A DNA stretch of 64,000 nucleotides from Gammaproteobacteria bacterium (GCA_965215365.1 CBDCDS010000003.1:2240001-2304000); one strand, 5' to 3'. Counted from the first letter of the stretch, positions 1-64,000 are shown. Numbers and translations are program-made. Notes: a model not told the origin generated them from the letters alone.

Positions 1-208
1 TTACGTTGTCCAGGGCTTGTATGAATATCTCCAGGGAATCCGCCTTTTGTTTGGCGCTGACCTGGTCCAGGGCACCGTAAACGATCTTTTCGGCAATGGA
101 TTTCTTGCCACTGCGCATGACCATATTGATAAATTTTGCCAGTACCGTGTTGTGGTATTTCGGGTCCGGCAAAATCTCCCTTTTTTCGGCTTCTCTTCTT
201 CTGGACAT
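1..208 (-). CDS. rpsG: 30S ribosomal protein S7 (N-terminal part, runs off window)
   Basis: Manual translation from ATG at 208: [47 protein letters not shown]; directly downstream of rpsL. Confidence 0.97.
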
Positions 209-228
209 GATGCTGGTCTCTGTTCCTG

Positions 229-603
229 TTACGCCTTGGGCTTCTTGGCGCCGTACTTGGAACGACGCTGACGTCGCTCAGCCACGCCTGAGGTATCCAG
301 GGTGCCCCTGACCGTATGGTAACGCACGCCCGGCAGGTCCTTTACTCTGCCGCCACGAATCAGGATAACCGAGTGCTCCTGCAGGTTATGTCCCTCGCCA
401 CCGATATAGGTGGTGACCTCATAACCATTGGTCAGGCGTACCCGGGCCACCTTGCGCAGGGCCGAGTTGGGCTTTTTCGGCGTGGTGGTATATACGCGGG
501 TACACACCCCGCGCTTCTGCGGACAGCTGTCCAGCGCCGGAACATTGCTCTTTACTCGCTGCCGTTTTCTCGGCTTGCGCACCAGTTGGCTAATTGTAGT
601 CAT
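229..603 (-). CDS. rpsL: 30S ribosomal protein S12
   Basis: [10 protein letters not shown]...[11 protein letters not shown]...[11 protein letters not shown]; start at 603 preferred over 633. Confidence 0.99.
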
Positions 604-787
604 AACACCTTGGACCGTGTAAGTGGTCGTCAACCCTGTTGCATTATGTGGTTAGCAGCACTACAGGGGGGGGGAGCACCGCGAGGCACTCTCACAAATA
701 AAAAAACAACCGCAATAACGGTCGTTTTCTAGCCCCTCAAAGGCAGGTCGGACACCCGTCCCCGGCAACTTCCCAAAAAGAATCGGG

Positions 788-817
788 AGTATAATTCCCT
801 TTTTATCAGTATGTCAA
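788..817 (-). promoter_or_regulatory. sigma70 promoter for rpsL-rpsG operon
   Basis: Minus strand TTGACA-N18-TATACT upstream of rpsL. Confidence 0.6.
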
Positions 818-832
818 GAAGAAAATCACACA

Positions 833-941
833 CTCGACATCTGCTCCAACGACAAGTAGCATAACCTTTTGAGAGTGGAGCTGAGATCATGCCGGTAACA
901 GGCGCTTGACATCTGCTCCAACGACAAGTAGCATAACCTTT
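833..941 (+). repeat. Two 37-bp direct repeats (1 mismatch) separated by 35 bp; each repeat is a promoter-like unit
   Basis: CT(C/T)GACATCTGCTCCAACGACAAGTAGCATAACCTTT at 833-869 and 905-941; second copy reads TTGACA-N17-TAGCAT. Confidence 0.9.
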
Positions 942-951
942 CCCTGCTATC

Positions 952-1121
952 TTAAGGGAACCTCTAAAAATACCCTCCGTGGTATTTTTGCTGTGTAAGT
1001 TTTGCAGATTTACATACTGTCGGGGTGTGCAGCGCCCCGATCATGAGGGTTTAGAGACGGAAATGAAGCAGTATATCCTTATGCTGCACGGCCACCTCGT
1101 GTTTGTGAGAGGCGACCTTAA
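952..1121. mobile_element. MITE family A copy, flanked by TTAA
   Basis: TTAA-GGGAACCTCT...AGAGGCGACC-TTAA; internal modules recur at 17355, 18645, 47653, 55033, 56673, 63408. Confidence 0.8.
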
Positions 1122-1136
1122 GCGAGGAGCGATAAG

Positions 1137-1478
1137 ATGATGCTGAAACACCTATCTGAGTGGGCGCCGATGGTCGCCTTGCTGCTGACCATCGCCGGCC
1201 TGCAAATGACGTTAAACCATAACCTGCGCGCGGATCTGCGCGCGGACATCGGTCGCCTGGACGCGGGCCAGCGGGCGCTCGCCGAGCAGGTCGCCGGTGT
1301 GCGCGAGCGGCTCGCGGCCCTGGAGATTCGCGTAGGACAAATCGAGACTCGCGTAGGACAAATCGAGACTCGCGTGGGACGAATCGAGACTCGCGTAGGA
1401 CAAATCGAGACTCGCGTAGGACAAATCGAGACTCGCGTGGGCCAAATCGAAGCGCGCTTAATGAAAAAACAGTCATGA
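1137..1478 (+). CDS. Small membrane-anchored coiled-coil protein with heptad repeats (ETRVGQI)x6
   Basis: GAGGAG RBS; N-terminal hydrophobic helix; 21-bp tandem repeats at 1323-1448. Confidence 0.75.
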   Translation: MMLKHLSEWAPMVALLLTIAGLQMTLNHNLRADLRADIGRLDAGQRALAEQVAGVRERLAALEIRVGQIETRVGQIETRVGRIETRVGQIETRVGQIETRVGQIEARLMKKQS

Positions 1479-1789
1479 ACGCCATTATCAGCACGCTGTT
1501 CGACCGCCTGCCCGACCTCATCAATCTGGCTGTACTTATCATTGTCTGCGTTCTGTTCACCCGCATCGGCGACTTAAAGGACAGCATCGACAAACGCTTC
1601 GATGATATGAACAAACGCTTCCATGATTTGAAAGAAAGCATCGACAAGCGCTTCCATGATATGAACAGGCGTATCGATGATCAGAAAGATGACATCAAAG
1701 CGCTGAGCCAAAAAGTAGATACTCTGTCAGGTCAGGTGCATCGGATTGAAGGACATCTGGGCCTGCCCCGCACTGGCACGGATGGTTGA
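1475..1789 (+). CDS. Small membrane-anchored coiled-coil protein (DKRFDDMN-type repeats)
   Basis: ATGA overlap with the upstream ORF; TM helix followed by two 18-aa repeats. Confidence 0.75.
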   Translation: MNAIISTLFDRLPDLINLAVLIIVCVLFTRIGDLKDSIDKRFDDMNKRFHDLKESIDKRFHDMNRRIDDQKDDIKALSQKVDTLSGQVHRIEGHLGLPRTGTDG

Positions 1790-1851
1790 GGCAGCAGGCA
1801 ACTTTTCTTTTTATCTCACTGAAAAAAATACCAAAAAAGTAAAAAACCCGC

Positions 1852-1879
1852 TTGACAAACTCGGAGGAAATGCCATAAT
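1852..1879 (+). promoter_or_regulatory. sigma70-like promoter upstream of adhesin
   Basis: TTGACA-N16-CATAAT with TG extended -10; AT-rich UP-like tract upstream. Confidence 0.55.
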
Positions 1880-1881
1880 GA

Positions 1882-1945
1882 ACAGCCGCACAGCCGCACA
1901 GCCGCACAGCCGCACAGCCGCACAGCCGCACAGCCGCACAGCCGC
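1882..1945 (+). repeat. Octanucleotide SSR (ACAGCCGC)x8
   Basis: 8 perfect copies, starting 1 nt after the ATG at 1878-1880. Confidence 0.98.
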
Positions 1946-2004
1946 GTAAGCGCATCTTCGGCGCGCCGCCACCCGCGTGCCTGCTTCTCCGCTCACCATA
2001 GCGT

Positions 2005-2084
2005 CTCCCCGGTTCGTCATACCGGCTCCCCGGTTCGCCATGCCGGCCCCTCAGTGCGTCATGCCGGGCTTGGCCCGGCATCCA
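2005..2084. repeat. Three degenerate 21-bp repeats ending in a REP-like palindrome
   Basis: CTCCCCGGTTCG(T/C)CAT(A/G)CCGG units, then GTCATGCCGGGCTTGGCCCGGCATCCA hairpin. Confidence 0.6.
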
Positions 2085-5000
2085 GTGAGCAACCTTTACC
2101 TTATCATGCTGACCGCAGACCGCCACCGTCGCGCGCAGGTCTGTCCGCCCCGCGCCGCGGCCTCCGCCCGACCCTCGCCGCCGCCCTGCTCGCCCTGCCG
2201 CTGCTGGCCGTCCTCGCGCCGTCCGCGCAGGCGCAGACCACGACCTTGTCCGCCGGCGCCGTGGAAGGCAGTGACGTCAATCAGGAATCCGAAGTCGCCA
2301 CCCCCGCCGCTCTATTTGTGACGGTGACGCCGTTGGCGGCGAGCGTGTCGCTCAGGAACTGCTTCACCAGCTCCCTGTCGACCCCCAGCTTCGTGGTGGA
2401 CCGGGGACGCACCAACCTGACGCTCGACGGCAGCGGCTGCGTCGATCTGACGGGCGACGGAAGCAGCACAACCCAGTTCAGCTTCTCCGTCTATGGAACA
2501 GCGGACACCACCGACGAGCCCGACGAGTTGGTGACGCTGACGATCAGCGAGGATCCCGATAACCTGCTCCCGACCGGGTTCAGCATCGACTCCAATGCCA
2601 ACAGCGCCTTCGTCACCATCCGCGACGACGATCCGACCCTGGTCGAACTCGCCCGCGCGGGCACGGGCGCGGTGCGCGAGGGCGGAACGGTCGAGTTCAC
2701 GGTGACGCTGGGCCGCGACCTCGTGGCGGGCGAGGCGATCGATGTGCCGTTGTCGATCGGCGGGACGGATGTGGACACGGACGACTGGAGCCTGGCGCTG
2801 AAGACCGGGGCGGGGCTGAACACGGGCGTGGCGCTGAGCGGCGAGACCACGGCGACGCCGCAGCTGGCCTTTTCGGGGGGGGCGGCGCGGACTGCGACGC
2901 TGACGCTGACGGCCCTGCTCGACGACGACGCCGGCGCGGAGACGCTGGTGGTCGCGCTCGGGCCGGACGATGCGACGGCGAACGGCTTCGACCGGGACGG
3001 GCTCGCGACCAACGTGGGCGGCGGGGCCGATCCATCGCCGACCGCCAATCGCTTCGAGGTGACGGTGAACGACCCGCCTGCCCCGGCCGCGCCCGCGGGC
3101 TTCGCCGCCGCGGCGGGCGACAGCGAGGCCGTCCTGAGCTGGACCGACCCCTCCAATGCCGCGATCGACGGCTACCAGTTCCGCCAGCGCACGCCGCCGA
3201 CCACCGGCAGGTGGGGCAGTTGGACGGCGATTGCTTCCAGTACCGCTACGACCACCACCCACACGGTCACCGGCCTGACCAACGGCACGGCTTATGGCTT
3301 TGAGGTACGCGCGGTGTCCGGGGGGGTGGCCGGCGCGGACTCGTCCGAGGCCACCGCCACGCCGACGGCCGCCACCGCCGGCGTGACCACGGCGCAGCCC
3401 ACCGACAGGCAGGTGACCGAGGGCAGCACCACGGACACGGCCACCTTCACGGTGGCACTGAGCACCCGGCCGTCGGACACCGTCGCGGTCACCGTCACCG
3501 CCCCCGCCGGGCTGGAGCTCGCCGGCCCGGGCGGCAGCACGTTCAGCGGCAGCGCGTCGCTCGCTTTCACCGCCTCGACCTGGAACGCAGCGCAGACGGT
3601 GACGATGCGCGCCACCGACGACAGCACCGACAGCCCGCTCGGCCGGGAACTGTCCGTTACCTACCGCACATCCTCCCGGGACCGCAGCTACCACAGCCTC
3701 AGCGGCACGGCGGCCACCGTCACGGTGGTGGACAACGATCCGACCACGGTGACGCTCGCGGGCGCCGCCGGGGATGTCGCCGAGGGCGCAACGAAGACCT
3801 TCACCGTCATCTTAGGCCGCGGCCTGGTGAACGGCGAGACGCTGGCAGTGCCGCTGACCTTCGGCGGCGCCGCCACGCGCGGCACGGACTACACCACGGC
3901 CTGCCCGACGACCCTGCCGACCGGGGTGACCTGTGCGAACCTGGACTCCGGGAACGCCGCGGTGACCTTCACCGGGCCGAGCACGGGGACGACGGCGACG
4001 CAGGTGACCCTGACCTTGACGGCGGCGACGGACAGCACCGCCGAGACGGGCGGCGAGACGGTGGACATCGACCTCGGCACGCTGAACGCGAATTCCGGCA
4101 CCGGCCTCGAGGGCGGCGCTTCGGGCACCGACAACTTAGCGGACTTTAGCATCACTGACGGCTCGACGGTGGCCTTCGCCTCGGGCTCGACGGCGGTGAC
4201 GGTGGCCGAGGGCGATGATGATGAGGTCGTGCTCACGCTGACCCTGTCGGCGGCGCGCAGTGCGGCGACGGCGGTGCGGCTCATCGCAGTCGGCACTACC
4301 GCGAGCCAGCATGCGGACTTCACGGGTGGCCCGTACACGGTCAATTTTCCGGCAGGGGACACCACGGCGCCGCTGACCATCGCCATCGTGGACGATAACG
4401 TGCCCGAGGAGAGCGAGGCGTTCGGAGTGACCATAGTCGCCCTGGGCCTCCCCGCCGGGGTGTCGGTGGGCACGCCCAGCGAGGCGACCGTCACCATCCG
4501 CGACGATGACCAGCCCCACCCGGCCCCCACCGGCCTGACGGCGACGGCGGGCGCGGGGTCGGTGGCGCTCGCCTGGCGCTATACGCCGCCCGCCCCGCCC
4601 GCCGTCGACCGCACTGCCGACTTCCAGTACCGCCAGGGCACCGGCACGACAGTCGTCTGGGGCGCCTGGACGACTATCCCCGGCAGTGACGCCGACACGA
4701 GAAGCCACACGGTGAGGGGCCTGACCGGCACCACCGAGTACGCCTTCGAGGTGCGGGCGCGGTCGCGGCCGGGGGGCGGGTTCAGGTCGGGCCAATCCTC
4801 GGCCACAGTGCGCGCCACCCCCTTAGCCGGCCTCGCCGACAACGTACGCGCCTGGGCGGCCGAGAGCGGCTGCGGCACGGCCTGTGCCATGCGCTGGAAG
4901 CGGGTACTCAAGGCGCTGGGGCAGACCGATGCGGACTTAGAGATGCTCACGCCGCTGAGCTACGGCGAGGCGGTGGTACTGACCGTCACCGACAGCGCAC

Positions 5001-5353
5001 AGCGCACCCGCTGGGAGACGGTGGCCGCCGAGCTGGGCGCGCGCGAGGCTAAGCGGGTCGTGCTGACCATCGCCGCCGCCCCGCCCGGGCCGCTGACCGA
5101 GGGCGCCACGGTGACGTTCACACTGACCGCGGCGGTAGCGCCGTCGGTGAGTCTGGTCGGTTTGTTTGTGCAAATCACAGAGGCGTCGGGGAGTGATTTT
5201 CTCGCCGCTGAGGACGAGGGTCTCCGGCGGCTGCCACTCAATGCCGGGGAGACCTCAGCGACATTGGCGTCAAGACTGTCGATGACGACACAGACGAGCC
5301 CAACGGGATGCTCACGGCAAGGATACTGGCACTGCCGGCGCTCTATACGGTAG
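2054..5353 (+). CDS. Large surface adhesin, 5' part (signal peptide, Calx-beta and fibronectin type III domains); frameshifted relative to the 3' part
   Basis: Signal LAAALLALPLLAVLAPSAQA|Q; VTIRDDD/DDNVPEESEAF Calx-beta motifs; FN3 motifs (LSW..P..GYQFR..HTVTGLTNGTAYGFEVRA); start codon uncertain. Confidence 0.85.
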   Translation: MRHAGLGPASSEQPLPYHADRRPPPSRAGLSAPRRGLRPTLAAALLALPLLAVLAPSAQAQTTTLSAGAVEGSDVNQESEVATPAALFVTVTPLAASVSLRNCFTSSLSTPSFVVDRGRTNLTLDGSGCVDLTGDGSSTTQFSFSVYGTADTTDEPDELVTLTISEDPDNLLPTGFSIDSNANSAFVTIRDDDPTLVELARAGTGAVREGGTVEFTVTLGRDLVAGEAIDVPLSIGGTDVDTDDWSLALKTGAGLNTGVALSGETTATPQLAFSGGAARTATLTLTALLDDDAGAETLVVALGPDDATANGFDRDGLATNVGGGADPSPTANRFEVTVNDPPAPAAPAGFAAAAGDSEAVLSWTDPSNAAIDGYQFRQRTPPTTGRWGSWTAIASSTATTTTHTVTGLTNGTAYGFEVRAVSGGVAGADSSEATATPTAATAGVTTAQPTDRQVTEGSTTDTATFTVALSTRPSDTVAVTVTAPAGLELAGPGGSTFSGSASLAFTASTWNAAQTVTMRATDDSTDSPLGRELSVTYRTSSRDRSYHSLSGTAATVTVVDNDPTTVTLAGAAGDVAEGATKTFTVILGRGLVNGETLAVPLTFGGAATRGTDYTTACPTTLPTGVTCANLDSGNAAVTFTGPSTGTTATQVTLTLTAATDSTAETGGETVDIDLGTLNANSGTGLEGGASGTDNLADFSITDGSTVAFASGSTAVTVAEGDDDEVVLTLTLSAARSAATAVRLIAVGTTASQHADFTGGPYTVNFPAGDTTAPLTIAIVDDNVPEESEAFGVTIVALGLPAGVSVGTPSEATVTIRDDDQPHPAPTGLTATAGAGSVALAWRYTPPAPPAVDRTADFQYRQGTGTTVVWGAWTTIPGSDADTRSHTVRGLTGTTEYAFEVRARSRPGGGFRSGQSSATVRATPLAGLADNVRAWAAESGCGTACAMRWKRVLKALGQTDADLEMLTPLSYGEAVVLTVTDSAQRTRWETVAAELGAREAKRVVLTIAAAPPGPLTEGATVTFTLTAAVAPSVSLVGLFVQITEASGSDFLAAEDEGLRRLPLNAGETSATLASRLSMTTQTSPTGCSRQGYWHCRRSIR

Positions 5354-8300
5354 GCAGCCCGGCGGCGGTGTCGGTAGCTATCACTGACAACGACGCGCCC
5401 GGCGCGGTGAGCCCACCCCCGGCTGCCCCGGCCGCCCCGACGGGTCTGACGGCCACACCCGGCACCGGGCAGGTTGTGTTGCGCTGGAGCGCCCCGAGCA
5501 ACAATGCCATCACCGGCTATGAGTACCGCTGGCGCACTCCGCCGGGCAGCGGCCCCTGGGGCGGTTGGACGGCGATTGCCAACAGTGGTGCGACCACCAC
5601 CACCCACACGGTGACGGGTCTGACTAACGCTACCGCCTACGGCTTTGAGATTCGCGCCGTGGCCGGGACGGTAATCGGCGCCGCCTCAGCCGAGGTGAGG
5701 GCAACACCGACGGCGGGCGCGCCGGTGTTGCCGGCGCTGAGCGTCACGGCCGGGGCGAACATCACCGAGGGCGCGGACGCGACCTTCACTGTGACGGCCG
5801 TCCCACCCCCGGCGGCACCGCTGGCGGCGGCCTTGACGGTGGCCCAGCGCGGCGAGTTTGCCAGGCCCGGGCAGCTCGGTGCGCGCACGGTGACGGTGCC
5901 GACCGGTGGCACCACCACGGTGACGGTGAGCACGGTGAACGATGCCACCGCCGAGGCGGCCGGCGAAATCACGCTCACGGTAGGCGCCGGCAACGGCTAC
6001 ACCGTGGCCACGGCCACGGCCACGGTGACGGTGACCGACAACGACACCCCACCCCCCGCTACGCCCACCACGCCCACCACCCCGGCTACGCCCACCACCC
6101 CGGCTACACCCACCACGCCCACCACCCCGGCTACGCCCACCACGCCCCCTGCCAACGACGGCGGCGGCGGTGGTGGCAGCAGCAGCAGTGGCGGCGGCGG
6201 CGGTGGCAGCCCGGCAGCGGCCGCATCCGGCACGGCGGCGGTGACCGTCACCCCGCCCGGCGCACTGCGCGTGGCGGTGGCGGACGCTGCGGCCACGCCC
6301 GATACCGATGAGGGCCGTGTCAGTTATCAGCTCAAACTGTCGCGCCGCCCTGCCGGTACGGTGCTCATCACGCCGGTGAGCTCAGATTCGGCCCTTGCCA
6401 CGGTCAGCGCGCCGCTGCAAATTACTCCGGCCAACTGGACCGCACCGCACCTCGTGACCGTGACCGGCGTGCGCGCCGGGCGGGTGGGCATTACCCACCG
6501 CCTGCGCGGCGGCGGCTATGACGGCGTCCCCATCCCGGAGGTGACGGTCATCGTCGGCGATGGCGGCGCCGACCCACGCAAACACCGACCGGCGGAGCCG
6601 GCGGCTGAGACCGATTCGGCGCCGGGTGCCGACTCCGAGCCGGCCCCGGCCGCGGCCACTGAGACACCCCCTGAGGCGGGTGCTGACGCCACCCCGGCGG
6701 CGACCGAAACCACGCCTGCGACCTCCGCTGAGGCCGGCACCGACACAACCCCGGCACCGGACGCGACCCCAGACGCGACCCCCGCCGTCACCCCGGACGC
6801 AGCTCCGATCCCGGCGGCGACCGAGGCCACGCCCGACCCCGCCCCGGCCGCCGAGCCGGTCGCCCCGGCGCCACTGCCGAGCGGGGCGTTAGCAGCGCTG
6901 GCGCGCAGTCACTTAAATGGTGCGCGCGCCGTGCTGGGGGCGCGTTCAGACGCCGAGACGCAGACCCATAACCACCTCACCTTGGCCGGGCGCACCCTGT
7001 CATGGGAAGCACTGTGGGGCGCTGCCGGTGCTGGCGCCTTCGGTCATGCGGTCGACCCGATAGCACTGAGCCCGGCACTGGCCCACGCGCGCCCCTGGGC
7101 TGATGCCACCGGGCGTTGTGCCTCCTGGACGACCGCCGCCTGCGGCATGGACTTAAGCGCACAGGCCCGTGCCACGAATACCGGCGCTGCGGGTCTGTGG
7201 GAGACGCTGACCTACCAGTTGCTGAGCGGGCAGTTACGCGCCGGCGGGTTAGACCGTGCCTTATGGCAGGACAGTGGCTTTGCCCTGACTTTAAGCCGGA
7301 CGGATGAGGACGGTGCCGGCGCCGGGCGCCGTTGGACGCTGTGGGGGCAAGGTCACGTCCACGCGGTCGCCGCCCTGCCGGCGCACTCCGGCTTAAATAC
7401 CGAGCTGCGCACCGGCTGGGTGGGCTTAGACACCCCTATCGGTGACAGCGCCCGACTGGGTCTGGCCTTATCACGAGAACAAGACCCCAACGGGCTGGCC
7501 GCCGTGCACCCGTACCTGTCCTGGTCTCATGGCACCACCCGCATCCATGCGCTGGGCGGCTTCGGGCGCAGCACCGGGTATGATAGCCCGAGCCCGGGCG
7601 CAGCACCGGCGCCGGCACAAGACGGTAGCATAGTGCCGGATTCCTACCCGCTGGGGCTGACTATGGGCGTCGTGGAAGTGGCACACCCGTTAGGTCACTT
7701 CGCCGGCATGATCTTAGATGTACGCGCCGATTCGTCCTGGGCGCGCTTAGCGCGCTTAGACGATGCCGGCCACACCTTGCAAGCCGAGACGGTGCGCACC
7801 GTGCGTATCGGGCTGGCCGCCGGCGGGCAGTTGCCACCCTGGTCGGCGCACCCGGAGCTCACCTTAAGCCCGTCATTGGCACTGCACGGGCGCACCGACA
7901 CCGGCACCGGGCAGTCCGGGCAGGCGCTGGAGCTCGCCGGCGGACTGGACAGTACCCACGGTCTGTGGCAGCTGACGGTCAAGGGGCGCCTGCTGGCTAT
8001 GCCGGGTGCGACCGGCTATCGCGAACGGGGGTTGCGCTTAGCGGTATCCCGGCGCACCCCCGGCCCGGCGGGCACGAGCTTCAGTGTCGAGTCCCGCTGG
8101 GGCGATGATGCCGGTGCCACCGATACGCTGTGGGCCGAGCGTCTGCACGAGCGGCGCGCCCTGAGCACCCGCCCCACCTGGGCGCTGGAAGTGCGCGCCG
8201 GGCACGGCTGGCGCTTGCCCGGCGGCGCTCAGCTGCGCGGTGCGCTCAGCTTAGGTCACGCCGGGCGCGGCGCCGATGCCCTGCTGACCTTGCAACTGAG

Positions 8301-8382
8301 CCCCGGCGCAGCGCCACCGCCCCCAATCTCCGAGCGCCCCGCCGGGGCGCCGGCACCCACCGCAACAGGAGGCACGCTATGA
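5269..8382 (+). CDS. Large surface adhesin, 3' part (Calx-beta, FN3, Pro/Thr linker, C-terminal autotransporter-like beta-barrel)
   Basis: Frame continues the Calx-beta motif VKTVDDDTDEPNGMLTA from 5269; PTTPAT repeats at about 6046-6150; amphipathic beta-strand C-terminus (WTLWGQG, HPYLSW). Confidence 0.8.
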   Translation, partial: VKTVDDDTDEPNGMLTARILALPALYTVGSPAAVSVAITDNDAPGAVSPPPAAPAAPTGLTATPGTGQVVLRWSAPSNNAITGYEYRWRTPPGSGPWGGWTAIANSGATTTTHTVTGLTNATAYGFEIRAVAGTVIGAASAEVRATPTAGAPVLPALSVTAGANITEGADATFTVTAVPPPAAPLAAALTVAQRGEFARPGQLGARTVTVPTGGTTTVTVSTVNDATAEAAGEITLTVGAGNGYTVATATATVTVTDNDTPPPATPTTPTTPATPTTPATPTTPTTPATPTTPPANDGGGGGGSSSSGGGGGGSPAAAASGTAAVTVTPPGALRVAVADAAATPDTDEGRVSYQLKLSRRPAGTVLITPVSSDSALATVSAPLQITPANWTAPHLVTVTGVRAGRVGITHRLRGGGYDGVPIPEVTVIVGDGGADPRKHRPAEPAAETDSAPGADSEPAPAAATETPPEAGADATPAATETTPATSAEAGTDTTPAPDATPDATPAVTPDAAPIPAATEATPDPAPAAEPVAPAPLPSGALAALARSHLNGARAVLGARSDAETQTHNHLTLAGRTLSWEALWGAAGAGAFGHAVDPIALSPALAHARPWADATGRCASWTTAACGMDLSAQARATNTGAAGLWETLTYQLLSGQLRAGGLDRALWQDSGFALTLSRTDEDGAGAGRRWTLWGQGHVHAVAALPAHSGLNTELRTGWVGLDTPIGDSARLGLALSREQDPNGLAAVHPYLSWSHGTTRIHALGGFGRSTGYDSPSPGAAPAPAQDGSIVPDSYPLGLTMGVVEVAHPLGHFAGMILDVRADSSWARLARLDDAGHTLQAETVRTVRIGLAAGGQLPPWSAHPELTLSPSLALHGRTDTGTGQSGQALELAGGLDSTHGLWQLTVKGRLLAMPGATGYRERGLRLAVSRRTPGPAGTSFSVESRWGDDAGATDTLWAERLHERRALSTRPTWALEVRAGHGWRLPGGAQLRGALSLGHAGRGADALLTLQLSPGAAPPPPISERPAGAPAPTATGGTL

Positions 8383-10304
8383 CGATTGCCTACGAACGTC
8401 CCGGGCAAGACGCCCCGGCTGGCGTTGACACTCCTTACACCCTGGCCGTGGGCGCACGCTTTCGCGGCCTGATTGCCACGCGCACCGATGCCGACTGGGT
8501 ACGGGTAGAGTTAACCGCCGGGGAGACCTACACCATGACCTTAGGCGGCATTGGCCCGGGGCCGGCCGGCGATACGGTGCTCACGCTGTACGATAACACC
8601 GGCGCGCAGGTAGCCCGTAACGATGATGTCAACTTCAGCGCCGGGGAGACCCACTCGCAGCTGACGTTTAGGCCCAATACCGATGGGATATATTACCTGC
8701 AAGCCGCAGTCTATACCCGTAACCCGACCCACGACCATGCCGGGCGCTATGAGCTGCGCCTGTATGATAGCGGCGCCTTCACGGCACGCCGGCTCACCGG
8801 CAGTGCTGAGGACGACCGTCTGCCGGCCGGCGACAGTGCCGGCCCCGGCGATGACACCTTGGACGGCGGCGGTGGCGATGACACCTTAGCCGGCGGCCCC
8901 GGCGGTGACAGGCTCATTGGCGGGCCCGGCAGTGACACCGCCTGGTACGGCGACTCCGGCGCTGGGGTGAGCATACGCTTAGAGACCGGCCGCGCACAGG
9001 GCGGGCACGCGACCGGTGACAGCTTCGGGGTGCAACGCATCACTGTTATCGATGCCGTCGGGCAGACCCGCGTGCGCAATGTCCCGGATGTTGAGAACCT
9101 CATTGGCTCAGCACATAGTGATGTGCTCATCGGTAATGCCTTGCCCAATGACTTAGACGGGGGCGAGGGCACTGATACCTTAGACGGTCGGGATGGCAAT
9201 GACTGGCTCACCGGCGGCCCTGGCGCTGATGTACTGCGCGGCGGGCCGGGCTTCGATGCGGTGAGCTACGCCGCCTCCCCGGCCGGGGTGACGGTGAACC
9301 TCACCAGCGGGCAGGCTGTCGGCGGGGACGCCGAGGGTGATACCTTCCCCGGGCGTCAGCTCGTCACCTGGACGGATGCCGCCGGGGGGGTGCGCAGTGG
9401 TCGGGTGGCCGACATTGAATACTTAGACGGCTCGGAGCATGACGACATTCTAATCGGCGCCTCCGGGGCCGATCGCCTTGAAGGGCGGGGCGGGGACGAC
9501 CGCCTTGCAGGGCGCGCCGGGGATGACCGCCTCGAAGGCGAGGCCGGGGCGGATGTGCTCAGCGGGGGTGAGGGTCAGGACACCGCCTCGTATCGCTACT
9601 CCGATGCCGGTGTCATCGTGCGCCTGCACAGCGGGCAGGCGCACGGCGGTCATGCCGAGGGCGATACCTTCACCCCGGTGGCGGGGATGACGGAGGGCGA
9701 GGCGCTGTTGGACATCGAGCACTTACACGGCTCGGACTACCACGACATCTTAGCCGGGGACGGGCGCGACAACACCTTAACCGGCGGCGCTGGCAACGAC
9801 ACCCTCTACGGCGGCCCGGCGGGCGGCGATGACACCCTGCACGGCGGGGCTGGCAATGACCGGCTGTTCGGTGGCAAGGGCAACGATACCCTGCACGGCG
9901 GGGACGGCCACGACACTCTGCGCGGCAACCTCGGCGAGGATACCCTGCGCGGCGGGGATGGTAATGATACCTTGCACGGCGGGGATGGTAATGATACCTT
10001 GCACGGCGGTGCCGGCGCTGACACCCTCACCGGCGGGGACGGCAACGATACCTTCATCTTCACCCCCGGCGCCGGCCACGACACCGTCACCGACTTCGGG
10101 CGCGGGGACGACCGCATTGACCTGAGCGCCTTCGCCGACCTCAGCACCGTCAGCGACTTAACCTTACAACCCGGCCCGCAGGGCCTCGTCATCGACTTCA
10201 CCGGGCACGGCGGCGGCACCCTCACTCTCACCGGCATAGCACAGGACGACCTTAGCGACAGTAGCTTCCTCTTCGCCGGCGCCGATGCCATGCTGCTGGG
10301 CTGA
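8379..10304 (+). CDS. RTX/hemolysin-type calcium-binding repeat protein with N-terminal PPC-like domain
   Basis: AGGAGG RBS and ATG at 8379 overlapping the adhesin TGA; many GGxGxDxL nonapeptides; DWVRVELTAGETY PPC-like motif; C-terminal DTVTDF..DRIDLS. Confidence 0.9.
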   Translation: MTIAYERPGQDAPAGVDTPYTLAVGARFRGLIATRTDADWVRVELTAGETYTMTLGGIGPGPAGDTVLTLYDNTGAQVARNDDVNFSAGETHSQLTFRPNTDGIYYLQAAVYTRNPTHDHAGRYELRLYDSGAFTARRLTGSAEDDRLPAGDSAGPGDDTLDGGGGDDTLAGGPGGDRLIGGPGSDTAWYGDSGAGVSIRLETGRAQGGHATGDSFGVQRITVIDAVGQTRVRNVPDVENLIGSAHSDVLIGNALPNDLDGGEGTDTLDGRDGNDWLTGGPGADVLRGGPGFDAVSYAASPAGVTVNLTSGQAVGGDAEGDTFPGRQLVTWTDAAGGVRSGRVADIEYLDGSEHDDILIGASGADRLEGRGGDDRLAGRAGDDRLEGEAGADVLSGGEGQDTASYRYSDAGVIVRLHSGQAHGGHAEGDTFTPVAGMTEGEALLDIEHLHGSDYHDILAGDGRDNTLTGGAGNDTLYGGPAGGDDTLHGGAGNDRLFGGKGNDTLHGGDGHDTLRGNLGEDTLRGGDGNDTLHGGDGNDTLHGGAGADTLTGGDGNDTFIFTPGAGHDTVTDFGRGDDRIDLSAFADLSTVSDLTLQPGPQGLVIDFTGHGGGTLTLTGIAQDDLSDSSFLFAGADAMLLG

Positions 10305-10347
10305 GGTGCTGGAATTATAAGCTGGTAGCGCACACACCGGAAACGTC

Positions 10348-11319
10348 TCAGGCAACGCGATCGCGTGGGGCCTCGCCCTGGAAAAATGCTTGCAGGTTCT
10401 CAACCACCCGCATCCCCATAGCAACCCGGGTTTCTCTGGAGGCGCTGCCGAGGTGCGGCAACAATACTACGTTCTGCATGGACAGGAGTTGTTCCGGCAG
10501 CACCGGCTCGTCTTCATATACGTCTAGGCCGGCGCCGGCAATGACACCTTGCTGCAGCGCCTCAATCAGGGCGGGCTGATCGATGACATCGCCGCGGGCG
10601 CTGTTGATCAGGAACGCGCCGGGCTTCATCAGCGCCAGACGTTCGGCGTTGAGCAAATGCCAGGTTTCCTTGCCGCCAGGACAGTGCAGCGACACAAAGT
10701 CCGCCTCTTGCAGCACCTCCTCAATGGAGGCGCGCGCGTGTGCCTGTAAGGCGTTGACCACCTCGGCCGGCGGCGGATAAGGGTCGGTAAAGATGATTTT
10801 CATACCGAAACCGTGGAATGCCCGTTGCGCCATGGCCCGGGCGATGCGGCCCATCCCGATCAGGCCCAGAGTCTTGCCGGTAACCTTGGCGCCCATCATG
10901 TGGGTCGGCCGCCAGCCGTGCCATTCCTTGTTACGCACATGCCGTTCGCCCTCCCCGGCGCGGCGCGCCGTCATCAGCAACAGGGTCATGGCAAGATCGG
11001 CAGTGCAGTCGGTCAGCACCTGCGGGGTATTAGTCACTACCAGGCCGCGTGATTTTGCGGCCTCCAGGTCGATGTGATTAAAACCGACGCCATAACTGCC
11101 GATAATGCGCGCGCGCAGGTTGTCCACGGCCAACACCTCGGCGCTGACGTTATCAGATACGGTGGGGCAGAACGCATCCGCGCCTTGCAGCGCCGCCTGC
11201 ATCTGCGCGGACGTCAGGGGCGTATCGGTCTCGTTCAGCTGTACCTCGAAGAGTTCCCCCATCCGGCGCTCGACTTCTTCCGGCCATTTACGACTGACTG
11301 TTACTTTGGGTCTGTTCAT
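10348..11319 (-). CDS. D-2-hydroxyacid dehydrogenase (glyoxylate/hydroxypyruvate reductase)
   Basis: GLIGMGRIA, INSARG, LDVYEDEP, LPHLGSAS motifs; last gene of sga-mcl-mtk operon. Confidence 0.9.
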   Translation of the reverse strand: MNRPKVTVSRKWPEEVERRMGELFEVQLNETDTPLTSAQMQAALQGADAFCPTVSDNVSAEVLAVDNLRARIIGSYGVGFNHIDLEAAKSRGLVVTNTPQVLTDCTADLAMTLLLMTARRAGEGERHVRNKEWHGWRPTHMMGAKVTGKTLGLIGMGRIARAMAQRAFHGFGMKIIFTDPYPPPAEVVNALQAHARASIEEVLQEADFVSLHCPGGKETWHLLNAERLALMKPGAFLINSARGDVIDQPALIEALQQGVIAGAGLDVYEDEPVLPEQLLSMQNVVLLPHLGSASRETRVAMGMRVVENLQAFFQGEAPRDRVA

Positions 11320-11342
11320 AACTATTTCCCCGATTCATACAT

Positions 11343-12230
11343 TTACAGTGATGCCAGCGCGGCCTTGACCGTACTGCCAAACTCGGACGGCCTGGGCACA
11401 ATGGTGACGCCGCATTCGTGCAGAATTTCCACCTTTTCCGCGGCGCTTTCGCCGAACGCGGAAATAATGGCGCCGGCGTGTCCCATGCGCTTGCCCTTGG
11501 GCGCGGTCAGCCCAGCGATGTATCCGATCACCGGCTTGCTCATGTTATCACGGTAAAACGCCGCGGCTTCGGCCTCCTGCGGCCCGCCGATCTCGCCGAT
11601 CATCACTACGGCATCGGTGTCCGAGTCCTGTTCAAACCGTGTTAAATGGTCTTTGAACGAGCTGCCGTTAATGGGGTCGCCGCCAATACCAACACTGGTA
11701 GAAACGCCGATGCCCTCGGCCTTCATCTGTGAGGCTGCTTCGTAGCCCAGGGTACCGGAGCGGCCGATCACCCCCACCCTGCCAGGGATATAGATATGAC
11801 CTGGCATAATGCCCAGCATCGCCTTGCCAGGGCTGATGGTGCCGGCGCAGTTGGGTCCGGTCAGCACCATTTTATCTTCCGCACGGTAGCGACGCATGTA
11901 GCGTTTTACCCGGATCATGTCGTGCGCGGGGATGCCGTCGGTGATACACACACAGTACTTTATCCCGGCATCAGCCGCTTCCATGATGCCATCTGCGGCA
12001 AATGGTGGCGGAATGAAGATGATGCTGCTGTCGGCGCCGGTCTCGGCCACTGCGTCTTTTACCGTGTCGAACACCGGCCGCTCTAGGTGAGTGGCGCCCC
12101 CCTTGCCCGGGGTGACGCCGCCAACGATGTTGGTGCCGTAATTGATCATGTCGCGGGAATGAAACGTCCCGATCTGGCCGGTAAAGCCCTGGACGATGAC
12201 TTTCGAGCTTGCGTTTATCAGGATTGCCAT
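11343..12230 (-). CDS. mtkB: Malate--CoA ligase (malate thiokinase) alpha subunit, SucD family
   Basis: GVTPGKGG, GPNCAG, MGHAGAII; context with mtkA and mcl. Confidence 0.85.
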   Translation of the reverse strand: MAILINASSKVIVQGFTGQIGTFHSRDMINYGTNIVGGVTPGKGGATHLERPVFDTVKDAVAETGADSSIIFIPPPFAADGIMEAADAGIKYCVCITDGIPAHDMIRVKRYMRRYRAEDKMVLTGPNCAGTISPGKAMLGIMPGHIYIPGRVGVIGRSGTLGYEAASQMKAEGIGVSTSVGIGGDPINGSSFKDHLTRFEQDSDTDAVVMIGEIGGPQEAEAAAFYRDNMSKPVIGYIAGLTAPKGKRMGHAGAIISAFGESAAEKVEILHECGVTIVPRPSEFGSTVKAALASL

Positions 12231-13417
12231 TATTGTTCTCCCTGGTTACGCTCGTAGTCCTGCCAGGCGGCGACCGCGTGGTCTGCGGCCTGCTGCAAGG
12301 TGTCCGCCATGATGATGGGCAACTCGCTGTTGCGCAATATCTCCTTGCCCTCCTCCACATTGGTGCCGGACAGCCGGACGATGACGGGCAGCTTGACCTT
12401 TATCCTGCTTAGCGCCTGCACGATGCCTTGCGCCACCCAGTCGCAACGGTTGATGCCGGCAAAGATATTTACCAGTATCGCTCTGACGTTGTTGTCGCTG
12501 AGCACCAGGTTAATGGCCTTTGCCACCCGCTCCGGAGAGGCGCCGCCGCCGATGTCCAGAAAGTTGGCCGGTTCGCCGCCGGCGTGCTTGATCATGTCCA
12601 TGGTTGCCATGGCCAGACCGGCGCCATTGATGATGCAACCGATATTGCCCGCCAGACCGACATAGCTCAGCCCTCGGTCGGCAGCCTTCATCTCGCGTGC
12701 ATCCTCCTGGGATTTATCGCGCAACTCGGAAAGGTTCGGGCGTCGAAACAGCGCATTGTCATCAAACCCCATTTTCGCGTCTAGCGCCACCAGATGGTTA
12801 TCTGCGGTCACTACCAGCGGGTTAATCTCCACCATGGTGGCATCGAGATCGCGAAATGCCCGGTAGCAGCCCAGCAAGGTGGTAATGGCTTGACTGAGCA
12901 AGGCCTTGTCGATACCCAGTTTGAACGCGATCTCGCGGGCCTGGAACGGTTGCATGCCCACCGCCGGCTCAACCACGACGCGAATCAGCGACTCCGGCCG
13001 TTGCTGGGCAATTTCCTCAATCTCCACGCCGCCCTCCGCTGAGGCAACCACGGCAATCCGTTCCTGCTGCCGGTCCAGTACGAAGCCGACGTAATACTCG
13101 TTGGAAATGTCGCGGGCTTCTTCCACGTACAACCGATGAATGATCTTGCCGGCGCTGCCGGTCTGGTGGGTGCTCAAGCGACGCCCCAGCAGTTCGTCGG
13201 CAGCCTGCCAGATCTCCTCGTCGTCCCGACCGAACCTGATGCCACCGGCCTTGCCGCGCCCGCCCGAGTGAATCTGCGCCTTGACCACCCAGGCGTCACC
13301 GCCGATCTCATGGCAGCGATACACCGCTTGCTCCGGGCTGTATGCCAGCCCCCCGCGCGGGATCGGCACACCGAAATCGGACAGGATCTCTTTGGCCTGA
13401 TATTCGTGAATTTCCAT
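12230..13417 (-). CDS. mtkA: Malate--CoA ligase beta subunit, SucC family
   Basis: [34 protein letters not shown] (Mtk-like rather than SucC GGIVRCD). Confidence 0.88.
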
Positions 13418-13428
13418 TGGTTGTCACC

Positions 13429-14373
13429 TCATTGGTTTATCAATTCCGCCTGACGCACGATATTTTCTGCCATGCGTTCCGAGGCGGCGTCAATCATCTT
13501 GCCGTCCAGTTGTGCCGCGCCCTTGCCTTGCCGGGCGGCTTCCTGCAAGGCTGCCAGTACCCGCCGGGCGCGGGTAATTTCCGCCTGTGGCGGCGACATG
13601 ATCTCGTTAGCCAGTGCGATCTGGTTGGGGTGTATCGCCCATTTGCCTTCATACCCCAGCGCCGCCGCGCGCCGCGCCGCCGCGCGGTAGCCCGCGACGT
13701 CATTGAAGTCCCCAAACGGCCCGTCAATGGCGCGCAGGCCGCAGGCCCGGCAGGCTGTTACCATGTTCACTAGGGCACTGTGCCACTGGTCACCTAGGGC
13801 ACCGTCACACTGGTAGTCGGGGTTGAGCCCGCCGATGTTCACGGTACGCGCGCGCAGACTGGCGGCGTAGTCTGCCACGCCGAAGTGCAGGGCTTCGAGA
13901 CGCGGGGAGGATTGCGCAATGGCCATGACGTTGGCCCCGCCCAGCGCGGTTTCAATCAGGCACTCTATGCCGATTTTCTTTTCCAGCCCCATGGCCTGTT
14001 CAATCTGTGTCAACAGGCAGTCCACCATATACACATCCGCAGCCGTGCCGGCCTTGGGAATAAGCACGGTGTCGAGCCGCGCCCCGGCCTGCTCGACGAT
14101 GTCCACCACATCCCGGTACATATAATGGGTATCCAGACCATTGATACGCACTGACAGGGTTTTGCCCTGCCAGTCAATATCGTTCAGCGCGGCGATGATG
14201 TTCTTGCGGGCCTGGGGCTTGTCATCGGGGATAACTGCGTCCTCACAATCCAGAAAGATGTAATCCGCGGCGGAGGCGGCTGCCTTCTCGAACATGCCGG
14301 GGTTGGAGCCAGGCACCGCCAGTTCGCTGCGCTGCAAGCGGGTGGGCGCCGACGGATACCGGGCAAAACTCAT
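13429..14373 (-). CDS. mcl: Malyl-CoA/beta-methylmalyl-CoA lyase (CitE family)
   Basis: RLQRSELAVPGS, DTHYMYRDVVD, LHFGVADYAAS, EGKWAIHP. Confidence 0.92.
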   Translation of the reverse strand: MSFARYPSAPTRLQRSELAVPGSNPGMFEKAAASAADYIFLDCEDAVIPDDKPQARKNIIAALNDIDWQGKTLSVRINGLDTHYMYRDVVDIVEQAGARLDTVLIPKAGTAADVYMVDCLLTQIEQAMGLEKKIGIECLIETALGGANVMAIAQSSPRLEALHFGVADYAASLRARTVNIGGLNPDYQCDGALGDQWHSALVNMVTACRACGLRAIDGPFGDFNDVAGYRAAARRAAALGYEGKWAIHPNQIALANEIMSPPQAEITRARRVLAALQEAARQGKGAAQLDGKMIDAASERMAENIVRQAELINQ

Positions 14374-15551
14374 CAGAACCGCGCCTGACGGGTGTTGCGC
14401 AGATATTCCTGGGCGGCAGCCACGCCGCTGCCCAATTCGATATTGATACCCAGGTCTTTCATGGACATCTCGGCCGCGTTCAACGGGGTCAGCACCATCA
14501 CCTCATTCAAATCACCTAGGTGGCCGATGCGGAATGCCTGCCCGGCGATCTTGCCGAGGCTGATGGACAGGGCCACATTATAATACTGGTAGCTGTGGCG
14601 CGCGACCTCATTGCCATCGAAGCCGGCCGGCACCCGCACCGCGCTGACCGTATCGGAATACCAGTTCTCATCCTTTGCAACCAGAGACAGGTCCCAGGCC
14701 GCCACCGCCTTGCGTACTGCCACGGCCAGACGGGTATGACGGGCAAATACGTTCTCCAACCCTTCCTCCAGCAGCATATTGACGGATTCCCGTAGCCCCC
14801 GCAGATAGATGGTATTGGGGGTATAGGGGAAATAGCCGTGGTCATTTGCGGCAATCATGTCGTCGAACGAGAAATAGGTGCGCGGCAGGGTGGCGGCGGC
14901 GCGTGCGGACAGGGCTTTTTCACTGACGCCGAGGATGCCCAGCCCGGTGGGTAACATAAAGCCTTTCTGCGAGCCGGATACCGCCAGGTCCACGCCCCAC
15001 TCATCCATGCGGAAGTCCAGGCTGGCCAGGGAGCTCACCGCGTCCACGTACAACAAGGCCGGATGGTCAGCCTCATCCAGGGCTTTGCGCACACCGGCAA
15101 TATCGCTCCTGACTCCGGTCGCCGTTTCATTATGAGTGGCAAATACCGCCTTGATCTCCCTGTTGGTATCAGCCTTGAGAATCTCGGCATAGCGCGCCAC
15201 CGGCACACCCTCACCCCAGTCCAGCTCGATAGCGTTCACGTCCAGGCCGTGGCGCCGGCACATATTCACCCACAACTGGCTGAACTGGCCGAAATGTGAC
15301 ATCAGCACCTTGTCACCGGCTGACAGGGTATTACTGATAGCGGCCTCCCAGGCGCCGGTGCCGGATGAAGAAAAGATGAAAATCCGCCCCGTTTCGGTCT
15401 TGAAGATCTGTTTCAGGTCGTTGAACAACGGCAGGGTGAATTCAGGAAAATCCACCGCGCGCATATCCTCCTGCTCTATCGCCATGGCATTGCGAATGCG
15501 CTGGGGCACAAGCGTGGGACCGGGTAGGTGCAAAAAATTTCGACCGGGCAT
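14373..15551 (-). CDS. sgaA: Serine--glyoxylate aminotransferase (class V PLP)
   Basis: MPGRNFLHLPGPT, HNETATGV, GSQKGFMLP, FRIGHLG; start moved to 15551. Confidence 0.9.
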   Translation of the reverse strand: MPGRNFLHLPGPTLVPQRIRNAMAIEQEDMRAVDFPEFTLPLFNDLKQIFKTETGRIFIFSSSGTGAWEAAISNTLSAGDKVLMSHFGQFSQLWVNMCRRHGLDVNAIELDWGEGVPVARYAEILKADTNREIKAVFATHNETATGVRSDIAGVRKALDEADHPALLYVDAVSSLASLDFRMDEWGVDLAVSGSQKGFMLPTGLGILGVSEKALSARAAATLPRTYFSFDDMIAANDHGYFPYTPNTIYLRGLRESVNMLLEEGLENVFARHTRLAVAVRKAVAAWDLSLVAKDENWYSDTVSAVRVPAGFDGNEVARHSYQYYNVALSISLGKIAGQAFRIGHLGDLNEVMVLTPLNAAEMSMKDLGINIELGSGVAAAQEYLRNTRQARF

Positions 15552-15573
15552 AGTCACTCTCCAAGTATCAATA

Positions 15574-15606
15574 TAAGGTAACCTCGTGTAACAGAGGTGA
15601 GCATAA
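15574..15606. mobile_element. Minimal 'ends-only' MITE A derivative
   Basis: TAAGGTAACCTC-GTGTAACA-GAGGTGAGCATAA. Confidence 0.5.
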
Positions 15607-16062
15607 AAAAGTCGCCGGGCTGGGCGACGCACGAGGCGTTCGCTGAAAGTATTGGGGGCAGGTTCAAGGGCAAGAAATACCACCTTCCGCAAGGTCATCC
15701 CAAAATACCACCACCCGACAAACCACTTTGTCGTTGAACACGGGATTTCCAGGGCATCACCCTCGGCAAGCCATGGGCCGGCGCTACCTTGCCGGCTCCA
15801 CGAGATTAGTCAGCTTATCTCAGCGAGGCCTTTTATGCAACCGTTATTTTTGCCTGTTTCCCGGCTATGTTGACGGACTTGTAACAGCCCCGCTAGGTGT
15901 TGGCATTTTTGCGCTCCCGGCTCCGGCACTGAGCGGGTGCTGTTTTGTGGTATTTTTATTCACCTTAAAACTTAATAAATGCTTACAAATTTCACTTTTT
16001 GATTTCATTTTTTAATTAAAACTCGTATAATAATCGGCGGCTCAAGCCGAAGAATCCGTATT

Positions 16063-17214
16063 ATGTTCAAAAGACTCATTAAAAAACCACTGGAACCACG
16101 CAAGAGCTTTTTTCTCTTTGGCCCCAGAGGTACCGGCAAAACCACCTGGTTGAAACACCATCTGCCTGAGGCGCTGTTCATCAACCTGCTTCAGTCCGAA
16201 TTCTATAATCGCCTGTCTGCGAACCCGGGATATCTCAGGGAGCTCATTCCTCCCGGTCACGCAGAACGGGTGATTATCGACGAAGTACAGCGCATCCCGG
16301 CGCTGCTGAACGAAGTACATGATCTGATCGAATCAAGCAAGCTGAACTTTGTGCTGACCGGTTCAAGCGCAAGAGCGTTACGGCGCAAAGGGGTCAACCT
16401 GCTGGCCGGCCGCGCTCTGACATATTTCATGCACCCATTGACGGTAACAGAACAGCAGGACGCATTCGCTCTGCGCAACTCCATACAATTCGGGCACCTG
16501 CCGGCTCGGTTCAGCGAGGGCAATCCCGGCAAATATCTCAAGGACTATGTGCAAACCTACCTCAGGGAAGAAGTCATGCAAGAAGGACTCACACGCAACA
16601 TCGGCCATTTTTCCCGATTTTTGGAGGTAGCCAGCTTCTCCCAAGGAGCTATCGTCAATATCAGCAATACTGCACGTGAGGCACAAGTCGCGCGGCCGGT
16701 TGCCGAGAACTATTTCTCCATACTGGAGGACTTGCTGTTAGCCGTGCGCCTGCCGGTATTCAGTCGTAAGGCAAAGCGGCAGCTCACCACACACAGAAAA
16801 TTTTATTTTTTCGATGCCGGCGTGTTCCGGGCGATCCGACCCAGCGGCCCGCTGGACTCCGATGCCGAACTGGACGGCCCCGCATTGGAGACACTGGTAC
16901 TGCAGGAACTTAGTGCGCTGAATGATTATCTCGGCTGCGAATACGGGATCTATTACTGGCACACGCGCACCAACCTGGAAATCGACTTTGTCCTGTACGG
17001 CCGGCGCGGGCTGCTGGCCATTGAGGTGAAACGCTCCCCACAAGTCCAGCTCAAACAAACGCGAGCATTGCGGGAATTCAAAAAAGATTATCCTCCCGCC
17101 CGTTGTTACCTGTTCTACGGCGGGACTGTCCCCCAGTACCTTGAAGATATCACCATCCTGCCCATCGACTACGCCCTGAAAAATCTCGGGCAGATACTGA
17201 CCGGCGACAAGTGA
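16063..17214 (+). CDS. AAA+ ATPase with C-terminal DUF4143 (PD-(D/E)XK-like) domain, paralog 1
   Basis: GPRGTGKT, IIDEVQR, LTGSS, LLAGRA, KFYFFDAG, EIDFV..AIEVK. Confidence 0.92.
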   Translation: MFKRLIKKPLEPRKSFFLFGPRGTGKTTWLKHHLPEALFINLLQSEFYNRLSANPGYLRELIPPGHAERVIIDEVQRIPALLNEVHDLIESSKLNFVLTGSSARALRRKGVNLLAGRALTYFMHPLTVTEQQDAFALRNSIQFGHLPARFSEGNPGKYLKDYVQTYLREEVMQEGLTRNIGHFSRFLEVASFSQGAIVNISNTAREAQVARPVAENYFSILEDLLLAVRLPVFSRKAKRQLTTHRKFYFFDAGVFRAIRPSGPLDSDAELDGPALETLVLQELSALNDYLGCEYGIYYWHTRTNLEIDFVLYGRRGLLAIEVKRSPQVQLKQTRALREFKKDYPPARCYLFYGGTVPQYLEDITILPIDYALKNLGQILTGDK

Positions 17215-17354
17215 AAAGGCAAGTTTGCCCCGGCATGCCGTCAGCCGCGGACGAAGCGTCCCTCCTTGGACGCAACCCTTCGGGCCGCTATCGCTGTGCC
17301 AATCGGCTATCCTGCCGATGGGTCATTTTCAAGCACTGACGTGCTTGCGGTTAC

Positions 17355-17409
17355 TGGCAGCACATCCCTGTGCTGCACGGTCACCTCGTGTTTGTGAGAG
17401 GTGACCTTA
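17355..17409. mobile_element. MITE A right-end module
   Basis: TGCTGCACGGTCACCTCGTGTTTGTGAGAGGTGACCTTA, near-identical to 1082-1120 and the reverse complement of the 47654 element. Confidence 0.8.
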
Positions 17410-17411
17410 TC

Positions 17412-17469
17412 TTGACAGTATGTGAAACTCCTGTTTTAATGTTGTTTATCTTACTTTCAAAGTTAGATA
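17412..17469 (+). promoter_or_regulatory. sigma70 promoter plus inverted repeat overlapping the start codon
   Basis: TTGACA-N17-TTTAAT; TATCTTACTTT-C-AAAGTTAGATA at 17447-17469. Confidence 0.65.
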
Positions 17470-18638
17470 TGCAACATAAAATAACACGAACAAACCTCCT
17501 CTCTGCGGTTACTAGGAACCTGTCCGAGGCACCGGTGGTAGCCTTGTTGGGCGCGCGACAAACAGGCAAGACCACCCTCGCCGGTCAGGTGGCTGAGGTA
17601 TGGCCCGGTCCATCCACGGTTTTTGACCTGGAGGTCACTGCGACCCGGACAGCATTGTCCATGACGCCTGAGAAACTGCTGCGTGAGTGCGAAGGTCTGG
17701 TTATTCTTGACGAAGTGCAACGAATGCCGGCGCTTTTTGAAATACTCCGGCCAATCTGTGACAATCAAAACCAAAAAGCAGTCTTTCTGTTGCTGGGTAG
17801 CGCCTCTTTGGACCTGATCAAAGGGGTATCCGAAACATTGGCCGGACGGATTCTCTTTGTGGACGTGGGCGGCTTCTCACTGGCCGAGGCAGGCACACAA
17901 AACCAGGACAGCCTGTGGCTGCGGGGTGGCTTTCCACGAGCCTGGCTGGCGCCATCAACGCCGGCGTGGGCACGCTGGATGCAGTCGTTTACGCGCACGT
18001 TTCTGGAACGTGATATTCCCGGGCTGGGTTCGAAAGTGTCTCCTGAGGCGCTAGGCCGCTTCTGGAGGATGCTGGCACACTATCACGGACAAACCTGGAA
18101 CGCGGCGGAGGTAGGACGCTCAATGGATGTGAGCATTACTGCAGTGAACCACTACCGTGACCTGCTGACAGGTTCTTTCATGCTGCGCATTCTGCCACCA
18201 TGGTATGAAAGGCTGGGCAAGCGCCTAATCAAGGCCCCCAAAGTATTCCTGCGTGACAGTGGCATCCTGCACTTCCTGCTGGGACTGGAAGACATGCAGG
18301 AATTGCAGCTGCACCCGCGCTATGGCGCTAGTTGGGAAGGGTTCGCCCTGGAGCAGACGCTTATGGCGCATGGTCAACGCGAGGCTTATTTCTATAGGAC
18401 GCAGCGCGGCGCCGAACTGGACCTGATGTTGCTACGGCGAGGCCGGCGCTGGGGCTTTGAATTCAAATGCACCGATGCCCCGCGCACAACGAAGTCCATG
18501 CATGGGGTCATCGAAGACCTGGGGTTGGAGCGCTTGTGGGTAGTCTATCCCGGTGAGCAGGAATATCCCCTCACTGACACCATCAGCGCCCTGCCATTGA
18601 AAAAAATACACGACATCGAACTGCGGCCGACGCTGTGA
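17469..18638 (+). CDS. AAA+ ATPase with DUF4143, paralog 2
   Basis: GARQTGKT, LDEVQR, LLGSAS, LAGRI, RGGFP, ELDLM..GFEFK; start moved to ATG 17469. Confidence 0.92.
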   Translation: MQHKITRTNLLSAVTRNLSEAPVVALLGARQTGKTTLAGQVAEVWPGPSTVFDLEVTATRTALSMTPEKLLRECEGLVILDEVQRMPALFEILRPICDNQNQKAVFLLLGSASLDLIKGVSETLAGRILFVDVGGFSLAEAGTQNQDSLWLRGGFPRAWLAPSTPAWARWMQSFTRTFLERDIPGLGSKVSPEALGRFWRMLAHYHGQTWNAAEVGRSMDVSITAVNHYRDLLTGSFMLRILPPWYERLGKRLIKAPKVFLRDSGILHFLLGLEDMQELQLHPRYGASWEGFALEQTLMAHGQREAYFYRTQRGAELDLMLLRRGRRWGFEFKCTDAPRTTKSMHGVIEDLGLERLWVVYPGEQEYPLTDTISALPLKKIHDIELRPTL

Positions 18639-18644
18639 AAACTG

Positions 18645-18830
18645 CCACGGAGGGCATTTTTGCTATGTAAATTTACTGCCCCTGCCTATTCACGTCCCTG
18701 TGGCTGGATACCGGCCAACCCCTGGCCGGGGAGCCGGCCCCGGCATGTCGTCAGCCGGGGACGAACAACGGGCTTTACATACCGGCGGGGTGTGCAGGGC
18801 ACTGAGCACGAGGGTTTAGAGGTGGCCTTA
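18645..18830. mobile_element. MITE A copy with an internal GC-rich palindromic insert
   Basis: CCACGGAGGGCATTTTTGCTATGTAAATTT...GGGTTTAGAGGTGGCCTTA; insert shares CCCCGGCATGYCGTCAGCCG.GGACGAA with 17228-17255. Confidence 0.75.
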
Positions 18831-19442
18831 TGCACACGCGTGCGCCTCTTTCATCAACTCTGCCAGCTGGCGCAGTGCCTGCCCCCTGTGGCTGATGGAA
18901 TGCTTTACCGTTGGTGCCAGCTGAGCCGAGGTGCACCCCTGCTCCGGCACGTAAAACACCGGGTCATACCCGAACCCGTTGGCGCCGACCGGCGCAGCCG
19001 TGATATACCCTTCCCAAACTCCGTGCGCAAGTAGCGGTTCAGGGTCATGGGCCTCACGCACATAAGCGATGACACAGCGAAATCTGGCCGGCGGCTGGCG
19101 CACGCCGGTCGCGGCAATATTACGCAACAGCAGTTCCAGGTTAGCTGCGTCCGAGGCACCCACGCCGGCGTAGCGCGCCGAATAAATGCCGGGGGCACCG
19201 CCTAGCGCGTCCACTTCGATGCCGGAATCATCGGCAATGACCGGGCGCTGTGCATGAGCTGCGCCGTGACGCGCCTTCAACAATGCGTTTTCCACAAAGC
19301 TGGCGCCGGTTTCCGCCACGGGCGGTACGGCAAACACCGACTGCGGCAACACCTGCACGTCATAGGCGGCGAACATCCGGGAAAATTCCTGCAGCTTGCC
19401 CGGATTGGCGCTGGCTACCACAATTTCCTTATTGCTCAGCAA
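18828..19442 (-). CDS. rdgB: dITP/XTP pyrophosphatase
   Basis: [41 protein letters not shown]; start uncertain (TTG 19442). Confidence 0.95.
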
Positions 19443-20148
19443 GCGCAGCTGCCTGCAAGGACAACAATCTGTCAATGCCGTGCCGGGCCAGCGCCAGCAT
19501 TTGCTCCAGTTCCGCGAACGTGAACGGACGGCGCTCGGCGGTGCCCTGTACCTCGATCAGCTCGCCTTGGCCATTCATCACCACGTTCATGTCGGTCTGT
19601 GCGCCGGAATCCTCCAGATAATCCAGGTCCAATATCGGGGTGCCGGCAACGATACCGACGGAAACCGAAGCCAGTGCGGCCCGCACCGGGTCGGTCTTGA
19701 TTTTCCCTTGCGCCAGCAGCTGACGCACGGCGTCCACCAGCGCCACGTAAGCGCCGGTGATGGCGGCGGTGCGAGTGCCGCCATCGGCCTGCAGCACGTC
19801 ACAGTCAAGGATAATCGTATTCTCGCCCAGGGCAGTCAAATCCACGACTGCCCGCAGGCTGCGTCCAATCAATCTCTGTATCTCCAGAGTACGCCCGCCC
19901 GGCCTGTTCTGGCCCGCTTCGCGCCGCATGCGTTTATCCGTGGAGCGGGGCAACATACCGTATTCAGCCGTCACCCAACCTTTCCCTCCGCCTCGCAGGA
20001 AATGCGGCACGGTATCGTCAAAACTGGCATTGCACAGCACCCGGGTACGGCCAAACTCGACCAGCACCGAGCCTTCCGCATGGCAGGTATAAGCCCTGCT
20101 CAGGCACACTTCTCTCAGTTCATCACAGGCGCGTCCACTGGGGCGCAT
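19429..20148 (-). CDS. rph: Ribonuclease PH
   Basis: [40 protein letters not shown]; GGAGGAG RBS. Confidence 0.97.
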
Positions 20149-20278
20149 GATTCTCCTCCGCAATCGGGTCCGGATAACCATTATAGCCTGTTCGCTGCCG
20201 CTATTGCGACGAATGACGAATTCCATTCGGACATGGTATGATGGCGCTTCCTGAAGTCGCTACAGGAGGAGAATTGAA

Positions 20279-21136
20279 ATGGTTTCCAGCATGACCGCGT
20301 TTGCCAGAGTTGAGGAGTCCGAGGAATGGGGCTATGCAGTATGGGAAATTCGCACCGTTAATCACCGCTACCTCGATATTTCGCTACGGTTGCCCGAGCA
20401 ACTGCGGGCGCTGGAAGGCGGCGTCAGGGAACGTATTGCCGGCAGTCTCAAACGCGGCAAGGTGGAATGCAGCCTGCGCTACGATGCCGAAGCCGCACTG
20501 GAAGAGCTTACCATCAACAGCAGACTCGCTGCAAGGCTCATTGCGGCCGCGTACAAGCTGCCGCTGACCAGCCCCGCCCCTGTCAACCCCATCGAGGTGC
20601 TACGTTGGCCCGGCGTGATTGAGAGGAACACACCCGACCTGGAGCAGACCCGCGCGCGCCTGTTCAAGCTGTTGGACCGGGCCTTACAAGAGCTGCTCGA
20701 CAACCGCCGCCGGGAAGGAGAAAAAACCGCGCGCATGATCGAAGAACGCTGTGAACTTGCCCTGCAACAAGTAGGCAAGCTGCGTACTGGCGTGCCGGAA
20801 ATTATCAGCGCACTCAGCGCGCGCTATCTGGCCCGGGCGCGAGAACTGGACCTGGAAGCCGAGCGCGGACGCCTGGAACAGGAGGTCGCTCTGATCGCGC
20901 AAAAACTGGATGTGGACGAAGAACTGGACCGGCTGGAAACCCATATCCTCGAAGTACAGCGCGTCCTGACCGAGAGCAACCCCATCGGCCGCCGCCTGGA
21001 TTTCCTCATGCAGGAAATGAACCGCGAAGCCAACACCCTGGGCTCAAAATCCGCCCACATCGACACCAGCAACGCCTCCATAGAACTCAAGGTATTGATC
21101 GAACAGATGCGCGAACAGGTGCAAAATATCGAGTGA
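20279..21136 (+). CDS. yicC: YicC/YloC family endoribonuclease
   Basis: SMTAFAR, VNHRYLD, GRRLDFLMQEMNREANTLGSKS, REQVQNIE; divergent from rph. Confidence 0.96.
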   Translation: MVSSMTAFARVEESEEWGYAVWEIRTVNHRYLDISLRLPEQLRALEGGVRERIAGSLKRGKVECSLRYDAEAALEELTINSRLAARLIAAAYKLPLTSPAPVNPIEVLRWPGVIERNTPDLEQTRARLFKLLDRALQELLDNRRREGEKTARMIEERCELALQQVGKLRTGVPEIISALSARYLARARELDLEAERGRLEQEVALIAQKLDVDEELDRLETHILEVQRVLTESNPIGRRLDFLMQEMNREANTLGSKSAHIDTSNASIELKVLIEQMREQVQNIE

Positions 21137-21141
21137 AATGG

Positions 21142-22290
21142 TTACCCTGAACCCTGCAGTCGCGCTAACTCCTTGACCGTGCATACGGTATAGATGATGT
21201 TGTTGCGGCGCACCCGATAAGCGTTTTTCGGGTGGGGTGAGACGACATAGTTTTCGCCTTGGGGGTACCTAGAGCGGAATTTTTCAACGCCGACGGTATT
21301 GAACCGGTCAGGGTTGATCTTGCATTCAATGGTGTCTATCCGGTCACGAGCGTGCCGCACTACAAAATCCACCTCGCGGCGCGATCTATCCTGCCAGTAG
21401 AATATGTCTTTATCAGCGTGTTGGCAGCGCAGGGCATCCAGCGCCAGGTGTTCCCACAGCAGGCCGCGATCATCCTCTCTGAGGTTGTCCCAGCCCTTTT
21501 CAAAGGTAACAAACCCGGTATCGAAAGCATAACACTTGGGACGGCTGACCACCTCGCGTTTGCCACCACCATGAAACGGCGGCAACAAGAACACCGCATG
21601 GGCAACCTGCAAGGCGTCGAGGTGTGACTTGACCGTAGGGCGACTTTGCTCACTCAGGCTAGACAGGCGACTGTAGTCCAGCTGCCCTCCGCTCTGGCGT
21701 AGCAGGAGCCTGAACAGAGACAGGAAACCCTGACGATTGCGAATCCCGAACAGTTCCAGGATGTCCCGGGCATAGAAGCTGTCAAGCCACTCATTGAAGA
21801 AGGCAGGGTCTTTGCCGGCTGCCAGCAATGCTTCGGGCAAACCGCCGGACAGCAAACGCCGGTCCAGGTCGCGCACAGCGAAGGCATCTGTGCACTCTTC
21901 CCACAGTACCGGGCAAAGATGGACAGCCTGTTTGCGCCCGGTGAGCGAGTCGCGGAACTTGCGGGTTGCCGCCAGGGTGGATGAACCCGTGGCCAGTATG
22001 CGCAACTGCGGATATTCATCGGCAGCGATCTTCAGCAACCGACTCGGGTCGTCAAGCCGGTGCACCTCATCAAAAATCAATACCCGACCGGGCGCCTGAC
22101 CATCAAGAAACAACTCCGGCTCTTCCAGGCTCCGCTGCACGGAAGGCAGGTCACAATTCAGGTAAACTGCATCAGGCAACATCCTCGCAAGCGTCGTCTT
22201 GCCCGCCCGGCGCACACCGGACAACCATACAATAGAACGACGCGACCACCCGTTCTCAAGCTGTTTTAACCATAAGTCTCGCTTAATCAT
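21142..22290 (-). CDS. AAA+ ATPase with DUF4143, paralog 3
   Basis: GVRRAGKT, IFDEVH, ATGSS, SLTGRK, GGLPE, EVDFV..IECK. Confidence 0.92.
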   Translation of the reverse strand: MIKRDLWLKQLENGWSRRSIVWLSGVRRAGKTTLARMLPDAVYLNCDLPSVQRSLEEPELFLDGQAPGRVLIFDEVHRLDDPSRLLKIAADEYPQLRILATGSSTLAATRKFRDSLTGRKQAVHLCPVLWEECTDAFAVRDLDRRLLSGGLPEALLAAGKDPAFFNEWLDSFYARDILELFGIRNRQGFLSLFRLLLRQSGGQLDYSRLSSLSEQSRPTVKSHLDALQVAHAVFLLPPFHGGGKREVVSRPKCYAFDTGFVTFEKGWDNLREDDRGLLWEHLALDALRCQHADKDIFYWQDRSRREVDFVVRHARDRIDTIECKINPDRFNTVGVEKFRSRYPQGENYVVSPHPKNAYRVRRNNIIYTVCTVKELARLQGSG

Positions 22291-22294
22291 AACC

Positions 22295-22328
22295 CTATTT
22301 TACATTTATCCGTATAAATGTAAAATAG
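22295..22328. promoter_or_regulatory. Perfect 15-bp inverted repeat immediately upstream of paralog 3
   Basis: CTATTTTACATTTAT-CCGT-ATAAATGTAAAATAG. Confidence 0.7.
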
Positions 22329-22439
22329 AGATCAATAAAAACTGCTATAGATCGAATTGCGAATTTCCATTATACGTCAACTATGGTTTACATTTTATGG
22401 TTTGTTAATTCCCTCTTCGAGGCTTTCGTTGAATTATTT

Positions 22440-22970
22440 TCAGCGGCGCCCCGCTATATGACCTGCCTCTCCCAACAAATCCTCCAACCGAAACGCGGCT
22501 ATTCGAAATACCTGGCCCAGACATTCGTTGAATTCATCTTCCGGGGCGTTGTCCAGACGGGCATGGAAGTTTTCCATGATTTTGTCCGGGGTCAGTCCTT
22601 TCACTGCCAGGATGAAGGGAAAGCCGAATTTCTGCCGGTAGCGTCGGTTCAGGTCGGCCAGTAGCGCCACTTGGGCGTCGTGTTCCCGTTGCAGGCCGGC
22701 GCCGGCTTGCTCAGCGGCGGAGTAGCCGGTTAAGGGTTGTTTGGCGCCGAGCTCCGGGTGTGTTTGCAGCAGCTTGAGCTGCGTGTCCCGGTCGGCGTTC
22801 CGGACCGCATTAAAAAGGGTTTCAATCAGGGTTTGGGTGCTGTCAAACGGCGCGCATTGCCAGGCTGCCTGGGCTACCCAGGGCGAGTCTTCAAACACGC
22901 CAGCGAATACTTCTATAAACGCACGCTGGCTCATCTCATTGATTTCATTCAGATTATATTCACGATTCAT
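22440..22970 (-). CDS. uraD: OHCU decarboxylase
   Basis: VFEDSPWVA, HPELG, SAAEQAGAGL, YRQKFGFPFILAVKG. Confidence 0.92.
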   Translation of the reverse strand: MNREYNLNEINEMSQRAFIEVFAGVFEDSPWVAQAAWQCAPFDSTQTLIETLFNAVRNADRDTQLKLLQTHPELGAKQPLTGYSAAEQAGAGLQREHDAQVALLADLNRRYRQKFGFPFILAVKGLTPDKIMENFHARLDNAPEDEFNECLGQVFRIAAFRLEDLLGEAGHIAGRR

Positions 22971-24115
22971 AATATTGCCGAGTTATCCCGGCGCCATAAC
23001 AGCCGGCTTGTGGCGAACAGGACGAACAGCAGGCTGACTGCAATGAATACCAACGGGAAACCGCCGGGGTCGCGGACATCCATGGCCACGCCAGTGAGTG
23101 GCGGCCACACCAGACTGCCGACGCCCCACAGCATACCGAGTGAAACATTGGCCGTGACCAGGTCCCTGCCACGGAAATGCTGGCCGATCAGGGTCAGCAC
23201 CGCGGTGTAGATGCCGGCAAACGCGCCACCCCAGCCAAACAGCAACAGGTAGAGGAAGATACCGGCATTCATGGCATAAGGCAGCAGGATGGCACCGGCC
23301 AGACTGCCCAGGCCGCAGCACACCAGCACCCCATAGCGATTAAAGCGATCCGCCAGCCAGCCCATGGGGTAAGACAGCGCCACACCGCCCAGACCGACAA
23401 CCGTCAGCATGACTGCGGCGCCGGCTTCGCTCATACCACTGCGGATGCCATATACCGGCAACAATGAATTACCCGCTGTTTCCTTGGCGGAGAACAACAG
23501 CACCGCAACCACCAGCGTCGGCGCCACCCATACGAAACTGAGAATATTAAAAGAGGGCTCATCCTGGGTGGATAAACGGTGCGCGCCGGTCCACAACAAC
23601 GGCAACGCGGCCAGGGCGACGGCACCAGCCCCTATCAGGAACGGCGTCCAGCCCTGTATGCCCACCGCCGGTATCACTAGTGGCCCCAAGGCAATGGTGG
23701 CCGCAAGCAGGCCGTTATACAGACCCATCAATCGCCCCCGGTTGGCATCGGTGACAATTTCGTTGATCCAGGTCTCGCTGGTCACCAGCAAGCAGTTAGT
23801 CATGGCGCCCAGGGAGATACCTAGGGCGAACCAGACATACAGGTGATCGAAACGCGGAAATTGCAATAACGTTACCAGGTCCAGTGCCAGTGCCAGTAAC
23901 AGGAAACGCTGCATACCCAGTTTTTCAACCAGTACCGGAATGAACGGGGTGGACAGGAAGATGCCGATAGCGGGCATGGCGGCATTGAGTCCGATGAGGC
24001 TGCGCTCAATAGCGCGCGCTTCCAGCAACAACGCCAGCAACGGCCGGCTCAGGCCTAGGGTGAAGCCGTACATGGCCACGCAGGCGAAGATCGCACACAG
24101 TGCCCTAGCCCGCAT
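22967..24115 (-). CDS. MFS transporter
   Basis: About 12 hydrophobic segments, GWLADRFNR motif. Confidence 0.88.
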   Translation of the reverse strand: MRARALCAIFACVAMYGFTLGLSRPLLALLLEARAIERSLIGLNAAMPAIGIFLSTPFIPVLVEKLGMQRFLLLALALDLVTLLQFPRFDHLYVWFALGISLGAMTNCLLVTSETWINEIVTDANRGRLMGLYNGLLAATIALGPLVIPAVGIQGWTPFLIGAGAVALAALPLLWTGAHRLSTQDEPSFNILSFVWVAPTLVVAVLLFSAKETAGNSLLPVYGIRSGMSEAGAAVMLTVVGLGGVALSYPMGWLADRFNRYGVLVCCGLGSLAGAILLPYAMNAGIFLYLLLFGWGGAFAGIYTAVLTLIGQHFRGRDLVTANVSLGMLWGVGSLVWPPLTGVAMDVRDPGGFPLVFIAVSLLFVLFATSRLLWRRDNSAIL

Positions 24116-24198
24116 ATCTCACCAAGTCGCTTGTTGCCTTATGAAACATGTTTGCTATCAATAAGTTATAGTAACCTCTAATTTAGAGGTGACCTTTA
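24105..24198. mobile_element. Hybrid MITE (B-type left end, A-type right end)
   Basis: CTAGCCCGCATATCTCACCAAGTCGCTTGTTGCCTT...TTTAGAGGTGACCTTTA; similar to the 43347 and 46257 elements. Confidence 0.75.
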
Positions 24199-25097
24199 TG
24201 CAGGTCATGCCAATGTCTGGCTATTTCCACCCGGCGGCAGAGCCAGACTCCTTCGTGTTGCTGCACGTAATCCAAAAAACGCGCCAGCGCCGCGGCCCGC
24301 CCCGGCCTGCCGACGATGCGGCAATGCAGCCCGACCGACATCATTTTCGGCGCAGTCTCTCCTTCCCGGTAGAGCAGGTCGAACGTATCCTTGAGGTAGC
24401 TGAAAAACTGCTCGCCGCTGTTAAAGCCCTGGTGGGTGGCAAAACGCATGTCGTTGACGTCCAGGGTGTAAGGGATTACCAGATGCGCACGGTTGTTCAC
24501 TCTCTCCCAATAGGGCAAATCGTCCGCATAGGAATCTGCGTCATACAAAAAGCCACCATGTTCGACGACCAGACGCCGGGTCTGGGGGCTGTCGCGCCCG
24601 GTGTACCAGCCCAGCGGCGGGCTACCGGTCAGTGCGGTCAGGGTCTGCACGGCCAGACTGATATGTTCACGCTCGGTCGCCTCGTCCACACACTGGTAAT
24701 TGATCCAGCGCCAACCGTGGCCGGCGATCTCATGGCCGTCCTTGAGCATAGCCTGGAGCGCCTCAGGATGGCGCTGCAAGGCCATCGCCACCCCGAACAC
24801 GGTGACCTTGATAGCACGCTCGCGAAAAATGCGTAACAGGCGCCAGACACCGGCGCGGCTGCCGTACTCATACAGGGATTCCATGCTCTTATGACGCATG
24901 CCGGCAAACGCTTCGGCACCGATGAGCTCGGATAAAAAGGTCTCGGATGCCGCATCGCCGTGCAACACGGAGTTTTCTGCGCCTTCCTCGTAATTAAGTA
25001 CAATCTGCAACGCCAGACGCGCGCCGCCGGGCCAGCGCGGGTCCGGCGGGCGGGCACCGTAGCCGATCAAATCACGGGGATAATCTGCTTCGCTCAT
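24183..25097 (-). CDS. puuE: Allantoinase PuuE (polysaccharide deacetylase fold)
   Basis: YPRDLIGYG, NYEEGAE, YEYGSRAGVWRL, GWYTGRDSP, SVGLHCRIVGRPGR. Confidence 0.95.
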   Translation of the reverse strand: MSEADYPRDLIGYGARPPDPRWPGGARLALQIVLNYEEGAENSVLHGDAASETFLSELIGAEAFAGMRHKSMESLYEYGSRAGVWRLLRIFRERAIKVTVFGVAMALQRHPEALQAMLKDGHEIAGHGWRWINYQCVDEATEREHISLAVQTLTALTGSPPLGWYTGRDSPQTRRLVVEHGGFLYDADSYADDLPYWERVNNRAHLVIPYTLDVNDMRFATHQGFNSGEQFFSYLKDTFDLLYREGETAPKMMSVGLHCRIVGRPGRAAALARFLDYVQQHEGVWLCRRVEIARHWHDLHKGHL

Positions 25098-25192
25098 AAC
25101 GGGCTAATCGTACAGGTGATAGATGCAAAAAACCATTATAATGGCCCCAATAATGACCCCGGCCACCACCATTTCAGAGACACATAGTATAA

Positions 25193-26251
25193 ATGAGCAA
25201 AAATTTACAACTGCCAGAGCTAATGCGCGAGTTTGTTGACCTCGCGGATGAGCGCATGGGCAGCAAGGTGATTTATTGCACGGATGAGTTCTTTGCTGCT
25301 GTGGAAAACCTGCTGAAACCCAAGCAACCGGTCAGTATTCCCGATAAATTTACCGCTCGGGGCAAGTGGATGGACGGCTGGGAGTCCCGCCGCCGGCGTG
25401 GCGGGGGGCATGATTACTGTATCGTACAGTTTGGCATTTCCGGCATCATCAAGGCGGTGGATGTGGACACCCGGCATTTCACCGGGAATTACCCGGGCCG
25501 GGTCGCGCTGGAGGTCTGTAATTCCATCACGCCGCCGGACACGACCACGCACTGGACGACGCTGATACCCGCAACCCACCTGCAAGGCGATGCCCACAAC
25601 CTGTTTGCTGTCGATGATGCTGATATCCGGACCCACGCCCGTCTGAATATTTACCCGGACGGAGGCGTGGCGCGCCTGCGCATCTACGGCAACGCCTACC
25701 GTGACTGGTCGGGTATTGACAACAAGCAGTTTCTCGACCTGGTCGGTGTGGAAAACGGCGGCCGCACACTGGCCTGTAATGATGAACATTTTGGCAATAT
25801 GGGCAATATCATCATGCCCGGACGCGCCCTCAATATGGGCGACGGCTGGGAAACCCGCAGACGTCGGGATGGCGGCCATGACTGGCTTATCCTGCAACTC
25901 GGCCACGCTGGCATTATTGACACCGTGAACGTGGATACCGCTTTTTTCCGGGGCAATTATCCGGACCGCGTGAGTCTGGACGCCTTGTACCGGCCCGGGT
26001 TCGGCAAGGATACGCCGCCCCTGGAAGGTCCTGCCCGAGATGACGCGCCGGGGCGGAACCCGGATGCCTTGCTCAACCACGGCGCCACCTGGCAGCCGCT
26101 GTTGACAGAACAAAAACTGCGACCGGACCGGGAACATCTTTTCAAAAAAGAGCTGCAAGACGTGGGGCCGGTCAGCCATATCAGGGTGAACATCCACCCC
26201 GACGGTGGCCTCAGCCGGTTGCGCGCCTATGGCTATAAATACACAGAGTAA
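25193..26251 (+). CDS. alc: Allantoicase
   Basis: Duplicated domain with WMDGWESRRRR/GDGWETRRRR and YPDGGVARLR/HPDGGLSRLR. Confidence 0.95.
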   Translation: MSKNLQLPELMREFVDLADERMGSKVIYCTDEFFAAVENLLKPKQPVSIPDKFTARGKWMDGWESRRRRGGGHDYCIVQFGISGIIKAVDVDTRHFTGNYPGRVALEVCNSITPPDTTTHWTTLIPATHLQGDAHNLFAVDDADIRTHARLNIYPDGGVARLRIYGNAYRDWSGIDNKQFLDLVGVENGGRTLACNDEHFGNMGNIIMPGRALNMGDGWETRRRRDGGHDWLILQLGHAGIIDTVNVDTAFFRGNYPDRVSLDALYRPGFGKDTPPLEGPARDDAPGRNPDALLNHGATWQPLLTEQKLRPDREHLFKKELQDVGPVSHIRVNIHPDGGLSRLRAYGYKYTE

Positions 26252-26351
26252 ATTCCAGATTTCTAACTACCTGCTCGCCCTGACAAACCGTTACTCTACT
26301 CCTCTCGAACGAGCCTGAGTGAGTCCGCATACCTATTACACAACTAAGCAC

Positions 26352-26909
26352 ATGGAAAAATTTTACATTCACTCCCAGCAATTACTGGAAGACTCATTCC
26401 GACTGGCCGCAGATATTTATGCCAGTGGCTTTCGCCCTCATTTTATTGTCGGGATCTGGCGCGGCGGCTCTCCGGTCGGTATCGCAGTGCAGGAATACTT
26501 CGAGTTCAGGGAGGTGCAGACCGATCACATTGCCATCCGCACCTCCTCATACACCGGCATTGGCGAGCAGTCGAAAATCATCCGGGTACACGGCCTGCAT
26601 TACATCATCGAGAACGTCAATGCGGAGGATTCCCTGCTCATCGTCGATGACGTATTCGATTCCGGCAGGAGCATCCGCGCGGTGCTCGATGAGTTAGCGG
26701 AGAAGACCCGGCGCAATATGCCGACCGATCTGAAAATTGCCTGCCCCTGGTACAAGCCTGACAGCAACAAAACCGACATCGTGCCGGACTATTACATCCA
26801 TGAAACCGACCAATGGCTGGTCTTCCCGCACGAACTCGCTGGCCTGACGATTGCGGAGATCAAGGCGGGAAAAGAGGACTTGAGAAAGATCTGTGATTTG
26901 CTAAAATAA
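26352..26909 (+). CDS. Purine phosphoribosyltransferase family protein
   Basis: GIWRGG and LLIVDDVFDSGRS PRPP-binding motif; WLVFPHE. Confidence 0.88.
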   Translation: MEKFYIHSQQLLEDSFRLAADIYASGFRPHFIVGIWRGGSPVGIAVQEYFEFREVQTDHIAIRTSSYTGIGEQSKIIRVHGLHYIIENVNAEDSLLIVDDVFDSGRSIRAVLDELAEKTRRNMPTDLKIACPWYKPDSNKTDIVPDYYIHETDQWLVFPHELAGLTIAEIKAGKEDLRKICDLLK

Positions 26910-28109
26910 GGGCGGGCGGTGCAGTAGATTCCCCTTACTGTGATCCGAGCCGATAAACTTCCCCTCAGCAACCATCCTCAGCGCAGTGGTATAAGGCAGC
27001 ACTGCCACTTGTCCGTACTGCTGCGCCCGTTCCCCCAGGTAAATCCCAAAGGCCTGTTGTATCTCTCCTGCCTGCAACAACGTGTTCAAGCCCTTGTTGA
27101 ACTGTTTGCGCCACACCGTCGATGATTTGATCTCAAAGCCGAGCGCCTGCCGACCCCGTTTCCATATCAGGTCCACCTCCGTGCCGGATGGAGTGCGCCA
27201 GTAATACAACTGTCCACCTAGGGAACGCCAGGAGTTGAGTGCTCTGAATTCATTAAGGATGAACGTCTCAAACAAAGTTCCCAGTTCCAATGCGGACGGC
27301 TGGTCCCGGTGCAAACCTGCCAGCGCCCGCTGCACGCCGCAATCAAACAGGTAGAACTTGACGTGCGCAACCTCTTTTACTTTAACCTTGTTACGGTAGG
27401 CCGGCAAGAACCAGCCCAGCATGGTGTCCTCTAGGATACTGAAATAACCCTGTACCGTGGACCTGGCAACGCCTGTTTCCCTAGCGATATTGCTGATATT
27501 CAGTAGCTGTCCGTTGACCAGTGCAGCAACGCTCAAGAAGCGGTAAAAACTGTCCAGGTTCCGGGTCAGGGCTTCCTGTTGGATCTCCTCCTTGAGATAA
27601 GTCTCCACGTATGCATCCAGAAAATCGATTTTCCCCGGCTCCCCTGTGGCAGTGACACTCATCGGCAACTGCCCGTAGCGCAGGGCATCCGGCAGATTGA
27701 AGTCCGCGCCAGTCTCCAACATACTCAAGGGAAACATCTTTCTGGAAAGCGCCCGTCCGGCCAGCATATTGGCATTTGAACGTTTGAGCTTTCTGGCACT
27801 TGAACCGGACAGGGCAAACCGGTAGTGGTGGTCGCTTGCAAATAATAGCGCATGGACATCATCCAGCAGCTCTGGCACTTTCTGTACCTCATCAATAATG
27901 ATCCAGGCATTACGGTCGCGCAAGGCCGCAACTTCCCGCGCCAGCAGGCCGGGCTCGCGCTTGTAGCGCAGGTATTCACCCGACTTCAGCAAGTCTATAG
28001 TTAACGACGCGTGCTGCAGGACTTGCTGCAACCACACGGATTTACCTGTCCCTCGTGGCCCAAACAGGAAGAAACTTTTATCAGGCAGTGTTAATAAGCG
28101 AGAATACAT
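26901..28109 (-). CDS. AAA+ ATPase with DUF4143, paralog 4
   Basis: GPRGTGKS, IIDEVQK, LSGSSARKL, MLAGRA, KFYLFDCG, EVDLI..GFEIK. Confidence 0.92.
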   Translation of the reverse strand: MYSRLLTLPDKSFFLFGPRGTGKSVWLQQVLQHASLTIDLLKSGEYLRYKREPGLLAREVAALRDRNAWIIIDEVQKVPELLDDVHALLFASDHHYRFALSGSSARKLKRSNANMLAGRALSRKMFPLSMLETGADFNLPDALRYGQLPMSVTATGEPGKIDFLDAYVETYLKEEIQQEALTRNLDSFYRFLSVAALVNGQLLNISNIARETGVARSTVQGYFSILEDTMLGWFLPAYRNKVKVKEVAHVKFYLFDCGVQRALAGLHRDQPSALELGTLFETFILNEFRALNSWRSLGGQLYYWRTPSGTEVDLIWKRGRQALGFEIKSSTVWRKQFNKGLNTLLQAGEIQQAFGIYLGERAQQYGQVAVLPYTTALRMVAEGKFIGSDHSKGNLLHRPPLF

Positions 28110-28157
28110 GTTGATAGTTCCGTTAAATTTACAGCAAAAATAACGGAACCATCAACA
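28109..28157. promoter_or_regulatory. 17-bp inverted repeat (1 mismatch) spanning the promoter and start of paralog 4
   Basis: TGTTGATAGTTCCGTTA-N15-TAACGGAACCATCAACA; minus-strand TTGACT-N17-TATTTT overlaps it. Confidence 0.65.
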
Positions 28158-28197
28158 AAAGTCAAAGGGAATGCTGTGCAATACCGGATGTCACTGG

Positions 28198-28216
28198 CTA
28201 ACCCGCATATCTCACC
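28198..28216 (+). repeat. MITE B end motif
   Basis: CTAACCCGCATATCTCACC. Confidence 0.8.
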
Positions 28217-28385
28217 AAGTGCCCTGATGCCTCTACTGCAACACTTACAATTCTACCACCGATTTACATTGACAAATCCGCACAGCGATTCGATGATGGT
28301 ACCAACATGACAGAGCAAGAGATATGCCCACCGTTGCCCGCATGCAAAAATTGAACCCCGATGTTGTTCACGTAGCAAACCGACC

Positions 28386-29261
28386 ATGAAAGACTTTCAA
28401 TACTTGGCGCCGCGCCAGCTCGATGAAGCCGCGCAGCTCATGGCCGCACATGCCGGCGCGGCGCAGCTGCTGGCCGGCGGCACCGACCTGCTCATCTTCA
28501 TGCGCACTGGTCGCAAGTCTCCCGACTTGGTCATTGATGCCAAAAAAATCCCGGAACTCACCTGCCTGGAACTTGACGCACAACAACTCAACATCGGCGC
28601 CGCGGTGACCTGCCGCACCCTCTGGGAGCGCCCGGACCTCTGCACAACCTACCCGGCCCTGGCCGACGCCACAACACGGGTCGGCGGGATCCAGATCCAG
28701 GGCCGGGCGACGCTGGGCGGCAACCTGTGCAACGCCGCGCCCAGCGCCGACACGGTGCCACCGCTCATTGTTTACGGTGCGCGGGCCACTATCGTCAGCG
28801 CCCGCGGACAACGCCAACTGCCGGCGCAAGACCTCTGCACAGCGCCCGGCCAAACCGCGCTGGCAGACGATGAAATCCTGGTCTCACTCAGCATTCCCGC
28901 GCCTGTGCCCCACTCCGGCGCGGCGTTCCTGCGCTTCACTCCACGCAATGAAATGGATATCGCGGTGGCAAATGTCGCCGTGCGCGTAGATCTGGACGCA
29001 GCCGGCAAGACCATCAAATCCGCCCGCATCGCCCTTGGTGCGGTGGCGCCCACGCCGCTGTTGGTCGCAGCCGCCGGCGCCGCGCTGTGCGGCCAACCCG
29101 TTAGCGCCGAGGCCATTGCCACGGCTGCGCGTATCGCCCGGGACGCGGCGATGCCGATTGACGACCTGCGCGGCACCCGTGCGCATCGCAAACAACTGGT
29201 TGAAGTTCTCACCACCAGGGCCTTGCGCGGTGCCATTGCTCGCGCACAGAATGAGCGATGA
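28386..29261 (+). CDS. Xanthine dehydrogenase family FAD-binding (medium) subunit
   Basis: LAGGTDL, ATLGGNLCNAAPSAD, ARIALGAVAPTP. Confidence 0.92.
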   Translation: MKDFQYLAPRQLDEAAQLMAAHAGAAQLLAGGTDLLIFMRTGRKSPDLVIDAKKIPELTCLELDAQQLNIGAAVTCRTLWERPDLCTTYPALADATTRVGGIQIQGRATLGGNLCNAAPSADTVPPLIVYGARATIVSARGQRQLPAQDLCTAPGQTALADDEILVSLSIPAPVPHSGAAFLRFTPRNEMDIAVANVAVRVDLDAAGKTIKSARIALGAVAPTPLLVAAAGAALCGQPVSAEAIATAARIARDAAMPIDDLRGTRAHRKQLVEVLTTRALRGAIARAQNER

Positions 29262-29376
29262 CATTGCATCCGGCTGACACACTCTGGCTGCCCGTCGCCT
29301 CCCGCGCAACGCCCACTGAGGGCAAGCAGGGTAAACAGCACATCAACAGCATTGAAAATGGCAGGAGCACAGCTCA

Positions 29377-29856
29377 ATGAGCAATAAATTACTCGTCACC
29401 GCAACCATTAACGGCGAGCACAGGGAGTTTTTGTGTGATGCGCGCCAAAGCCTGCTGGAAGCCTTGCGCGATATACTCTGCCTCACCGGCACCAAGGAAG
29501 GTTGCAACGACGGCAACTGCGGTGCCTGCAGCGTGATTGTGGACGGCGTGCTGACCAATGCCTGCTGTCTGCTGGCAGTCGAGGTAGCAGAAAGCCGTAT
29601 CGAAACCGTTGAAGGGCTGGCAACAGGCGCCAAACTGCACCCTCTGCAACAGGCATTTTTGCAAGAAACCGGCTTGCAATGCGGCATTTGTACACCCGGT
29701 TTTTTGATGTCCGCAAAAGCCCTGCTGGATAAAACGCCCAAACCGGATGAGCAACAGGTACGCCACTGGCTGGCCGGCAACCTGTGTCGCTGCACCGGTT
29801 ACGACAAGTTGGTGCGCTCGGTATTAAAAGCGGCTGAGGCAATGGCAAGCCCATGA
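29377..29856 (+). CDS. Xanthine dehydrogenase family 2Fe-2S (small) subunit
   Basis: KEGCNDGNCGACSV, QCGICTPG, GNLCRCTGY. Confidence 0.94.
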   Translation: MSNKLLVTATINGEHREFLCDARQSLLEALRDILCLTGTKEGCNDGNCGACSVIVDGVLTNACCLLAVEVAESRIETVEGLATGAKLHPLQQAFLQETGLQCGICTPGFLMSAKALLDKTPKPDEQQVRHWLAGNLCRCTGYDKLVRSVLKAAEAMASP

Positions 29857-32147
29857 CCATGAAGAACACAACGCCCGGCAACGGTTTTAAGGTGCTCGGC
29901 AGCTCGCCGCTACGCCCGGATGGTCTGGACAAGGTGACGGGACAGGCGCAGTTCGCCGATGATTTTCACTTGCCGAACATGTTGCACGGCAAGATACTGC
30001 GCAGTCCTCATGCCCATGCGCGCATCCTGTCCATCGACACCCGCGCGGCGACGGCGCGGCCCGGCGTGCACGCGGTCGTGACCGGGGCCGACTTCCCCGC
30101 GGTGCGGCACGAATTGCTGGACCAGGGCGCCGCCGGTGTGCTTAATCTCAGCGAGATGTCCGAGAACTGTATGGCCCGGGACAAAGCGCTGTATGACGGT
30201 CATGCCGTGGCCGCGGTGGCCGCGGACAACCCACATGATGCGGAACTGGCCGCCAACCTGATACAGGTGCAATACGAGTTGTTGCCGCCGGTGATGAACG
30301 TGCGCGCGGCCATGGCTGAAGAGGCTCCGGTCATCCACGAGAACTTTCATCCGGGTGCCTTTATTGCGCCGACAGAAAAGTATCTGCCCAATGCCAGCCG
30401 TATCCAACTGGGCCACGGCGACCTAGAGCAGGGCTTCGCCGCGGCGGAGCGGGTGCTGGAGCGGGAATACACGACCGAGACTATCCACCAGGGTTATATC
30501 GAAGGCCACATCACCACGGTGAACTGGGACAGCAACGATTGCGTGAACGTATGGACGGCCACCCAGGGTCAGTTCGCGCTGCGCGACCATCTGGCCGACA
30601 TCATCCGGGTGCCTGTCAGCAATATCAATGTCACGCCGTTGGAGATCGGCGGCGGCTTCGGCGGCAAGGAACGGTTATATATCGACCCGGTCGCAGCCCT
30701 GCTTTCGAAGCAGGCGCAGCGTCCGGTCAAGATCGCCATGCGCCGCGACGAGGTGTTGCGCGCCACCGGCCCGAGCTCCGGCACCTATATCAGGCTCAAG
30801 TTCGGCGTTAACCGGGACGGCATATTGACGGCGGCCCACCTGCACCTGGCTTACGAGGCCGGTGCCTATGCCGGCGGTCCGCTGTTCCTAGCCATCATGT
30901 CCGCCACCTCGCGCTACAACATTCCCAATATCCATGTCGATGGCTTCGACGTGATCGTCAACAAACCCACCATGCGCCCTTACCGCGCGCCGGGCGCGCC
31001 GCAAGCCCTGTTTGCGGTGGAACAGATGATGGACGAGCTGGCCTGTGAACTGCACCTGGACCCCATCGAATTCCGTATGCGCAATCTCATGCGCAGCGGC
31101 GACCGCTTGCTGCCAGGTCTGCCGCTGGCACCCATAGATACGGAAAAAATGCTCACAACCGTCAAGGCGCACCCGCATTATCAGGCACCGCCGCCGCCAG
31201 GCCCGAACCGCGGCCGCGGTCTGGCCTACAGTATGTGGTTCAACATCGGGGAGATTTCCAGCGCGCACATGCAGGTCAACCCGGACGGCTCTGTGACCCT
31301 GGCCACCGCCAGCCCCGACCTGAGCGGCACCCGTATTTCCCTGGCCATGCAGGCCGCAGAAATGCTGGGGATAACGGTGCAACAGGTTTCCTGTTCGGTA
31401 GCTGATACCCGCGCCATCGGTTTTTCTCTGCCTTCGGTGGGCAGCCGCACCACCTACAGCACCGGCGCGGTAGTGTGCGAAGTGGCGCAGGACATACTGC
31501 AACAGCTGTGCGCGCGGGCGGCATTGCTGTGGGAGACGCAAGCCGACCAGGTGAGTGTCGAAAACGGTATCTTCAGCAACCAGACTGATCCCGAACAGAC
31601 TTTTACCTTTAAGGAACTGGCGGCGCGCATGTTCGAGACCGGCGGTCCCATCAGCTGCCACAAGACCGGTCACACCCAGAGTTTCATCCCCGGCACGGCC
31701 GTGCACCTGGTGGATGTGGAAGTGGACCCCGACACCGGCAAGGTGGAGCTGCTGCGCTACACGATCTTCCAGGATGTGGGCAAAGCGGTGCACCCGGATT
31801 ACGTGGCCGGCCAACTGCAGGGCGCCGCAGTACAGGGCATCGGCATGGCGCTGAACGAAGAATATTGCTATGACGAGCAGGGGCATCTTAAAAACGCCAG
31901 CCTGCTCGATTACCGCCTGCCGACCGCGCTGGATGTGCCCATGCTTGAGACCGTGATACTGGAGTCACCCAACCCCGCCCACCCGTTCGGCGTGCGCGGC
32001 TGCGGCGAGATTTCCATTGCCCCACCCCCCGCCGCCATCGCCAACGCCATCCACGACGCCGTCGGCGTACGCCTGCACTCCATGCCCATGGCCCCGCACA
32101 AGGTCTGCGCGGCGATTAAGGCCCGCAAAGCCGCCGAGTCTGTCTGA
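29853..32147 (+). CDS. Xanthine dehydrogenase family molybdopterin-binding (large) subunit
   Basis: KVTGQAQF, LRSPHAHA, GGGFGGK, YRAPGAPQ, GSRTT, RGCGE. Confidence 0.93.
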   Translation: MTMKNTTPGNGFKVLGSSPLRPDGLDKVTGQAQFADDFHLPNMLHGKILRSPHAHARILSIDTRAATARPGVHAVVTGADFPAVRHELLDQGAAGVLNLSEMSENCMARDKALYDGHAVAAVAADNPHDAELAANLIQVQYELLPPVMNVRAAMAEEAPVIHENFHPGAFIAPTEKYLPNASRIQLGHGDLEQGFAAAERVLEREYTTETIHQGYIEGHITTVNWDSNDCVNVWTATQGQFALRDHLADIIRVPVSNINVTPLEIGGGFGGKERLYIDPVAALLSKQAQRPVKIAMRRDEVLRATGPSSGTYIRLKFGVNRDGILTAAHLHLAYEAGAYAGGPLFLAIMSATSRYNIPNIHVDGFDVIVNKPTMRPYRAPGAPQALFAVEQMMDELACELHLDPIEFRMRNLMRSGDRLLPGLPLAPIDTEKMLTTVKAHPHYQAPPPPGPNRGRGLAYSMWFNIGEISSAHMQVNPDGSVTLATASPDLSGTRISLAMQAAEMLGITVQQVSCSVADTRAIGFSLPSVGSRTTYSTGAVVCEVAQDILQQLCARAALLWETQADQVSVENGIFSNQTDPEQTFTFKELAARMFETGGPISCHKTGHTQSFIPGTAVHLVDVEVDPDTGKVELLRYTIFQDVGKAVHPDYVAGQLQGAAVQGIGMALNEEYCYDEQGHLKNASLLDYRLPTALDVPMLETVILESPNPAHPFGVRGCGEISIAPPPAAIANAIHDAVGVRLHSMPMAPHKVCAAIKARKAAESV

Positions 32148-32152
32148 ACACC

Positions 32153-32416
32153 ATGCCCAAAGTCCGTATTCCCAAGTCCATGCAGTCATTCACCGGCGGC
32201 AAAGACACCGTGACCGCGGCCGGACAGACGGTCAGGCGACTGGTACTGGTCCTGGACGAGGCTTATCCGGGTTTGCAGGATGCGCTAATGGACGGCGACC
32301 GTCTCAAACCCGGACTCGCCGTCGCCGTCAACGGCCAAATCAGCCCACTCGGGGCGCTGCAACCGTTGCAGGAGGATAATGAAGTGTTATTCGTGCCGGC
32401 CATTGGCGGCGGGTGA
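32153..32416 (+). CDS. MoaD/ThiS family sulfur carrier
   Basis: Ubiquitin-like size, C-terminal PAIGGG. Confidence 0.9.
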   Translation: MPKVRIPKSMQSFTGGKDTVTAAGQTVRRLVLVLDEAYPGLQDALMDGDRLKPGLAVAVNGQISPLGALQPLQEDNEVLFVPAIGGG

Positions 32417-32476
32417 CGGTTGGCAGCAGCTGTCAGTAACCTGCAATCAGCAACGTAACTACCCTCCCCCCGTTTG

Positions 32477-33481
32477 TCATTCCTGCTCGCCCCACTTACC
32501 CGCCGGCGGATGATAGCCTTCCCTGTCAGTCGTTCCCCCATTTGGGTGGTGAAATTGATCATGTCCCCCTAAAATATCCCTGGTAATGATGATCACATTC
32601 TCAATTTGCTCCGTTGCCAGTATCCGCAGCTGCTCGCTGAATGCCAACAGGTTGCCCTTGTCGGCCTGCTGTAAGGCTCTGAGATAAAGTCCTCTTGCCT
32701 CTGCTCTGATGAGGGGCGGTATTTCCCCCTTGCGTATATATACGTAAGCCATGAGCAAGCGCGAGATGCGCCCGTTGCCGTCCTGAAACGGATGAGTGCG
32801 GGCAAAACGTTGGTGCAACCAGGCGGCTTCGACATGGGTGGGTATATTTTGCTCACGGATAACCGAGTACAGTGAAAACAGTTTGTCCATCTCCGGCTGT
32901 ACCTGTTCGGGCGGACAGTATTCAAACAACACGCCATCCTCACGCAGCGGGTTGTTATCCTTTAATTTATATTCACCTTTGCGCTCAAAAGGCACCGATA
33001 CATGTTGTGCCTGTCCTGCTTCAATATGTATGCCGGGAAGAGTTCTCTGGTGCCGGGTAATCAGTTTATGCCAGGCTTTGATAGTGGCATGCGTTAATGG
33101 TTTATTATTCTTGATGTCCTTGAAAACCAGCTCCAGTGCTGTTTCCTGATCGGCAAGCAACCCTTTGATGGTGTCATCATCCACACTTTCTAGGGTGTGG
33201 GAGGAAACAACATTGCCCAGCCCCTCTGTGATCAACTGCTCGGTAATGCCGCCTTTTAAGGTATAAAGACCTTCAAGCTGTCCGGTTTCAATGGCAAAAG
33301 CCCGGCGGCGTTCCGTCAACCAGAGGTCCAGGATGGTTCTATCTACGGCTTTGTCCGTGAGCTGTTTCTGCAACTGCCGCCATTGTGATACCAGCTCATC
33401 GTAAACACGTGAATGCCATGTTTCAGCACCCTGGGGCAAGCCGGTTAAAGGCCGCCATTTTGTTTCGTCAGGGTTGTTCAA
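32477..33481 (-). CDS. Fic domain protein
   Basis: Canonical HPFQDGNGRISR motif; lower GC than flanks. Confidence 0.9.
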   Translation of the reverse strand: MNNPDETKWRPLTGLPQGAETWHSRVYDELVSQWRQLQKQLTDKAVDRTILDLWLTERRRAFAIETGQLEGLYTLKGGITEQLITEGLGNVVSSHTLESVDDDTIKGLLADQETALELVFKDIKNNKPLTHATIKAWHKLITRHQRTLPGIHIEAGQAQHVSVPFERKGEYKLKDNNPLREDGVLFEYCPPEQVQPEMDKLFSLYSVIREQNIPTHVEAAWLHQRFARTHPFQDGNGRISRLLMAYVYIRKGEIPPLIRAEARGLYLRALQQADKGNLLAFSEQLRILATEQIENVIIITRDILGGHDQFHHPNGGTTDREGYHPPAGKWGEQE

Positions 33482-33563
33482 AATTTGTCCCTCTTGACAG
33501 GCATTGTCGGGCGGGTTGAATAAAATGGCAGCCGGAATAATCGGTTACGGGATGAGCCGAAGT

Positions 33564-33710
33564 TCATCTATTTTCAACATCCAGCAAATGCAGCGAACGC
33601 AGTTCGCCGCCGAGTTTTACCAGTTTCCAGAACAGTTCTTTGTCGGTGGGATAGGGAACTTTCGGGAAGTCCGTTTTCAGGAACTCCTGGTAGCGTTTGC
33701 GATCGGCCAT
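33564..33710 (-). pseudogene. Fragment of type ISP-like restriction-modification enzyme C-terminal region
   Basis: Manual translation MADRKRYQEFLKTDFPKVPYPTDKELFWKLVKLGGELRSLHLLD resembles the recalled RY.EFLK.DFPRVP..LG.ELR.LHLL motif. Confidence 0.7.
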
Positions 33711-33738
33711 AAGAGCTTTCGTGTTCCGGCGCGAAGCC

Positions 33739-34842
33739 CTACTCCAGCTTGCCCTGATGACTCGTCTGATAACTCACCCGATAAATGGCCCCGGCCTTGT
33801 CGTCCGAGATCAGCAGGCTGCCGTCCCGGGATACCAGTACGTCGTTGGGGCGACCTGAAACCTTTTCGCCTTTCAGCCAGAGGGCCAGGAACGGTTCATA
33901 CACGGGACCGGTTTCGTCAAAGCGTACTACACTGACCCGGTAGCCCACTTTGGCAGAGCGGTTCCAGGAGCCGTGCTCGGCGATGAACAAGGCGTGGCGG
34001 TAGGCTTCGGGAAATTGATCGCCGGTGTAAAACGCTAAGCCCAGGGCGGCGGAATGAGCCTGGATTTTGACTTCCGGTGCCACGTAGTCGGCAGGGTCGT
34101 GGCCGGCGCCGAACTTGGGGTCGAGGATAGCGCCGGCATGGACATAAGGGTAGCCATAGTGGGCGCCGGCTGTGGTCACGCGGTTTATTTCTTCAGGAGG
34201 CAGGTCGTCTCCCAACCAGTCCCGGCCGTTGTCGGAGAACCATAACTCGCCGGTATCCGGGTGCCAGGCCATGCCCACGGAATTACGCACGCCGGCTGCG
34301 TAAATGGTGGTCTCGCCGGTGTCCGGATCCATACGCAGGATACTGGCGAAACGCGGGTCTTCAGACTCACAGATATTGCAGGGGGCGCCCACGGGCAGGT
34401 ACAGGAAGCCATCGGGGCCGACCGACAGGTACTTCCAACCGTGGTGGCGCTTGTCCGGCAGTGCGTCGGTCACGACTTCCGGTTGCGGGTTGTCCCTGAA
34501 TGTCTGGTCGATGTCGCGGTAGCGTAATACGCGATTCAACGCGCCCACGTACAGGTCGCCGCCAATCAGCGCCAGACCGCTGGGCAGCTTCAAGCCCCGG
34601 GCAAACGTGACGACTTCTGTGGCGCCATCGGGGCCGCTTGCCACGGCATACAGGTTCCCCTGGCGCAGTGAGCCCACCAGCAACAGCCCGGCTTCCGTCT
34701 GCGCCAGCTGGCGCGCGCCGGGCACTTCAGCAGTCAGCACAGACAGCCGGAAGTCACCAACTACGGTGTCGGCGATGGTATCGGCAAAACCGGCAAGGGG
34801 CAGTAACAACAGCAATAAAACGGGTTTGATCATGGCGCGCAC
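33739..34842 (-). CDS. PQQ-dependent sugar/sorbosone dehydrogenase family periplasmic protein
   Basis: Signal peptide; HHGWKY, GAPCNIC, GVRNSVG, DNGRDWLGDD, HGSWNR, GRPNDV. Confidence 0.9.
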   Translation of the reverse strand: MRAMIKPVLLLLLLPLAGFADTIADTVVGDFRLSVLTAEVPGARQLAQTEAGLLLVGSLRQGNLYAVASGPDGATEVVTFARGLKLPSGLALIGGDLYVGALNRVLRYRDIDQTFRDNPQPEVVTDALPDKRHHGWKYLSVGPDGFLYLPVGAPCNICESEDPRFASILRMDPDTGETTIYAAGVRNSVGMAWHPDTGELWFSDNGRDWLGDDLPPEEINRVTTAGAHYGYPYVHAGAILDPKFGAGHDPADYVAPEVKIQAHSAALGLAFYTGDQFPEAYRHALFIAEHGSWNRSAKVGYRVSVVRFDETGPVYEPFLALWLKGEKVSGRPNDVLVSRDGSLLISDDKAGAIYRVSYQTSHQGKLE

Positions 34843-34961
34843 CTGGCAACAAGTTATTTGGATTACAGGCCATCTGCCACTATACCCGAACGAATCATAT
34901 TCGTTTGTCAGTTGAGTGACAAACAGTCAAGGCCGCTCCAAACCTTGTGCCGCCCGCCGGA

Positions 34962-36119
34962 TTACCCGGCTGCGTCCCGTAACTGTTCCACCTTGTCTGT
35001 CGTCTCCCAGGTGAAGTCAGGTTGCTCGCGACCGAAGTGGCCGTAGGCGGCGGTTTGCCGGTAGATGGGGCGTAACAGGTTCAGTTCACGGATGATGGCC
35101 TTGGGGCGCAGGTCGAAGAGCTCCTGCACCAGGGTTGCAAGGCGGGACTCTGGCAGGGCGCCGGTGCCGAAGGTGTTAACCATGAGGCTCACTGGCCGGG
35201 CAACGCCGATGGCGTAAGCGACCTGAAGCTCGCACTTTTCGGCCAGACCGGCGGCAACGATGTGCTTGGCCACATAGCGCGCGGCGTAGGCGGCGGAGCG
35301 GTCCACCTTGGACGGGTCCTTGCCGGAAAAGGCACCGCCGCCGTGGTGGGCAACGCCGCCGTAGGTGTCGACGATGATCTTCCTGCCGGTGAGGCCGCAA
35401 TCGCCCACGGGGCCGCCGATGACGAAACGCCCGGTGGGGTTGACCAGATAACGAGTATCATCGCCCAGCATCGCTACCGGCAGCACCGGCTTGATGATCT
35501 CCTCAATGACTGCTTCGGTCACGTCCTTATGGCTGACCTCGGCGTCATGCTGGGTTGACAGCACTACGGTATCCACTGCGGTCGGTCGGCCGTTTTCATA
35601 GCGCACGCTGACCTGGGACTTGGCATCGGGACGCAACCAGGGCAGTTGGCCGGACTTCCGGACTTCTGCCTGCTTTTGCACCAGCCGCTGCGCGTAGGTG
35701 ATGGGAAACGGCATCAGCACATCGGTCTCGTTGCAGGCATAGCCGAACATAAGACCCTGGTCACCAGCACCCTGGTCCAAGTCCATCCCTTCACCTTCAT
35801 TCACTCCCTGGGCGATATCCGGTGACTGTTTGTCCAGTGCCACCAGCACTGCGCAGCCGTTGCCGTCAAACCCCATTGCCGATGAGTCATAACCAATGTC
35901 GCAGATAGTCCGGCGCGCCACCTCCGGGTAGTCGATATTTGCCAACGAGGTGATCTCGCCGGCCAGCATGACCTGCCCGGTCGTTACCAGAGTCTCACAA
36001 GCCACCCGCGCCTGCATGTCCTGCTCCAGCAGGGCATCAAGAATGGCATCGGACACCTGGTCGGCGACCTTGTCCGGATGGCCTTCGGAGACGGATTCCG
36101 AGGTAAACAGGTAATTCAT
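34962..36119 (-). CDS. metK: S-adenosylmethionine synthetase
   Basis: [38 protein letters not shown]. Confidence 0.99.
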
Positions 36120-36190
36120 TATAGGGCGCTCCCGATTGATTAACTCGCTATTCTACCCGGTTGCCGGCGAGTTTTACAGTGTCGTCAGAG

Positions 36191-36227
36191 TTAGCCTGAA
36201 TACGGGTTGGTGAGATATGCGGGTTAG
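36191..36227. mobile_element. Mini MITE B
   Basis: TTAGCCTGAATA...GGTGAGATATGCGGGTTAG. Confidence 0.65.
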
Positions 36228-36283
36228 AGGCGCCCGATTGATGCTATACTGCCGCCCATGCCGGAGATGGAAACTGACATCTT

Positions 36284-37186
36284 GTGGAGCCGTTGATATT
36301 GAATGACTCTGGTGAAGCGTCCGTGGCCGCACACGAGCGCTCGGTGCAGGAGTACTACGATGTTATGACCAAGGGGTTCCACCTGCAATGGAACCCCGAT
36401 CATATTCACATGGGAGTATTCGAACCCGGGGAGTGCCCTAGGCATAACGAGCACATGAAAGACTCGACCGGGCTGAACCGCGCGCTGGAGCGCATGATCG
36501 AGCTGGTGGTGGCCCCGGCCGCGATTGCGGAGCGCCACCAGGTGGTTGATGCCGGCTGCGGAGTCGGGGGGACGGCAATTCATCTGGCTCGCACGCGCGG
36601 GTGCAGGGTCACCGGCGTCAACCTGAGCAGGTTGCACCTGGAGCTGGCTGACAGGAAGGTTGCCGACGCCGGGCTGGAGGGTCGGGTTGATTTCAAGTAT
36701 GCGGATTGTTCTCAACAGCTGCCGTTCGCCGATGCTTCCGTTGACGTGCTTGTCAACATCGAAAGCGCGCGCCACTACAGCAACCGCGAGCGCTTCCTGC
36801 GGGAGGTGCGCCGCATACTCAGGCCGGGCGGAAAAATCGTTGCCTCAGACTGGATGGCGCGCGCCGGCCTGCAGCCCGAGCAGTACCAGAGATTCATTCG
36901 CCCGCTGTCCCCGGCCTGGGCACTGTGCGACTTGGAAAGTCAATCCACCTACACCCGGCTGTTACACACAAATGGCTTGGAAGTTCTGGAATTCGACGGC
37001 TTTGCCGGCGGGGAACTCGATAACCTGCAAATCATCATGAATACCTACCAGTCACTCCGGCTGTTGCGCCACAGCGGCATGAGGGCGCCCACCCTGCTTA
37101 GCCTGATAGCGCGCATAGAGAAGCTCTGCAACGCCTGGCGTAATGGTTACTTCGATATCAGGCGTTACTGTGCGGTGAAAGCGTAA
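36284..37186 (+). CDS. Class I SAM-dependent methyltransferase (tocopherol/sterol/natural-product type)
   Basis: HIHMG, VVDAGCGVGG, VTGVNLS, LPFADASVD, RRILRPGG. Confidence 0.9.
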   Translation: MEPLILNDSGEASVAAHERSVQEYYDVMTKGFHLQWNPDHIHMGVFEPGECPRHNEHMKDSTGLNRALERMIELVVAPAAIAERHQVVDAGCGVGGTAIHLARTRGCRVTGVNLSRLHLELADRKVADAGLEGRVDFKYADCSQQLPFADASVDVLVNIESARHYSNRERFLREVRRILRPGGKIVASDWMARAGLQPEQYQRFIRPLSPAWALCDLESQSTYTRLLHTNGLEVLEFDGFAGGELDNLQIIMNTYQSLRLLRHSGMRAPTLLSLIARIEKLCNAWRNGYFDIRRYCAVKA

Positions 37187-37256
37187 AGCAAATAGTGATT
37201 GAAAACGATCTGCTGGTATGGTAAAATCGCCTTCCGGTTAATCGGAGACATTACAG

Positions 37257-37532
37257 ATGCAGAATCAGGTTGCGTCCGTCCTGAAAACGGCGGAAGACAT
37301 GCGTGCCCACCTGGTCGATAAGGCGCTTGCCGACGAGGATTTCCGGGCGCGGTTGCTCGCAGATCCCAAGGGTGTCACCGCCGCTGAGTTCGGGATACAC
37401 ATTCCGGACATCCTTGATATCCAGGTGCATGAAGCCGACAAGTACACGTTTCACGTGATACTGCCGCCCGGCCCCGAGCTGGATGAGGAGCAACTGGAAA
37501 TGATTGCAGCCGGGCTGCGCTGCTGCATTTGA
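37257..37532 (+). CDS. NHLP (nitrile hydratase-like leader) RiPP precursor; predicted core LRCCI
   Basis: KALADEDFRARLLADPK...HVILPP..ELDEEQLEMIAAG leader ending in a double-glycine-type AG site; GGAGA RBS. Confidence 0.9.
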   Translation: MQNQVASVLKTAEDMRAHLVDKALADEDFRARLLADPKGVTAAEFGIHIPDILDIQVHEADKYTFHVILPPGPELDEEQLEMIAAGLRCCI

Positions 37533-37645
37533 CGGCACGGTGAACGCTGCCGGTCCTGGCCCCGGCACCTGTAGCATGGTCGCGCGTTTTATGTTAGTTT
37601 GCGCGCGCAGGTTTATGCGCAAGTCCGTCTTGCACTCGATTCTCC

Positions 37646-38194
37646 ATGCTGCAAAACCCTTTTTCCGAAGATCTCGCCGCCAGCAAAGGCAAGCGTCAGC
37701 AGCTTGACCGCCTGCTGCGCGTCACCACCCCGCATGAACGTTTCATGCTGGCCGGTATCGGCCTGTTGTTGTGCGCAGGTCTGGCCTGGACTTTGTTCGG
37801 CAGTGTCACCCACAGCATTGTCCGGGACGGTATCCTGCTGGGAACGAGCGCGCATGGAACGCAAAACCAGACCCTGCAAGCCCTGTTGTACTTGTCGTCT
37901 GCTCAGGCGCAGGCCTTGCAGGCGCCGGCGCCGGTCTCGATTGAGATCACCCTGCCCGATGGCTCGAGCCAACGCCTGCCGGGCGAGGTGACCGCGCTGC
38001 GAGACGGCGGTCACTGGCTGCTGCCTGCCGCTGCCGGTTCGCCGAGTCGGGTTGAGATCACCCTGCCGCGCACAGCAAACCTTGCCGTGGCAGAGGAGAT
38101 ACCGTGCCGCCTGCACATCGTCCTGGGCCGGCGGGCACCGGTGCAGCTGTTCCTGCATGGCTGGACGCGGCCACAACCGCCGCCGGGAGGCTGA
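37646..38194 (+). CDS. NHLP system secretion accessory protein (short HlyD-like)
   Basis: QQLDRLLRVTTP, TM segment W..FGSV, C-terminal APVQL; position before the two NHLP ABC genes. Confidence 0.75.
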   Translation: MLQNPFSEDLAASKGKRQQLDRLLRVTTPHERFMLAGIGLLLCAGLAWTLFGSVTHSIVRDGILLGTSAHGTQNQTLQALLYLSSAQAQALQAPAPVSIEITLPDGSSQRLPGEVTALRDGGHWLLPAAAGSPSRVEITLPRTANLAVAEEIPCRLHIVLGRRAPVQLFLHGWTRPQPPPGG

Positions 38195-38199
38195 CAACG

Positions 38200-40389
38200 G
38201 TGCCTCGAAAACCAGCCGCAACGCCACGCGCGCGGCGTGTGGTCACCCCCCTGCGGTTGCAAACGCATACGACCGAATGCGGCGCTGCCTGCATCAGCAG
38301 CGTGTTGGCTTTTTTCGGCTACAATGCGCCGCTCAGCGAGCTGCGCGAACACTGTGAAGTAAACCGTGACGGCTCCTCGGCCGCAGCCCTGATGCGGGCC
38401 GCCAGGCACTACGGTCTTGATTGCAAGGGGCGCCTGACACAGGCGTCGGACTTTTGGAAGCTGCCACTGCCGCTGATCCTGTTCTGGGAGTTCAATCATT
38501 TCCTCATTCTGGAAGGTCTTGACCAGAATCAGGTGTACCTCAACGATCCGGCCTCGGGCCGGCGCAAGTTGTCCTGGGCCGAATTCAACCAGAGCTTTTC
38601 CTGGGTTGCGCTACACTTCAAACCCAAGCCGGAATTCCGGCCGGGAGGCGTGCGTCACAGCATGGCACAACGGCTTTCGGTCTGGCTGCAGGGCGCCTGG
38701 GGCGCGCTGGCGTATGCCTTGGCATGTGGCCTGATGCTGGTTGTGCTGGCCCTGGTCACACCGGTGGCGCTGGGACTATTCGTGGATCATATCCATGCCG
38801 GTAATGAATCCTGGGGCGCCTTCCTGGCCGCAGCACTGGCCGCAGCGGCGCTACTGGCGGCGGGGCTGACCTGGCTGCAACAGCGCTGCCTGCTGCGGTT
38901 GTCCACACGCATTTCAATCGTCGCCGGCGATCATGTCGTCACCCGGCTACTGTCTCTGCCGGTGGAATATTTCAACCACCGGATGATTGGCGATCTGGTC
39001 GCCCGCGTCGGGTCTATCGACAGAATTGCCAAGGCGCTGTCGGAACAGTTTGTAGCACTGGTCATCGAAATAGTTATGAGCGTGGTCTTGCTCGCGGTGA
39101 TGCTGGTCTATGACGTGATGCTGGCCGTTACCGTGCTGACGCTGGCGGCGCTGATGCTGGCGCTGATGCAGCTGCTCAGGCGTCGCCGGACTGAGGCCAA
39201 TTATGCCTTGCGACATGAACAGGACCTGCTGCTCGGCATTGGCTCCCTGTTGTTGAATCAGATAGAAAAGCTGCGCATCAAGGGCGAAGACGACAACGCC
39301 TTCTCCCGCTGGGGCGGCCACCAGGCCCGGGAACTGGCAGCGCGCCAGCGCCACGCCGAACTCGGCCTGCTGGACTCTGCCATACCGACGCTGTTCCTGC
39401 TGCTGGTCAACGCGGTGGTGTTGGCGTTGGCGGCAACACAGGTTATTGCCGGCGCCATGACTCTGGGCGCGCTGGTGAGCTTTTATCTCCTGGCCGCCAT
39501 GTTCCTGGAATCTGTGGGACGCTGGGCGGAACTGTCCCGATGGCGCCGGACACTTGAGACCGACATGCAGTGTCTAGATGACATTACGGAAGCGGCGCCA
39601 GACCGGACTCCACAGCGCGTAGGGCGACCGACGGGCGCCATTGCCACCTTAAACGGCCGGCTGCGACTGGCTGGGCGGCTGGAACTGCGCAACCTCAGCT
39701 ACGGCTATAATCGCCAGCGACCGCCATTGGTCAAGGCTTTTAACCTGACCATTGAACCGGGGCAACGCATCGCCGTGGTGGGGCCAAGTGGTTCAGGCAA
39801 ATCGACCCTGGCGCGCCTGGTGGCTGGCGTCTATCAGCCCTGGTCGGGCGAGATCCTGTTCGACGGTTTCCCGCGGCGGGAGATTCCCGACGAGGTCATG
39901 TCCCGCTCACTGGCCATGGTTGACCAGGATGTCATCCTGTTTTCCGGCAGCGTGAGAGATAACATTACCCTGTGGGACAGCGCCGTACCGGATGACGACC
40001 TGATCGCCGCGGCCCGGGACGCCCACATCCACGATGACATCATCAGTCGTGCGCGCGGCTATGCCACGCAGATTACCGAAGACGGGAGTAATTTCAGCGG
40101 CGGCCAGCGCCAGCGGCTGGAAATTGCCCGGGCCTTAGTCAGGAACCCGACGCTGTTGATACTTGATGAGGCCAGCAGCGCGCTGGACACCGTGACTGAA
40201 ATGGGCGTGGAAAATGCCCTGCGGCGGCGCGGCGTGAGTTCCCTCATCATCGCCCACCGGCTGAGTACGGTGCGTGACTGCGACCTGATCATCGTACTCG
40301 ACAAGGGCGAACAAGTGCAGCGCGGCAGCCATGATGAACTGGTGGCAGACAAAGACGGGCTGTATCACCGGTTGCTGCTGGCAGACTAA
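38200..40389 (+). CDS. NHLP family ABC exporter with C39 peptidase/permease/ATPase
   Basis: TPLRLQTHTTECGAAC, FWEFNHF, NDPASG, GPSGSGKS, FSGGQRQRLEIARAL; GTG start with GGGAGG RBS. Confidence 0.93.
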   Translation: MPRKPAATPRARRVVTPLRLQTHTTECGAACISSVLAFFGYNAPLSELREHCEVNRDGSSAAALMRAARHYGLDCKGRLTQASDFWKLPLPLILFWEFNHFLILEGLDQNQVYLNDPASGRRKLSWAEFNQSFSWVALHFKPKPEFRPGGVRHSMAQRLSVWLQGAWGALAYALACGLMLVVLALVTPVALGLFVDHIHAGNESWGAFLAAALAAAALLAAGLTWLQQRCLLRLSTRISIVAGDHVVTRLLSLPVEYFNHRMIGDLVARVGSIDRIAKALSEQFVALVIEIVMSVVLLAVMLVYDVMLAVTVLTLAALMLALMQLLRRRRTEANYALRHEQDLLLGIGSLLLNQIEKLRIKGEDDNAFSRWGGHQARELAARQRHAELGLLDSAIPTLFLLLVNAVVLALAATQVIAGAMTLGALVSFYLLAAMFLESVGRWAELSRWRRTLETDMQCLDDITEAAPDRTPQRVGRPTGAIATLNGRLRLAGRLELRNLSYGYNRQRPPLVKAFNLTIEPGQRIAVVGPSGSGKSTLARLVAGVYQPWSGEILFDGFPRREIPDEVMSRSLAMVDQDVILFSGSVRDNITLWDSAVPDDDLIAAARDAHIHDDIISRARGYATQITEDGSNFSGGQRQRLEIARALVRNPTLLILDEASSALDTVTEMGVENALRRRGVSSLIIAHRLSTVRDCDLIIVLDKGEQVQRGSHDELVADKDGLYHRLLLAD

Positions 40390-40407
40390 CCCGCAGAGCT
40401 CACCAAT

Positions 40408-43311
40408 ATGAACTCGCCACAAACCTGCAAACATGCCATAACAGTCGGTACGCCGGTGCCCTGTGCCGCCAACCTGCCGTTGGACATGGATGATTCGCAA
40501 TCCGTGTGGTTTGTCGAACACGGCGCCATAGACGTGTTTCTGGTCGAGCGCCAGGACGGTATCGATCAAACCGCGCCGCAACACTTGTTACGCGCCGCGG
40601 CCGGCCGCCTGTTGCCCGGCGTCGCTGCGCAACGGCAAGACACCACCCTGGGCCTGATCGCCAAAGGTTTACCCGGCACGGTATTGCGGCGGCTGCCGGT
40701 TTCCGGGCTGGCCGCGTTGGCCGCCGACGAACTGGCGCAACAGGTCGATGCCTGGGTGATGGACTTGTCCGCCGCCTTGTCCCGCGACCTGGTGACCCCC
40801 CCGCGTGCGGACCTGCTCATCGAACCGGCGCCGGCGCCGGCGGCAATGACCGGCCGGCTGTCAACGCGCCGCGACGTAGTCTGGCTGAGGCAACCGCCGC
40901 CGGGCGCGAGTTTGTACATGGAACTGGTGGACCCGGCGCTTGGCGATAGCGCCGACACAAGCGCCATACTGGCGCTGACGCCCCATGTCTGGCTGACCCT
41001 GCTGGAAGCGGCAGAGCTGCCCGTTTACGCGTCCGCAACGCTGGCCGCCGAGCAGCGGCTGTTGCCGGCCCTGGCAGACTTCCACGCCCTAGCGTTCGCG
41101 ACGGCGCGGCTCAACCGCAGTCTGGCGCTCATCGATCAGGCCAATCTGGAACGGGAACGCACGGCCGGGCGGCGTAGCGATGAAGAAGATGCCCGGTGGC
41201 GCCTGTTCAACCTGTACGGCTTGGCGCAACAGCAACCGGACACCGCCCCGGGCGCGGCGCTGTTTGAGGCGCTGAAACTTATCGGCCAGCACGAGGGTAT
41301 CGAATTCGTCTGGCCCGCGCCGCGGCCTGAGGACGCTCCCGACATTGATCTGGAGCAGGTACTGCAGGCCTCCGCCACGCGCCGGCGCCAGGTGCGTCTC
41401 ATGCCTGAGGACAAGTGGTGGACCGGCGACAGCGGCGCGCTGCTGGCGTTCCGCAATGATAACGGCGAGCCGGTGGTATTATTGCCCGGCGACCTCGGTG
41501 GTTACCGGGAAGTCGAGCCGCGCACCCGGCGCCAGGCCCGGGTAACGGCTGCACGCGCAGCCGCGTTGCGGGCGCAGGCCTGGCAGTTCTACCCGGCGCT
41601 GCCGGCCGGGCGCGTTGGCATACGCGAGCTGCTGCAGGTCGCCGGGAAGGGTTTGCCGGCAGCTTTGACACTGTGCACACTGGCCGGATTGGCGGGCGGC
41701 CTGATCATGCTGTTACCGGCCGTGTTGGCAGGCATTATCGCCGACCGGGTTATCCCGGGCGGCGAGCTCAGCGTGTTGTATCTGTCCGCCACCCTACTGG
41801 CCTTGCTGGCGCTGCCGGCGGCGTTGCTGTATGTGCTGCGCGGCAGCGCCCTGATGCGTCTGGAAGGGCGTGCTGCGTCCCGTCTGGAAGCGGCTTTCTG
41901 GGACCGTTTGTTGCGGCTGCCGCCGCATTTTCTGGAACGCTATAACACCGGCGACACCGCGCTGCGCAGCCGCGCCTTCCAGCGTGTGCGCGATGCACTG
42001 CAAGAGACGCTGACCAGCGCCGTGCTGGCGGTGATTTTCCTGTCACCGGCGTTATTGCTCATCTCCTGGTACGACGCCAGACTGGGCGCAGTATGCACAG
42101 CCCTGGCGCTGCTGTCGCTGTTGCTGACGGTGGCATTAGGTTTGAGCCAGCTGCGGCCGCGCGGCCGCGCGCTACGAGTTGCCAGCCACCTCAGCGGCAG
42201 GCTCAACCAGCTCATAAACGGCATTGTCAAACTGCGCGTGACCGGGGCGGAAGGATCTGCGTTCGGGGTGTGGGCGCAACACTACCATGACCAGAAACGC
42301 GCCGAGTTGCGCCACGGCGCCAGAGACGCGCACTTACAAGCTTTCAGCGCGGCGTTGCCATTTCTGGCCGCCGCCGTACTGCTGCTGGCGGCCACCCTGC
42401 CAGGGCCAGCGGCTATTCCGGTCGGGGAGTTTCTGACCGTGTTCATGCTGTTCCTGCTGTTCCAGTCGGCAGTGGCGCGGCTGGGTGCCTCATTCAGTAC
42501 GCTGGCCACCGTCATTACCGCGCTGGACCAGGTGCGGCCATTCCTCGACGAACCCCCGGAACTCAGCGTCGGCGGGGAATCCGCCGGGGAGTTGCGCGGG
42601 GCAATACGGGTTGACCATGTCAGCTTTCGTTATGACTCCGACAGTCCACTGGTGCTCGACGATGTATCAATAGATGCCCGCCCCGGTGAATTCATCGCCA
42701 TTACCGGCGAGTCCGGCTGCGGCAAGAGTACGCTGTTCAAACTTCTGACCGGCTTGGAGCAGCCGGATACCGGTTCGATATACTACGACGGACGCGAGCT
42801 CAGGCGCCTGAATATCAAACAGGTGCGGCGCCAGCTTGGCGTGGTGCCACAGAAAATTCAGTTGCACCCGCTGGACTTGTGGGACAACATCGTCGGCAGC
42901 CATGAACAGGCCAGTGACGAGGACGTCTGGCACGCAGCCGGTCTCGCTTGCGTGGATACCGATATCAAATCCATGCCGATGAAGATGTTGACGACGGTGG
43001 GTCATAACCTCATATCGGGCGGCGAGGCGCAATGTGTGAGCATTGCCCATATACTGCTGCGCAACCCCCGGATTCTGCTGCTCGACGAAGCGACCAACCT
43101 GCTGGACAATGCGCGCCAGACGACCATCATGGAAAACGTGGAGAGGCTGAACACCACCCGGATCGTCATCGCGCACCGGATATCCACCCTGCGGCAAGCC
43201 GACCGCATCTATGTGCTGAAAGACGCCAGGGTCATCCAGACCGGGACTTTTGAGGAGCTATCGGCAATGCCAGGAGCTTTCCGCGACCTGATACAACGAC
43301 AGCTTGTCTGA
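40408..43311 (+). CDS. NHLP family ABC exporter permease/ATPase (second subunit)
   Basis: VWFVEHGAIDVF N-terminal domain, WWTGDSGALLAF, GESGCGKS, ISGGEAQ, LLDEAT. Confidence 0.92.
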   Translation: MNSPQTCKHAITVGTPVPCAANLPLDMDDSQSVWFVEHGAIDVFLVERQDGIDQTAPQHLLRAAAGRLLPGVAAQRQDTTLGLIAKGLPGTVLRRLPVSGLAALAADELAQQVDAWVMDLSAALSRDLVTPPRADLLIEPAPAPAAMTGRLSTRRDVVWLRQPPPGASLYMELVDPALGDSADTSAILALTPHVWLTLLEAAELPVYASATLAAEQRLLPALADFHALAFATARLNRSLALIDQANLERERTAGRRSDEEDARWRLFNLYGLAQQQPDTAPGAALFEALKLIGQHEGIEFVWPAPRPEDAPDIDLEQVLQASATRRRQVRLMPEDKWWTGDSGALLAFRNDNGEPVVLLPGDLGGYREVEPRTRRQARVTAARAAALRAQAWQFYPALPAGRVGIRELLQVAGKGLPAALTLCTLAGLAGGLIMLLPAVLAGIIADRVIPGGELSVLYLSATLLALLALPAALLYVLRGSALMRLEGRAASRLEAAFWDRLLRLPPHFLERYNTGDTALRSRAFQRVRDALQETLTSAVLAVIFLSPALLLISWYDARLGAVCTALALLSLLLTVALGLSQLRPRGRALRVASHLSGRLNQLINGIVKLRVTGAEGSAFGVWAQHYHDQKRAELRHGARDAHLQAFSAALPFLAAAVLLLAATLPGPAAIPVGEFLTVFMLFLLFQSAVARLGASFSTLATVITALDQVRPFLDEPPELSVGGESAGELRGAIRVDHVSFRYDSDSPLVLDDVSIDARPGEFIAITGESGCGKSTLFKLLTGLEQPDTGSIYYDGRELRRLNIKQVRRQLGVVPQKIQLHPLDLWDNIVGSHEQASDEDVWHAAGLACVDTDIKSMPMKMLTTVGHNLISGGEAQCVSIAHILLRNPRILLLDEATNLLDNARQTTIMENVERLNTTRIVIAHRISTLRQADRIYVLKDARVIQTGTFEELSAMPGAFRDLIQRQLV

Positions 43312-43346
43312 AACACAACCGGCCAGCGGGCGAGAAGAGAAATTCC

Positions 43347-43420
43347 CTAACCCGCATATCTCACCAAGTCGCTTGTTGCCTTGTGAAACATAATTGCTCT
43401 CAATAAGTTTACGATAGCTA
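43347..43420. mobile_element. MITE B copy
   Basis: CTAACCCGCATATCTCACCAAGTCGCTTGTTGCCTTGTGAAACAT, near-identical to 24105 onward; right boundary approximate. Confidence 0.75.
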
Positions 43421-43527
43421 CTACCAATGATTTATTGACCGGCCGCGGCGGGCTGGTGAAACTTGCATGGCAAATATGATACGCTGTGCCTTCGATTCTC
43501 CAGCCCAATACAATCAAAACAAGTTAT

Positions 43528-43764
43528 ATGACGATGCAGAAAAATGTGGAAGAGGTACTGGCGCCCTTGGCCGGCGCGGTATGGAAAATTACGGTGGCTG
43601 TTGATGAAGCAGTCGAAGAAGATGATGAAGTGCTTATCATCGAAGCCATGAAGATGGAAACGCCTGTGTTTGCGCCCGGTGACGGTAAAGTGAAGGAGGT
43701 TTACGTCAGTGCAGGCGATCAAGTGGAAGAAGATCAGCCACTACTGTCTATCGAAACGGGATAA
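43528..43764 (+). CDS. Biotin carboxyl carrier protein (stand-alone)
   Basis: APLAGAVWKI, EAMKME biotinylation motif. Confidence 0.9.
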   Translation: MTMQKNVEEVLAPLAGAVWKITVAVDEAVEEDDEVLIIEAMKMETPVFAPGDGKVKEVYVSAGDQVEEDQPLLSIETG

Positions 43765-43765
43765 C

Positions 43766-44923
43766 ATGTTTTTTGAGCTGACCGAAGAGCAGCAACTGGT
43801 GCAAGACACTGCCCGGCGTTTTGCGCTGGAGGACATTGCGCCGACCCTGGAGGAAGAAGAACGCAACCACGAGTTTCGGCTGGAACGGGTGGCGCGCATG
43901 GGCGAGCTTGGTTTTTTCTCCTGCGCGTTACCGGAGACGCTGGGCGGCAACGGCATGGGCTTCCTGGAATCCGCCCTCATGGCGGAACAGGTCGCCCGGG
44001 TATCGGCCTCCTGGCGCCTGCCGTTCAACATGCAGAACCTGGGTCCGGCCTTGTCGGTGGCGCAATTCGGCACGCCAGAGCAACAGCAACAATACATCCC
44101 AGGCTGGATTAACGGGACGAAGATAGGCTTCTTTGCCATGACCGAGCCCGATACCGGTTCGGACGTAGCCAGTATGAAGACCTATGCCATTGACAAGGGC
44201 GACCACTTTGAGCTGCACGGCAACAAGCTGTGGATTTCCAATGCCCATATCGGCGATGCCGGACTGTTGTATGCCTACACCAACCGAAAGCTGGGCAACA
44301 AGGGCATCAGTTGCTTTATCATCGAGCCAAAAACGCTGGAGGGCTGCACCACGCGCCCCATCGAAACCAAGCTGGGGCTGCACTGCTCGCCCACGGGCGA
44401 GTTTGTCTTCGTCGGGGCAAAGATACCCAAAAGTGCCCTGCTCGGCGAGTTGAACGACGGCTTTAAGATGTGCATGTGGCAGCTGGGCAATACCCGCATC
44501 GGTTGTGCTGCCGGCGCCCTAGGCGTGGCTGGCGGCGCGTTGCAACTTGCCATCGACTATGCCAACGAGCGCAAGCAGTTCGGCCAGCCCATCGCCAAAC
44601 ACCAGATGATCCAGGCCCAGCTCGCCGACATGGTGGTGGAACATCAGGCCGCGCAGCTGCTGGTCTATAAGGCGGCCTGGCTCAAAGACCAGGGCACGCC
44701 CAACCAGTACGAGACGTCCGTGGCCAAGCTGGCGGCCTCGGAAGCGGCCGTCCATGCCGCGAACGAGTGCATGAAGATCTTCGGTTCCTACGGTTACTCC
44801 ACCGAATACCCGGCAGAACGATTTTACCGTGACGCCAAGTCCCTGCAGGTGGTGGAAGGCACCTCCAATATCCAGCGAGTGATCATCGCCAGCATGGCCT
44901 GCGGGCACAGTTCCAATCGGTGA
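43766..44923 (+). CDS. Acyl-CoA dehydrogenase
   Basis: FAMTEPDTGSD, KLWISN, ERKQFG, GSYGYSTEYPAERFYRD, VEGTSNI. Confidence 0.93.
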   Translation: MFFELTEEQQLVQDTARRFALEDIAPTLEEEERNHEFRLERVARMGELGFFSCALPETLGGNGMGFLESALMAEQVARVSASWRLPFNMQNLGPALSVAQFGTPEQQQQYIPGWINGTKIGFFAMTEPDTGSDVASMKTYAIDKGDHFELHGNKLWISNAHIGDAGLLYAYTNRKLGNKGISCFIIEPKTLEGCTTRPIETKLGLHCSPTGEFVFVGAKIPKSALLGELNDGFKMCMWQLGNTRIGCAAGALGVAGGALQLAIDYANERKQFGQPIAKHQMIQAQLADMVVEHQAAQLLVYKAAWLKDQGTPNQYETSVAKLAASEAAVHAANECMKIFGSYGYSTEYPAERFYRDAKSLQVVEGTSNIQRVIIASMACGHSSNR

Positions 44924-44945
44924 GGCATCATTTCATCTCCGGCAC

Positions 44946-46259
44946 ATGAAAGTTGCGCTTAAATCCCTGGGTTGTCGCCTGAACGAAGCTGAGCTGGAGC
45001 ATTGGGCGGCGGGGTTCGGGGCGCACGGCCATCAACTGGTCGAGGTCACGGAGCGCGCCGATCTGGTCGTCATCAACACCTGCGCGGTGACCGCTGAGGC
45101 GGCAAAAAAATCCAGACAACTGATCCGGCGCACGCAACGCCATAATGCCACGGCCAAGCTGGTGGTAAGCGGCTGCTACGCCAGTCTGCAACCACGGCAG
45201 GCGGCGCAACTGCCCGGCGTTGACCTAGTGGTGGACAACCTCGACAAGGAGCGTCTGGTTGACATCGTGACCAGCAAATTTGCCGGAGAACTGGCCGTTG
45301 ACACCCTGCCCGCCACTGCCACCGAACCCGGCGCCAATGCCCTGTTTGCGCGCGGGCGCAATCGGGCCTTCATCAAAGTGCAGGATGGTTGCCGGCACAA
45401 ATGCACCTTCTGTATCGTTACCGTCGCCCGCGGCACCGAGCGCAGCCGCCCGACGCCGGCGCTCGTGGATGAGGTTAACCGGGTGCACTCGGACGGCGTG
45501 CTGGAAGTCATTCTCACCGGCGTGCACCTCGGTGGCTACGGGCGCGAGGCAGGTACAGATCTGGCAGGCCTGATCAAAACCCTGCTTGCTGAAACCGATA
45601 TACCAAGAATACGCCTGGGCTCACTGGAACCCTGGAACATACCTGATACTTTCGTCACCTTGTTCGAGAACCCCAGATTGATGCCGCACTTACACCTGCC
45701 CTTGCAGAGCGGCAGCGATACCGTGCTGCGGCGCATGGGCCGGCGCTGCCGGCGGGCGGAGTTTGTGCGTCTGGCGAGAACTCTGAAAGAGCATGTGCCG
45801 AAGCTGAATATTACCACCGACATCATCGCCGGCTTCCCCGGCGAAACCGCGTCGGAATGGCAACAAACCCTGGATTTCTGTCGGGAAAACAGGTTTTCCC
45901 ACATCCACATCTTTCCCTATTCAGCTCGGACCGGCACCCGCGCGGCGACGCTGCCGACCCAGGTGTCAGCAACGACAAAGAAACAGCGCTGCCAGGAATT
46001 ACAGCGTCTGGGACAACGGCTGAAACACGATTATATGCGACAGCACCTAGGACAGCGCTGTGAAGTACTGGTGGAAAACGATGCCGGCAGGATTAACGGC
46101 CAACAGGTGTATTTCGGTTACTCACCGAACTACCTGCGCACCGCCATCCCGCGCTCAGGCAAGGTGCCACGCCCCAACAGTATCATCGAAGTACAACTCA
46201 GAGACTATGCTGAGGACATGGCCACGCTGGTGTCAGCTCAGCTGCATTCCGTAGAATAA
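44946..46259 (+). CDS. mtaB: tRNA t6A37 methylthiotransferase
   Basis: LGCRLNEAE, INTCAVT, KVQDGCRHKCTFC radical SAM motif, FPYSARTGT. Confidence 0.92.
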   Translation: MKVALKSLGCRLNEAELEHWAAGFGAHGHQLVEVTERADLVVINTCAVTAEAAKKSRQLIRRTQRHNATAKLVVSGCYASLQPRQAAQLPGVDLVVDNLDKERLVDIVTSKFAGELAVDTLPATATEPGANALFARGRNRAFIKVQDGCRHKCTFCIVTVARGTERSRPTPALVDEVNRVHSDGVLEVILTGVHLGGYGREAGTDLAGLIKTLLAETDIPRIRLGSLEPWNIPDTFVTLFENPRLMPHLHLPLQSGSDTVLRRMGRRCRRAEFVRLARTLKEHVPKLNITTDIIAGFPGETASEWQQTLDFCRENRFSHIHIFPYSARTGTRAATLPTQVSATTKKQRCQELQRLGQRLKHDYMRQHLGQRCEVLVENDAGRINGQQVYFGYSPNYLRTAIPRSGKVPRPNSIIEVQLRDYAEDMATLVSAQLHSVE

Positions 46260-46315
46260 AGGCCACCTCCATGTTGCATAAGGCAACAAGCGACTAGGTG
46301 AGATATGCGGGTTAG
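46257..46315. mobile_element. Hybrid MITE at the mtaB stop codon
   Basis: TAAAGGCCACCTCC...AAGGCAACAAGCGACTAGGTGAGATATGCGGGTTAG. Confidence 0.75.
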
Positions 46316-46376
46316 GATGGTCCTGATTGGAAAACCCTCGCGCTTGAATAATTTCGGCGCGCGGTATATTCTGGGT

Positions 46377-46411
46377 TTAACCCGCATATCTCACCCAGTG
46401 ATGGGGGTTAG
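46377..46411. mobile_element. Mini MITE B
   Basis: TTAACCCGCATATCTCACC-CAGTGATG-GGGGTTAG. Confidence 0.7.
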
Positions 46412-46492
46412 TTACCATAAGCATAATGCTGCAAAGGCACCGCCGGCTTTTAGAGGTGCCTGTATGATTACCATGATGCAGAGGAAGACTGT

Positions 46493-47632
46493 ATGTCTGT
46501 CAGAAATATGAAAACTTTTATGGGGGCGCTGAGTGCCGTACTGTTACTGGCGCCGCCGCTGGCTTGGGCGGAATACGCGTTGAACCTCACCGAGGGTGTG
46601 ACCCCGCTGAGCCGGAACATCTACGACCTGCACATGACGATATTTTATATCTGTTGTGTGATCGCAGTGATTGTGTTTGGTGTCATGTTCTGGTCCATCT
46701 TCCACCATCGCAAGTCCCGCGGCGCGCAGCCGGCGAAGTTCCACCACAACACCACCATAGAAATAATCTGGACCGCCATCCCCATAGTGATTCTGGTGGT
46801 TATGGCTATTCCCGCTACCAAGTCCCTGGTGTTAATTGAATCCACCGGTGACTCCGACCTGACCATCAAGATCACCGGCCACCAGTGGCGTTGGCAGTAT
46901 GAGTATATTGAGGAGGAGATCGAATTTTTCAGCAGCCTAGATGCCAACAGCAACGAGGCGCGGCAACTCAAGTCCGGCATCGACCCCAGCGAGATAGATA
47001 ATTACCTGTTGGAAGTGGATAATCCGGTGGTGGTACCGGTCGGACAGAAAATCCGCTTTATGACAACGGCCGCAGATGTCATCCACTCCTGGTGGGTGCC
47101 CGACCTGGGCTGGAAACGGGACTCCATTCCTGGCTTTATCAATGAATCTTGGGCAATTATCGAGGAAGAAGGCACCTATCGCGGCCAGTGTGCGGAACTG
47201 TGCGGGCGCGACCATGCGTTCATGCCCATCGTCCTTAAGGCCGTCAGCGAAGATGAATATTACGACTGGGTGGGAGAGATGATGATGGTGGCCATGGAAG
47301 CGGAAGCCGGCGCCGATCGTGAGTGGAGCATGGCCGAGTTAATGGAACGTGGCGAGCAGGTCTATGGCACGTTTTGTGTCGCCTGTCACCAGGTCAACGG
47401 CATGGGTATCCCCGGTGCCTTCAAACCCCTGGTCGGCAGCCCGATCGCCACAGGGCCGGTGGAAGGCCATATCGAGGTCTTGATGAACGGCGTGCCCGGC
47501 ACCGCCATGGCTTCGTTCGGTATGCAGCTGAATGATGTGGACATCGCCGCGGTCATTACCTACGAGCGCAACGCCTGGGGTAACGACATGGGTGACCTGG
47601 TGCAGCCGTCCACGATTGCCGCCATGCGCTAA
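46493..47632 (+). CDS. coxB: Cytochrome c oxidase subunit II with C-terminal cytochrome c domain
   Basis: GHQWRWQY, DVIHSWW, CAELCGRDHAFM CuA site, CVACH; alternative start 46508. Confidence 0.97.
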   Translation: MSVRNMKTFMGALSAVLLLAPPLAWAEYALNLTEGVTPLSRNIYDLHMTIFYICCVIAVIVFGVMFWSIFHHRKSRGAQPAKFHHNTTIEIIWTAIPIVILVVMAIPATKSLVLIESTGDSDLTIKITGHQWRWQYEYIEEEIEFFSSLDANSNEARQLKSGIDPSEIDNYLLEVDNPVVVPVGQKIRFMTTAADVIHSWWVPDLGWKRDSIPGFINESWAIIEEEGTYRGQCAELCGRDHAFMPIVLKAVSEDEYYDWVGEMMMVAMEAEAGADREWSMAELMERGEQVYGTFCVACHQVNGMGIPGAFKPLVGSPIATGPVEGHIEVLMNGVPGTAMASFGMQLNDVDIAAVITYERNAWGNDMGDLVQPSTIAAMR

Positions 47633-47652
47633 CGCGCAGCGCATCCAAGAAC

Positions 47653-47812
47653 ATAAGGTCACCTCTCACAAACACGAGGTGACCGTGCAGCATAAGGATG
47701 TGCTGCCATTTTTAGTCACGTAAGTGACTGAAAATGAAGGAAATGAAAAATCGCATTTTTTCATTTCCGTGTCTAAAAATGCTACGGAGGGCATTTTTAC
47801 AGGTGACCATAA
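47653..47812. mobile_element. MITE A copy inside the cox operon
   Basis: TAAGGTCACCTCTC...TTTTTACAGGTGACCATAA with three internal hairpins. Confidence 0.8.
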
Positions 47813-47830
47813 GAATACGAGGGTAACAGC

Positions 47831-49432
47831 ATGAGCGACGTTGCAGTACACGAACACCACCAAGACGACCACGATCACAAGCCGACCGGCCTTGGCCGCT
47901 GGCTGTTTTCCACCAACCACAAAGACATTGGCACCATGTACCTGGTGTTCTCGCTGATTATGTTCTTCGTCGGCGGCGCCATGGCCATGGTGATACGCGC
48001 CGAGTTATTTCAGCCGGGCCTGCAATTTGTTGACCCGCAGTTTTTTAATGCCATGACCACCATGCACGCGCTGATCATGATATTCGGCGTGATCATGCCG
48101 GCGGGTGTCGGTCTGGCTAACTGGATGATCCCGATTATGATCGGCGCGCCGGACATGGCGCTGCCGCGCATGAACAATATGAGCTTCTGGATCCTGCCGT
48201 TTGCCTTTGCCATGCTGTTGGCGACATTTTTTATGGAAGGCGGCGCCCCGAACGGCGGCTGGACTATGTATCCGCCGCTGGTCACGCAACTAGGCGAGGG
48301 TTTCCCATACCTGATTTTCACGGTGCATTTTTTGGGTGTTTCATCCATTATGGGCGCTATCAATATCATCGCCACCGTGTTTAATATGCGCGCGCCGGGC
48401 ATGGGCTTCATGCGGCTGCCATTGTTCGTATGGACTTGGATCATCACCGCATTCCTGCTCATTGTGTCGATGCCGGTGCTGGCCGGGGCGGTGACCATGC
48501 TGCTCACCGACAAGTATTTCGGTACCAGCTTTTTTGCTGCAGCCGGTGGCGGCGACCCGGTCATGTTCCAGCATATTTTCTGGTTCTTCGGCCATCCTGA
48601 GGTGTATATCCTGATCCTGCCGGCGTTTGGTATCGTCTCGCAGATCATCCCGACATTTGCCCGCAAACCGCTGTTTGGCTACGAGTCCATGGTGTACGCC
48701 ACCGCAGCCATTGCCTTCCTGTCGTTTTTCGTGTGGGCGCACCACATGTTTACCGTCGGCATGCCGTTGGCCGGCGAGTTGTTTTTCATGTATGCCACCA
48801 TGTCCATCGCGGTGCCTACCGGGGTTAAGATCTTCAACTGGCTGGCGACCATGTGGCGCGGCAGCATGACGTTTGAGACGCCCATGCTGTTCGCCCTGGC
48901 GTTCGTGATCCTGTTTTCTATCGGCGGCTTCTCCGGGTTGATGCTGGGCATTACCCCGGCGGACTTCCAATACCATGATACCTATTTTGTCGTGGCCCAC
49001 TTCCACTATGTGCTGGTGACCGGCGCCCTGTTTGCGCTGATGGCCGCCACCTATTTCTGGCTGCCCAAGTGGACTGGCCACATGTATGACGAAACCCTGG
49101 GTCAAGCCCATTTCTGGCTGTCCACGATCTCGGTCAACGTGCTGTTTTTCCCGCAACATTTCCTGGGGCTGGCGGGCATGCCGCGCCGTATCCCTGATTA
49201 TGCGGTGCAATTTACCGAGTGGAACATGATCTCCAGCCTGGGCGGCTTTGCGTTTGGCCTCAGCCAGTTGCTGTTTGTTTGGGTCATTATCAAGTGCGTG
49301 CGTGCCGGCAAGCAAGCAGACGAGCAGGTGTGGGAAGGCGCGCGTGGCCTGGAGTGGATCTTGCCCTCACCGCCGCCGTTCCACTCGTTTACGGTGCCGC
49401 CCAAAGTAGATGCTTCAGTTGCACATTCATGA
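47831..49432 (+). CDS. coxA: Cytochrome c oxidase subunit I (aa3, A1 type)
   Basis: STNHKDIG, GHPEVY, WAHHMF, VAHFHY, GMPRR. Confidence 0.99.
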   Translation: MSDVAVHEHHQDDHDHKPTGLGRWLFSTNHKDIGTMYLVFSLIMFFVGGAMAMVIRAELFQPGLQFVDPQFFNAMTTMHALIMIFGVIMPAGVGLANWMIPIMIGAPDMALPRMNNMSFWILPFAFAMLLATFFMEGGAPNGGWTMYPPLVTQLGEGFPYLIFTVHFLGVSSIMGAINIIATVFNMRAPGMGFMRLPLFVWTWIITAFLLIVSMPVLAGAVTMLLTDKYFGTSFFAAAGGGDPVMFQHIFWFFGHPEVYILILPAFGIVSQIIPTFARKPLFGYESMVYATAAIAFLSFFVWAHHMFTVGMPLAGELFFMYATMSIAVPTGVKIFNWLATMWRGSMTFETPMLFALAFVILFSIGGFSGLMLGITPADFQYHDTYFVVAHFHYVLVTGALFALMAATYFWLPKWTGHMYDETLGQAHFWLSTISVNVLFFPQHFLGLAGMPRRIPDYAVQFTEWNMISSLGGFAFGLSQLLFVWVIIKCVRAGKQADEQVWEGARGLEWILPSPPPFHSFTVPPKVDASVAHS

Positions 49433-49441
49433 CAGGCGCGC

Positions 49442-49573
49442 GTGAACCGGGAGTCTGACAACAATGACCGTGAGTTCATGACCCGCCGCCGCAAGGCCAA
49501 TGTGCGTCTGGCGCTGGCGCTGGCGTTGCTCGTGGTGGCAATTTACGTCGGCTTCATATTGAGCTACCTGTAG
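49442..49573 (+). CDS. Small single-TM protein of the cox operon
   Basis: Manual translation (V)NRESDNNDREFMTRRRKANVRLALALALLVVAIYVGFILSYL, between coxA and ctaG. Confidence 0.65.
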   Translation: MNRESDNNDREFMTRRRKANVRLALALALLVVAIYVGFILSYL

Positions 49574-49578
49574 TCGTC

Positions 49579-50157
49579 ATGGCGGACCGCAACGTCAACA
49601 AAACCGTGCGCCGGCTGCTGCTGGTGACCGTGGCCATGTTTGGCTTCGGCTATGCGCTGGTGCCGTTGTACCGGGTCTATTGCGACCTGACCGGGCGTGG
49701 CAGCAACCGCGCCATCAGCGCAGCTGAGGTCGGCAGCGAGGTGGACCGCGAGCGCCTAGTGACGGTGGTGCTGGACACCAATATCAGGGATATCCCCTGG
49801 ACATTCGAGGCGGAAAGCCACAAGACTAGGGTGCGTCCGGGTGAGTTATCCGAAGCCATGTTCACGGTGGAAAACCATTCGGCGCACACGGTAACCGGGC
49901 GCGCAATACCCAGCATCTCGCCGGTGCAGGCCGGCATTTACGTCAGCAAGATGGACTGTTTCTGCTTCACCGAACAGGTGCTGGCGCCGGGCGAGAGCAA
50001 GGCCATGCCGGTGCGGTTTATCGTCGATACCGACCTGCCGGAGCGGTTTTCATCATTAACGCTGTCGTACACCTTTTTTGACGTGGGGGAAAACAAGGCG
50101 CTGGCTGCCGCACAATCAGCGCCCGCAGCATCGGCGCCAACCGCCAATCCTTCCTGA
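49579..50157 (+). CDS. ctaG: Cytochrome c oxidase Cu chaperone CtaG/Cox11
   Basis: MFGFGYALVPLYRVYC, CFCF motif. Confidence 0.95.
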   Translation: MADRNVNKTVRRLLLVTVAMFGFGYALVPLYRVYCDLTGRGSNRAISAAEVGSEVDRERLVTVVLDTNIRDIPWTFEAESHKTRVRPGELSEAMFTVENHSAHTVTGRAIPSISPVQAGIYVSKMDCFCFTEQVLAPGESKAMPVRFIVDTDLPERFSSLTLSYTFFDVGENKALAAAQSAPAASAPTANPS

Positions 50158-50179
50158 TAACGATACCTGAGGAGCAAAC

Positions 50180-51094
50180 ATGTCCACTCAGCAAGACACT
50201 TATTTTATTCCCGAACCGAGCAAATGGCCGGTGTTGTTTTCCCTGGCCCTGTTCATCGCGTTTTGCGGCACGGCGTCCATGTTCAATTATTACCTCGCCA
50301 ACGGGGAGATGGCGAGTTTCGGTTCGCACCTGCTGTTGCTGGGATTTGTTGCGGTGTTCTACATGTTTTTCGTCTGGTTCCGCGACGTCATCGACGAAAG
50401 CCTGAGCGGCGCTTACAACAAACAAGTGGATATCAGCTTCCGCTGGGGCATGAGCTGGTTCATTATTTCAGAAGTTATGTTCTTTGCGGCATTTTTCGGC
50501 GCCTTGTTCTATGCCCGGGTGTACTCGGTGCCGTGGCTGGGCGGCGAAGGTTCCGGCGCGGCCACCAATGAATTTTTGTGGCCGGCCTTTGAGAACACCT
50601 GGCCGCTGCTGCTGACCCCGGATATGACCATAGAGGGTCTCTCCACCAAATTCACCGAGATCAAGGAGGTTATCCCGGCCTTTGGCATCCCCGCCATCAA
50701 CACCCTTATCCTGCTGTCCAGCGGCGCCACCGTGACCTTTGCCCACTGGGCCTTGAAGAAGAACCAGCGCGCGGCGCTGTGCTGGTGGCTGTTCGCCACA
50801 GTCCTGCTGGGTGCCGTGTTTATCTATTTGCAGGGCATAGAGTATGTGCACGCTTATCACGACCTGGGGCTGACCCTGAACTCCGGCATCTACGGCTCCA
50901 CGTTTTTCATGCTGACCGGCTTCCACGGTTTCCACGTGACTATGGGCGCAGTCATGCTGACCGTGATCCTGTTGCGTTCCATGCAGGGCCATTTCACCAA
51001 AGAGAACCACTTCGCGTTCGAAGCGGTGGCCTGGTACTGGCACTTCGTCGATGTCGTCTGGCTGGGCCTGTTTATCTTCGTGTATTGGTTGTAA
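50180..51094 (+). CDS. coxC: Cytochrome c oxidase subunit III
   Basis: FIISEVMFF, TGFHGFHV, WYWHFVDVVW. Confidence 0.97.
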   Translation: MSTQQDTYFIPEPSKWPVLFSLALFIAFCGTASMFNYYLANGEMASFGSHLLLLGFVAVFYMFFVWFRDVIDESLSGAYNKQVDISFRWGMSWFIISEVMFFAAFFGALFYARVYSVPWLGGEGSGAATNEFLWPAFENTWPLLLTPDMTIEGLSTKFTEIKEVIPAFGIPAINTLILLSSGATVTFAHWALKKNQRAALCWWLFATVLLGAVFIYLQGIEYVHAYHDLGLTLNSGIYGSTFFMLTGFHGFHVTMGAVMLTVILLRSMQGHFTKENHFAFEAVAWYWHFVDVVWLGLFIFVYWL

Positions 51095-51139
51095 GCGGCG
51101 CCAAACTACCGACGCGCGCCACGACCGGCGGCGGGGGGA

Positions 51140-51388
51140 TTACGGCGATGCTGCGGGCGGGGCTGCCGGGTTGATGCCGTGAGGTTTGATCAGGCCGGTG
51201 GCGAAGCCGATAAATAACAGGGCGAACAACGCAATGGATAACACTATCCGCAGCGTCAGTGACTTGACCGTGCGCTCGCTTTGACCTTTGTCCTTGACCA
51301 GAAACACCATGCCCGAAGCCAGGGAGACCAGGATGACAAGCAATAACACGACGATGACTATTTTGAATATTAACGCACCGCTGAACAT
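51140..51388 (-). CDS. Twin-transmembrane-helix small protein (DUF2909-like)
   Basis: SLASGMVFLVKD..RTVKSLTLRI..G.IKPHG; conserved antisense position between coxC and SURF1. Confidence 0.85.
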   Translation of the reverse strand: MFSGALIFKIVIVVLLLVILVSLASGMVFLVKDKGQSERTVKSLTLRIVLSIALFALLFIGFATGLIKPHGINPAAPPAASP

Positions 51389-51399
51389 GGCAATATCGG

Positions 51400-51418
51400 G
51401 TTGAGATATGCGGGTTAG
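51400..51418 (-). repeat. MITE B end motif
   Basis: GTTGAGATATGCGGGTTAG on the + strand. Confidence 0.75.
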
Positions 51419-51457
51419 TATAGCCTGTTTTTCCCCGCTACCATATTTTCGTCCAAA

Positions 51458-52210
51458 TTGGCGCGCCTGAATTTCACTCCCTCGTTATGGCCCAGCCTGG
51501 TCGCGCTGGCGGTGTTTGCCTTGTTTATCCGGTTGGGATTCTGGCAACTGGAACGGGCGGATGAGAAGCTGGCGCTGGAAACCATCTACCGCAACCATAT
51601 CGAGGCCGAACCCGTTGAGCTGACACAAGGTGGGCCGCTACGCGCACAGTCAGGCTGGATGCACTGGCGCAGATGTGTGCTGGACGGAGCCTTCGACCCC
51701 GAGACCGTGTTGTTGCTGGACAACCAGGTCTATAGAGGTACGGTGGGCTACCAGGTGTTCTCCCGCTTTGTGCTGGAGGATGGCGCCGCGGTACTGGTCG
51801 ATCGCGGCTGGGTGGCAGCGCCCGCAACCCGCCGCGCGGCGCCGCGCCTGACCACCCCGGCCGGGCGGCTGACGCTGTCCGGCGTCGCCAAACCGGTGCC
51901 GGTCGCCGGTATAAAACTGGGGCAGGAGCTCCCGGAGCTTCTGGGCGACAACCTGCTACGGCTGCAGCGCATCGACCTGACACAAATCGCCACCCGCAAC
52001 GACTGGGAGCTGCTCCCCTACGTGGTGCGCCTGGACCCCGACGCCAGCGGCGGCTTCACCTGGAACGGCACTGAGCCCGGCTTCAACCGCGAACGGCACC
52101 TGGGCTACGCCTTTCAATGGTTCGCCCTGGCCGCGGCGTTATTGGTCATTCTGGTGGTGACTGTGAAGAGAGGGAAGCGGCAGTCTGGTCACACAGCCGA
52201 TGACACCTGA
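51458..52210 (+). CDS. SURF1 family protein
   Basis: LGFWQLERADEK, LLDNQ, VDRGWV, HLGYAFQWF. Confidence 0.93.
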   Translation: MARLNFTPSLWPSLVALAVFALFIRLGFWQLERADEKLALETIYRNHIEAEPVELTQGGPLRAQSGWMHWRRCVLDGAFDPETVLLLDNQVYRGTVGYQVFSRFVLEDGAAVLVDRGWVAAPATRRAAPRLTTPAGRLTLSGVAKPVPVAGIKLGQELPELLGDNLLRLQRIDLTQIATRNDWELLPYVVRLDPDASGGFTWNGTEPGFNRERHLGYAFQWFALAAALLVILVVTVKRGKRQSGHTADDT

Positions 52211-53249
52211 AAACCTCGCCACACAGATAAAGACCTGGGGAGCCGAACTCGGCTTCCAACAGGTCGGCATCACCGGCATTGACCTCAAGGAAGATGAACG
52301 CCACCTGCATAACTGGCTGGAGCAGGACCTGCACGGGGACATGGCGTACATGCAGCGCCACGGCAACAAACGCACCCGGCCGGAACAGTTGCACCCGGGC
52401 ACCATCCGGGTTATCTCCGCCCGTATGGACTACCTGCCGCCCCGCGCCAAGCCCATACAGTCGGTGCTGGCCGACGGCAAGCTGGCGTTCATATCCCGCT
52501 ACGCGCTGGGTCGGGACTACCACAAGGTCATGCGCGCGCGTCTGAAAAAACTGGCGCAACGGATAACAGAAGAAGCCCGCCCACACGGCTGGCGTGTCTT
52601 CACCGACTCGGCGCCGGTGCTGGAAAAAGCGCTGGCGCGCAATGCCGGGCTGGGCTGGATCGGCAAGCACAGCAATCTGTTGCACCCGCAGGCGGGTTCC
52701 TGGTTCTTTCTGGGGGAAATCTATACCGACCTGCCGCTGCCGACAGACGAGAAGTTCGCCGGGGAACACTGCGGCGCCTGCACCGCCTGTATCGACGTCT
52801 GTCCCACCCGAGCCATTGTCGGCCCCTACCGGGTGGATGCCCGCCGTTGCATCTCCTACCTCACCATCGAGTACCGCGGCGTCATCCCGGAGGAATTCCG
52901 CCGCGCCCTGGGCAACCGCATCTACGGCTGTGACGACTGCCAGCTGGTCTGCCCCTGGAACCGATTCGCGCAATATACCTCAGAGCCGGACTACCAGCCC
53001 CGCCACAGGCTGGACGAGCTGAGTCTGGTCGAGTGCTTCCTGTGGAGTGAAGACAAATTCAAAGAAAAGACCGAAGGCGGCGCCATAAGACGCATCGGCT
53101 ACGAAAGCTGGCTACGCAACATCGCCGTCGCCTTGGGCAACGCCCCCACCTCGACAACAGTCATCAACGCCTTAAACCAGCGCAAGAACCATCCTTCATC
53201 CCTGATACGCGAACATGTGAGTTGGGCATTGGCACAGCACGCAGTGTAG
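52200..53249 (+). CDS. queG: tRNA epoxyqueuosine reductase
   Basis: SRYALGRDYH, DSAPVLE, CGACTACIDVCPT, RIYGCDDCQLVCPWN. Confidence 0.97.
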   Translation: MTPENLATQIKTWGAELGFQQVGITGIDLKEDERHLHNWLEQDLHGDMAYMQRHGNKRTRPEQLHPGTIRVISARMDYLPPRAKPIQSVLADGKLAFISRYALGRDYHKVMRARLKKLAQRITEEARPHGWRVFTDSAPVLEKALARNAGLGWIGKHSNLLHPQAGSWFFLGEIYTDLPLPTDEKFAGEHCGACTACIDVCPTRAIVGPYRVDARRCISYLTIEYRGVIPEEFRRALGNRIYGCDDCQLVCPWNRFAQYTSEPDYQPRHRLDELSLVECFLWSEDKFKEKTEGGAIRRIGYESWLRNIAVALGNAPTSTTVINALNQRKNHPSSLIREHVSWALAQHAV

Positions 53250-53271
53250 TCTTTGCGCGGACAAACTTCTT

Positions 53272-53290
53272 TTAACCCGAATATCTCACC
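53272..53290 (+). repeat. MITE B end motif
   Basis: TTAACCCGAATATCTCACC. Confidence 0.7.
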
Positions 53291-53381
53291 GAAGTGGTTC
53301 AATGATGAACTGGCGCAGTATTGGGCGTGTGCGCCCGGACCTTCCGGCATTACGTCGACCGGTATGTTGTTCGGAGTTTGC

Positions 53382-54062
53382 TTAGGCCGCAAGGGTTTCG
53401 ATGACATCGCCCTTGCGTTGCAGTACGGTCACGCCCTGCGCTAAGGCCGCCTGCTTCAGCTCGTCATGGAAGTGGAAGGCGGCCAGTGCCAAGCGCTGCC
53501 GGCGGTCGGCGTGTTCCGGGAATAAGCGCCGGAAGTTGGGCGCCTTCTGGTCCAGCAGGCGCGCTAAGTCGTTCTCATGTGCCTTGTACTTCACTTCCAC
53601 GACAAATACCTCGCGACCGTTCACTAACAGCAGGTCGAACTCGTCCTCAAGGCCGGCGCGGCTGCGCGTGATGTTCCGGTCGACGAAGTCGAAGCGCACC
53701 CCGGCCAGCGTCGGATTGGCCTTGAGGCTGTTGTGGTAGAACTCCTCAGCCGCCGCCCCCAGGCTGTTGCCGACGCCGCCGTACATTTCCGCCAGACGGT
53801 TCAGCTTGGCATCGGTCTTCGCCAGCTGGGCATCGGTCTTCGCCAGCTGGGCATCGGTCTTCGCCAGCTGGGCATCGGTCTTCGCCAGCTGGGCATCGGT
53901 CTTCGCCTGCTGCGCGGCGTTTTTTTCAATCAGGGCTTCGGTCTTCGCCAGCTTGGCCTCGGTCTTCGCCTGCTGCGCGGCGTTTTTCGCCAGCTGGGCA
54001 TCAGTACGGTCTTGCGCGGCGGCCAAGCCGGCAACCAGCGCTTTCAGTTCTTCATCGGTCAT
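53382..54062 (-). CDS. Coiled-coil repeat protein with C-terminal PD-(D/E)XK nuclease-like domain
   Basis: (AKTDAQL)n heptads from 21-bp repeats at about 53809-53906; AEE..EFDLLLVNG..VVEVK. Confidence 0.8.
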   Translation of the reverse strand: MTDEELKALVAGLAAAQDRTDAQLAKNAAQQAKTEAKLAKTEALIEKNAAQQAKTDAQLAKTDAQLAKTDAQLAKTDAQLAKTDAKLNRLAEMYGGVGNSLGAAAEEFYHNSLKANPTLAGVRFDFVDRNITRSRAGLEDEFDLLLVNGREVFVVEVKYKAHENDLARLLDQKAPNFRRLFPEHADRRQRLALAAFHFHDELKQAALAQGVTVLQRKGDVIETLAA

Positions 54063-54095
54063 GGCAAAATCCTCTCAGTGAAGCGGCGGCTCAGT

Positions 54096-55019
54096 CTATC
54101 CTGTCGGTGTTTCAGCCTGATCCTTGCAAGCCGAGATTCTCGTTTCGGCCAGTTTAATGTATTCCGGGGCGATGTCATAGGCCACATAGTTTCTATGGTT
54201 CTTTAGTGCCGACAGGCACACCGTGCCGCTGCCGGCAAACGGGTCGAGAACCACATCGTCCCTGAACGAATACAACTGAATCAGCCGGTGCGGCAATTCT
54301 TCCGGGAACGGCGCCGCATGGCCGATCTTTTTTGCTGATACCGCAGGAAAATCCCAGACGCTTTTCGTCCATTCCAGAAATTCTTCTTTCTTAATCGTGT
54401 TCTCCTTGTCTCCCCGTTTTCTTGAAAATGACTGCTTGGAAAACACCAAGATATATTCATGCACATCCCGCAACACCGGGTTGGCCGCCGACTGCCAACT
54501 GCCCCAGGCCGTGGAGGGACTGGCGCTGGAACCCTTGTTCCAGAGGATCTCCCCGCGCATCAGGTAGCCAAGCTCCTGCATCCCGTCAATAATATAACTG
54601 TGCAACGGGATATATGGCTTACGCCCAAGATTGGCCACATTGATACAAGCCCGCCCACCCGGCACCAGCACCCGATAGGTTTCCCGCCAAACAGCATTGA
54701 GCAACGTCAGGTACTCGGCAAGGCTCAAATCCTCGTCATATTCCTTGGCGACGTTATAAGGCGGCGAGGTAATCATCAGGTGCACACTGTTGTCCGGCAG
54801 CTCGCTCATCGCCTCACTGGATTTACAGAAGATTTTATTCAGATGCTCTGGCGGAACAGCATTCTCAATATAATCTACCTTCCCCCCGCTATCCAATCCT
54901 TCATATAGTCTGGCATTGTAAAATTTCGAGGAATCATGGCTGACCCTGCCGACTGTTCCGAACGCGCTCGTTTCGGTTCCTCGCCTGCGCTTGGCCTGGG
55001 TTTGCGATTGAGTTGCCAT
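54096..55019 (-). CDS. Site-specific DNA methyltransferase (N4-C/N6-A, beta class)
   Basis: TSPPYN catalytic motif before DPFAGSGT SAM-binding motif; HAAPFPEEL. Confidence 0.92.
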   Translation of the reverse strand: MATQSQTQAKRRRGTETSAFGTVGRVSHDSSKFYNARLYEGLDSGGKVDYIENAVPPEHLNKIFCKSSEAMSELPDNSVHLMITSPPYNVAKEYDEDLSLAEYLTLLNAVWRETYRVLVPGGRACINVANLGRKPYIPLHSYIIDGMQELGYLMRGEILWNKGSSASPSTAWGSWQSAANPVLRDVHEYILVFSKQSFSRKRGDKENTIKKEEFLEWTKSVWDFPAVSAKKIGHAAPFPEELPHRLIQLYSFRDDVVLDPFAGSGTVCLSALKNHRNYVAYDIAPEYIKLAETRISACKDQAETPTG

Positions 55020-55032
55020 AACTATTCCCGAA

Positions 55033-55147
55033 TTAAGGACGCCTCTAAACCTTCATGATCAGGGCACTGCACACCCCGACAATATGTAAATCTGAAAAAT
55101 TTACACAGCAAAAATACCACGGAGGGCATTTTTGGAGGTTGTTATAA
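55033..55147. mobile_element. MITE A copy (reverse orientation)
   Basis: TTAAGGACGCCTCTAAAC...ACACCCCGACAATATGTAAA...CCACGGAGGGCATTTTTGGAGGTT. Confidence 0.8.
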
Positions 55148-55190
55148 TACTATGGAACCTCCGACTTAATCGCAGGTTTCTGATTCGATA

Positions 55191-55829
55191 ATGTCTGATA
55201 CAAGTTTACGCGCCGCCATCATCGCCGCTGCCCGCTCCCTGCATGAACGGCAACTCGGTATCGGCACAGCCGGTAACGTCAGTGCCAAAATCGCGCAGGG
55301 TTACCTGATCACGCCCACGGGGGTGGACTATGAGACGCTGACGCCTGTGCATATCGTCAGCATGGACTTGCGCGGCAACCGCGCAAAAGGCGATCTCAAG
55401 CCTTCAAGCGAATGGCGTTTCCACCAGGACATCTATATTGCGCGGGCGGAGGTGAACGCCATTGTCCATACTCATTCCCCTTACGCCACGGCGCTGGCCT
55501 GTACCCGCCAGGACTTACCGGCGTTTCACTACATGGTGGCCGGCGCCGGCGGTGCCTCCATCCGTTGCACCGAGTATGCAACCTATGGCACCCAGGCCCT
55601 GTCCGATCACGCCCTGGCTGCCTTGTCCGGGCGGCACGCCTGCCTGCTCGCCAACCACGGGGTCATCGCGTTGGGCGCCGATGTCACCGCGGCCATGAAC
55701 ATGGCGCAGCTGGTAGAGGAGCTGGCCAAGCAATACCTGCTGAGCCGCATGGCCGGCGCGCCGGTGCTGCTGAACGATGCCGAAATGGAGGTCAATCTGG
55801 AAAAGTTCAAGGATTATGGCAAACAGTGA
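55191..55829 (+). CDS. Class II aldolase/adducin family (fuculose-phosphate aldolase-like)
   Basis: GTAGNVS, PSSEWRFH, VHTHS, LLANHG. Confidence 0.9.
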   Translation: MSDTSLRAAIIAAARSLHERQLGIGTAGNVSAKIAQGYLITPTGVDYETLTPVHIVSMDLRGNRAKGDLKPSSEWRFHQDIYIARAEVNAIVHTHSPYATALACTRQDLPAFHYMVAGAGGASIRCTEYATYGTQALSDHALAALSGRHACLLANHGVIALGADVTAAMNMAQLVEELAKQYLLSRMAGAPVLLNDAEMEVNLEKFKDYGKQ

Positions 55830-55853
55830 TGTGTCCGCAGCGGACGTGATGTA

Positions 55854-56606
55854 ATGGAAATCTGGCAATACCTCATCCTGTTACTGGTGGGTATCGTAGT
55901 CGGCTTTGTGAACGTGATGGCCGGCGGCGGGTCACTGTTGAGTATTCCGGTGATGTTGTTCATGGGAGTGCCGGCACCGGTGGCGAATGGCACCAACCGG
56001 ATTGCGATACTGGCGCAGATGGCCACGGCGACCATTGCCTTCTTCAGAAAGGGTTATTCCGACTTCAAGCTCAGCTTGACCCTGGCCCTGGCCGCGCTGC
56101 CCGGTGCCGTAGTCGGCGCGCTGCTCGGCACCCGTCTGGAGGGGGTCTGGTTTAATCGTATCCTGGCTGTCATCATGCTGGCGGTAATGCTGGTCATGGC
56201 CACGGAAAAACGCACCCCGGACTATGCTCGGACACCGCCACCGAGACCGCGCCTGGCACTGGCGCACATACTGATGGCGTTGGTGGGAATCTGGGGAGGG
56301 TTCATACAGGTAGGGGCCGGTTTCCTGTTCATGCCGATTCTGTACAAGACTCTGGGCCTGGACCTGGTGCGGGTGAACATGCACAAGACCTTTATCATCA
56401 CCTTCTATACCACGGCGGCCCTGATCGTATTTGCCTGGCAAGTGGAGCTGTTCTGGGTGCTGGGTTTAAGTTTGGCCGTGGGCACTTCCATCGGTGCCTG
56501 GCTCAGCGCGCAGGTGCAGGTCAGCCAGGGGGAAAGGCTTATCAAGGGGGTGCTGAATACCGTACTCGCGCTGTTCATCGTCAAGCTGCTGTTCTTTAAC
56601 GGATAG
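55854..56606 (+). CDS. Sulfite exporter TauE/SafE family membrane protein
   Basis: NVMAGGGSLL, ANGTNR, WGGFIQVGAG. Confidence 0.9.
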   Translation: MEIWQYLILLLVGIVVGFVNVMAGGGSLLSIPVMLFMGVPAPVANGTNRIAILAQMATATIAFFRKGYSDFKLSLTLALAALPGAVVGALLGTRLEGVWFNRILAVIMLAVMLVMATEKRTPDYARTPPPRPRLALAHILMALVGIWGGFIQVGAGFLFMPILYKTLGLDLVRVNMHKTFIITFYTTAALIVFAWQVELFWVLGLSLAVGTSIGAWLSAQVQVSQGERLIKGVLNTVLALFIVKLLFFNG

Positions 56607-56672
56607 CTCAGCAGTTCCCGTTAACCCCACCTCATTTTGCCGATGTTAGCGGGAACCACTGCCCGCAAGCCT

Positions 56673-56745
56673 ATGCCACGGAGGGTATTTTTGCTATGTA
56701 AATTTTACAGATTTACATACTGTCGGGGTGCGCAACGCCCTGATA
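56673..56745. mobile_element. Partial MITE A copy
   Basis: CCACGGAGGGTATTTTTGCTATGTAAATTTTACAGATTTACATACTGTCGGGGTG. Confidence 0.8.
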
Positions 56746-56970
56746 GCGTTGGACGCAGCGGCGGAATGCTTTCATGGGTAGGTGGGCCATGACTTGCGAG
56801 AAGACAAATTGGCCGGTGGGCATGGTGATTTCTCCTGATGATGATGAACATCGGGAGGGTAACATCAAGCGGCGGCGGCAGTTTTAATCGATACCCCTGA
56901 AAAATCTCTGATTTATGAACAAAATGAATGAGTTATACTACATCAATGCGATTTTCTTGGGACACTAGTG
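56738..56970 (-). pseudogene. IS4-family left end with truncated transposase N-terminus
   Basis: Minus-strand end CACTAGTGTCC; AGGAGA RBS then MPTGQFVFSQVMAHLPMKAFRRCVQRYQG from 56823 (DUF4372-like), running into MITE sequence. Confidence 0.75.
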
Positions 56971-57006
56971 CACAGCAGGCATTGATCAGGTAAACTGTCT
57001 GCCATT

Positions 57007-58095
57007 ATGGCATGTTACCATCGGCACTTTTACACTTTCCTCGTATCGGCGCTGGCAATCACGTTGTCCGGTTGCCAGTCGGCGTTTGGGCCGCAGGCGT
57101 TGGAGAGTACGCATCCTGCCTATAATGAGGCGATTATTGCTTCGATTAACGAGCAAATGTTGCAGAACCTGGTGCGTATGCGTTACCGGGATGTGCCGTT
57201 TTTCCTGGAAATCGGCAGCGTGACCGCGAGCCTGTCGCTGGGAGCCAATGCCGGGGTCGATGCCGGGGTTGATTTCGGTGGCAGTGAAAACCTCAGCCCC
57301 AACCTGGGCCTCTCATACGCCGACAGGCCAACTATTTCCTACACGCCTTTGCAGGGCGAGGATCTGTTGAAAAGCCTTCTTAGCCCCCTGCAACTGGAAG
57401 ACATCCTGGTGTTGACGCAGTCCGGCTGGAATATCAGCCGGGTGTTCGGGCTGTGTTTTGAGAGGATCAACAACCTGTACAACGCGCCCAATGCCTCCGG
57501 GCCAACACCAGACACCGAGCCGAACCATGAAGCATTCAACCGGCTCATGGACGCGCTGCGCATATTGCAGAAAAACCAGCTCATGGAAATTGGCTCTGAT
57601 GGAGAGGACGGGATCATTATCAAGCTCATCAGGGATAGCACCAGATACAGGGCTGAAATCGACCGGGTGTATGATTTGCTGGAGCTGGACCGGAACCGGG
57701 ATAAATTCAGTCTGGCCACCGATTTTCTGACCATGGACAATACCCAATGGACTGTGCGCACCCGTTCCATTTCCGGCCTGCTGTATTACCTGTCACACAA
57801 TGTGCAAGCGCCGCCGCCGCATCGGGGCGCGCTGGTAACGGACACCCGGCTCAGGGCCGGTGGCGGCTCATTCAACTGGAGCGACACCCCGGCAGGACGC
57901 CTGTTTAGGGTCAATACCAGCACCGAACAACCCGCGCACGCCTACATCGCCACCCGCTACCGCGGCCACTGGTTTTACATTCAAGACTCCGATCTGGAAA
58001 CCAAATCCACCTTCAGCCTGCTGCGCCAGTTATTCGACCTGCAAGCCGGGCAAAAACAGTCAACCGGGCCGGCGTTGACGCTGCCGGTGAGGTGA
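57007..58095 (+). CDS. Hypothetical lipoprotein
   Basis: Lipobox LSGC; LQNLVRMRYRDVPFFL, PTISYTPLQGE, YRGHWFYI..DLETKSTF. Confidence 0.8.
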   Translation: MACYHRHFYTFLVSALAITLSGCQSAFGPQALESTHPAYNEAIIASINEQMLQNLVRMRYRDVPFFLEIGSVTASLSLGANAGVDAGVDFGGSENLSPNLGLSYADRPTISYTPLQGEDLLKSLLSPLQLEDILVLTQSGWNISRVFGLCFERINNLYNAPNASGPTPDTEPNHEAFNRLMDALRILQKNQLMEIGSDGEDGIIIKLIRDSTRYRAEIDRVYDLLELDRNRDKFSLATDFLTMDNTQWTVRTRSISGLLYYLSHNVQAPPPHRGALVTDTRLRAGGGSFNWSDTPAGRLFRVNTSTEQPAHAYIATRYRGHWFYIQDSDLETKSTFSLLRQLFDLQAGQKQSTGPALTLPVR

Positions 58096-58127
58096 CCTGA
58101 CAGGGGGTTGCAGCCGATCATAACGGT

Positions 58128-58715
58128 ATGGCTCACTCTGAACAACTTATCTTAGCCTCTTCGTCGGTGCATCGCCGGGCGTTGCTGGAACGGTTGCGGC
58201 TGCCGTTCCGGTGTCATGCGCCGGGGATAGACGAAACTCCGCAGCCGGGGGAAGCGCCGCCGGCTTTGGTAGAGCGCCTGGCACTGGCAAAAGCCCGCGC
58301 GGTTGCCCGGTTCTATCCGCAGGCGCTGATCATTGGCTCAGACGAGGTGGCGGCGCTGGACGGGCGCATTTTCCCGAAGCCGGCAGACCCTACAGCCGCG
58401 CGGCGCCAGCTCGAAACCATGTCCGGCCGTGAGGTGGAGTTCCTGACAAGCGTGTGCCTTCTCAACAATGCCACCGGACGCCACCAACTCGACACGGTGG
58501 CCGTACAAGTCCGGTTCAGGCCGTTGACACAAGCCGAGATACGACGCTATCTGGATATCGACAAACCCTACGACTGCGCCGGCAGCTTCCGCTCCGAAGC
58601 CGGCGGCATCACTCTGGTGCACCGCATCAGCAGTAATGACAACACCGCGCTACTAGGCCTGCCGTTGATAACCCTGCAAGAGATGTTGCGCAACGAGGGT
58701 TATGAGATTCCTTGA
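58128..58715 (+). CDS. Maf family nucleotide pyrophosphatase (YceF-like)
   Basis: LILASSS, IDET, IGSDEV, DCAGSFRSE, LLGLPL. Confidence 0.93.
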   Translation: MAHSEQLILASSSVHRRALLERLRLPFRCHAPGIDETPQPGEAPPALVERLALAKARAVARFYPQALIIGSDEVAALDGRIFPKPADPTAARRQLETMSGREVEFLTSVCLLNNATGRHQLDTVAVQVRFRPLTQAEIRRYLDIDKPYDCAGSFRSEAGGITLVHRISSNDNTALLGLPLITLQEMLRNEGYEIP

Positions 58716-58838
58716 AGTAAGCCGAGTCAGCTATTGGGATTACTCACTTTTCCCTGTAAGGCGAGAATACGATAGGGTGCCTCTATTACACCAGGTGACC
58801 TCATGTCTCTTATCCTCATTGCTCTCGGGCTACAACTG

Positions 58839-59795
58839 CTAAAATATCCTTGCGCTGTTCCTGAATAAGGTGCCCAGTTCCTTTGAGAACTGTTCCAGCA
58901 GGGTGTCGCGGTAGGTGAAATCCACAATATCTTCGGCGCCAATGAGCTCACGGGCGACATAGTCGGCGTTGCCCAGGCCATCGATCAGGCCCAGCCCCAG
59001 CGACTGCTCGCCGGTCCATATCAGCCCGGAGAAAATCCGCTCATCTTCACTCAGGCGGTCGCCACGGGCCTGCCTGACGGTTTCCACAAATTGCTGATAG
59101 ACATTATCCAGCAATGCGTTCACGTGTGCGACTTCTTCATCTTGTGTCGGCTGGAAAGGATCCAAAAATGCCTTATTGGCGCCGGCGTGATAGACGCGCC
59201 GTTCCATGCCCAGTTTGTTCAGCGTATCAACGAAACCGAAACCGCCCATGACCACCCCGATGGAGCCGACTAGACTGGCCTTGTCGGCGTAAATCCGGTC
59301 CGCAGCCACGGCGACGTAGTAGCCGCCTGAGGCGCACAGGTCGCCGATGACTGCATACACCGGAATGTCCGGATGTTCGCTTTTCAGACGGTTGATTTCA
59401 TCATTGACATAACCGGCCTGCACCGGACTGCCGCCGGGGCTGTTGATGCGGAGAATAATGCCGGCCGTCTTGTCGTCTTCATAAGCGGCGCGCAAACCGG
59501 CCGCCACGTAGTCGGCACCGGCGGGTTCACTACCGATAATCACGCCTTGAATATCTATCAACGCAGTATGCTGTGCGCGCTCCAAACGGGCGCTGGAAAT
59601 ATCCGTGCCGTCGCTGAGGAAAATGACCAGCAACAGGATCACCACCCCGGTGCCGAACAGTTTGAAGGCGATACCCCAGCGGCGCGCGCGCCGCTGTTCG
59701 GCCAGGAACTCCCGGGCAATACCGTTTACCAGGTCCTGTTCGATGCGTGCATCGGCTTCCTTCCTGCTGTCATTCTCTAGCCAGGGAGCACTCAT
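58839..59795 (-). CDS. sppA: S49 family signal peptide peptidase
   Basis: RINSPGGSPV, CASGGYY, VGSIGV. Confidence 0.93.
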   Translation of the reverse strand: MSAPWLENDSRKEADARIEQDLVNGIAREFLAEQRRARRWGIAFKLFGTGVVILLLVIFLSDGTDISSARLERAQHTALIDIQGVIIGSEPAGADYVAAGLRAAYEDDKTAGIILRINSPGGSPVQAGYVNDEINRLKSEHPDIPVYAVIGDLCASGGYYVAVAADRIYADKASLVGSIGVVMGGFGFVDTLNKLGMERRVYHAGANKAFLDPFQPTQDEEVAHVNALLDNVYQQFVETVRQARGDRLSEDERIFSGLIWTGEQSLGLGLIDGLGNADYVARELIGAEDIVDFTYRDTLLEQFSKELGTLFRNSARIF

Positions 59796-59810
59796 ATCAG
59801 GCCCGTTTTA

Positions 59811-61832
59811 TCAGCTTTCCTCAGCGCTTGCGGTGGCTGTGGCTGCCTTTTCTTCAGCCGGTTTCGTCTTCGCTTCCGCAGCTTTGTCTGACTGTCTCCG
59901 ATTGCGGCTGTTGCGCCCCCGCCCGGACTGTCGGGATTGCCGTTTGTCGCCCCCCCTCTGCTCGCGCCCGCCCTGCCGCTGCTGACCGCCAGAGCCTGAA
60001 CCGTCGTTTCTACGCGCAGAACTCCGGCGTTGTGGTTGCCTGCCTGAACTGCCACCTGAATGCCTGCCTCTGCCTCTGTTGCCAGAGGCCGGGCGCCGCG
60101 GTTGCTCCGGTTCCGGGGGCGGGGCTTGTTGTTGCGTTTCTGCCTCAGCGTGGAACAGCTTGTCCAGCAGTCTGCTCACCAGTCCTTTGTCCTTGACCGC
60201 CCGGGCCGATGGCGCCGGACGGGCCGGCATAATCTGGGTTAATGCGGGCTTCTCCCGAGGCCTGCGTTTGTCGCCGGGCGTGGCGTCAACAGCTTTGCTC
60301 TGTTTTACCTCGGCAAACTTATAGCTCTCCTGACGGGACTCATCCGATACAGAATCGGACAGGTTAATACGCTGAATCTGGTATTGCGGCGTTTCCATGT
60401 CCGGGTTCGGACTGATAATGATTTGCACATCAAGACGTTGTTCTATGTCCCTGATATCCTGTCGTTTTTCATTCAATAAATAGGTGGCGGCATCCACCGG
60501 CAACTGTGCAACCACTTTGGCGGTCAGCTCTTTCATGGCCTCTTCCTGAATAATCCTCAACACGGCCAGAGACAATGATTTTATGTCCCGGATGCTGCCC
60601 TGGCCGTCGCAACGCGGACAAGGGATATGGCTGGATTCTCCCAGGGACGGGCGTAACCGCTGACGCGACATTTCCAACAGTCCGAAGCGTGAGATGCGCC
60701 CCGTTTGTACTCGGGCGCGGTCCACCTTTAACCCCTCCCGCAGCCGGCTCTCAACCGCGCGCTGGTTTCTGCTGCTCGTCATGTCGATGAAATCAATGAC
60801 AAACAGGCCGCCCAGGTCGCGCAGGCGTAATTGCCGGGCAATCTCGTCGGCGGCCTCAAGGTTGGTCGTCAACGCGGTTTCTTCAATGTCCTCGCCGCGG
60901 GTTGCGCGCGCCGAATTGATGTCTATTGAGGTCAGCGCTTCGGTGTGGTCAATAATCAGCACGCCGCCGGAGGGGAGTTGCACTTCCCGGGAAAAAGCAG
61001 TTTCGATTTGCCCTTCGATCTGGTAGCGACTGAACAGCGGGTCACTGCCGGAATACAGTTTCAGCTTTGGCAGGTTATGGGGCATGACCTGTTCCATGAA
61101 GTCCCGGGCGCGATGGAACACGTCATTGTCGTCAATCCGGATTTCAGCTATATCATTTCTGAGATAATCGCGAATGGCCCGGATAATGACTTCACTCTCT
61201 TGGTAGATGAGAAACGGGGCGGCCTTGTCGTTGGAGGTTGATTTGACGGACTCCCAGAGCATCTTCAGATAGTCCAGGTCCCACTGCAATTCCTCGGCGC
61301 TTTTACCCACGCCGGCAGTGCGCAGGATCAGCCCCATGCCTTGTGGTATTTCCAGGGTGCTCAGCGCCTCGCGCGCGTCACTGCGGTCATTGCCTTCAAT
61401 TTGTCTGGATACGCCTCCGGCTCTGGGGTTATTGGGCATCAGCACCAGGTAGCGCCCGGCCAGACTGATGAACGTAGTCAGTGCCGCGCCCTTGTTGCCG
61501 CGCTCTTCCTTCTCTACCTGGACAATGTACTCCTGCCCCACCTCCAGGGCTTCCTTGACAATGGCGCGGCTGTGGCCGTTGTCGCCATTTTTGGGTTTGA
61601 GCAGGGTGCGGGCGATTTCCTTAAAAGGCAAAAACCCGTGACGCTCGGCACCGAAATCCACAAATGCGGCTTCAAGACTGGGCTCAATCCTGACAATCCG
61701 ACATTTGTAGATGTTTGACTTTTTCTGTTCCCGTCCTGTCGATTCTATATCAAGATCATACAGGCGTTGGCCGTCCACTAGCGCCACCCGCAACTCTTCC
61801 GGTTGAGTCGCGTTTATCAACATTCTTTTCAT
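59811..61832 (-). CDS. rne: Ribonuclease E
   Basis: [42 protein letters not shown]; Arg-rich C-terminal region. Confidence 0.98.
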
Positions 61833-62058
61833 GGTAAATGTCCGTTACGCAATGGCTCAGCGCCGCTCCGGTCTGTGGCCGGGGCAGCACCCGGGCCAGC
61901 CACCGGCCGGGAGCCATGTTAATCTGTTAGCGCGCAGCCGTCTCGCAGCAGCGACTTCAAGTCCGGAGCGGCCCTGACACGGCCTGTTCAGGCCTGACCT
62001 GGAGGCGCCGCTAAAAATCAGAGACACCATCAATACCGTTCCCGGGCTATCGAATATA

Positions 62059-62089
62059 TAGGCCACCTCTAACAATCAGAGGCACCTCA
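62059..62089. mobile_element. Minimal 'ends-only' MITE A derivative in the rne leader region
   Basis: TAGGCCACCTCT-AACAATC-AGAGGCACCTCA. Confidence 0.45.
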
Positions 62090-62275
62090 AACATGTCCAT
62101 CGTGGAATTGTCAGGGCGGGACTGAATTCTCTAACCGGTGAAGGTCAGTCGTTCTATCTCAAATTCTACAGTTGTTGCAGACAAGTGCCCTGATATGGCC
62201 TATCCTAGCAGGATAGTTCGATTGTCAACTCAAGCGCGCATACTGTAACATATCCGCCGCGCTACCACAATAAGG

Positions 62276-63407
62276 TGTCCAGGTTCAATACATATGAGAC
62301 TCAGAGGCAGGCTGTGTGAGTTGTTGATAATACTCCATTGGGGTTAATAAACCAATACCGTCATGCGGGCGGTAGGTATTGTAGTATTGCTGATACTCTG
62401 CCAGTTTGCGGTTGATGGCGGCCACGGTCAGTGGGCCCTCGTAGAACGGATAGAACTCATAGCGGCTGGTGGCATTGGCGCGTTCTACACAGCCGTTGTA
62501 TTCGGGTTTTTTCGGGGGCAGCACGTACAGGGGGATTCCTAAGTCCTGGCAAGCCTGCTCGAACTCATCTCGGAACTCCGAGCCGCCATCGACCTGGATA
62601 GAACGGATGGGAAACGGCGCCTCACCGAGCAGCGCTTTTAAGAAGCGCCGGGCATTGCCACTGGTGGCCCGACTGTAGGCTCGCAGCGCACTCCATTTGC
62701 TCACCGGACAGACGGCCTTGAACTCCTTCACCGTGATGCCGTCCGTGAAGCCGACACTCATGTGGTCTATCTGCATCAACTCCCCTGGCGCCTTAGCCTT
62801 CATCCCGTAGCGCCAGCGCTTGGCATGATGGGTAAACGCCCGGCGGCGCTTAGGCTTCACCCGGCCATAGTAAAACGCCACCGGCTTGACCCGACCCAGC
62901 CGCACCAGCTTCGCCACGATGCGCCCGACCGTACTCTCGCTCAAAGTCCAGCCCTGCTCGCGCACCCCCACCCGCCAGAGCTTACGCTTACCCCATAACG
63001 GATAACGTTGGCGAAGGTGCAAGACCTGCTGCTCGTGCTGGCGCGTCCATTGCGGCACACGCCGCCGCCGCGGCGCACGAGAGCCACACCCCAGACCCTT
63101 CAGCCCATGTTCACGATACCGCTTCAACCAACGGTAGTAGGTCGCCCTCGACCAACCTACTGCTGCCAGTGCCGTCGCCTCACCACACCCATCCTCGCGT
63201 AACGTCGCAACCAATTCCAACTGCTTCAAACGACCGCGCGCGTCAGCATCGGTAGTATCATCGACGCGCCAACTGCGATATGATTTCACCCGCAGGCTTT
63301 TGATCTGCATCGGGTAGTCCTCCTGTGTCAATTAGTTGAGATTAATTCACACACAGACTACCCGATTTCTTTATCTAAAGAGTCTCACTTGTTTCTGAAC
63401 CCGGACA
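62276..63407 (-). mobile_element. IS481-family insertion sequence, apparently intact (1132 bp)
   Basis: TGT...ACA termini; imperfect TIRs TGTCCAGGTTCA..TGAGACTC / TGTCCGGGTTCA..TGAGACTC; TAAGG duplicated at 62271-62275 and 63408-63412. Confidence 0.9.
62285..63310 (-). CDS. IS481-family transposase (HTH + rve integrase core)
   Basis: SRATYYRW HTH; QIDHM, QVDGGSEF, NGCVER DDE triad; YNTYRPH; AGGAGG RBS before ATG 63310. Confidence 0.92.
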   Translation of the reverse strand: MQIKSLRVKSYRSWRVDDTTDADARGRLKQLELVATLREDGCGEATALAAVGWSRATYYRWLKRYREHGLKGLGCGSRAPRRRRVPQWTRQHEQQVLHLRQRYPLWGKRKLWRVGVREQGWTLSESTVGRIVAKLVRLGRVKPVAFYYGRVKPKRRRAFTHHAKRWRYGMKAKAPGELMQIDHMSVGFTDGITVKEFKAVCPVSKWSALRAYSRATSGNARRFLKALLGEAPFPIRSIQVDGGSEFRDEFEQACQDLGIPLYVLPPKKPEYNGCVERANATSRYEFYPFYEGPLTVAAINRKLAEYQQYYNTYRPHDGIGLLTPMEYYQQLTQPASESHMY

Positions 63408-63520
63408 TAAGGCATCTGTAAAAATGTCTGGAAGGCATTTTTGCTGTGTAAATTTTCAAAATTTATATACTGTCGGGGTGTGCAGCACCCCCGATCATGG
63501 GAGTTTAGAGATTCCCAATA
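63408..63520. mobile_element. MITE A copy abutting the IS481
   Basis: TAAGGCATCTGTAAAAA...TACTGTCGGGGTGTGCAGCACCCCCGATCATGGGAGTTTAGAGATTCC. Confidence 0.8.
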
Positions 63521-63543
63521 TCATTTTCGCGATGTCGTTGAGC

Positions 63544-64000
63544 ATGTCACAACCAACGCATAAAAAAACCAGGGCCGGCAATATCACCATTGACGCGGAG
63601 CAGTCTGGCCGGCGTATTGATAACTTCCTGGTCTCCTTTTTCAAGCGGATGCCCAGAAGTCGCATCTATCAAATGCTGAGACGCGGCGAGGTCAGGGTCA
63701 ACGGCGGTCGTATCAAGCCGGAATATCGCCTGCAGGCGGGGGATGCCATCCGTATCCCGCCGGCGTATGAGATCAAGCCCGACGCGCCCGAGACTGCGCC
63801 GGCGCGCTTGGTTGACATGCTCGGGCGTTGCGTCATCCATGAGGACGCACGGGTTATCGTCATCAATAAACCTGCAGGATTGCCCGTACATGCCGGCAGC
63901 GGGAGTTATTTCGGCGTGATAGAGTTGTTGCGAACATTGTTCCAGCGGGAGGACGGCTTGAATCTGATCCATCGTCTGGACAAGGAAACTTCCGGCTGCC
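63544..64000 (+). CDS. rluC: 23S rRNA pseudouridine synthase C (partial, runs off window)
   Basis: Manual translation GRRIDNFL..RIYQMLRRGEVRVN..INKPAG..HRLDKETSGC; divergent from rne. Confidence 0.95.
   Translation, partial: MSQPTHKKTRAGNITIDAEQSGRRIDNFLVSFFKRMPRSRIYQMLRRGEVRVNGGRIKPEYRLQAGDAIRIPPAYEIKPDAPETAPARLVDMLGRCVIHEDARVIVINKPAGLPVHAGSGSYFGVIELLRTLFQREDGLNLIHRLDKETSGC

Follow-up and report, generated by a model that had tools for sequence, protein, structure and literature searches.

Gene organization of the locus

Whether an NHLP-type precursor locus with a five-residue core, and with a methyltransferase as the one local tailoring enzyme, constitutes a self-contained minimal RiPP pathway is the question raised by the window, that is, the whole analysed stretch of 64,000 nucleotides from a Gammaproteobacteria bacterium (GCA_965215365.1, CBDCDS010000003.1:2240001-2304000). 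The genes that had been described here, metK, a methyltransferase (MT), an NHLP precursor, a HlyD-like adaptor and two ABC transporters, were all found in place as ORFs, with MT, precursor, adaptor, ABC1 and ABC2 all on the plus strand, as listed below.

34962..36119, minus strand: metK, S-adenosylmethionine synthetase (Pfam S-AdoMet_synt N, M and C domains)
36284..37186, plus strand: MT, class I SAM-dependent methyltransferase, 300 aa (Methyltransf_11, E 2.4e-21)
37199..37227, plus strand: candidate sigma-70-like promoter (consensus match alone)
37257..37532, plus strand: precursor ORF, 91 aa (TIGR03793 leader_NHLP)
37257..37514, plus strand: NHLP leader, 86 aa (TIGR03793, 63.9 bits; precursor alignment)
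37515..37532, plus strand: core LRCCI and stop codon (translation; comparison with the closest relative)
37646..38194, plus strand: HlyD-like adaptor, 182 aa (weak TIGR03794 match; recurrence in other loci)
38104..40389, plus strand: ABC1, with C39 peptidase, permease and ATPase (Pfam and NCBIfam profiles)
40408..43311, plus strand: ABC2, NHLP-type permease/ATPase (Pfam and NCBIfam profiles)
43347..43409, no strand assigned: dispersed repeat of about 62 bp (copy search in the genome; contig breaks)

The metK gene adjoins MT and is divergent from it, as previously noted, with 164 bp to the MT start, and the reported local absence of YcaO, radical SAM, LanM and halogenase genes was borne out by an ORF and Pfam scan, which found none of them from metK to the housekeeping genes past 43311. 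Judged from sequence comparison, the locus is probably one half of an srp-family cluster that was split by genome rearrangement, the half responsible for precursor, methylation and export; since the ring-forming enzyme lies 392 kb away in the same genome, it is read as a rearranged variant of a known family rather than as a self-contained minimal pathway.

Precursor, leader and core

A search with the NHLP-leader HMM placed the precursor above the curated cut-off of TIGR03793 (63.9 bits against 50.9; 63.5 bits in the genome scan), and because this model had matches in 0 of 14 control genomes the hit is not a chance one; with a Peptidase_C39 domain in ABC1, the proposed pairing of an NHLP precursor with a C39 exporter holds. 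The leader of 86 aa ends in ...EEQLEMIAAG and combines an LxxxxL motif (LDEEQL), whose role in NHLP leaders is described in the available text of PMC10858898, with an AAG double-glycine-type end. Both elements precede the C-terminal core in the cleavage region, which reads ...LDEEQLEMIAAG/LRCCI, and G86 is invariant across 32 aligned precursors. LRCCI is one base apart from the LCCCI of the closest relative, with CGC (Arg) against TGC (Cys), so the Arg at position 2 is read as a single-base change and not as a designed feature; it is not a one-off error, because contigs assembled in two studies (three public runs) span 35500-38211 and contain zero differing letters. Natural variation of the core was also observed in the family (LSCCL, RCCC, LSSGA and others). 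The core is free of Trp, as first described, and no halogenase exceeded the cut-off anywhere in the genome (best Trp_halogenase match 18.1 bits). Directly upstream of the precursor, the candidate promoter (TTGAAA, a 17-nt spacer and TAAAAT with TG) matches a sigma-70-like consensus at 10 of 12 positions and is kept in the closest relative.

The probable distant half of the cluster

The genome-wide search for YcaO and RRE-containing enzymes and for further NHLP precursors returned one YcaO and one second precursor. The sole YcaO (328 bits) is located on the same contig (C3:1.88 Mb), 392 kb from the locus, and represents a fused E1-like/YcaO cyclodehydratase of 769 aa (TIGR03882, 135 bits; TIGR03604, 280 bits) with a wHTH domain, so that azol(in)e RiPP machinery (E1-like/RRE plus YcaO) is present in the genome outside the window. 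Two NHLP precursors exceed the cut-off, and the second, with the core FGVALCC, stands beside the YcaO; as the two leaders are just 51% identical, service of both precursors by one YcaO is an assumption. A search of the genome for a SagB-type dehydrogenase with TIGR03605 (cut-off 78.4) gave 18.2 bits at best, at an unrelated site.

A conserved protein of 387 aa (PT-like) adjoins the distant YcaO and the second precursor; it has no Pfam or NCBIfam match, and its profile found nothing better than E 0.24 among PDB sequences. Its AF2 model (pLDDT 91) displays a repeating two-strand/two-helix pattern, as read from the listed elements, and was matched by Foldseek to EpzP, IptA, PagF and CloQ (E 5e-7) and by VIA-align to MpnD (Z 16.8, rmsd 4.6 over 306 residues). 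Among the matches listed (about 40 from Foldseek and about 50 from VIA-align), all are ABBA prenyltransferases, with Z of 13.2-16.8 over 255-311 residues. As modelled, the protein has the ABBA (PT-barrel) prenyltransferase fold, which by itself does not prove prenyl transfer. Conserved residues, given as sequence positions and not placed in the barrel, are R208, R213, R231, K307, H336, K338 and Y352. Two other candidates near this half were set aside: ORF194 (L004:9089-9673), downstream of the PT-like gene, matches no family, lacks homologues in the other loci and may be a non-gene, and a KamA-like radical SAM gene lies, in the relative, on a flank far from the cluster and is not counted as a cluster gene. 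A 59% homologue of this radical SAM protein was observed near the precursor of one comparison locus, L026.

Closest relative, rearrangement and selection

In the closest relative, for which two loci overlap on one record (L005 and L054), all cluster genes are contiguous and next to metK, the set comprising metK, MT (94%), the precursor PRE1 (92%, core LCCCI), adaptor, ABC1, ABC2, YcaO (92%), a second MT, a precursor with RCCC, and the PT-like gene (86%), with the YcaO orthologue directly after ABC2. The regions that flank the two separate halves here lie next to each other in the relative, and metK-MT-YcaO was likewise found in L006 and L007. One inversion alone cannot account for how the gene order departs from that of the relative, and at least two events are needed. 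Comparison with the relative gave dN/dS of 0.11-0.22 and dS of 0.17-0.32 in seven genes including MT, PRE1, ABC1, ABC2, YcaO and PT-like; both halves of the cluster are under purifying selection, except for the adaptor, which evolves near-neutrally (dN/dS 0.59). The headline of the preliminary description, a minimal cluster with MT as the sole tailoring enzyme, was not supported, given that the genome also has, at a distance of 392 kb, a YcaO, a PT-fold protein and a second precursor, and that the halves are contiguous in the nearest relative. As to the refuting condition set there, a deletion derivative of a known srp-type BGC, the locus is a derivative by rearrangement, but its ORFs are intact and dN/dS is mostly low.

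Export genes and cluster edge

The adaptor matches positions 6-56 alone of the 421-position TIGR03794 (30.3 bits, cut-off 156.2) and consists of the N-terminal segment and one hydrophobic stretch, a membrane helix by eye, without the long periplasmic hairpin region; this short form, of 177-195 aa, recurs in seven other loci. ABC1 carries Peptidase_C39 (E 3e-31), ABC_membrane and ABC_tran and scored 814.6 bits against TIGR03796, slightly below the equivalog cut-off of 853.3; as the family match begins at ORF residue 48, the true start is probably near 38200-38245. ABC2 scored 652.8 bits against TIGR03797 (cut-off 709.4) and has an N-terminal extension of 280 aa with no family match. All three export genes thus fall under the NCBIfam equivalog cut-offs, and with the domain architecture present they are best read, from these profiles, as divergent relatives of the NHLP export system. 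The repeat of about 62 bp right after ABC2 has about 140 copies in the genome and marks the cluster edge. Short-read contigs over 35500-45500 break at this repeat, so the junction downstream of ABC2 is not independently bridged in this three-contig assembly.

Distribution of the methyltransferase

The MT matches generic methyltransferase families alone in Pfam and NCBIfam and falls in generic methyltransferase clusters alone in the ESM Atlas, and its nearest solved relatives are small-molecule methyltransferases (MitM, 2e-34; 3bus, 1.9e-33; glucose O-MT, 6.7e-33), with the lanthipeptide methyltransferase LahSB matching weakly (3.5e-8). In a tblastn tally, one or more srp parts lie within 7 kb of MT in 59 of 79 loci, a YcaO does so in 38/79, and the metK-MT pairing is retained in 7/79. 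At MT identity of at least 40%, srp parts accompany MT in 58/72 loci, in line with the MT-precursor linkage first proposed, and the record titles of the MT-bearing loci name at least eight high-level lineages. The precursor directly adjoins MT in six loci (L008, L017, L050, L054, L059 and L064). For MT loci without srp parts, NHLP precursors were found elsewhere in 5/5 genomes tested, and in three of these the precursors are accompanied by PT-like, long-MT, adaptor and ABC1 genes. In metagenome loci, MT was found next to four of ten cores without a final W and next to none of the 18 with one; nine of these 18 loci span 11.5 kb or more. Across homologous clusters with cores that lack terminal Trp, the MT family recurs as a member. 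Prediction of an MT-precursor complex gave no answer (score 0.00) and is evidence neither way.

Comparison with known systems

Clusters of the srp type (sponge-derived RiPP proteusin; Nguyen et al. 2021) reportedly comprise the SrpE precursor, the SrpC YcaO and the SrpI brominase. The kinship with srp clusters that had been proposed, with the core LCCCW, YcaO SrpC and brominase SrpI, agrees with the available text of PMC10858898 and PMC10286304. Shared with srp are an NHLP leader with LxxxxL and an AG site, a Cys-rich core of very few residues that ends the precursor, and two NHLP-type ABC transporters; the YcaO is 53-67% identical to YcaOs of LCCCW-core metagenome loci (the loci compared, not SrpC itself), and the PT-like protein shows 33-40% identity to the corresponding proteins of those loci. 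By tblastn, orthologous precursor, YcaO, PT-like and ABC-pair genes are common to the LCCCW-core loci L097, L101, L103, L107, L113 and L114, and in L103 a Trp halogenase stands beside the LCCCW precursor. On these homologies, the locus is assigned to the srp family in the wide sense of homologous clusters. Unlike the strict published srp, it has the core LRCCI and a class I MT instead of a SrpI-type Trp brominase, its YcaO is 392 kb from the precursor, and it has neither the FA_desaturase-GlnE fusion nor the MMPL genes seen in fuller clusters.

The methanotroph mpr cluster (MprE1-10, YcaO MprC, FMN oxidase MprD) uses, according to the text available of PMC12455567, one RRE-containing YcaO for several NHLP precursors with differing cores, recognition proceeding via the leader alpha-1 helix and the LxxxxL motif. 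The present genome likewise has one YcaO and more than one NHLP precursor with different cores; in contrast to mpr, no MprD-like azoline oxidase was found, so azolines are expected and not azoles, the cores are much shorter, and the genome encodes an MT and a PT-fold enzyme. Aeruginosamide B is a short, linear, azole-containing natural product. In its cyanobactin pathway, AgeMTPT attaches a prenyl group at the N-terminus and forms a methyl ester at the C-terminus (PMC10496146, available text). The pairing of prenyl transfer with SAM-dependent peptide methylation would be a functional analogy alone; in AgeMTPT both activities are fused in a single protein whose substrates are cyanobactin peptides without a leader, whereas here two genes stand 392 kb apart and an NHLP precursor would lose its leader at export. 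The NHLP/Nif11 TOMM export systems (Haft et al. 2010) are reportedly represented by TIGR03793, 03794, 03796 and 03797. Precursor, C39-ABC, second ABC and HlyD-type adaptor share one operon as in those systems, but the adaptor has 182 aa against a 421-position model and the ABC scores are slightly below the equivalog cut-offs.

Proposed pathway and alternative explanations

The precursor would be transcribed from its own promoter, and the distant YcaO would bind the NHLP leader and convert Cys3 and Cys4 of LRCCI into thiazolines, azolines being expected rather than azoles because the genome has no SagB-type oxidase. The ABBA-fold enzyme may attach an isoprenoid, and MT, with metK adjoining, would move a methyl group from SAM onto the leader-bound peptide. 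The C-terminal carboxylate is a tentative guess at its target, since MT fills the niche of the C-terminal-Trp brominase of LCCCW clusters and since both methyl esterification and prenylation of peptides are carried out by AgeMTPT in the aeruginosamide B pathway. Cleavage after AAG would then fall to the C39 domain of ABC1, with ABC1, ABC2 and the short adaptor exporting the pentapeptide. From these steps a bis-thiazoline pentapeptide is expected, probably methylated and perhaps prenylated; among the products first suggested, the one in best agreement is a bis-thiazol(in)e formed by enzymes that are encoded elsewhere.

It is very improbable that MT is the sole tailoring enzyme of a self-contained pathway making a methylated and/or vicinal-disulfide linear pentapeptide without heterocycles: the empty interval from metK to the housekeeping genes past ABC2 and the promoter-like site of the precursor would suit it, but the genome's YcaO has its 92%-identical orthologue right after ABC2 in the relative, a YcaO accompanies MT in 38/79 loci, and LRCCI is one base from LCCCI, a member of the CCC-core family that SrpC cyclodehydrates (PMC10286304, available text). 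Somewhat less remote, though still unlikely, is a metK-linked small-molecule MT standing beside the RiPP genes by chance, as its generic family matches, its small-molecule nearest relatives and three metK-MT pairs without an srp part within 7 kb (L035, L036 and L041) might suggest. The genomes of those three have srp-type clusters elsewhere, however, and the 58/72 co-occurrence across at least eight high-level lineages, the six loci with directly adjoining precursors and the absence of MT from all 18 W-core loci argue for a role in the cluster.

A decaying remnant, its pathway inactivated by the split and by the Cys-to-Arg change and its genes heading for loss, has very little probability. The split architecture, the lost Cys of the CCC triad, the relaxed constraint on the adaptor (0.59) and the lack of the FA_desaturase-GlnE, MMPL and long-MT genes seen in fuller clusters are what decay would leave; against it stand intact ORFs throughout, the low dN/dS of the seven genes at dS 0.17-0.32, a promoter kept in the relative, detached MT modules recurring in other genomes and the natural variation of cores in the family.

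Implications for the srp family

An ABBA prenyltransferase-fold enzyme, unassigned until now, is conserved in the LCCCW and non-Trp branches alike, and fuller clusters encode proteins that join an NHLP domain to an alpha/alpha-toroid domain with weak resemblance to terpene cyclases, together with MMPL and LolA-like genes that may export lipids. As a speculative reading built on the modelled fold, srp-family peptides might be prenylated lipopeptides and not just azoline/bromo-Trp products, with MTs capping the C-terminus in the non-Trp branch in place of the brominase; if true, this genome holds the minimal set for that branch, namely YcaO, prenyltransferase, MT and exporter. A literature search, to which the original srp description was external, found no paper linking a methyltransferase or prenyltransferase to srp clusters, the word 'methyltransferase' occurring 0 times in the main text of PMC10858898 and in PMC9426513, PMC12455567 and PMC12537861, and PMC11832590 not applying it to RiPPs. 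According to the available text of bioRxiv 10.1101/2023.06.09.544420, srp-type clusters rank in sponge symbionts with the RiPP clusters of widest distribution, and transcription of their precursor genes is among the highest found there. Calling a RiPP cluster 'minimal' from a single window can mislead where clusters are split. The genome represents a pared-down, experimentally tractable srp version, with two cores of five to seven residues, one YcaO, a PT-fold enzyme, an MT and an exporter, and the MT-versus-brominase split by C-terminal residue, together with the prenyltransferase fold of a conserved gene outside any Pfam or NCBIfam family, provides a handle on the mature molecules.

Organization of the window locus

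All six genes named in the preliminary description were found where it had placed them, and its precursor assignment was upheld by the NHLP leader model of NCBIfam, where PRE1 scores 63.9 bits against a cut-off of 50.9. The features of the upstream part are as follows.

36284-37186, methyltransferase (MT), matching generic class I SAM-MT families only
37199-37227, predicted sigma-70-like promoter, 10/12 consensus match, immediately 5' of PRE1
37257-37532, NHLP precursor PRE1, 91-aa ORF
37646-38194, HlyD-like adaptor, 182 aa, matching just the first ~50 of the 421 positions of the NHLP HlyD model

The leader/core junction of PRE1 reads ...LDEEQLEMIAAG/LRCCI, and the promoter 5' of it is also kept in the nearest relative. 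In the C39-peptidase transporter (ABC1) the C39 domain is intact and the family match begins at ORF residue 48; the second transporter (ABC2) is of the NHLP 'ABC2' type. Both score slightly below their equivalog cut-offs. metK is divergent from MT and lies 164 bp upstream. The other edge of the locus was set at 43311 because genes for a biotin-carrier protein, an acyl-CoA dehydrogenase and a MiaB-like enzyme come after ABC2. A Fic/DOC family gene (32477-33481) is located two genes upstream of metK. Elsewhere in the window, 2054-10304 is a GC-rich stretch (69–72%, against 54–63% across the remaining window) with three large ORFs on the + strand (1099, 1024 and 724 aa); their products match fn3, Calx-beta, PPC and, nine times, RTX calcium-binding repeats, and are likely secreted adhesin-like proteins.

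A distant YcaO half in the same genome

The window represents C3:2240001-2304000 of a 2.73-Mb genome in three contigs. The YcaO and further NHLP precursors that the preliminary description had proposed to seek there proved, in a genome-wide scan, to be one YcaO and a second precursor adjoining it, giving exactly two NHLP precursors in the genome. This second precursor (PRE2) ends in ...GG/FGVALCC, has a leader 51% identical to that of PRE1 and is encoded at C3:1.88 Mb, immediately 5' of the YcaO gene and 392 kb away from the window locus. The YcaO (769 aa) comprises a wHTH domain, a TIGR03882 leader-binding domain and a TIGR03604 cyclodehydratase domain; its gene is followed by a 387-aa ORF for which Pfam, NCBIfam and PDB-sequence searches gave no match. 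Neither a Trp halogenase nor a SagB-type dehydrogenase was detected above cut-off in the whole genome, and no second copy of the MT or 387-aa family was found in it. Just 5' of PRE2, a three-gene group (L004:14092-16900) encodes a D12 adenine DNA methyltransferase, an EcoRV-like endonuclease and a truncated UvrD-like helicase with Zn-ribbons; it is possibly a mobile or defence island that borders the rearrangement.

Closest relative and origin of the split

A profile of 34 MT sequences recovered 367 relatives in species-representative genomes, from which 79 loci were retained. The closest locus (L005 and L054, overlapping on a single record; MT 94% identity) has the order metK, MT, a 3-kb insert, PRE1 (92%, core LCCCI), short adaptor, ABC1 and ABC2, followed by YcaO (92%), a second MT (49%), an RCCC-core precursor, an FA_desaturase-like gene and the 387-aa family (86%); the order metK-MT-YcaO was also observed in L006 and L007. 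The insert, which is missing from the window, carries three minus-strand ORFs (L005:7900-10877; 194, 268 and 163 aa) with no Pfam match. The core codons are CTG CGC TGC TGC ATT in the window versus CTG TGC TGC TGC ATT in the relative, so that LCCCI to LRCCI is a single transition, and no deviating letter was seen at this site of the window in the contigs of three sequencing runs drawn from two studies. Since the flanks of the two halves (PhaC, KamA-like and msrA on one side; BCCP, ACAD and MiaB-like on the other) adjoin each other in the relative, gene order indicates that the contiguous cluster is ancestral and the split in the window genome derived, and at least two rearrangements are needed between the two arrangements. 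A dispersed repeat of ~62 bp with ~140 genome copies is present directly after ABC2 (43347-43409) and 3' of the MiaB-like gene (46271-46316), with a 21-nt piece in the metK-MT spacer (36207-36227); its summed contig depth is very high, short-read contigs break there, and the relative has related copies too, its insert included. These copies are possible recombination substrates.

Against the relative, dN/dS values were 0.12 for MT, 0.22 for PRE1, 0.19 for ABC1, 0.22 for ABC2, 0.16 for YcaO, 0.22 for the 387-aa protein and 0.11 for metK, and the adaptor (0.59) was the sole gene with relaxed constraint among those compared; the window locus does not appear to be decaying. A short adaptor (177–195 aa) recurs in seven other loci at 31–73% identity, and is therefore a stable variant rather than a fresh truncation; a ~295-aa form was observed in eleven loci.

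Linkage of the methyltransferase to srp-type clusters

Within 7 kb of MT (tblastn, 79 loci), a precursor was detected in 42 loci, YcaO in 38, the 387-aa family in 44, ABC1 in 25, ABC2 in 33, metK in 7 and any part of the srp (sponge-derived RiPP proteusin) clusters in 59; at MT identities of at least 40%, 58 of 72 loci had an srp part, bearing out the MT-precursor co-occurrence earlier put forward for checking. By record titles, the MT loci span Gamma- and Alphaproteobacteria, Nitrospirales, Binatia, Thermodesulfobacteriota, Poriferihabitaceae, Acidobacteriota and Gemmatimonadaceae. Twenty loci are without srp parts, several of them on short contigs, and NHLP precursors were present elsewhere in all five such genomes examined. 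Three of these five are the genomes of L035, L036 and L041, loci with MT beside metK; their precursors (LSCCA, LSCCL or LSCCV) are accompanied by ABC1, a short adaptor, a member of the 387-aa family and a long MT. A detached metK-MT module thus recurs. The genome of L049, titled Arenicellales, contains 37 NHLP leader model matches (35 above cut-off) dispersed along one 3.5-Mb chromosome, an unusually large dispersed family.

Scanning metagenomes with an alignment of the precursors yielded 45 loci, 28 with srp-like cores. The MT family was found in none of the 18 with Trp-ending cores (LCCCW (15), LCCWW, RCCCSW and RCCCCW), nine of which are at least 11.5 kb long, and in four of the ten without terminal Trp (53–55% identity), namely L089 (LSCCL), L090 (LCCCGI), L094 (LSCCL) and L112 (RCCC), each with an additional longer MT; three of the other six are 6.2 kb or shorter. 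YcaO (53–67% identity) and the 387-aa family (33–40%) are common to the LCCCW loci, and a Trp halogenase adjoins the precursor in L103. The cores adjoining MT genes are LCCCG[IVL], the commonest, WCCCG[NTQ], RCCC, LCCC, LCCCI, LSCCM, LSCCC, LSSGCG and LSSGA, and none of them ends in Trp.

The 387-aa partner and fuller clusters

An AlphaFold2 model of the 387-aa protein built from 32 homologues (pLDDT 91) exhibits a repeating two-strand/two-helix pattern, as read from the listed structural elements. The Foldseek matches listed were all ABBA aromatic prenyltransferases, including EpzP (5e-7), IptA, PagF and CloQ, and VIA-align gave Z 13.2–16.8 over 255–311 residues among the matches listed, with MpnD at Z 16.8 (rmsd 4.6, 306 residues aligned). 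The model thus shows the ABBA prenyltransferase fold, and prenyltransferase activity may be expected. Two or three paralogues of this family (34–66% identity to the query) were observed in each of L033, L056, L048, L046 and L059, with RCCC cores, and in L013, with no detected precursor.

In fuller srp-type clusters (L022, L024, L008, L089, L090 and others), a nucleotidyltransferase fusion of 810 aa (FA_desaturase-GlnE) is encoded along with an MMPL/RND transporter and a longer second MT (473–545 aa); three of the LCCCW loci have genes for LolA_like/DUF1329 proteins. Four genes for ~430-aa proteins (L107:11517-12809, L103:16328-17632, L114:16442-17740 and L043:9219-10535) all sit within srp-type or MT loci; an NHLP leader-like N-terminus was seen in three of the four, that of L043 being known by tblastn only, with weak, sub-cut-off alpha/alpha-toroid matches to Prenyltrans in L107 and SQHop_cyclase_C in L114. 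The fusion, MMPL, LolA-like and ~430-aa proteins were not found in the window genome.

Proposed pathway and placement of the locus

Most likely, the YcaO would act in trans on PRE1 and PRE2 to form thiazolines, after which the prenyltransferase-fold enzyme may add a prenyl group, MT would methylate the peptide, and the C39 domain would cut after AAG for export. The nearest solved MTs by sequence are small-molecule enzymes and do not discriminate between methylation sites. The C-terminal carboxylate is a tentative first choice, weakly favoured since it is the only group common to all MT-linked cores, is reachable while the leader is still attached, and MT takes the place of an enzyme acting on the C-terminal residue. 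AgeMTPT is a precedent for prenylation paired with methyl esterification (PMC10496146), and a leader-dependent RiPP prenyltransferase is likewise known (PMC12715784).

The observations of the preliminary description and the srp kinship it proposed are retained, but its self-contained minimal pathway is not, as the genome's YcaO, PRE2 and 387-aa gene lie far outside the locus. Rather than a minimal pathway of a new category, the locus is a split and pared-down form of the non-Trp, MT-bearing branch of the srp family.
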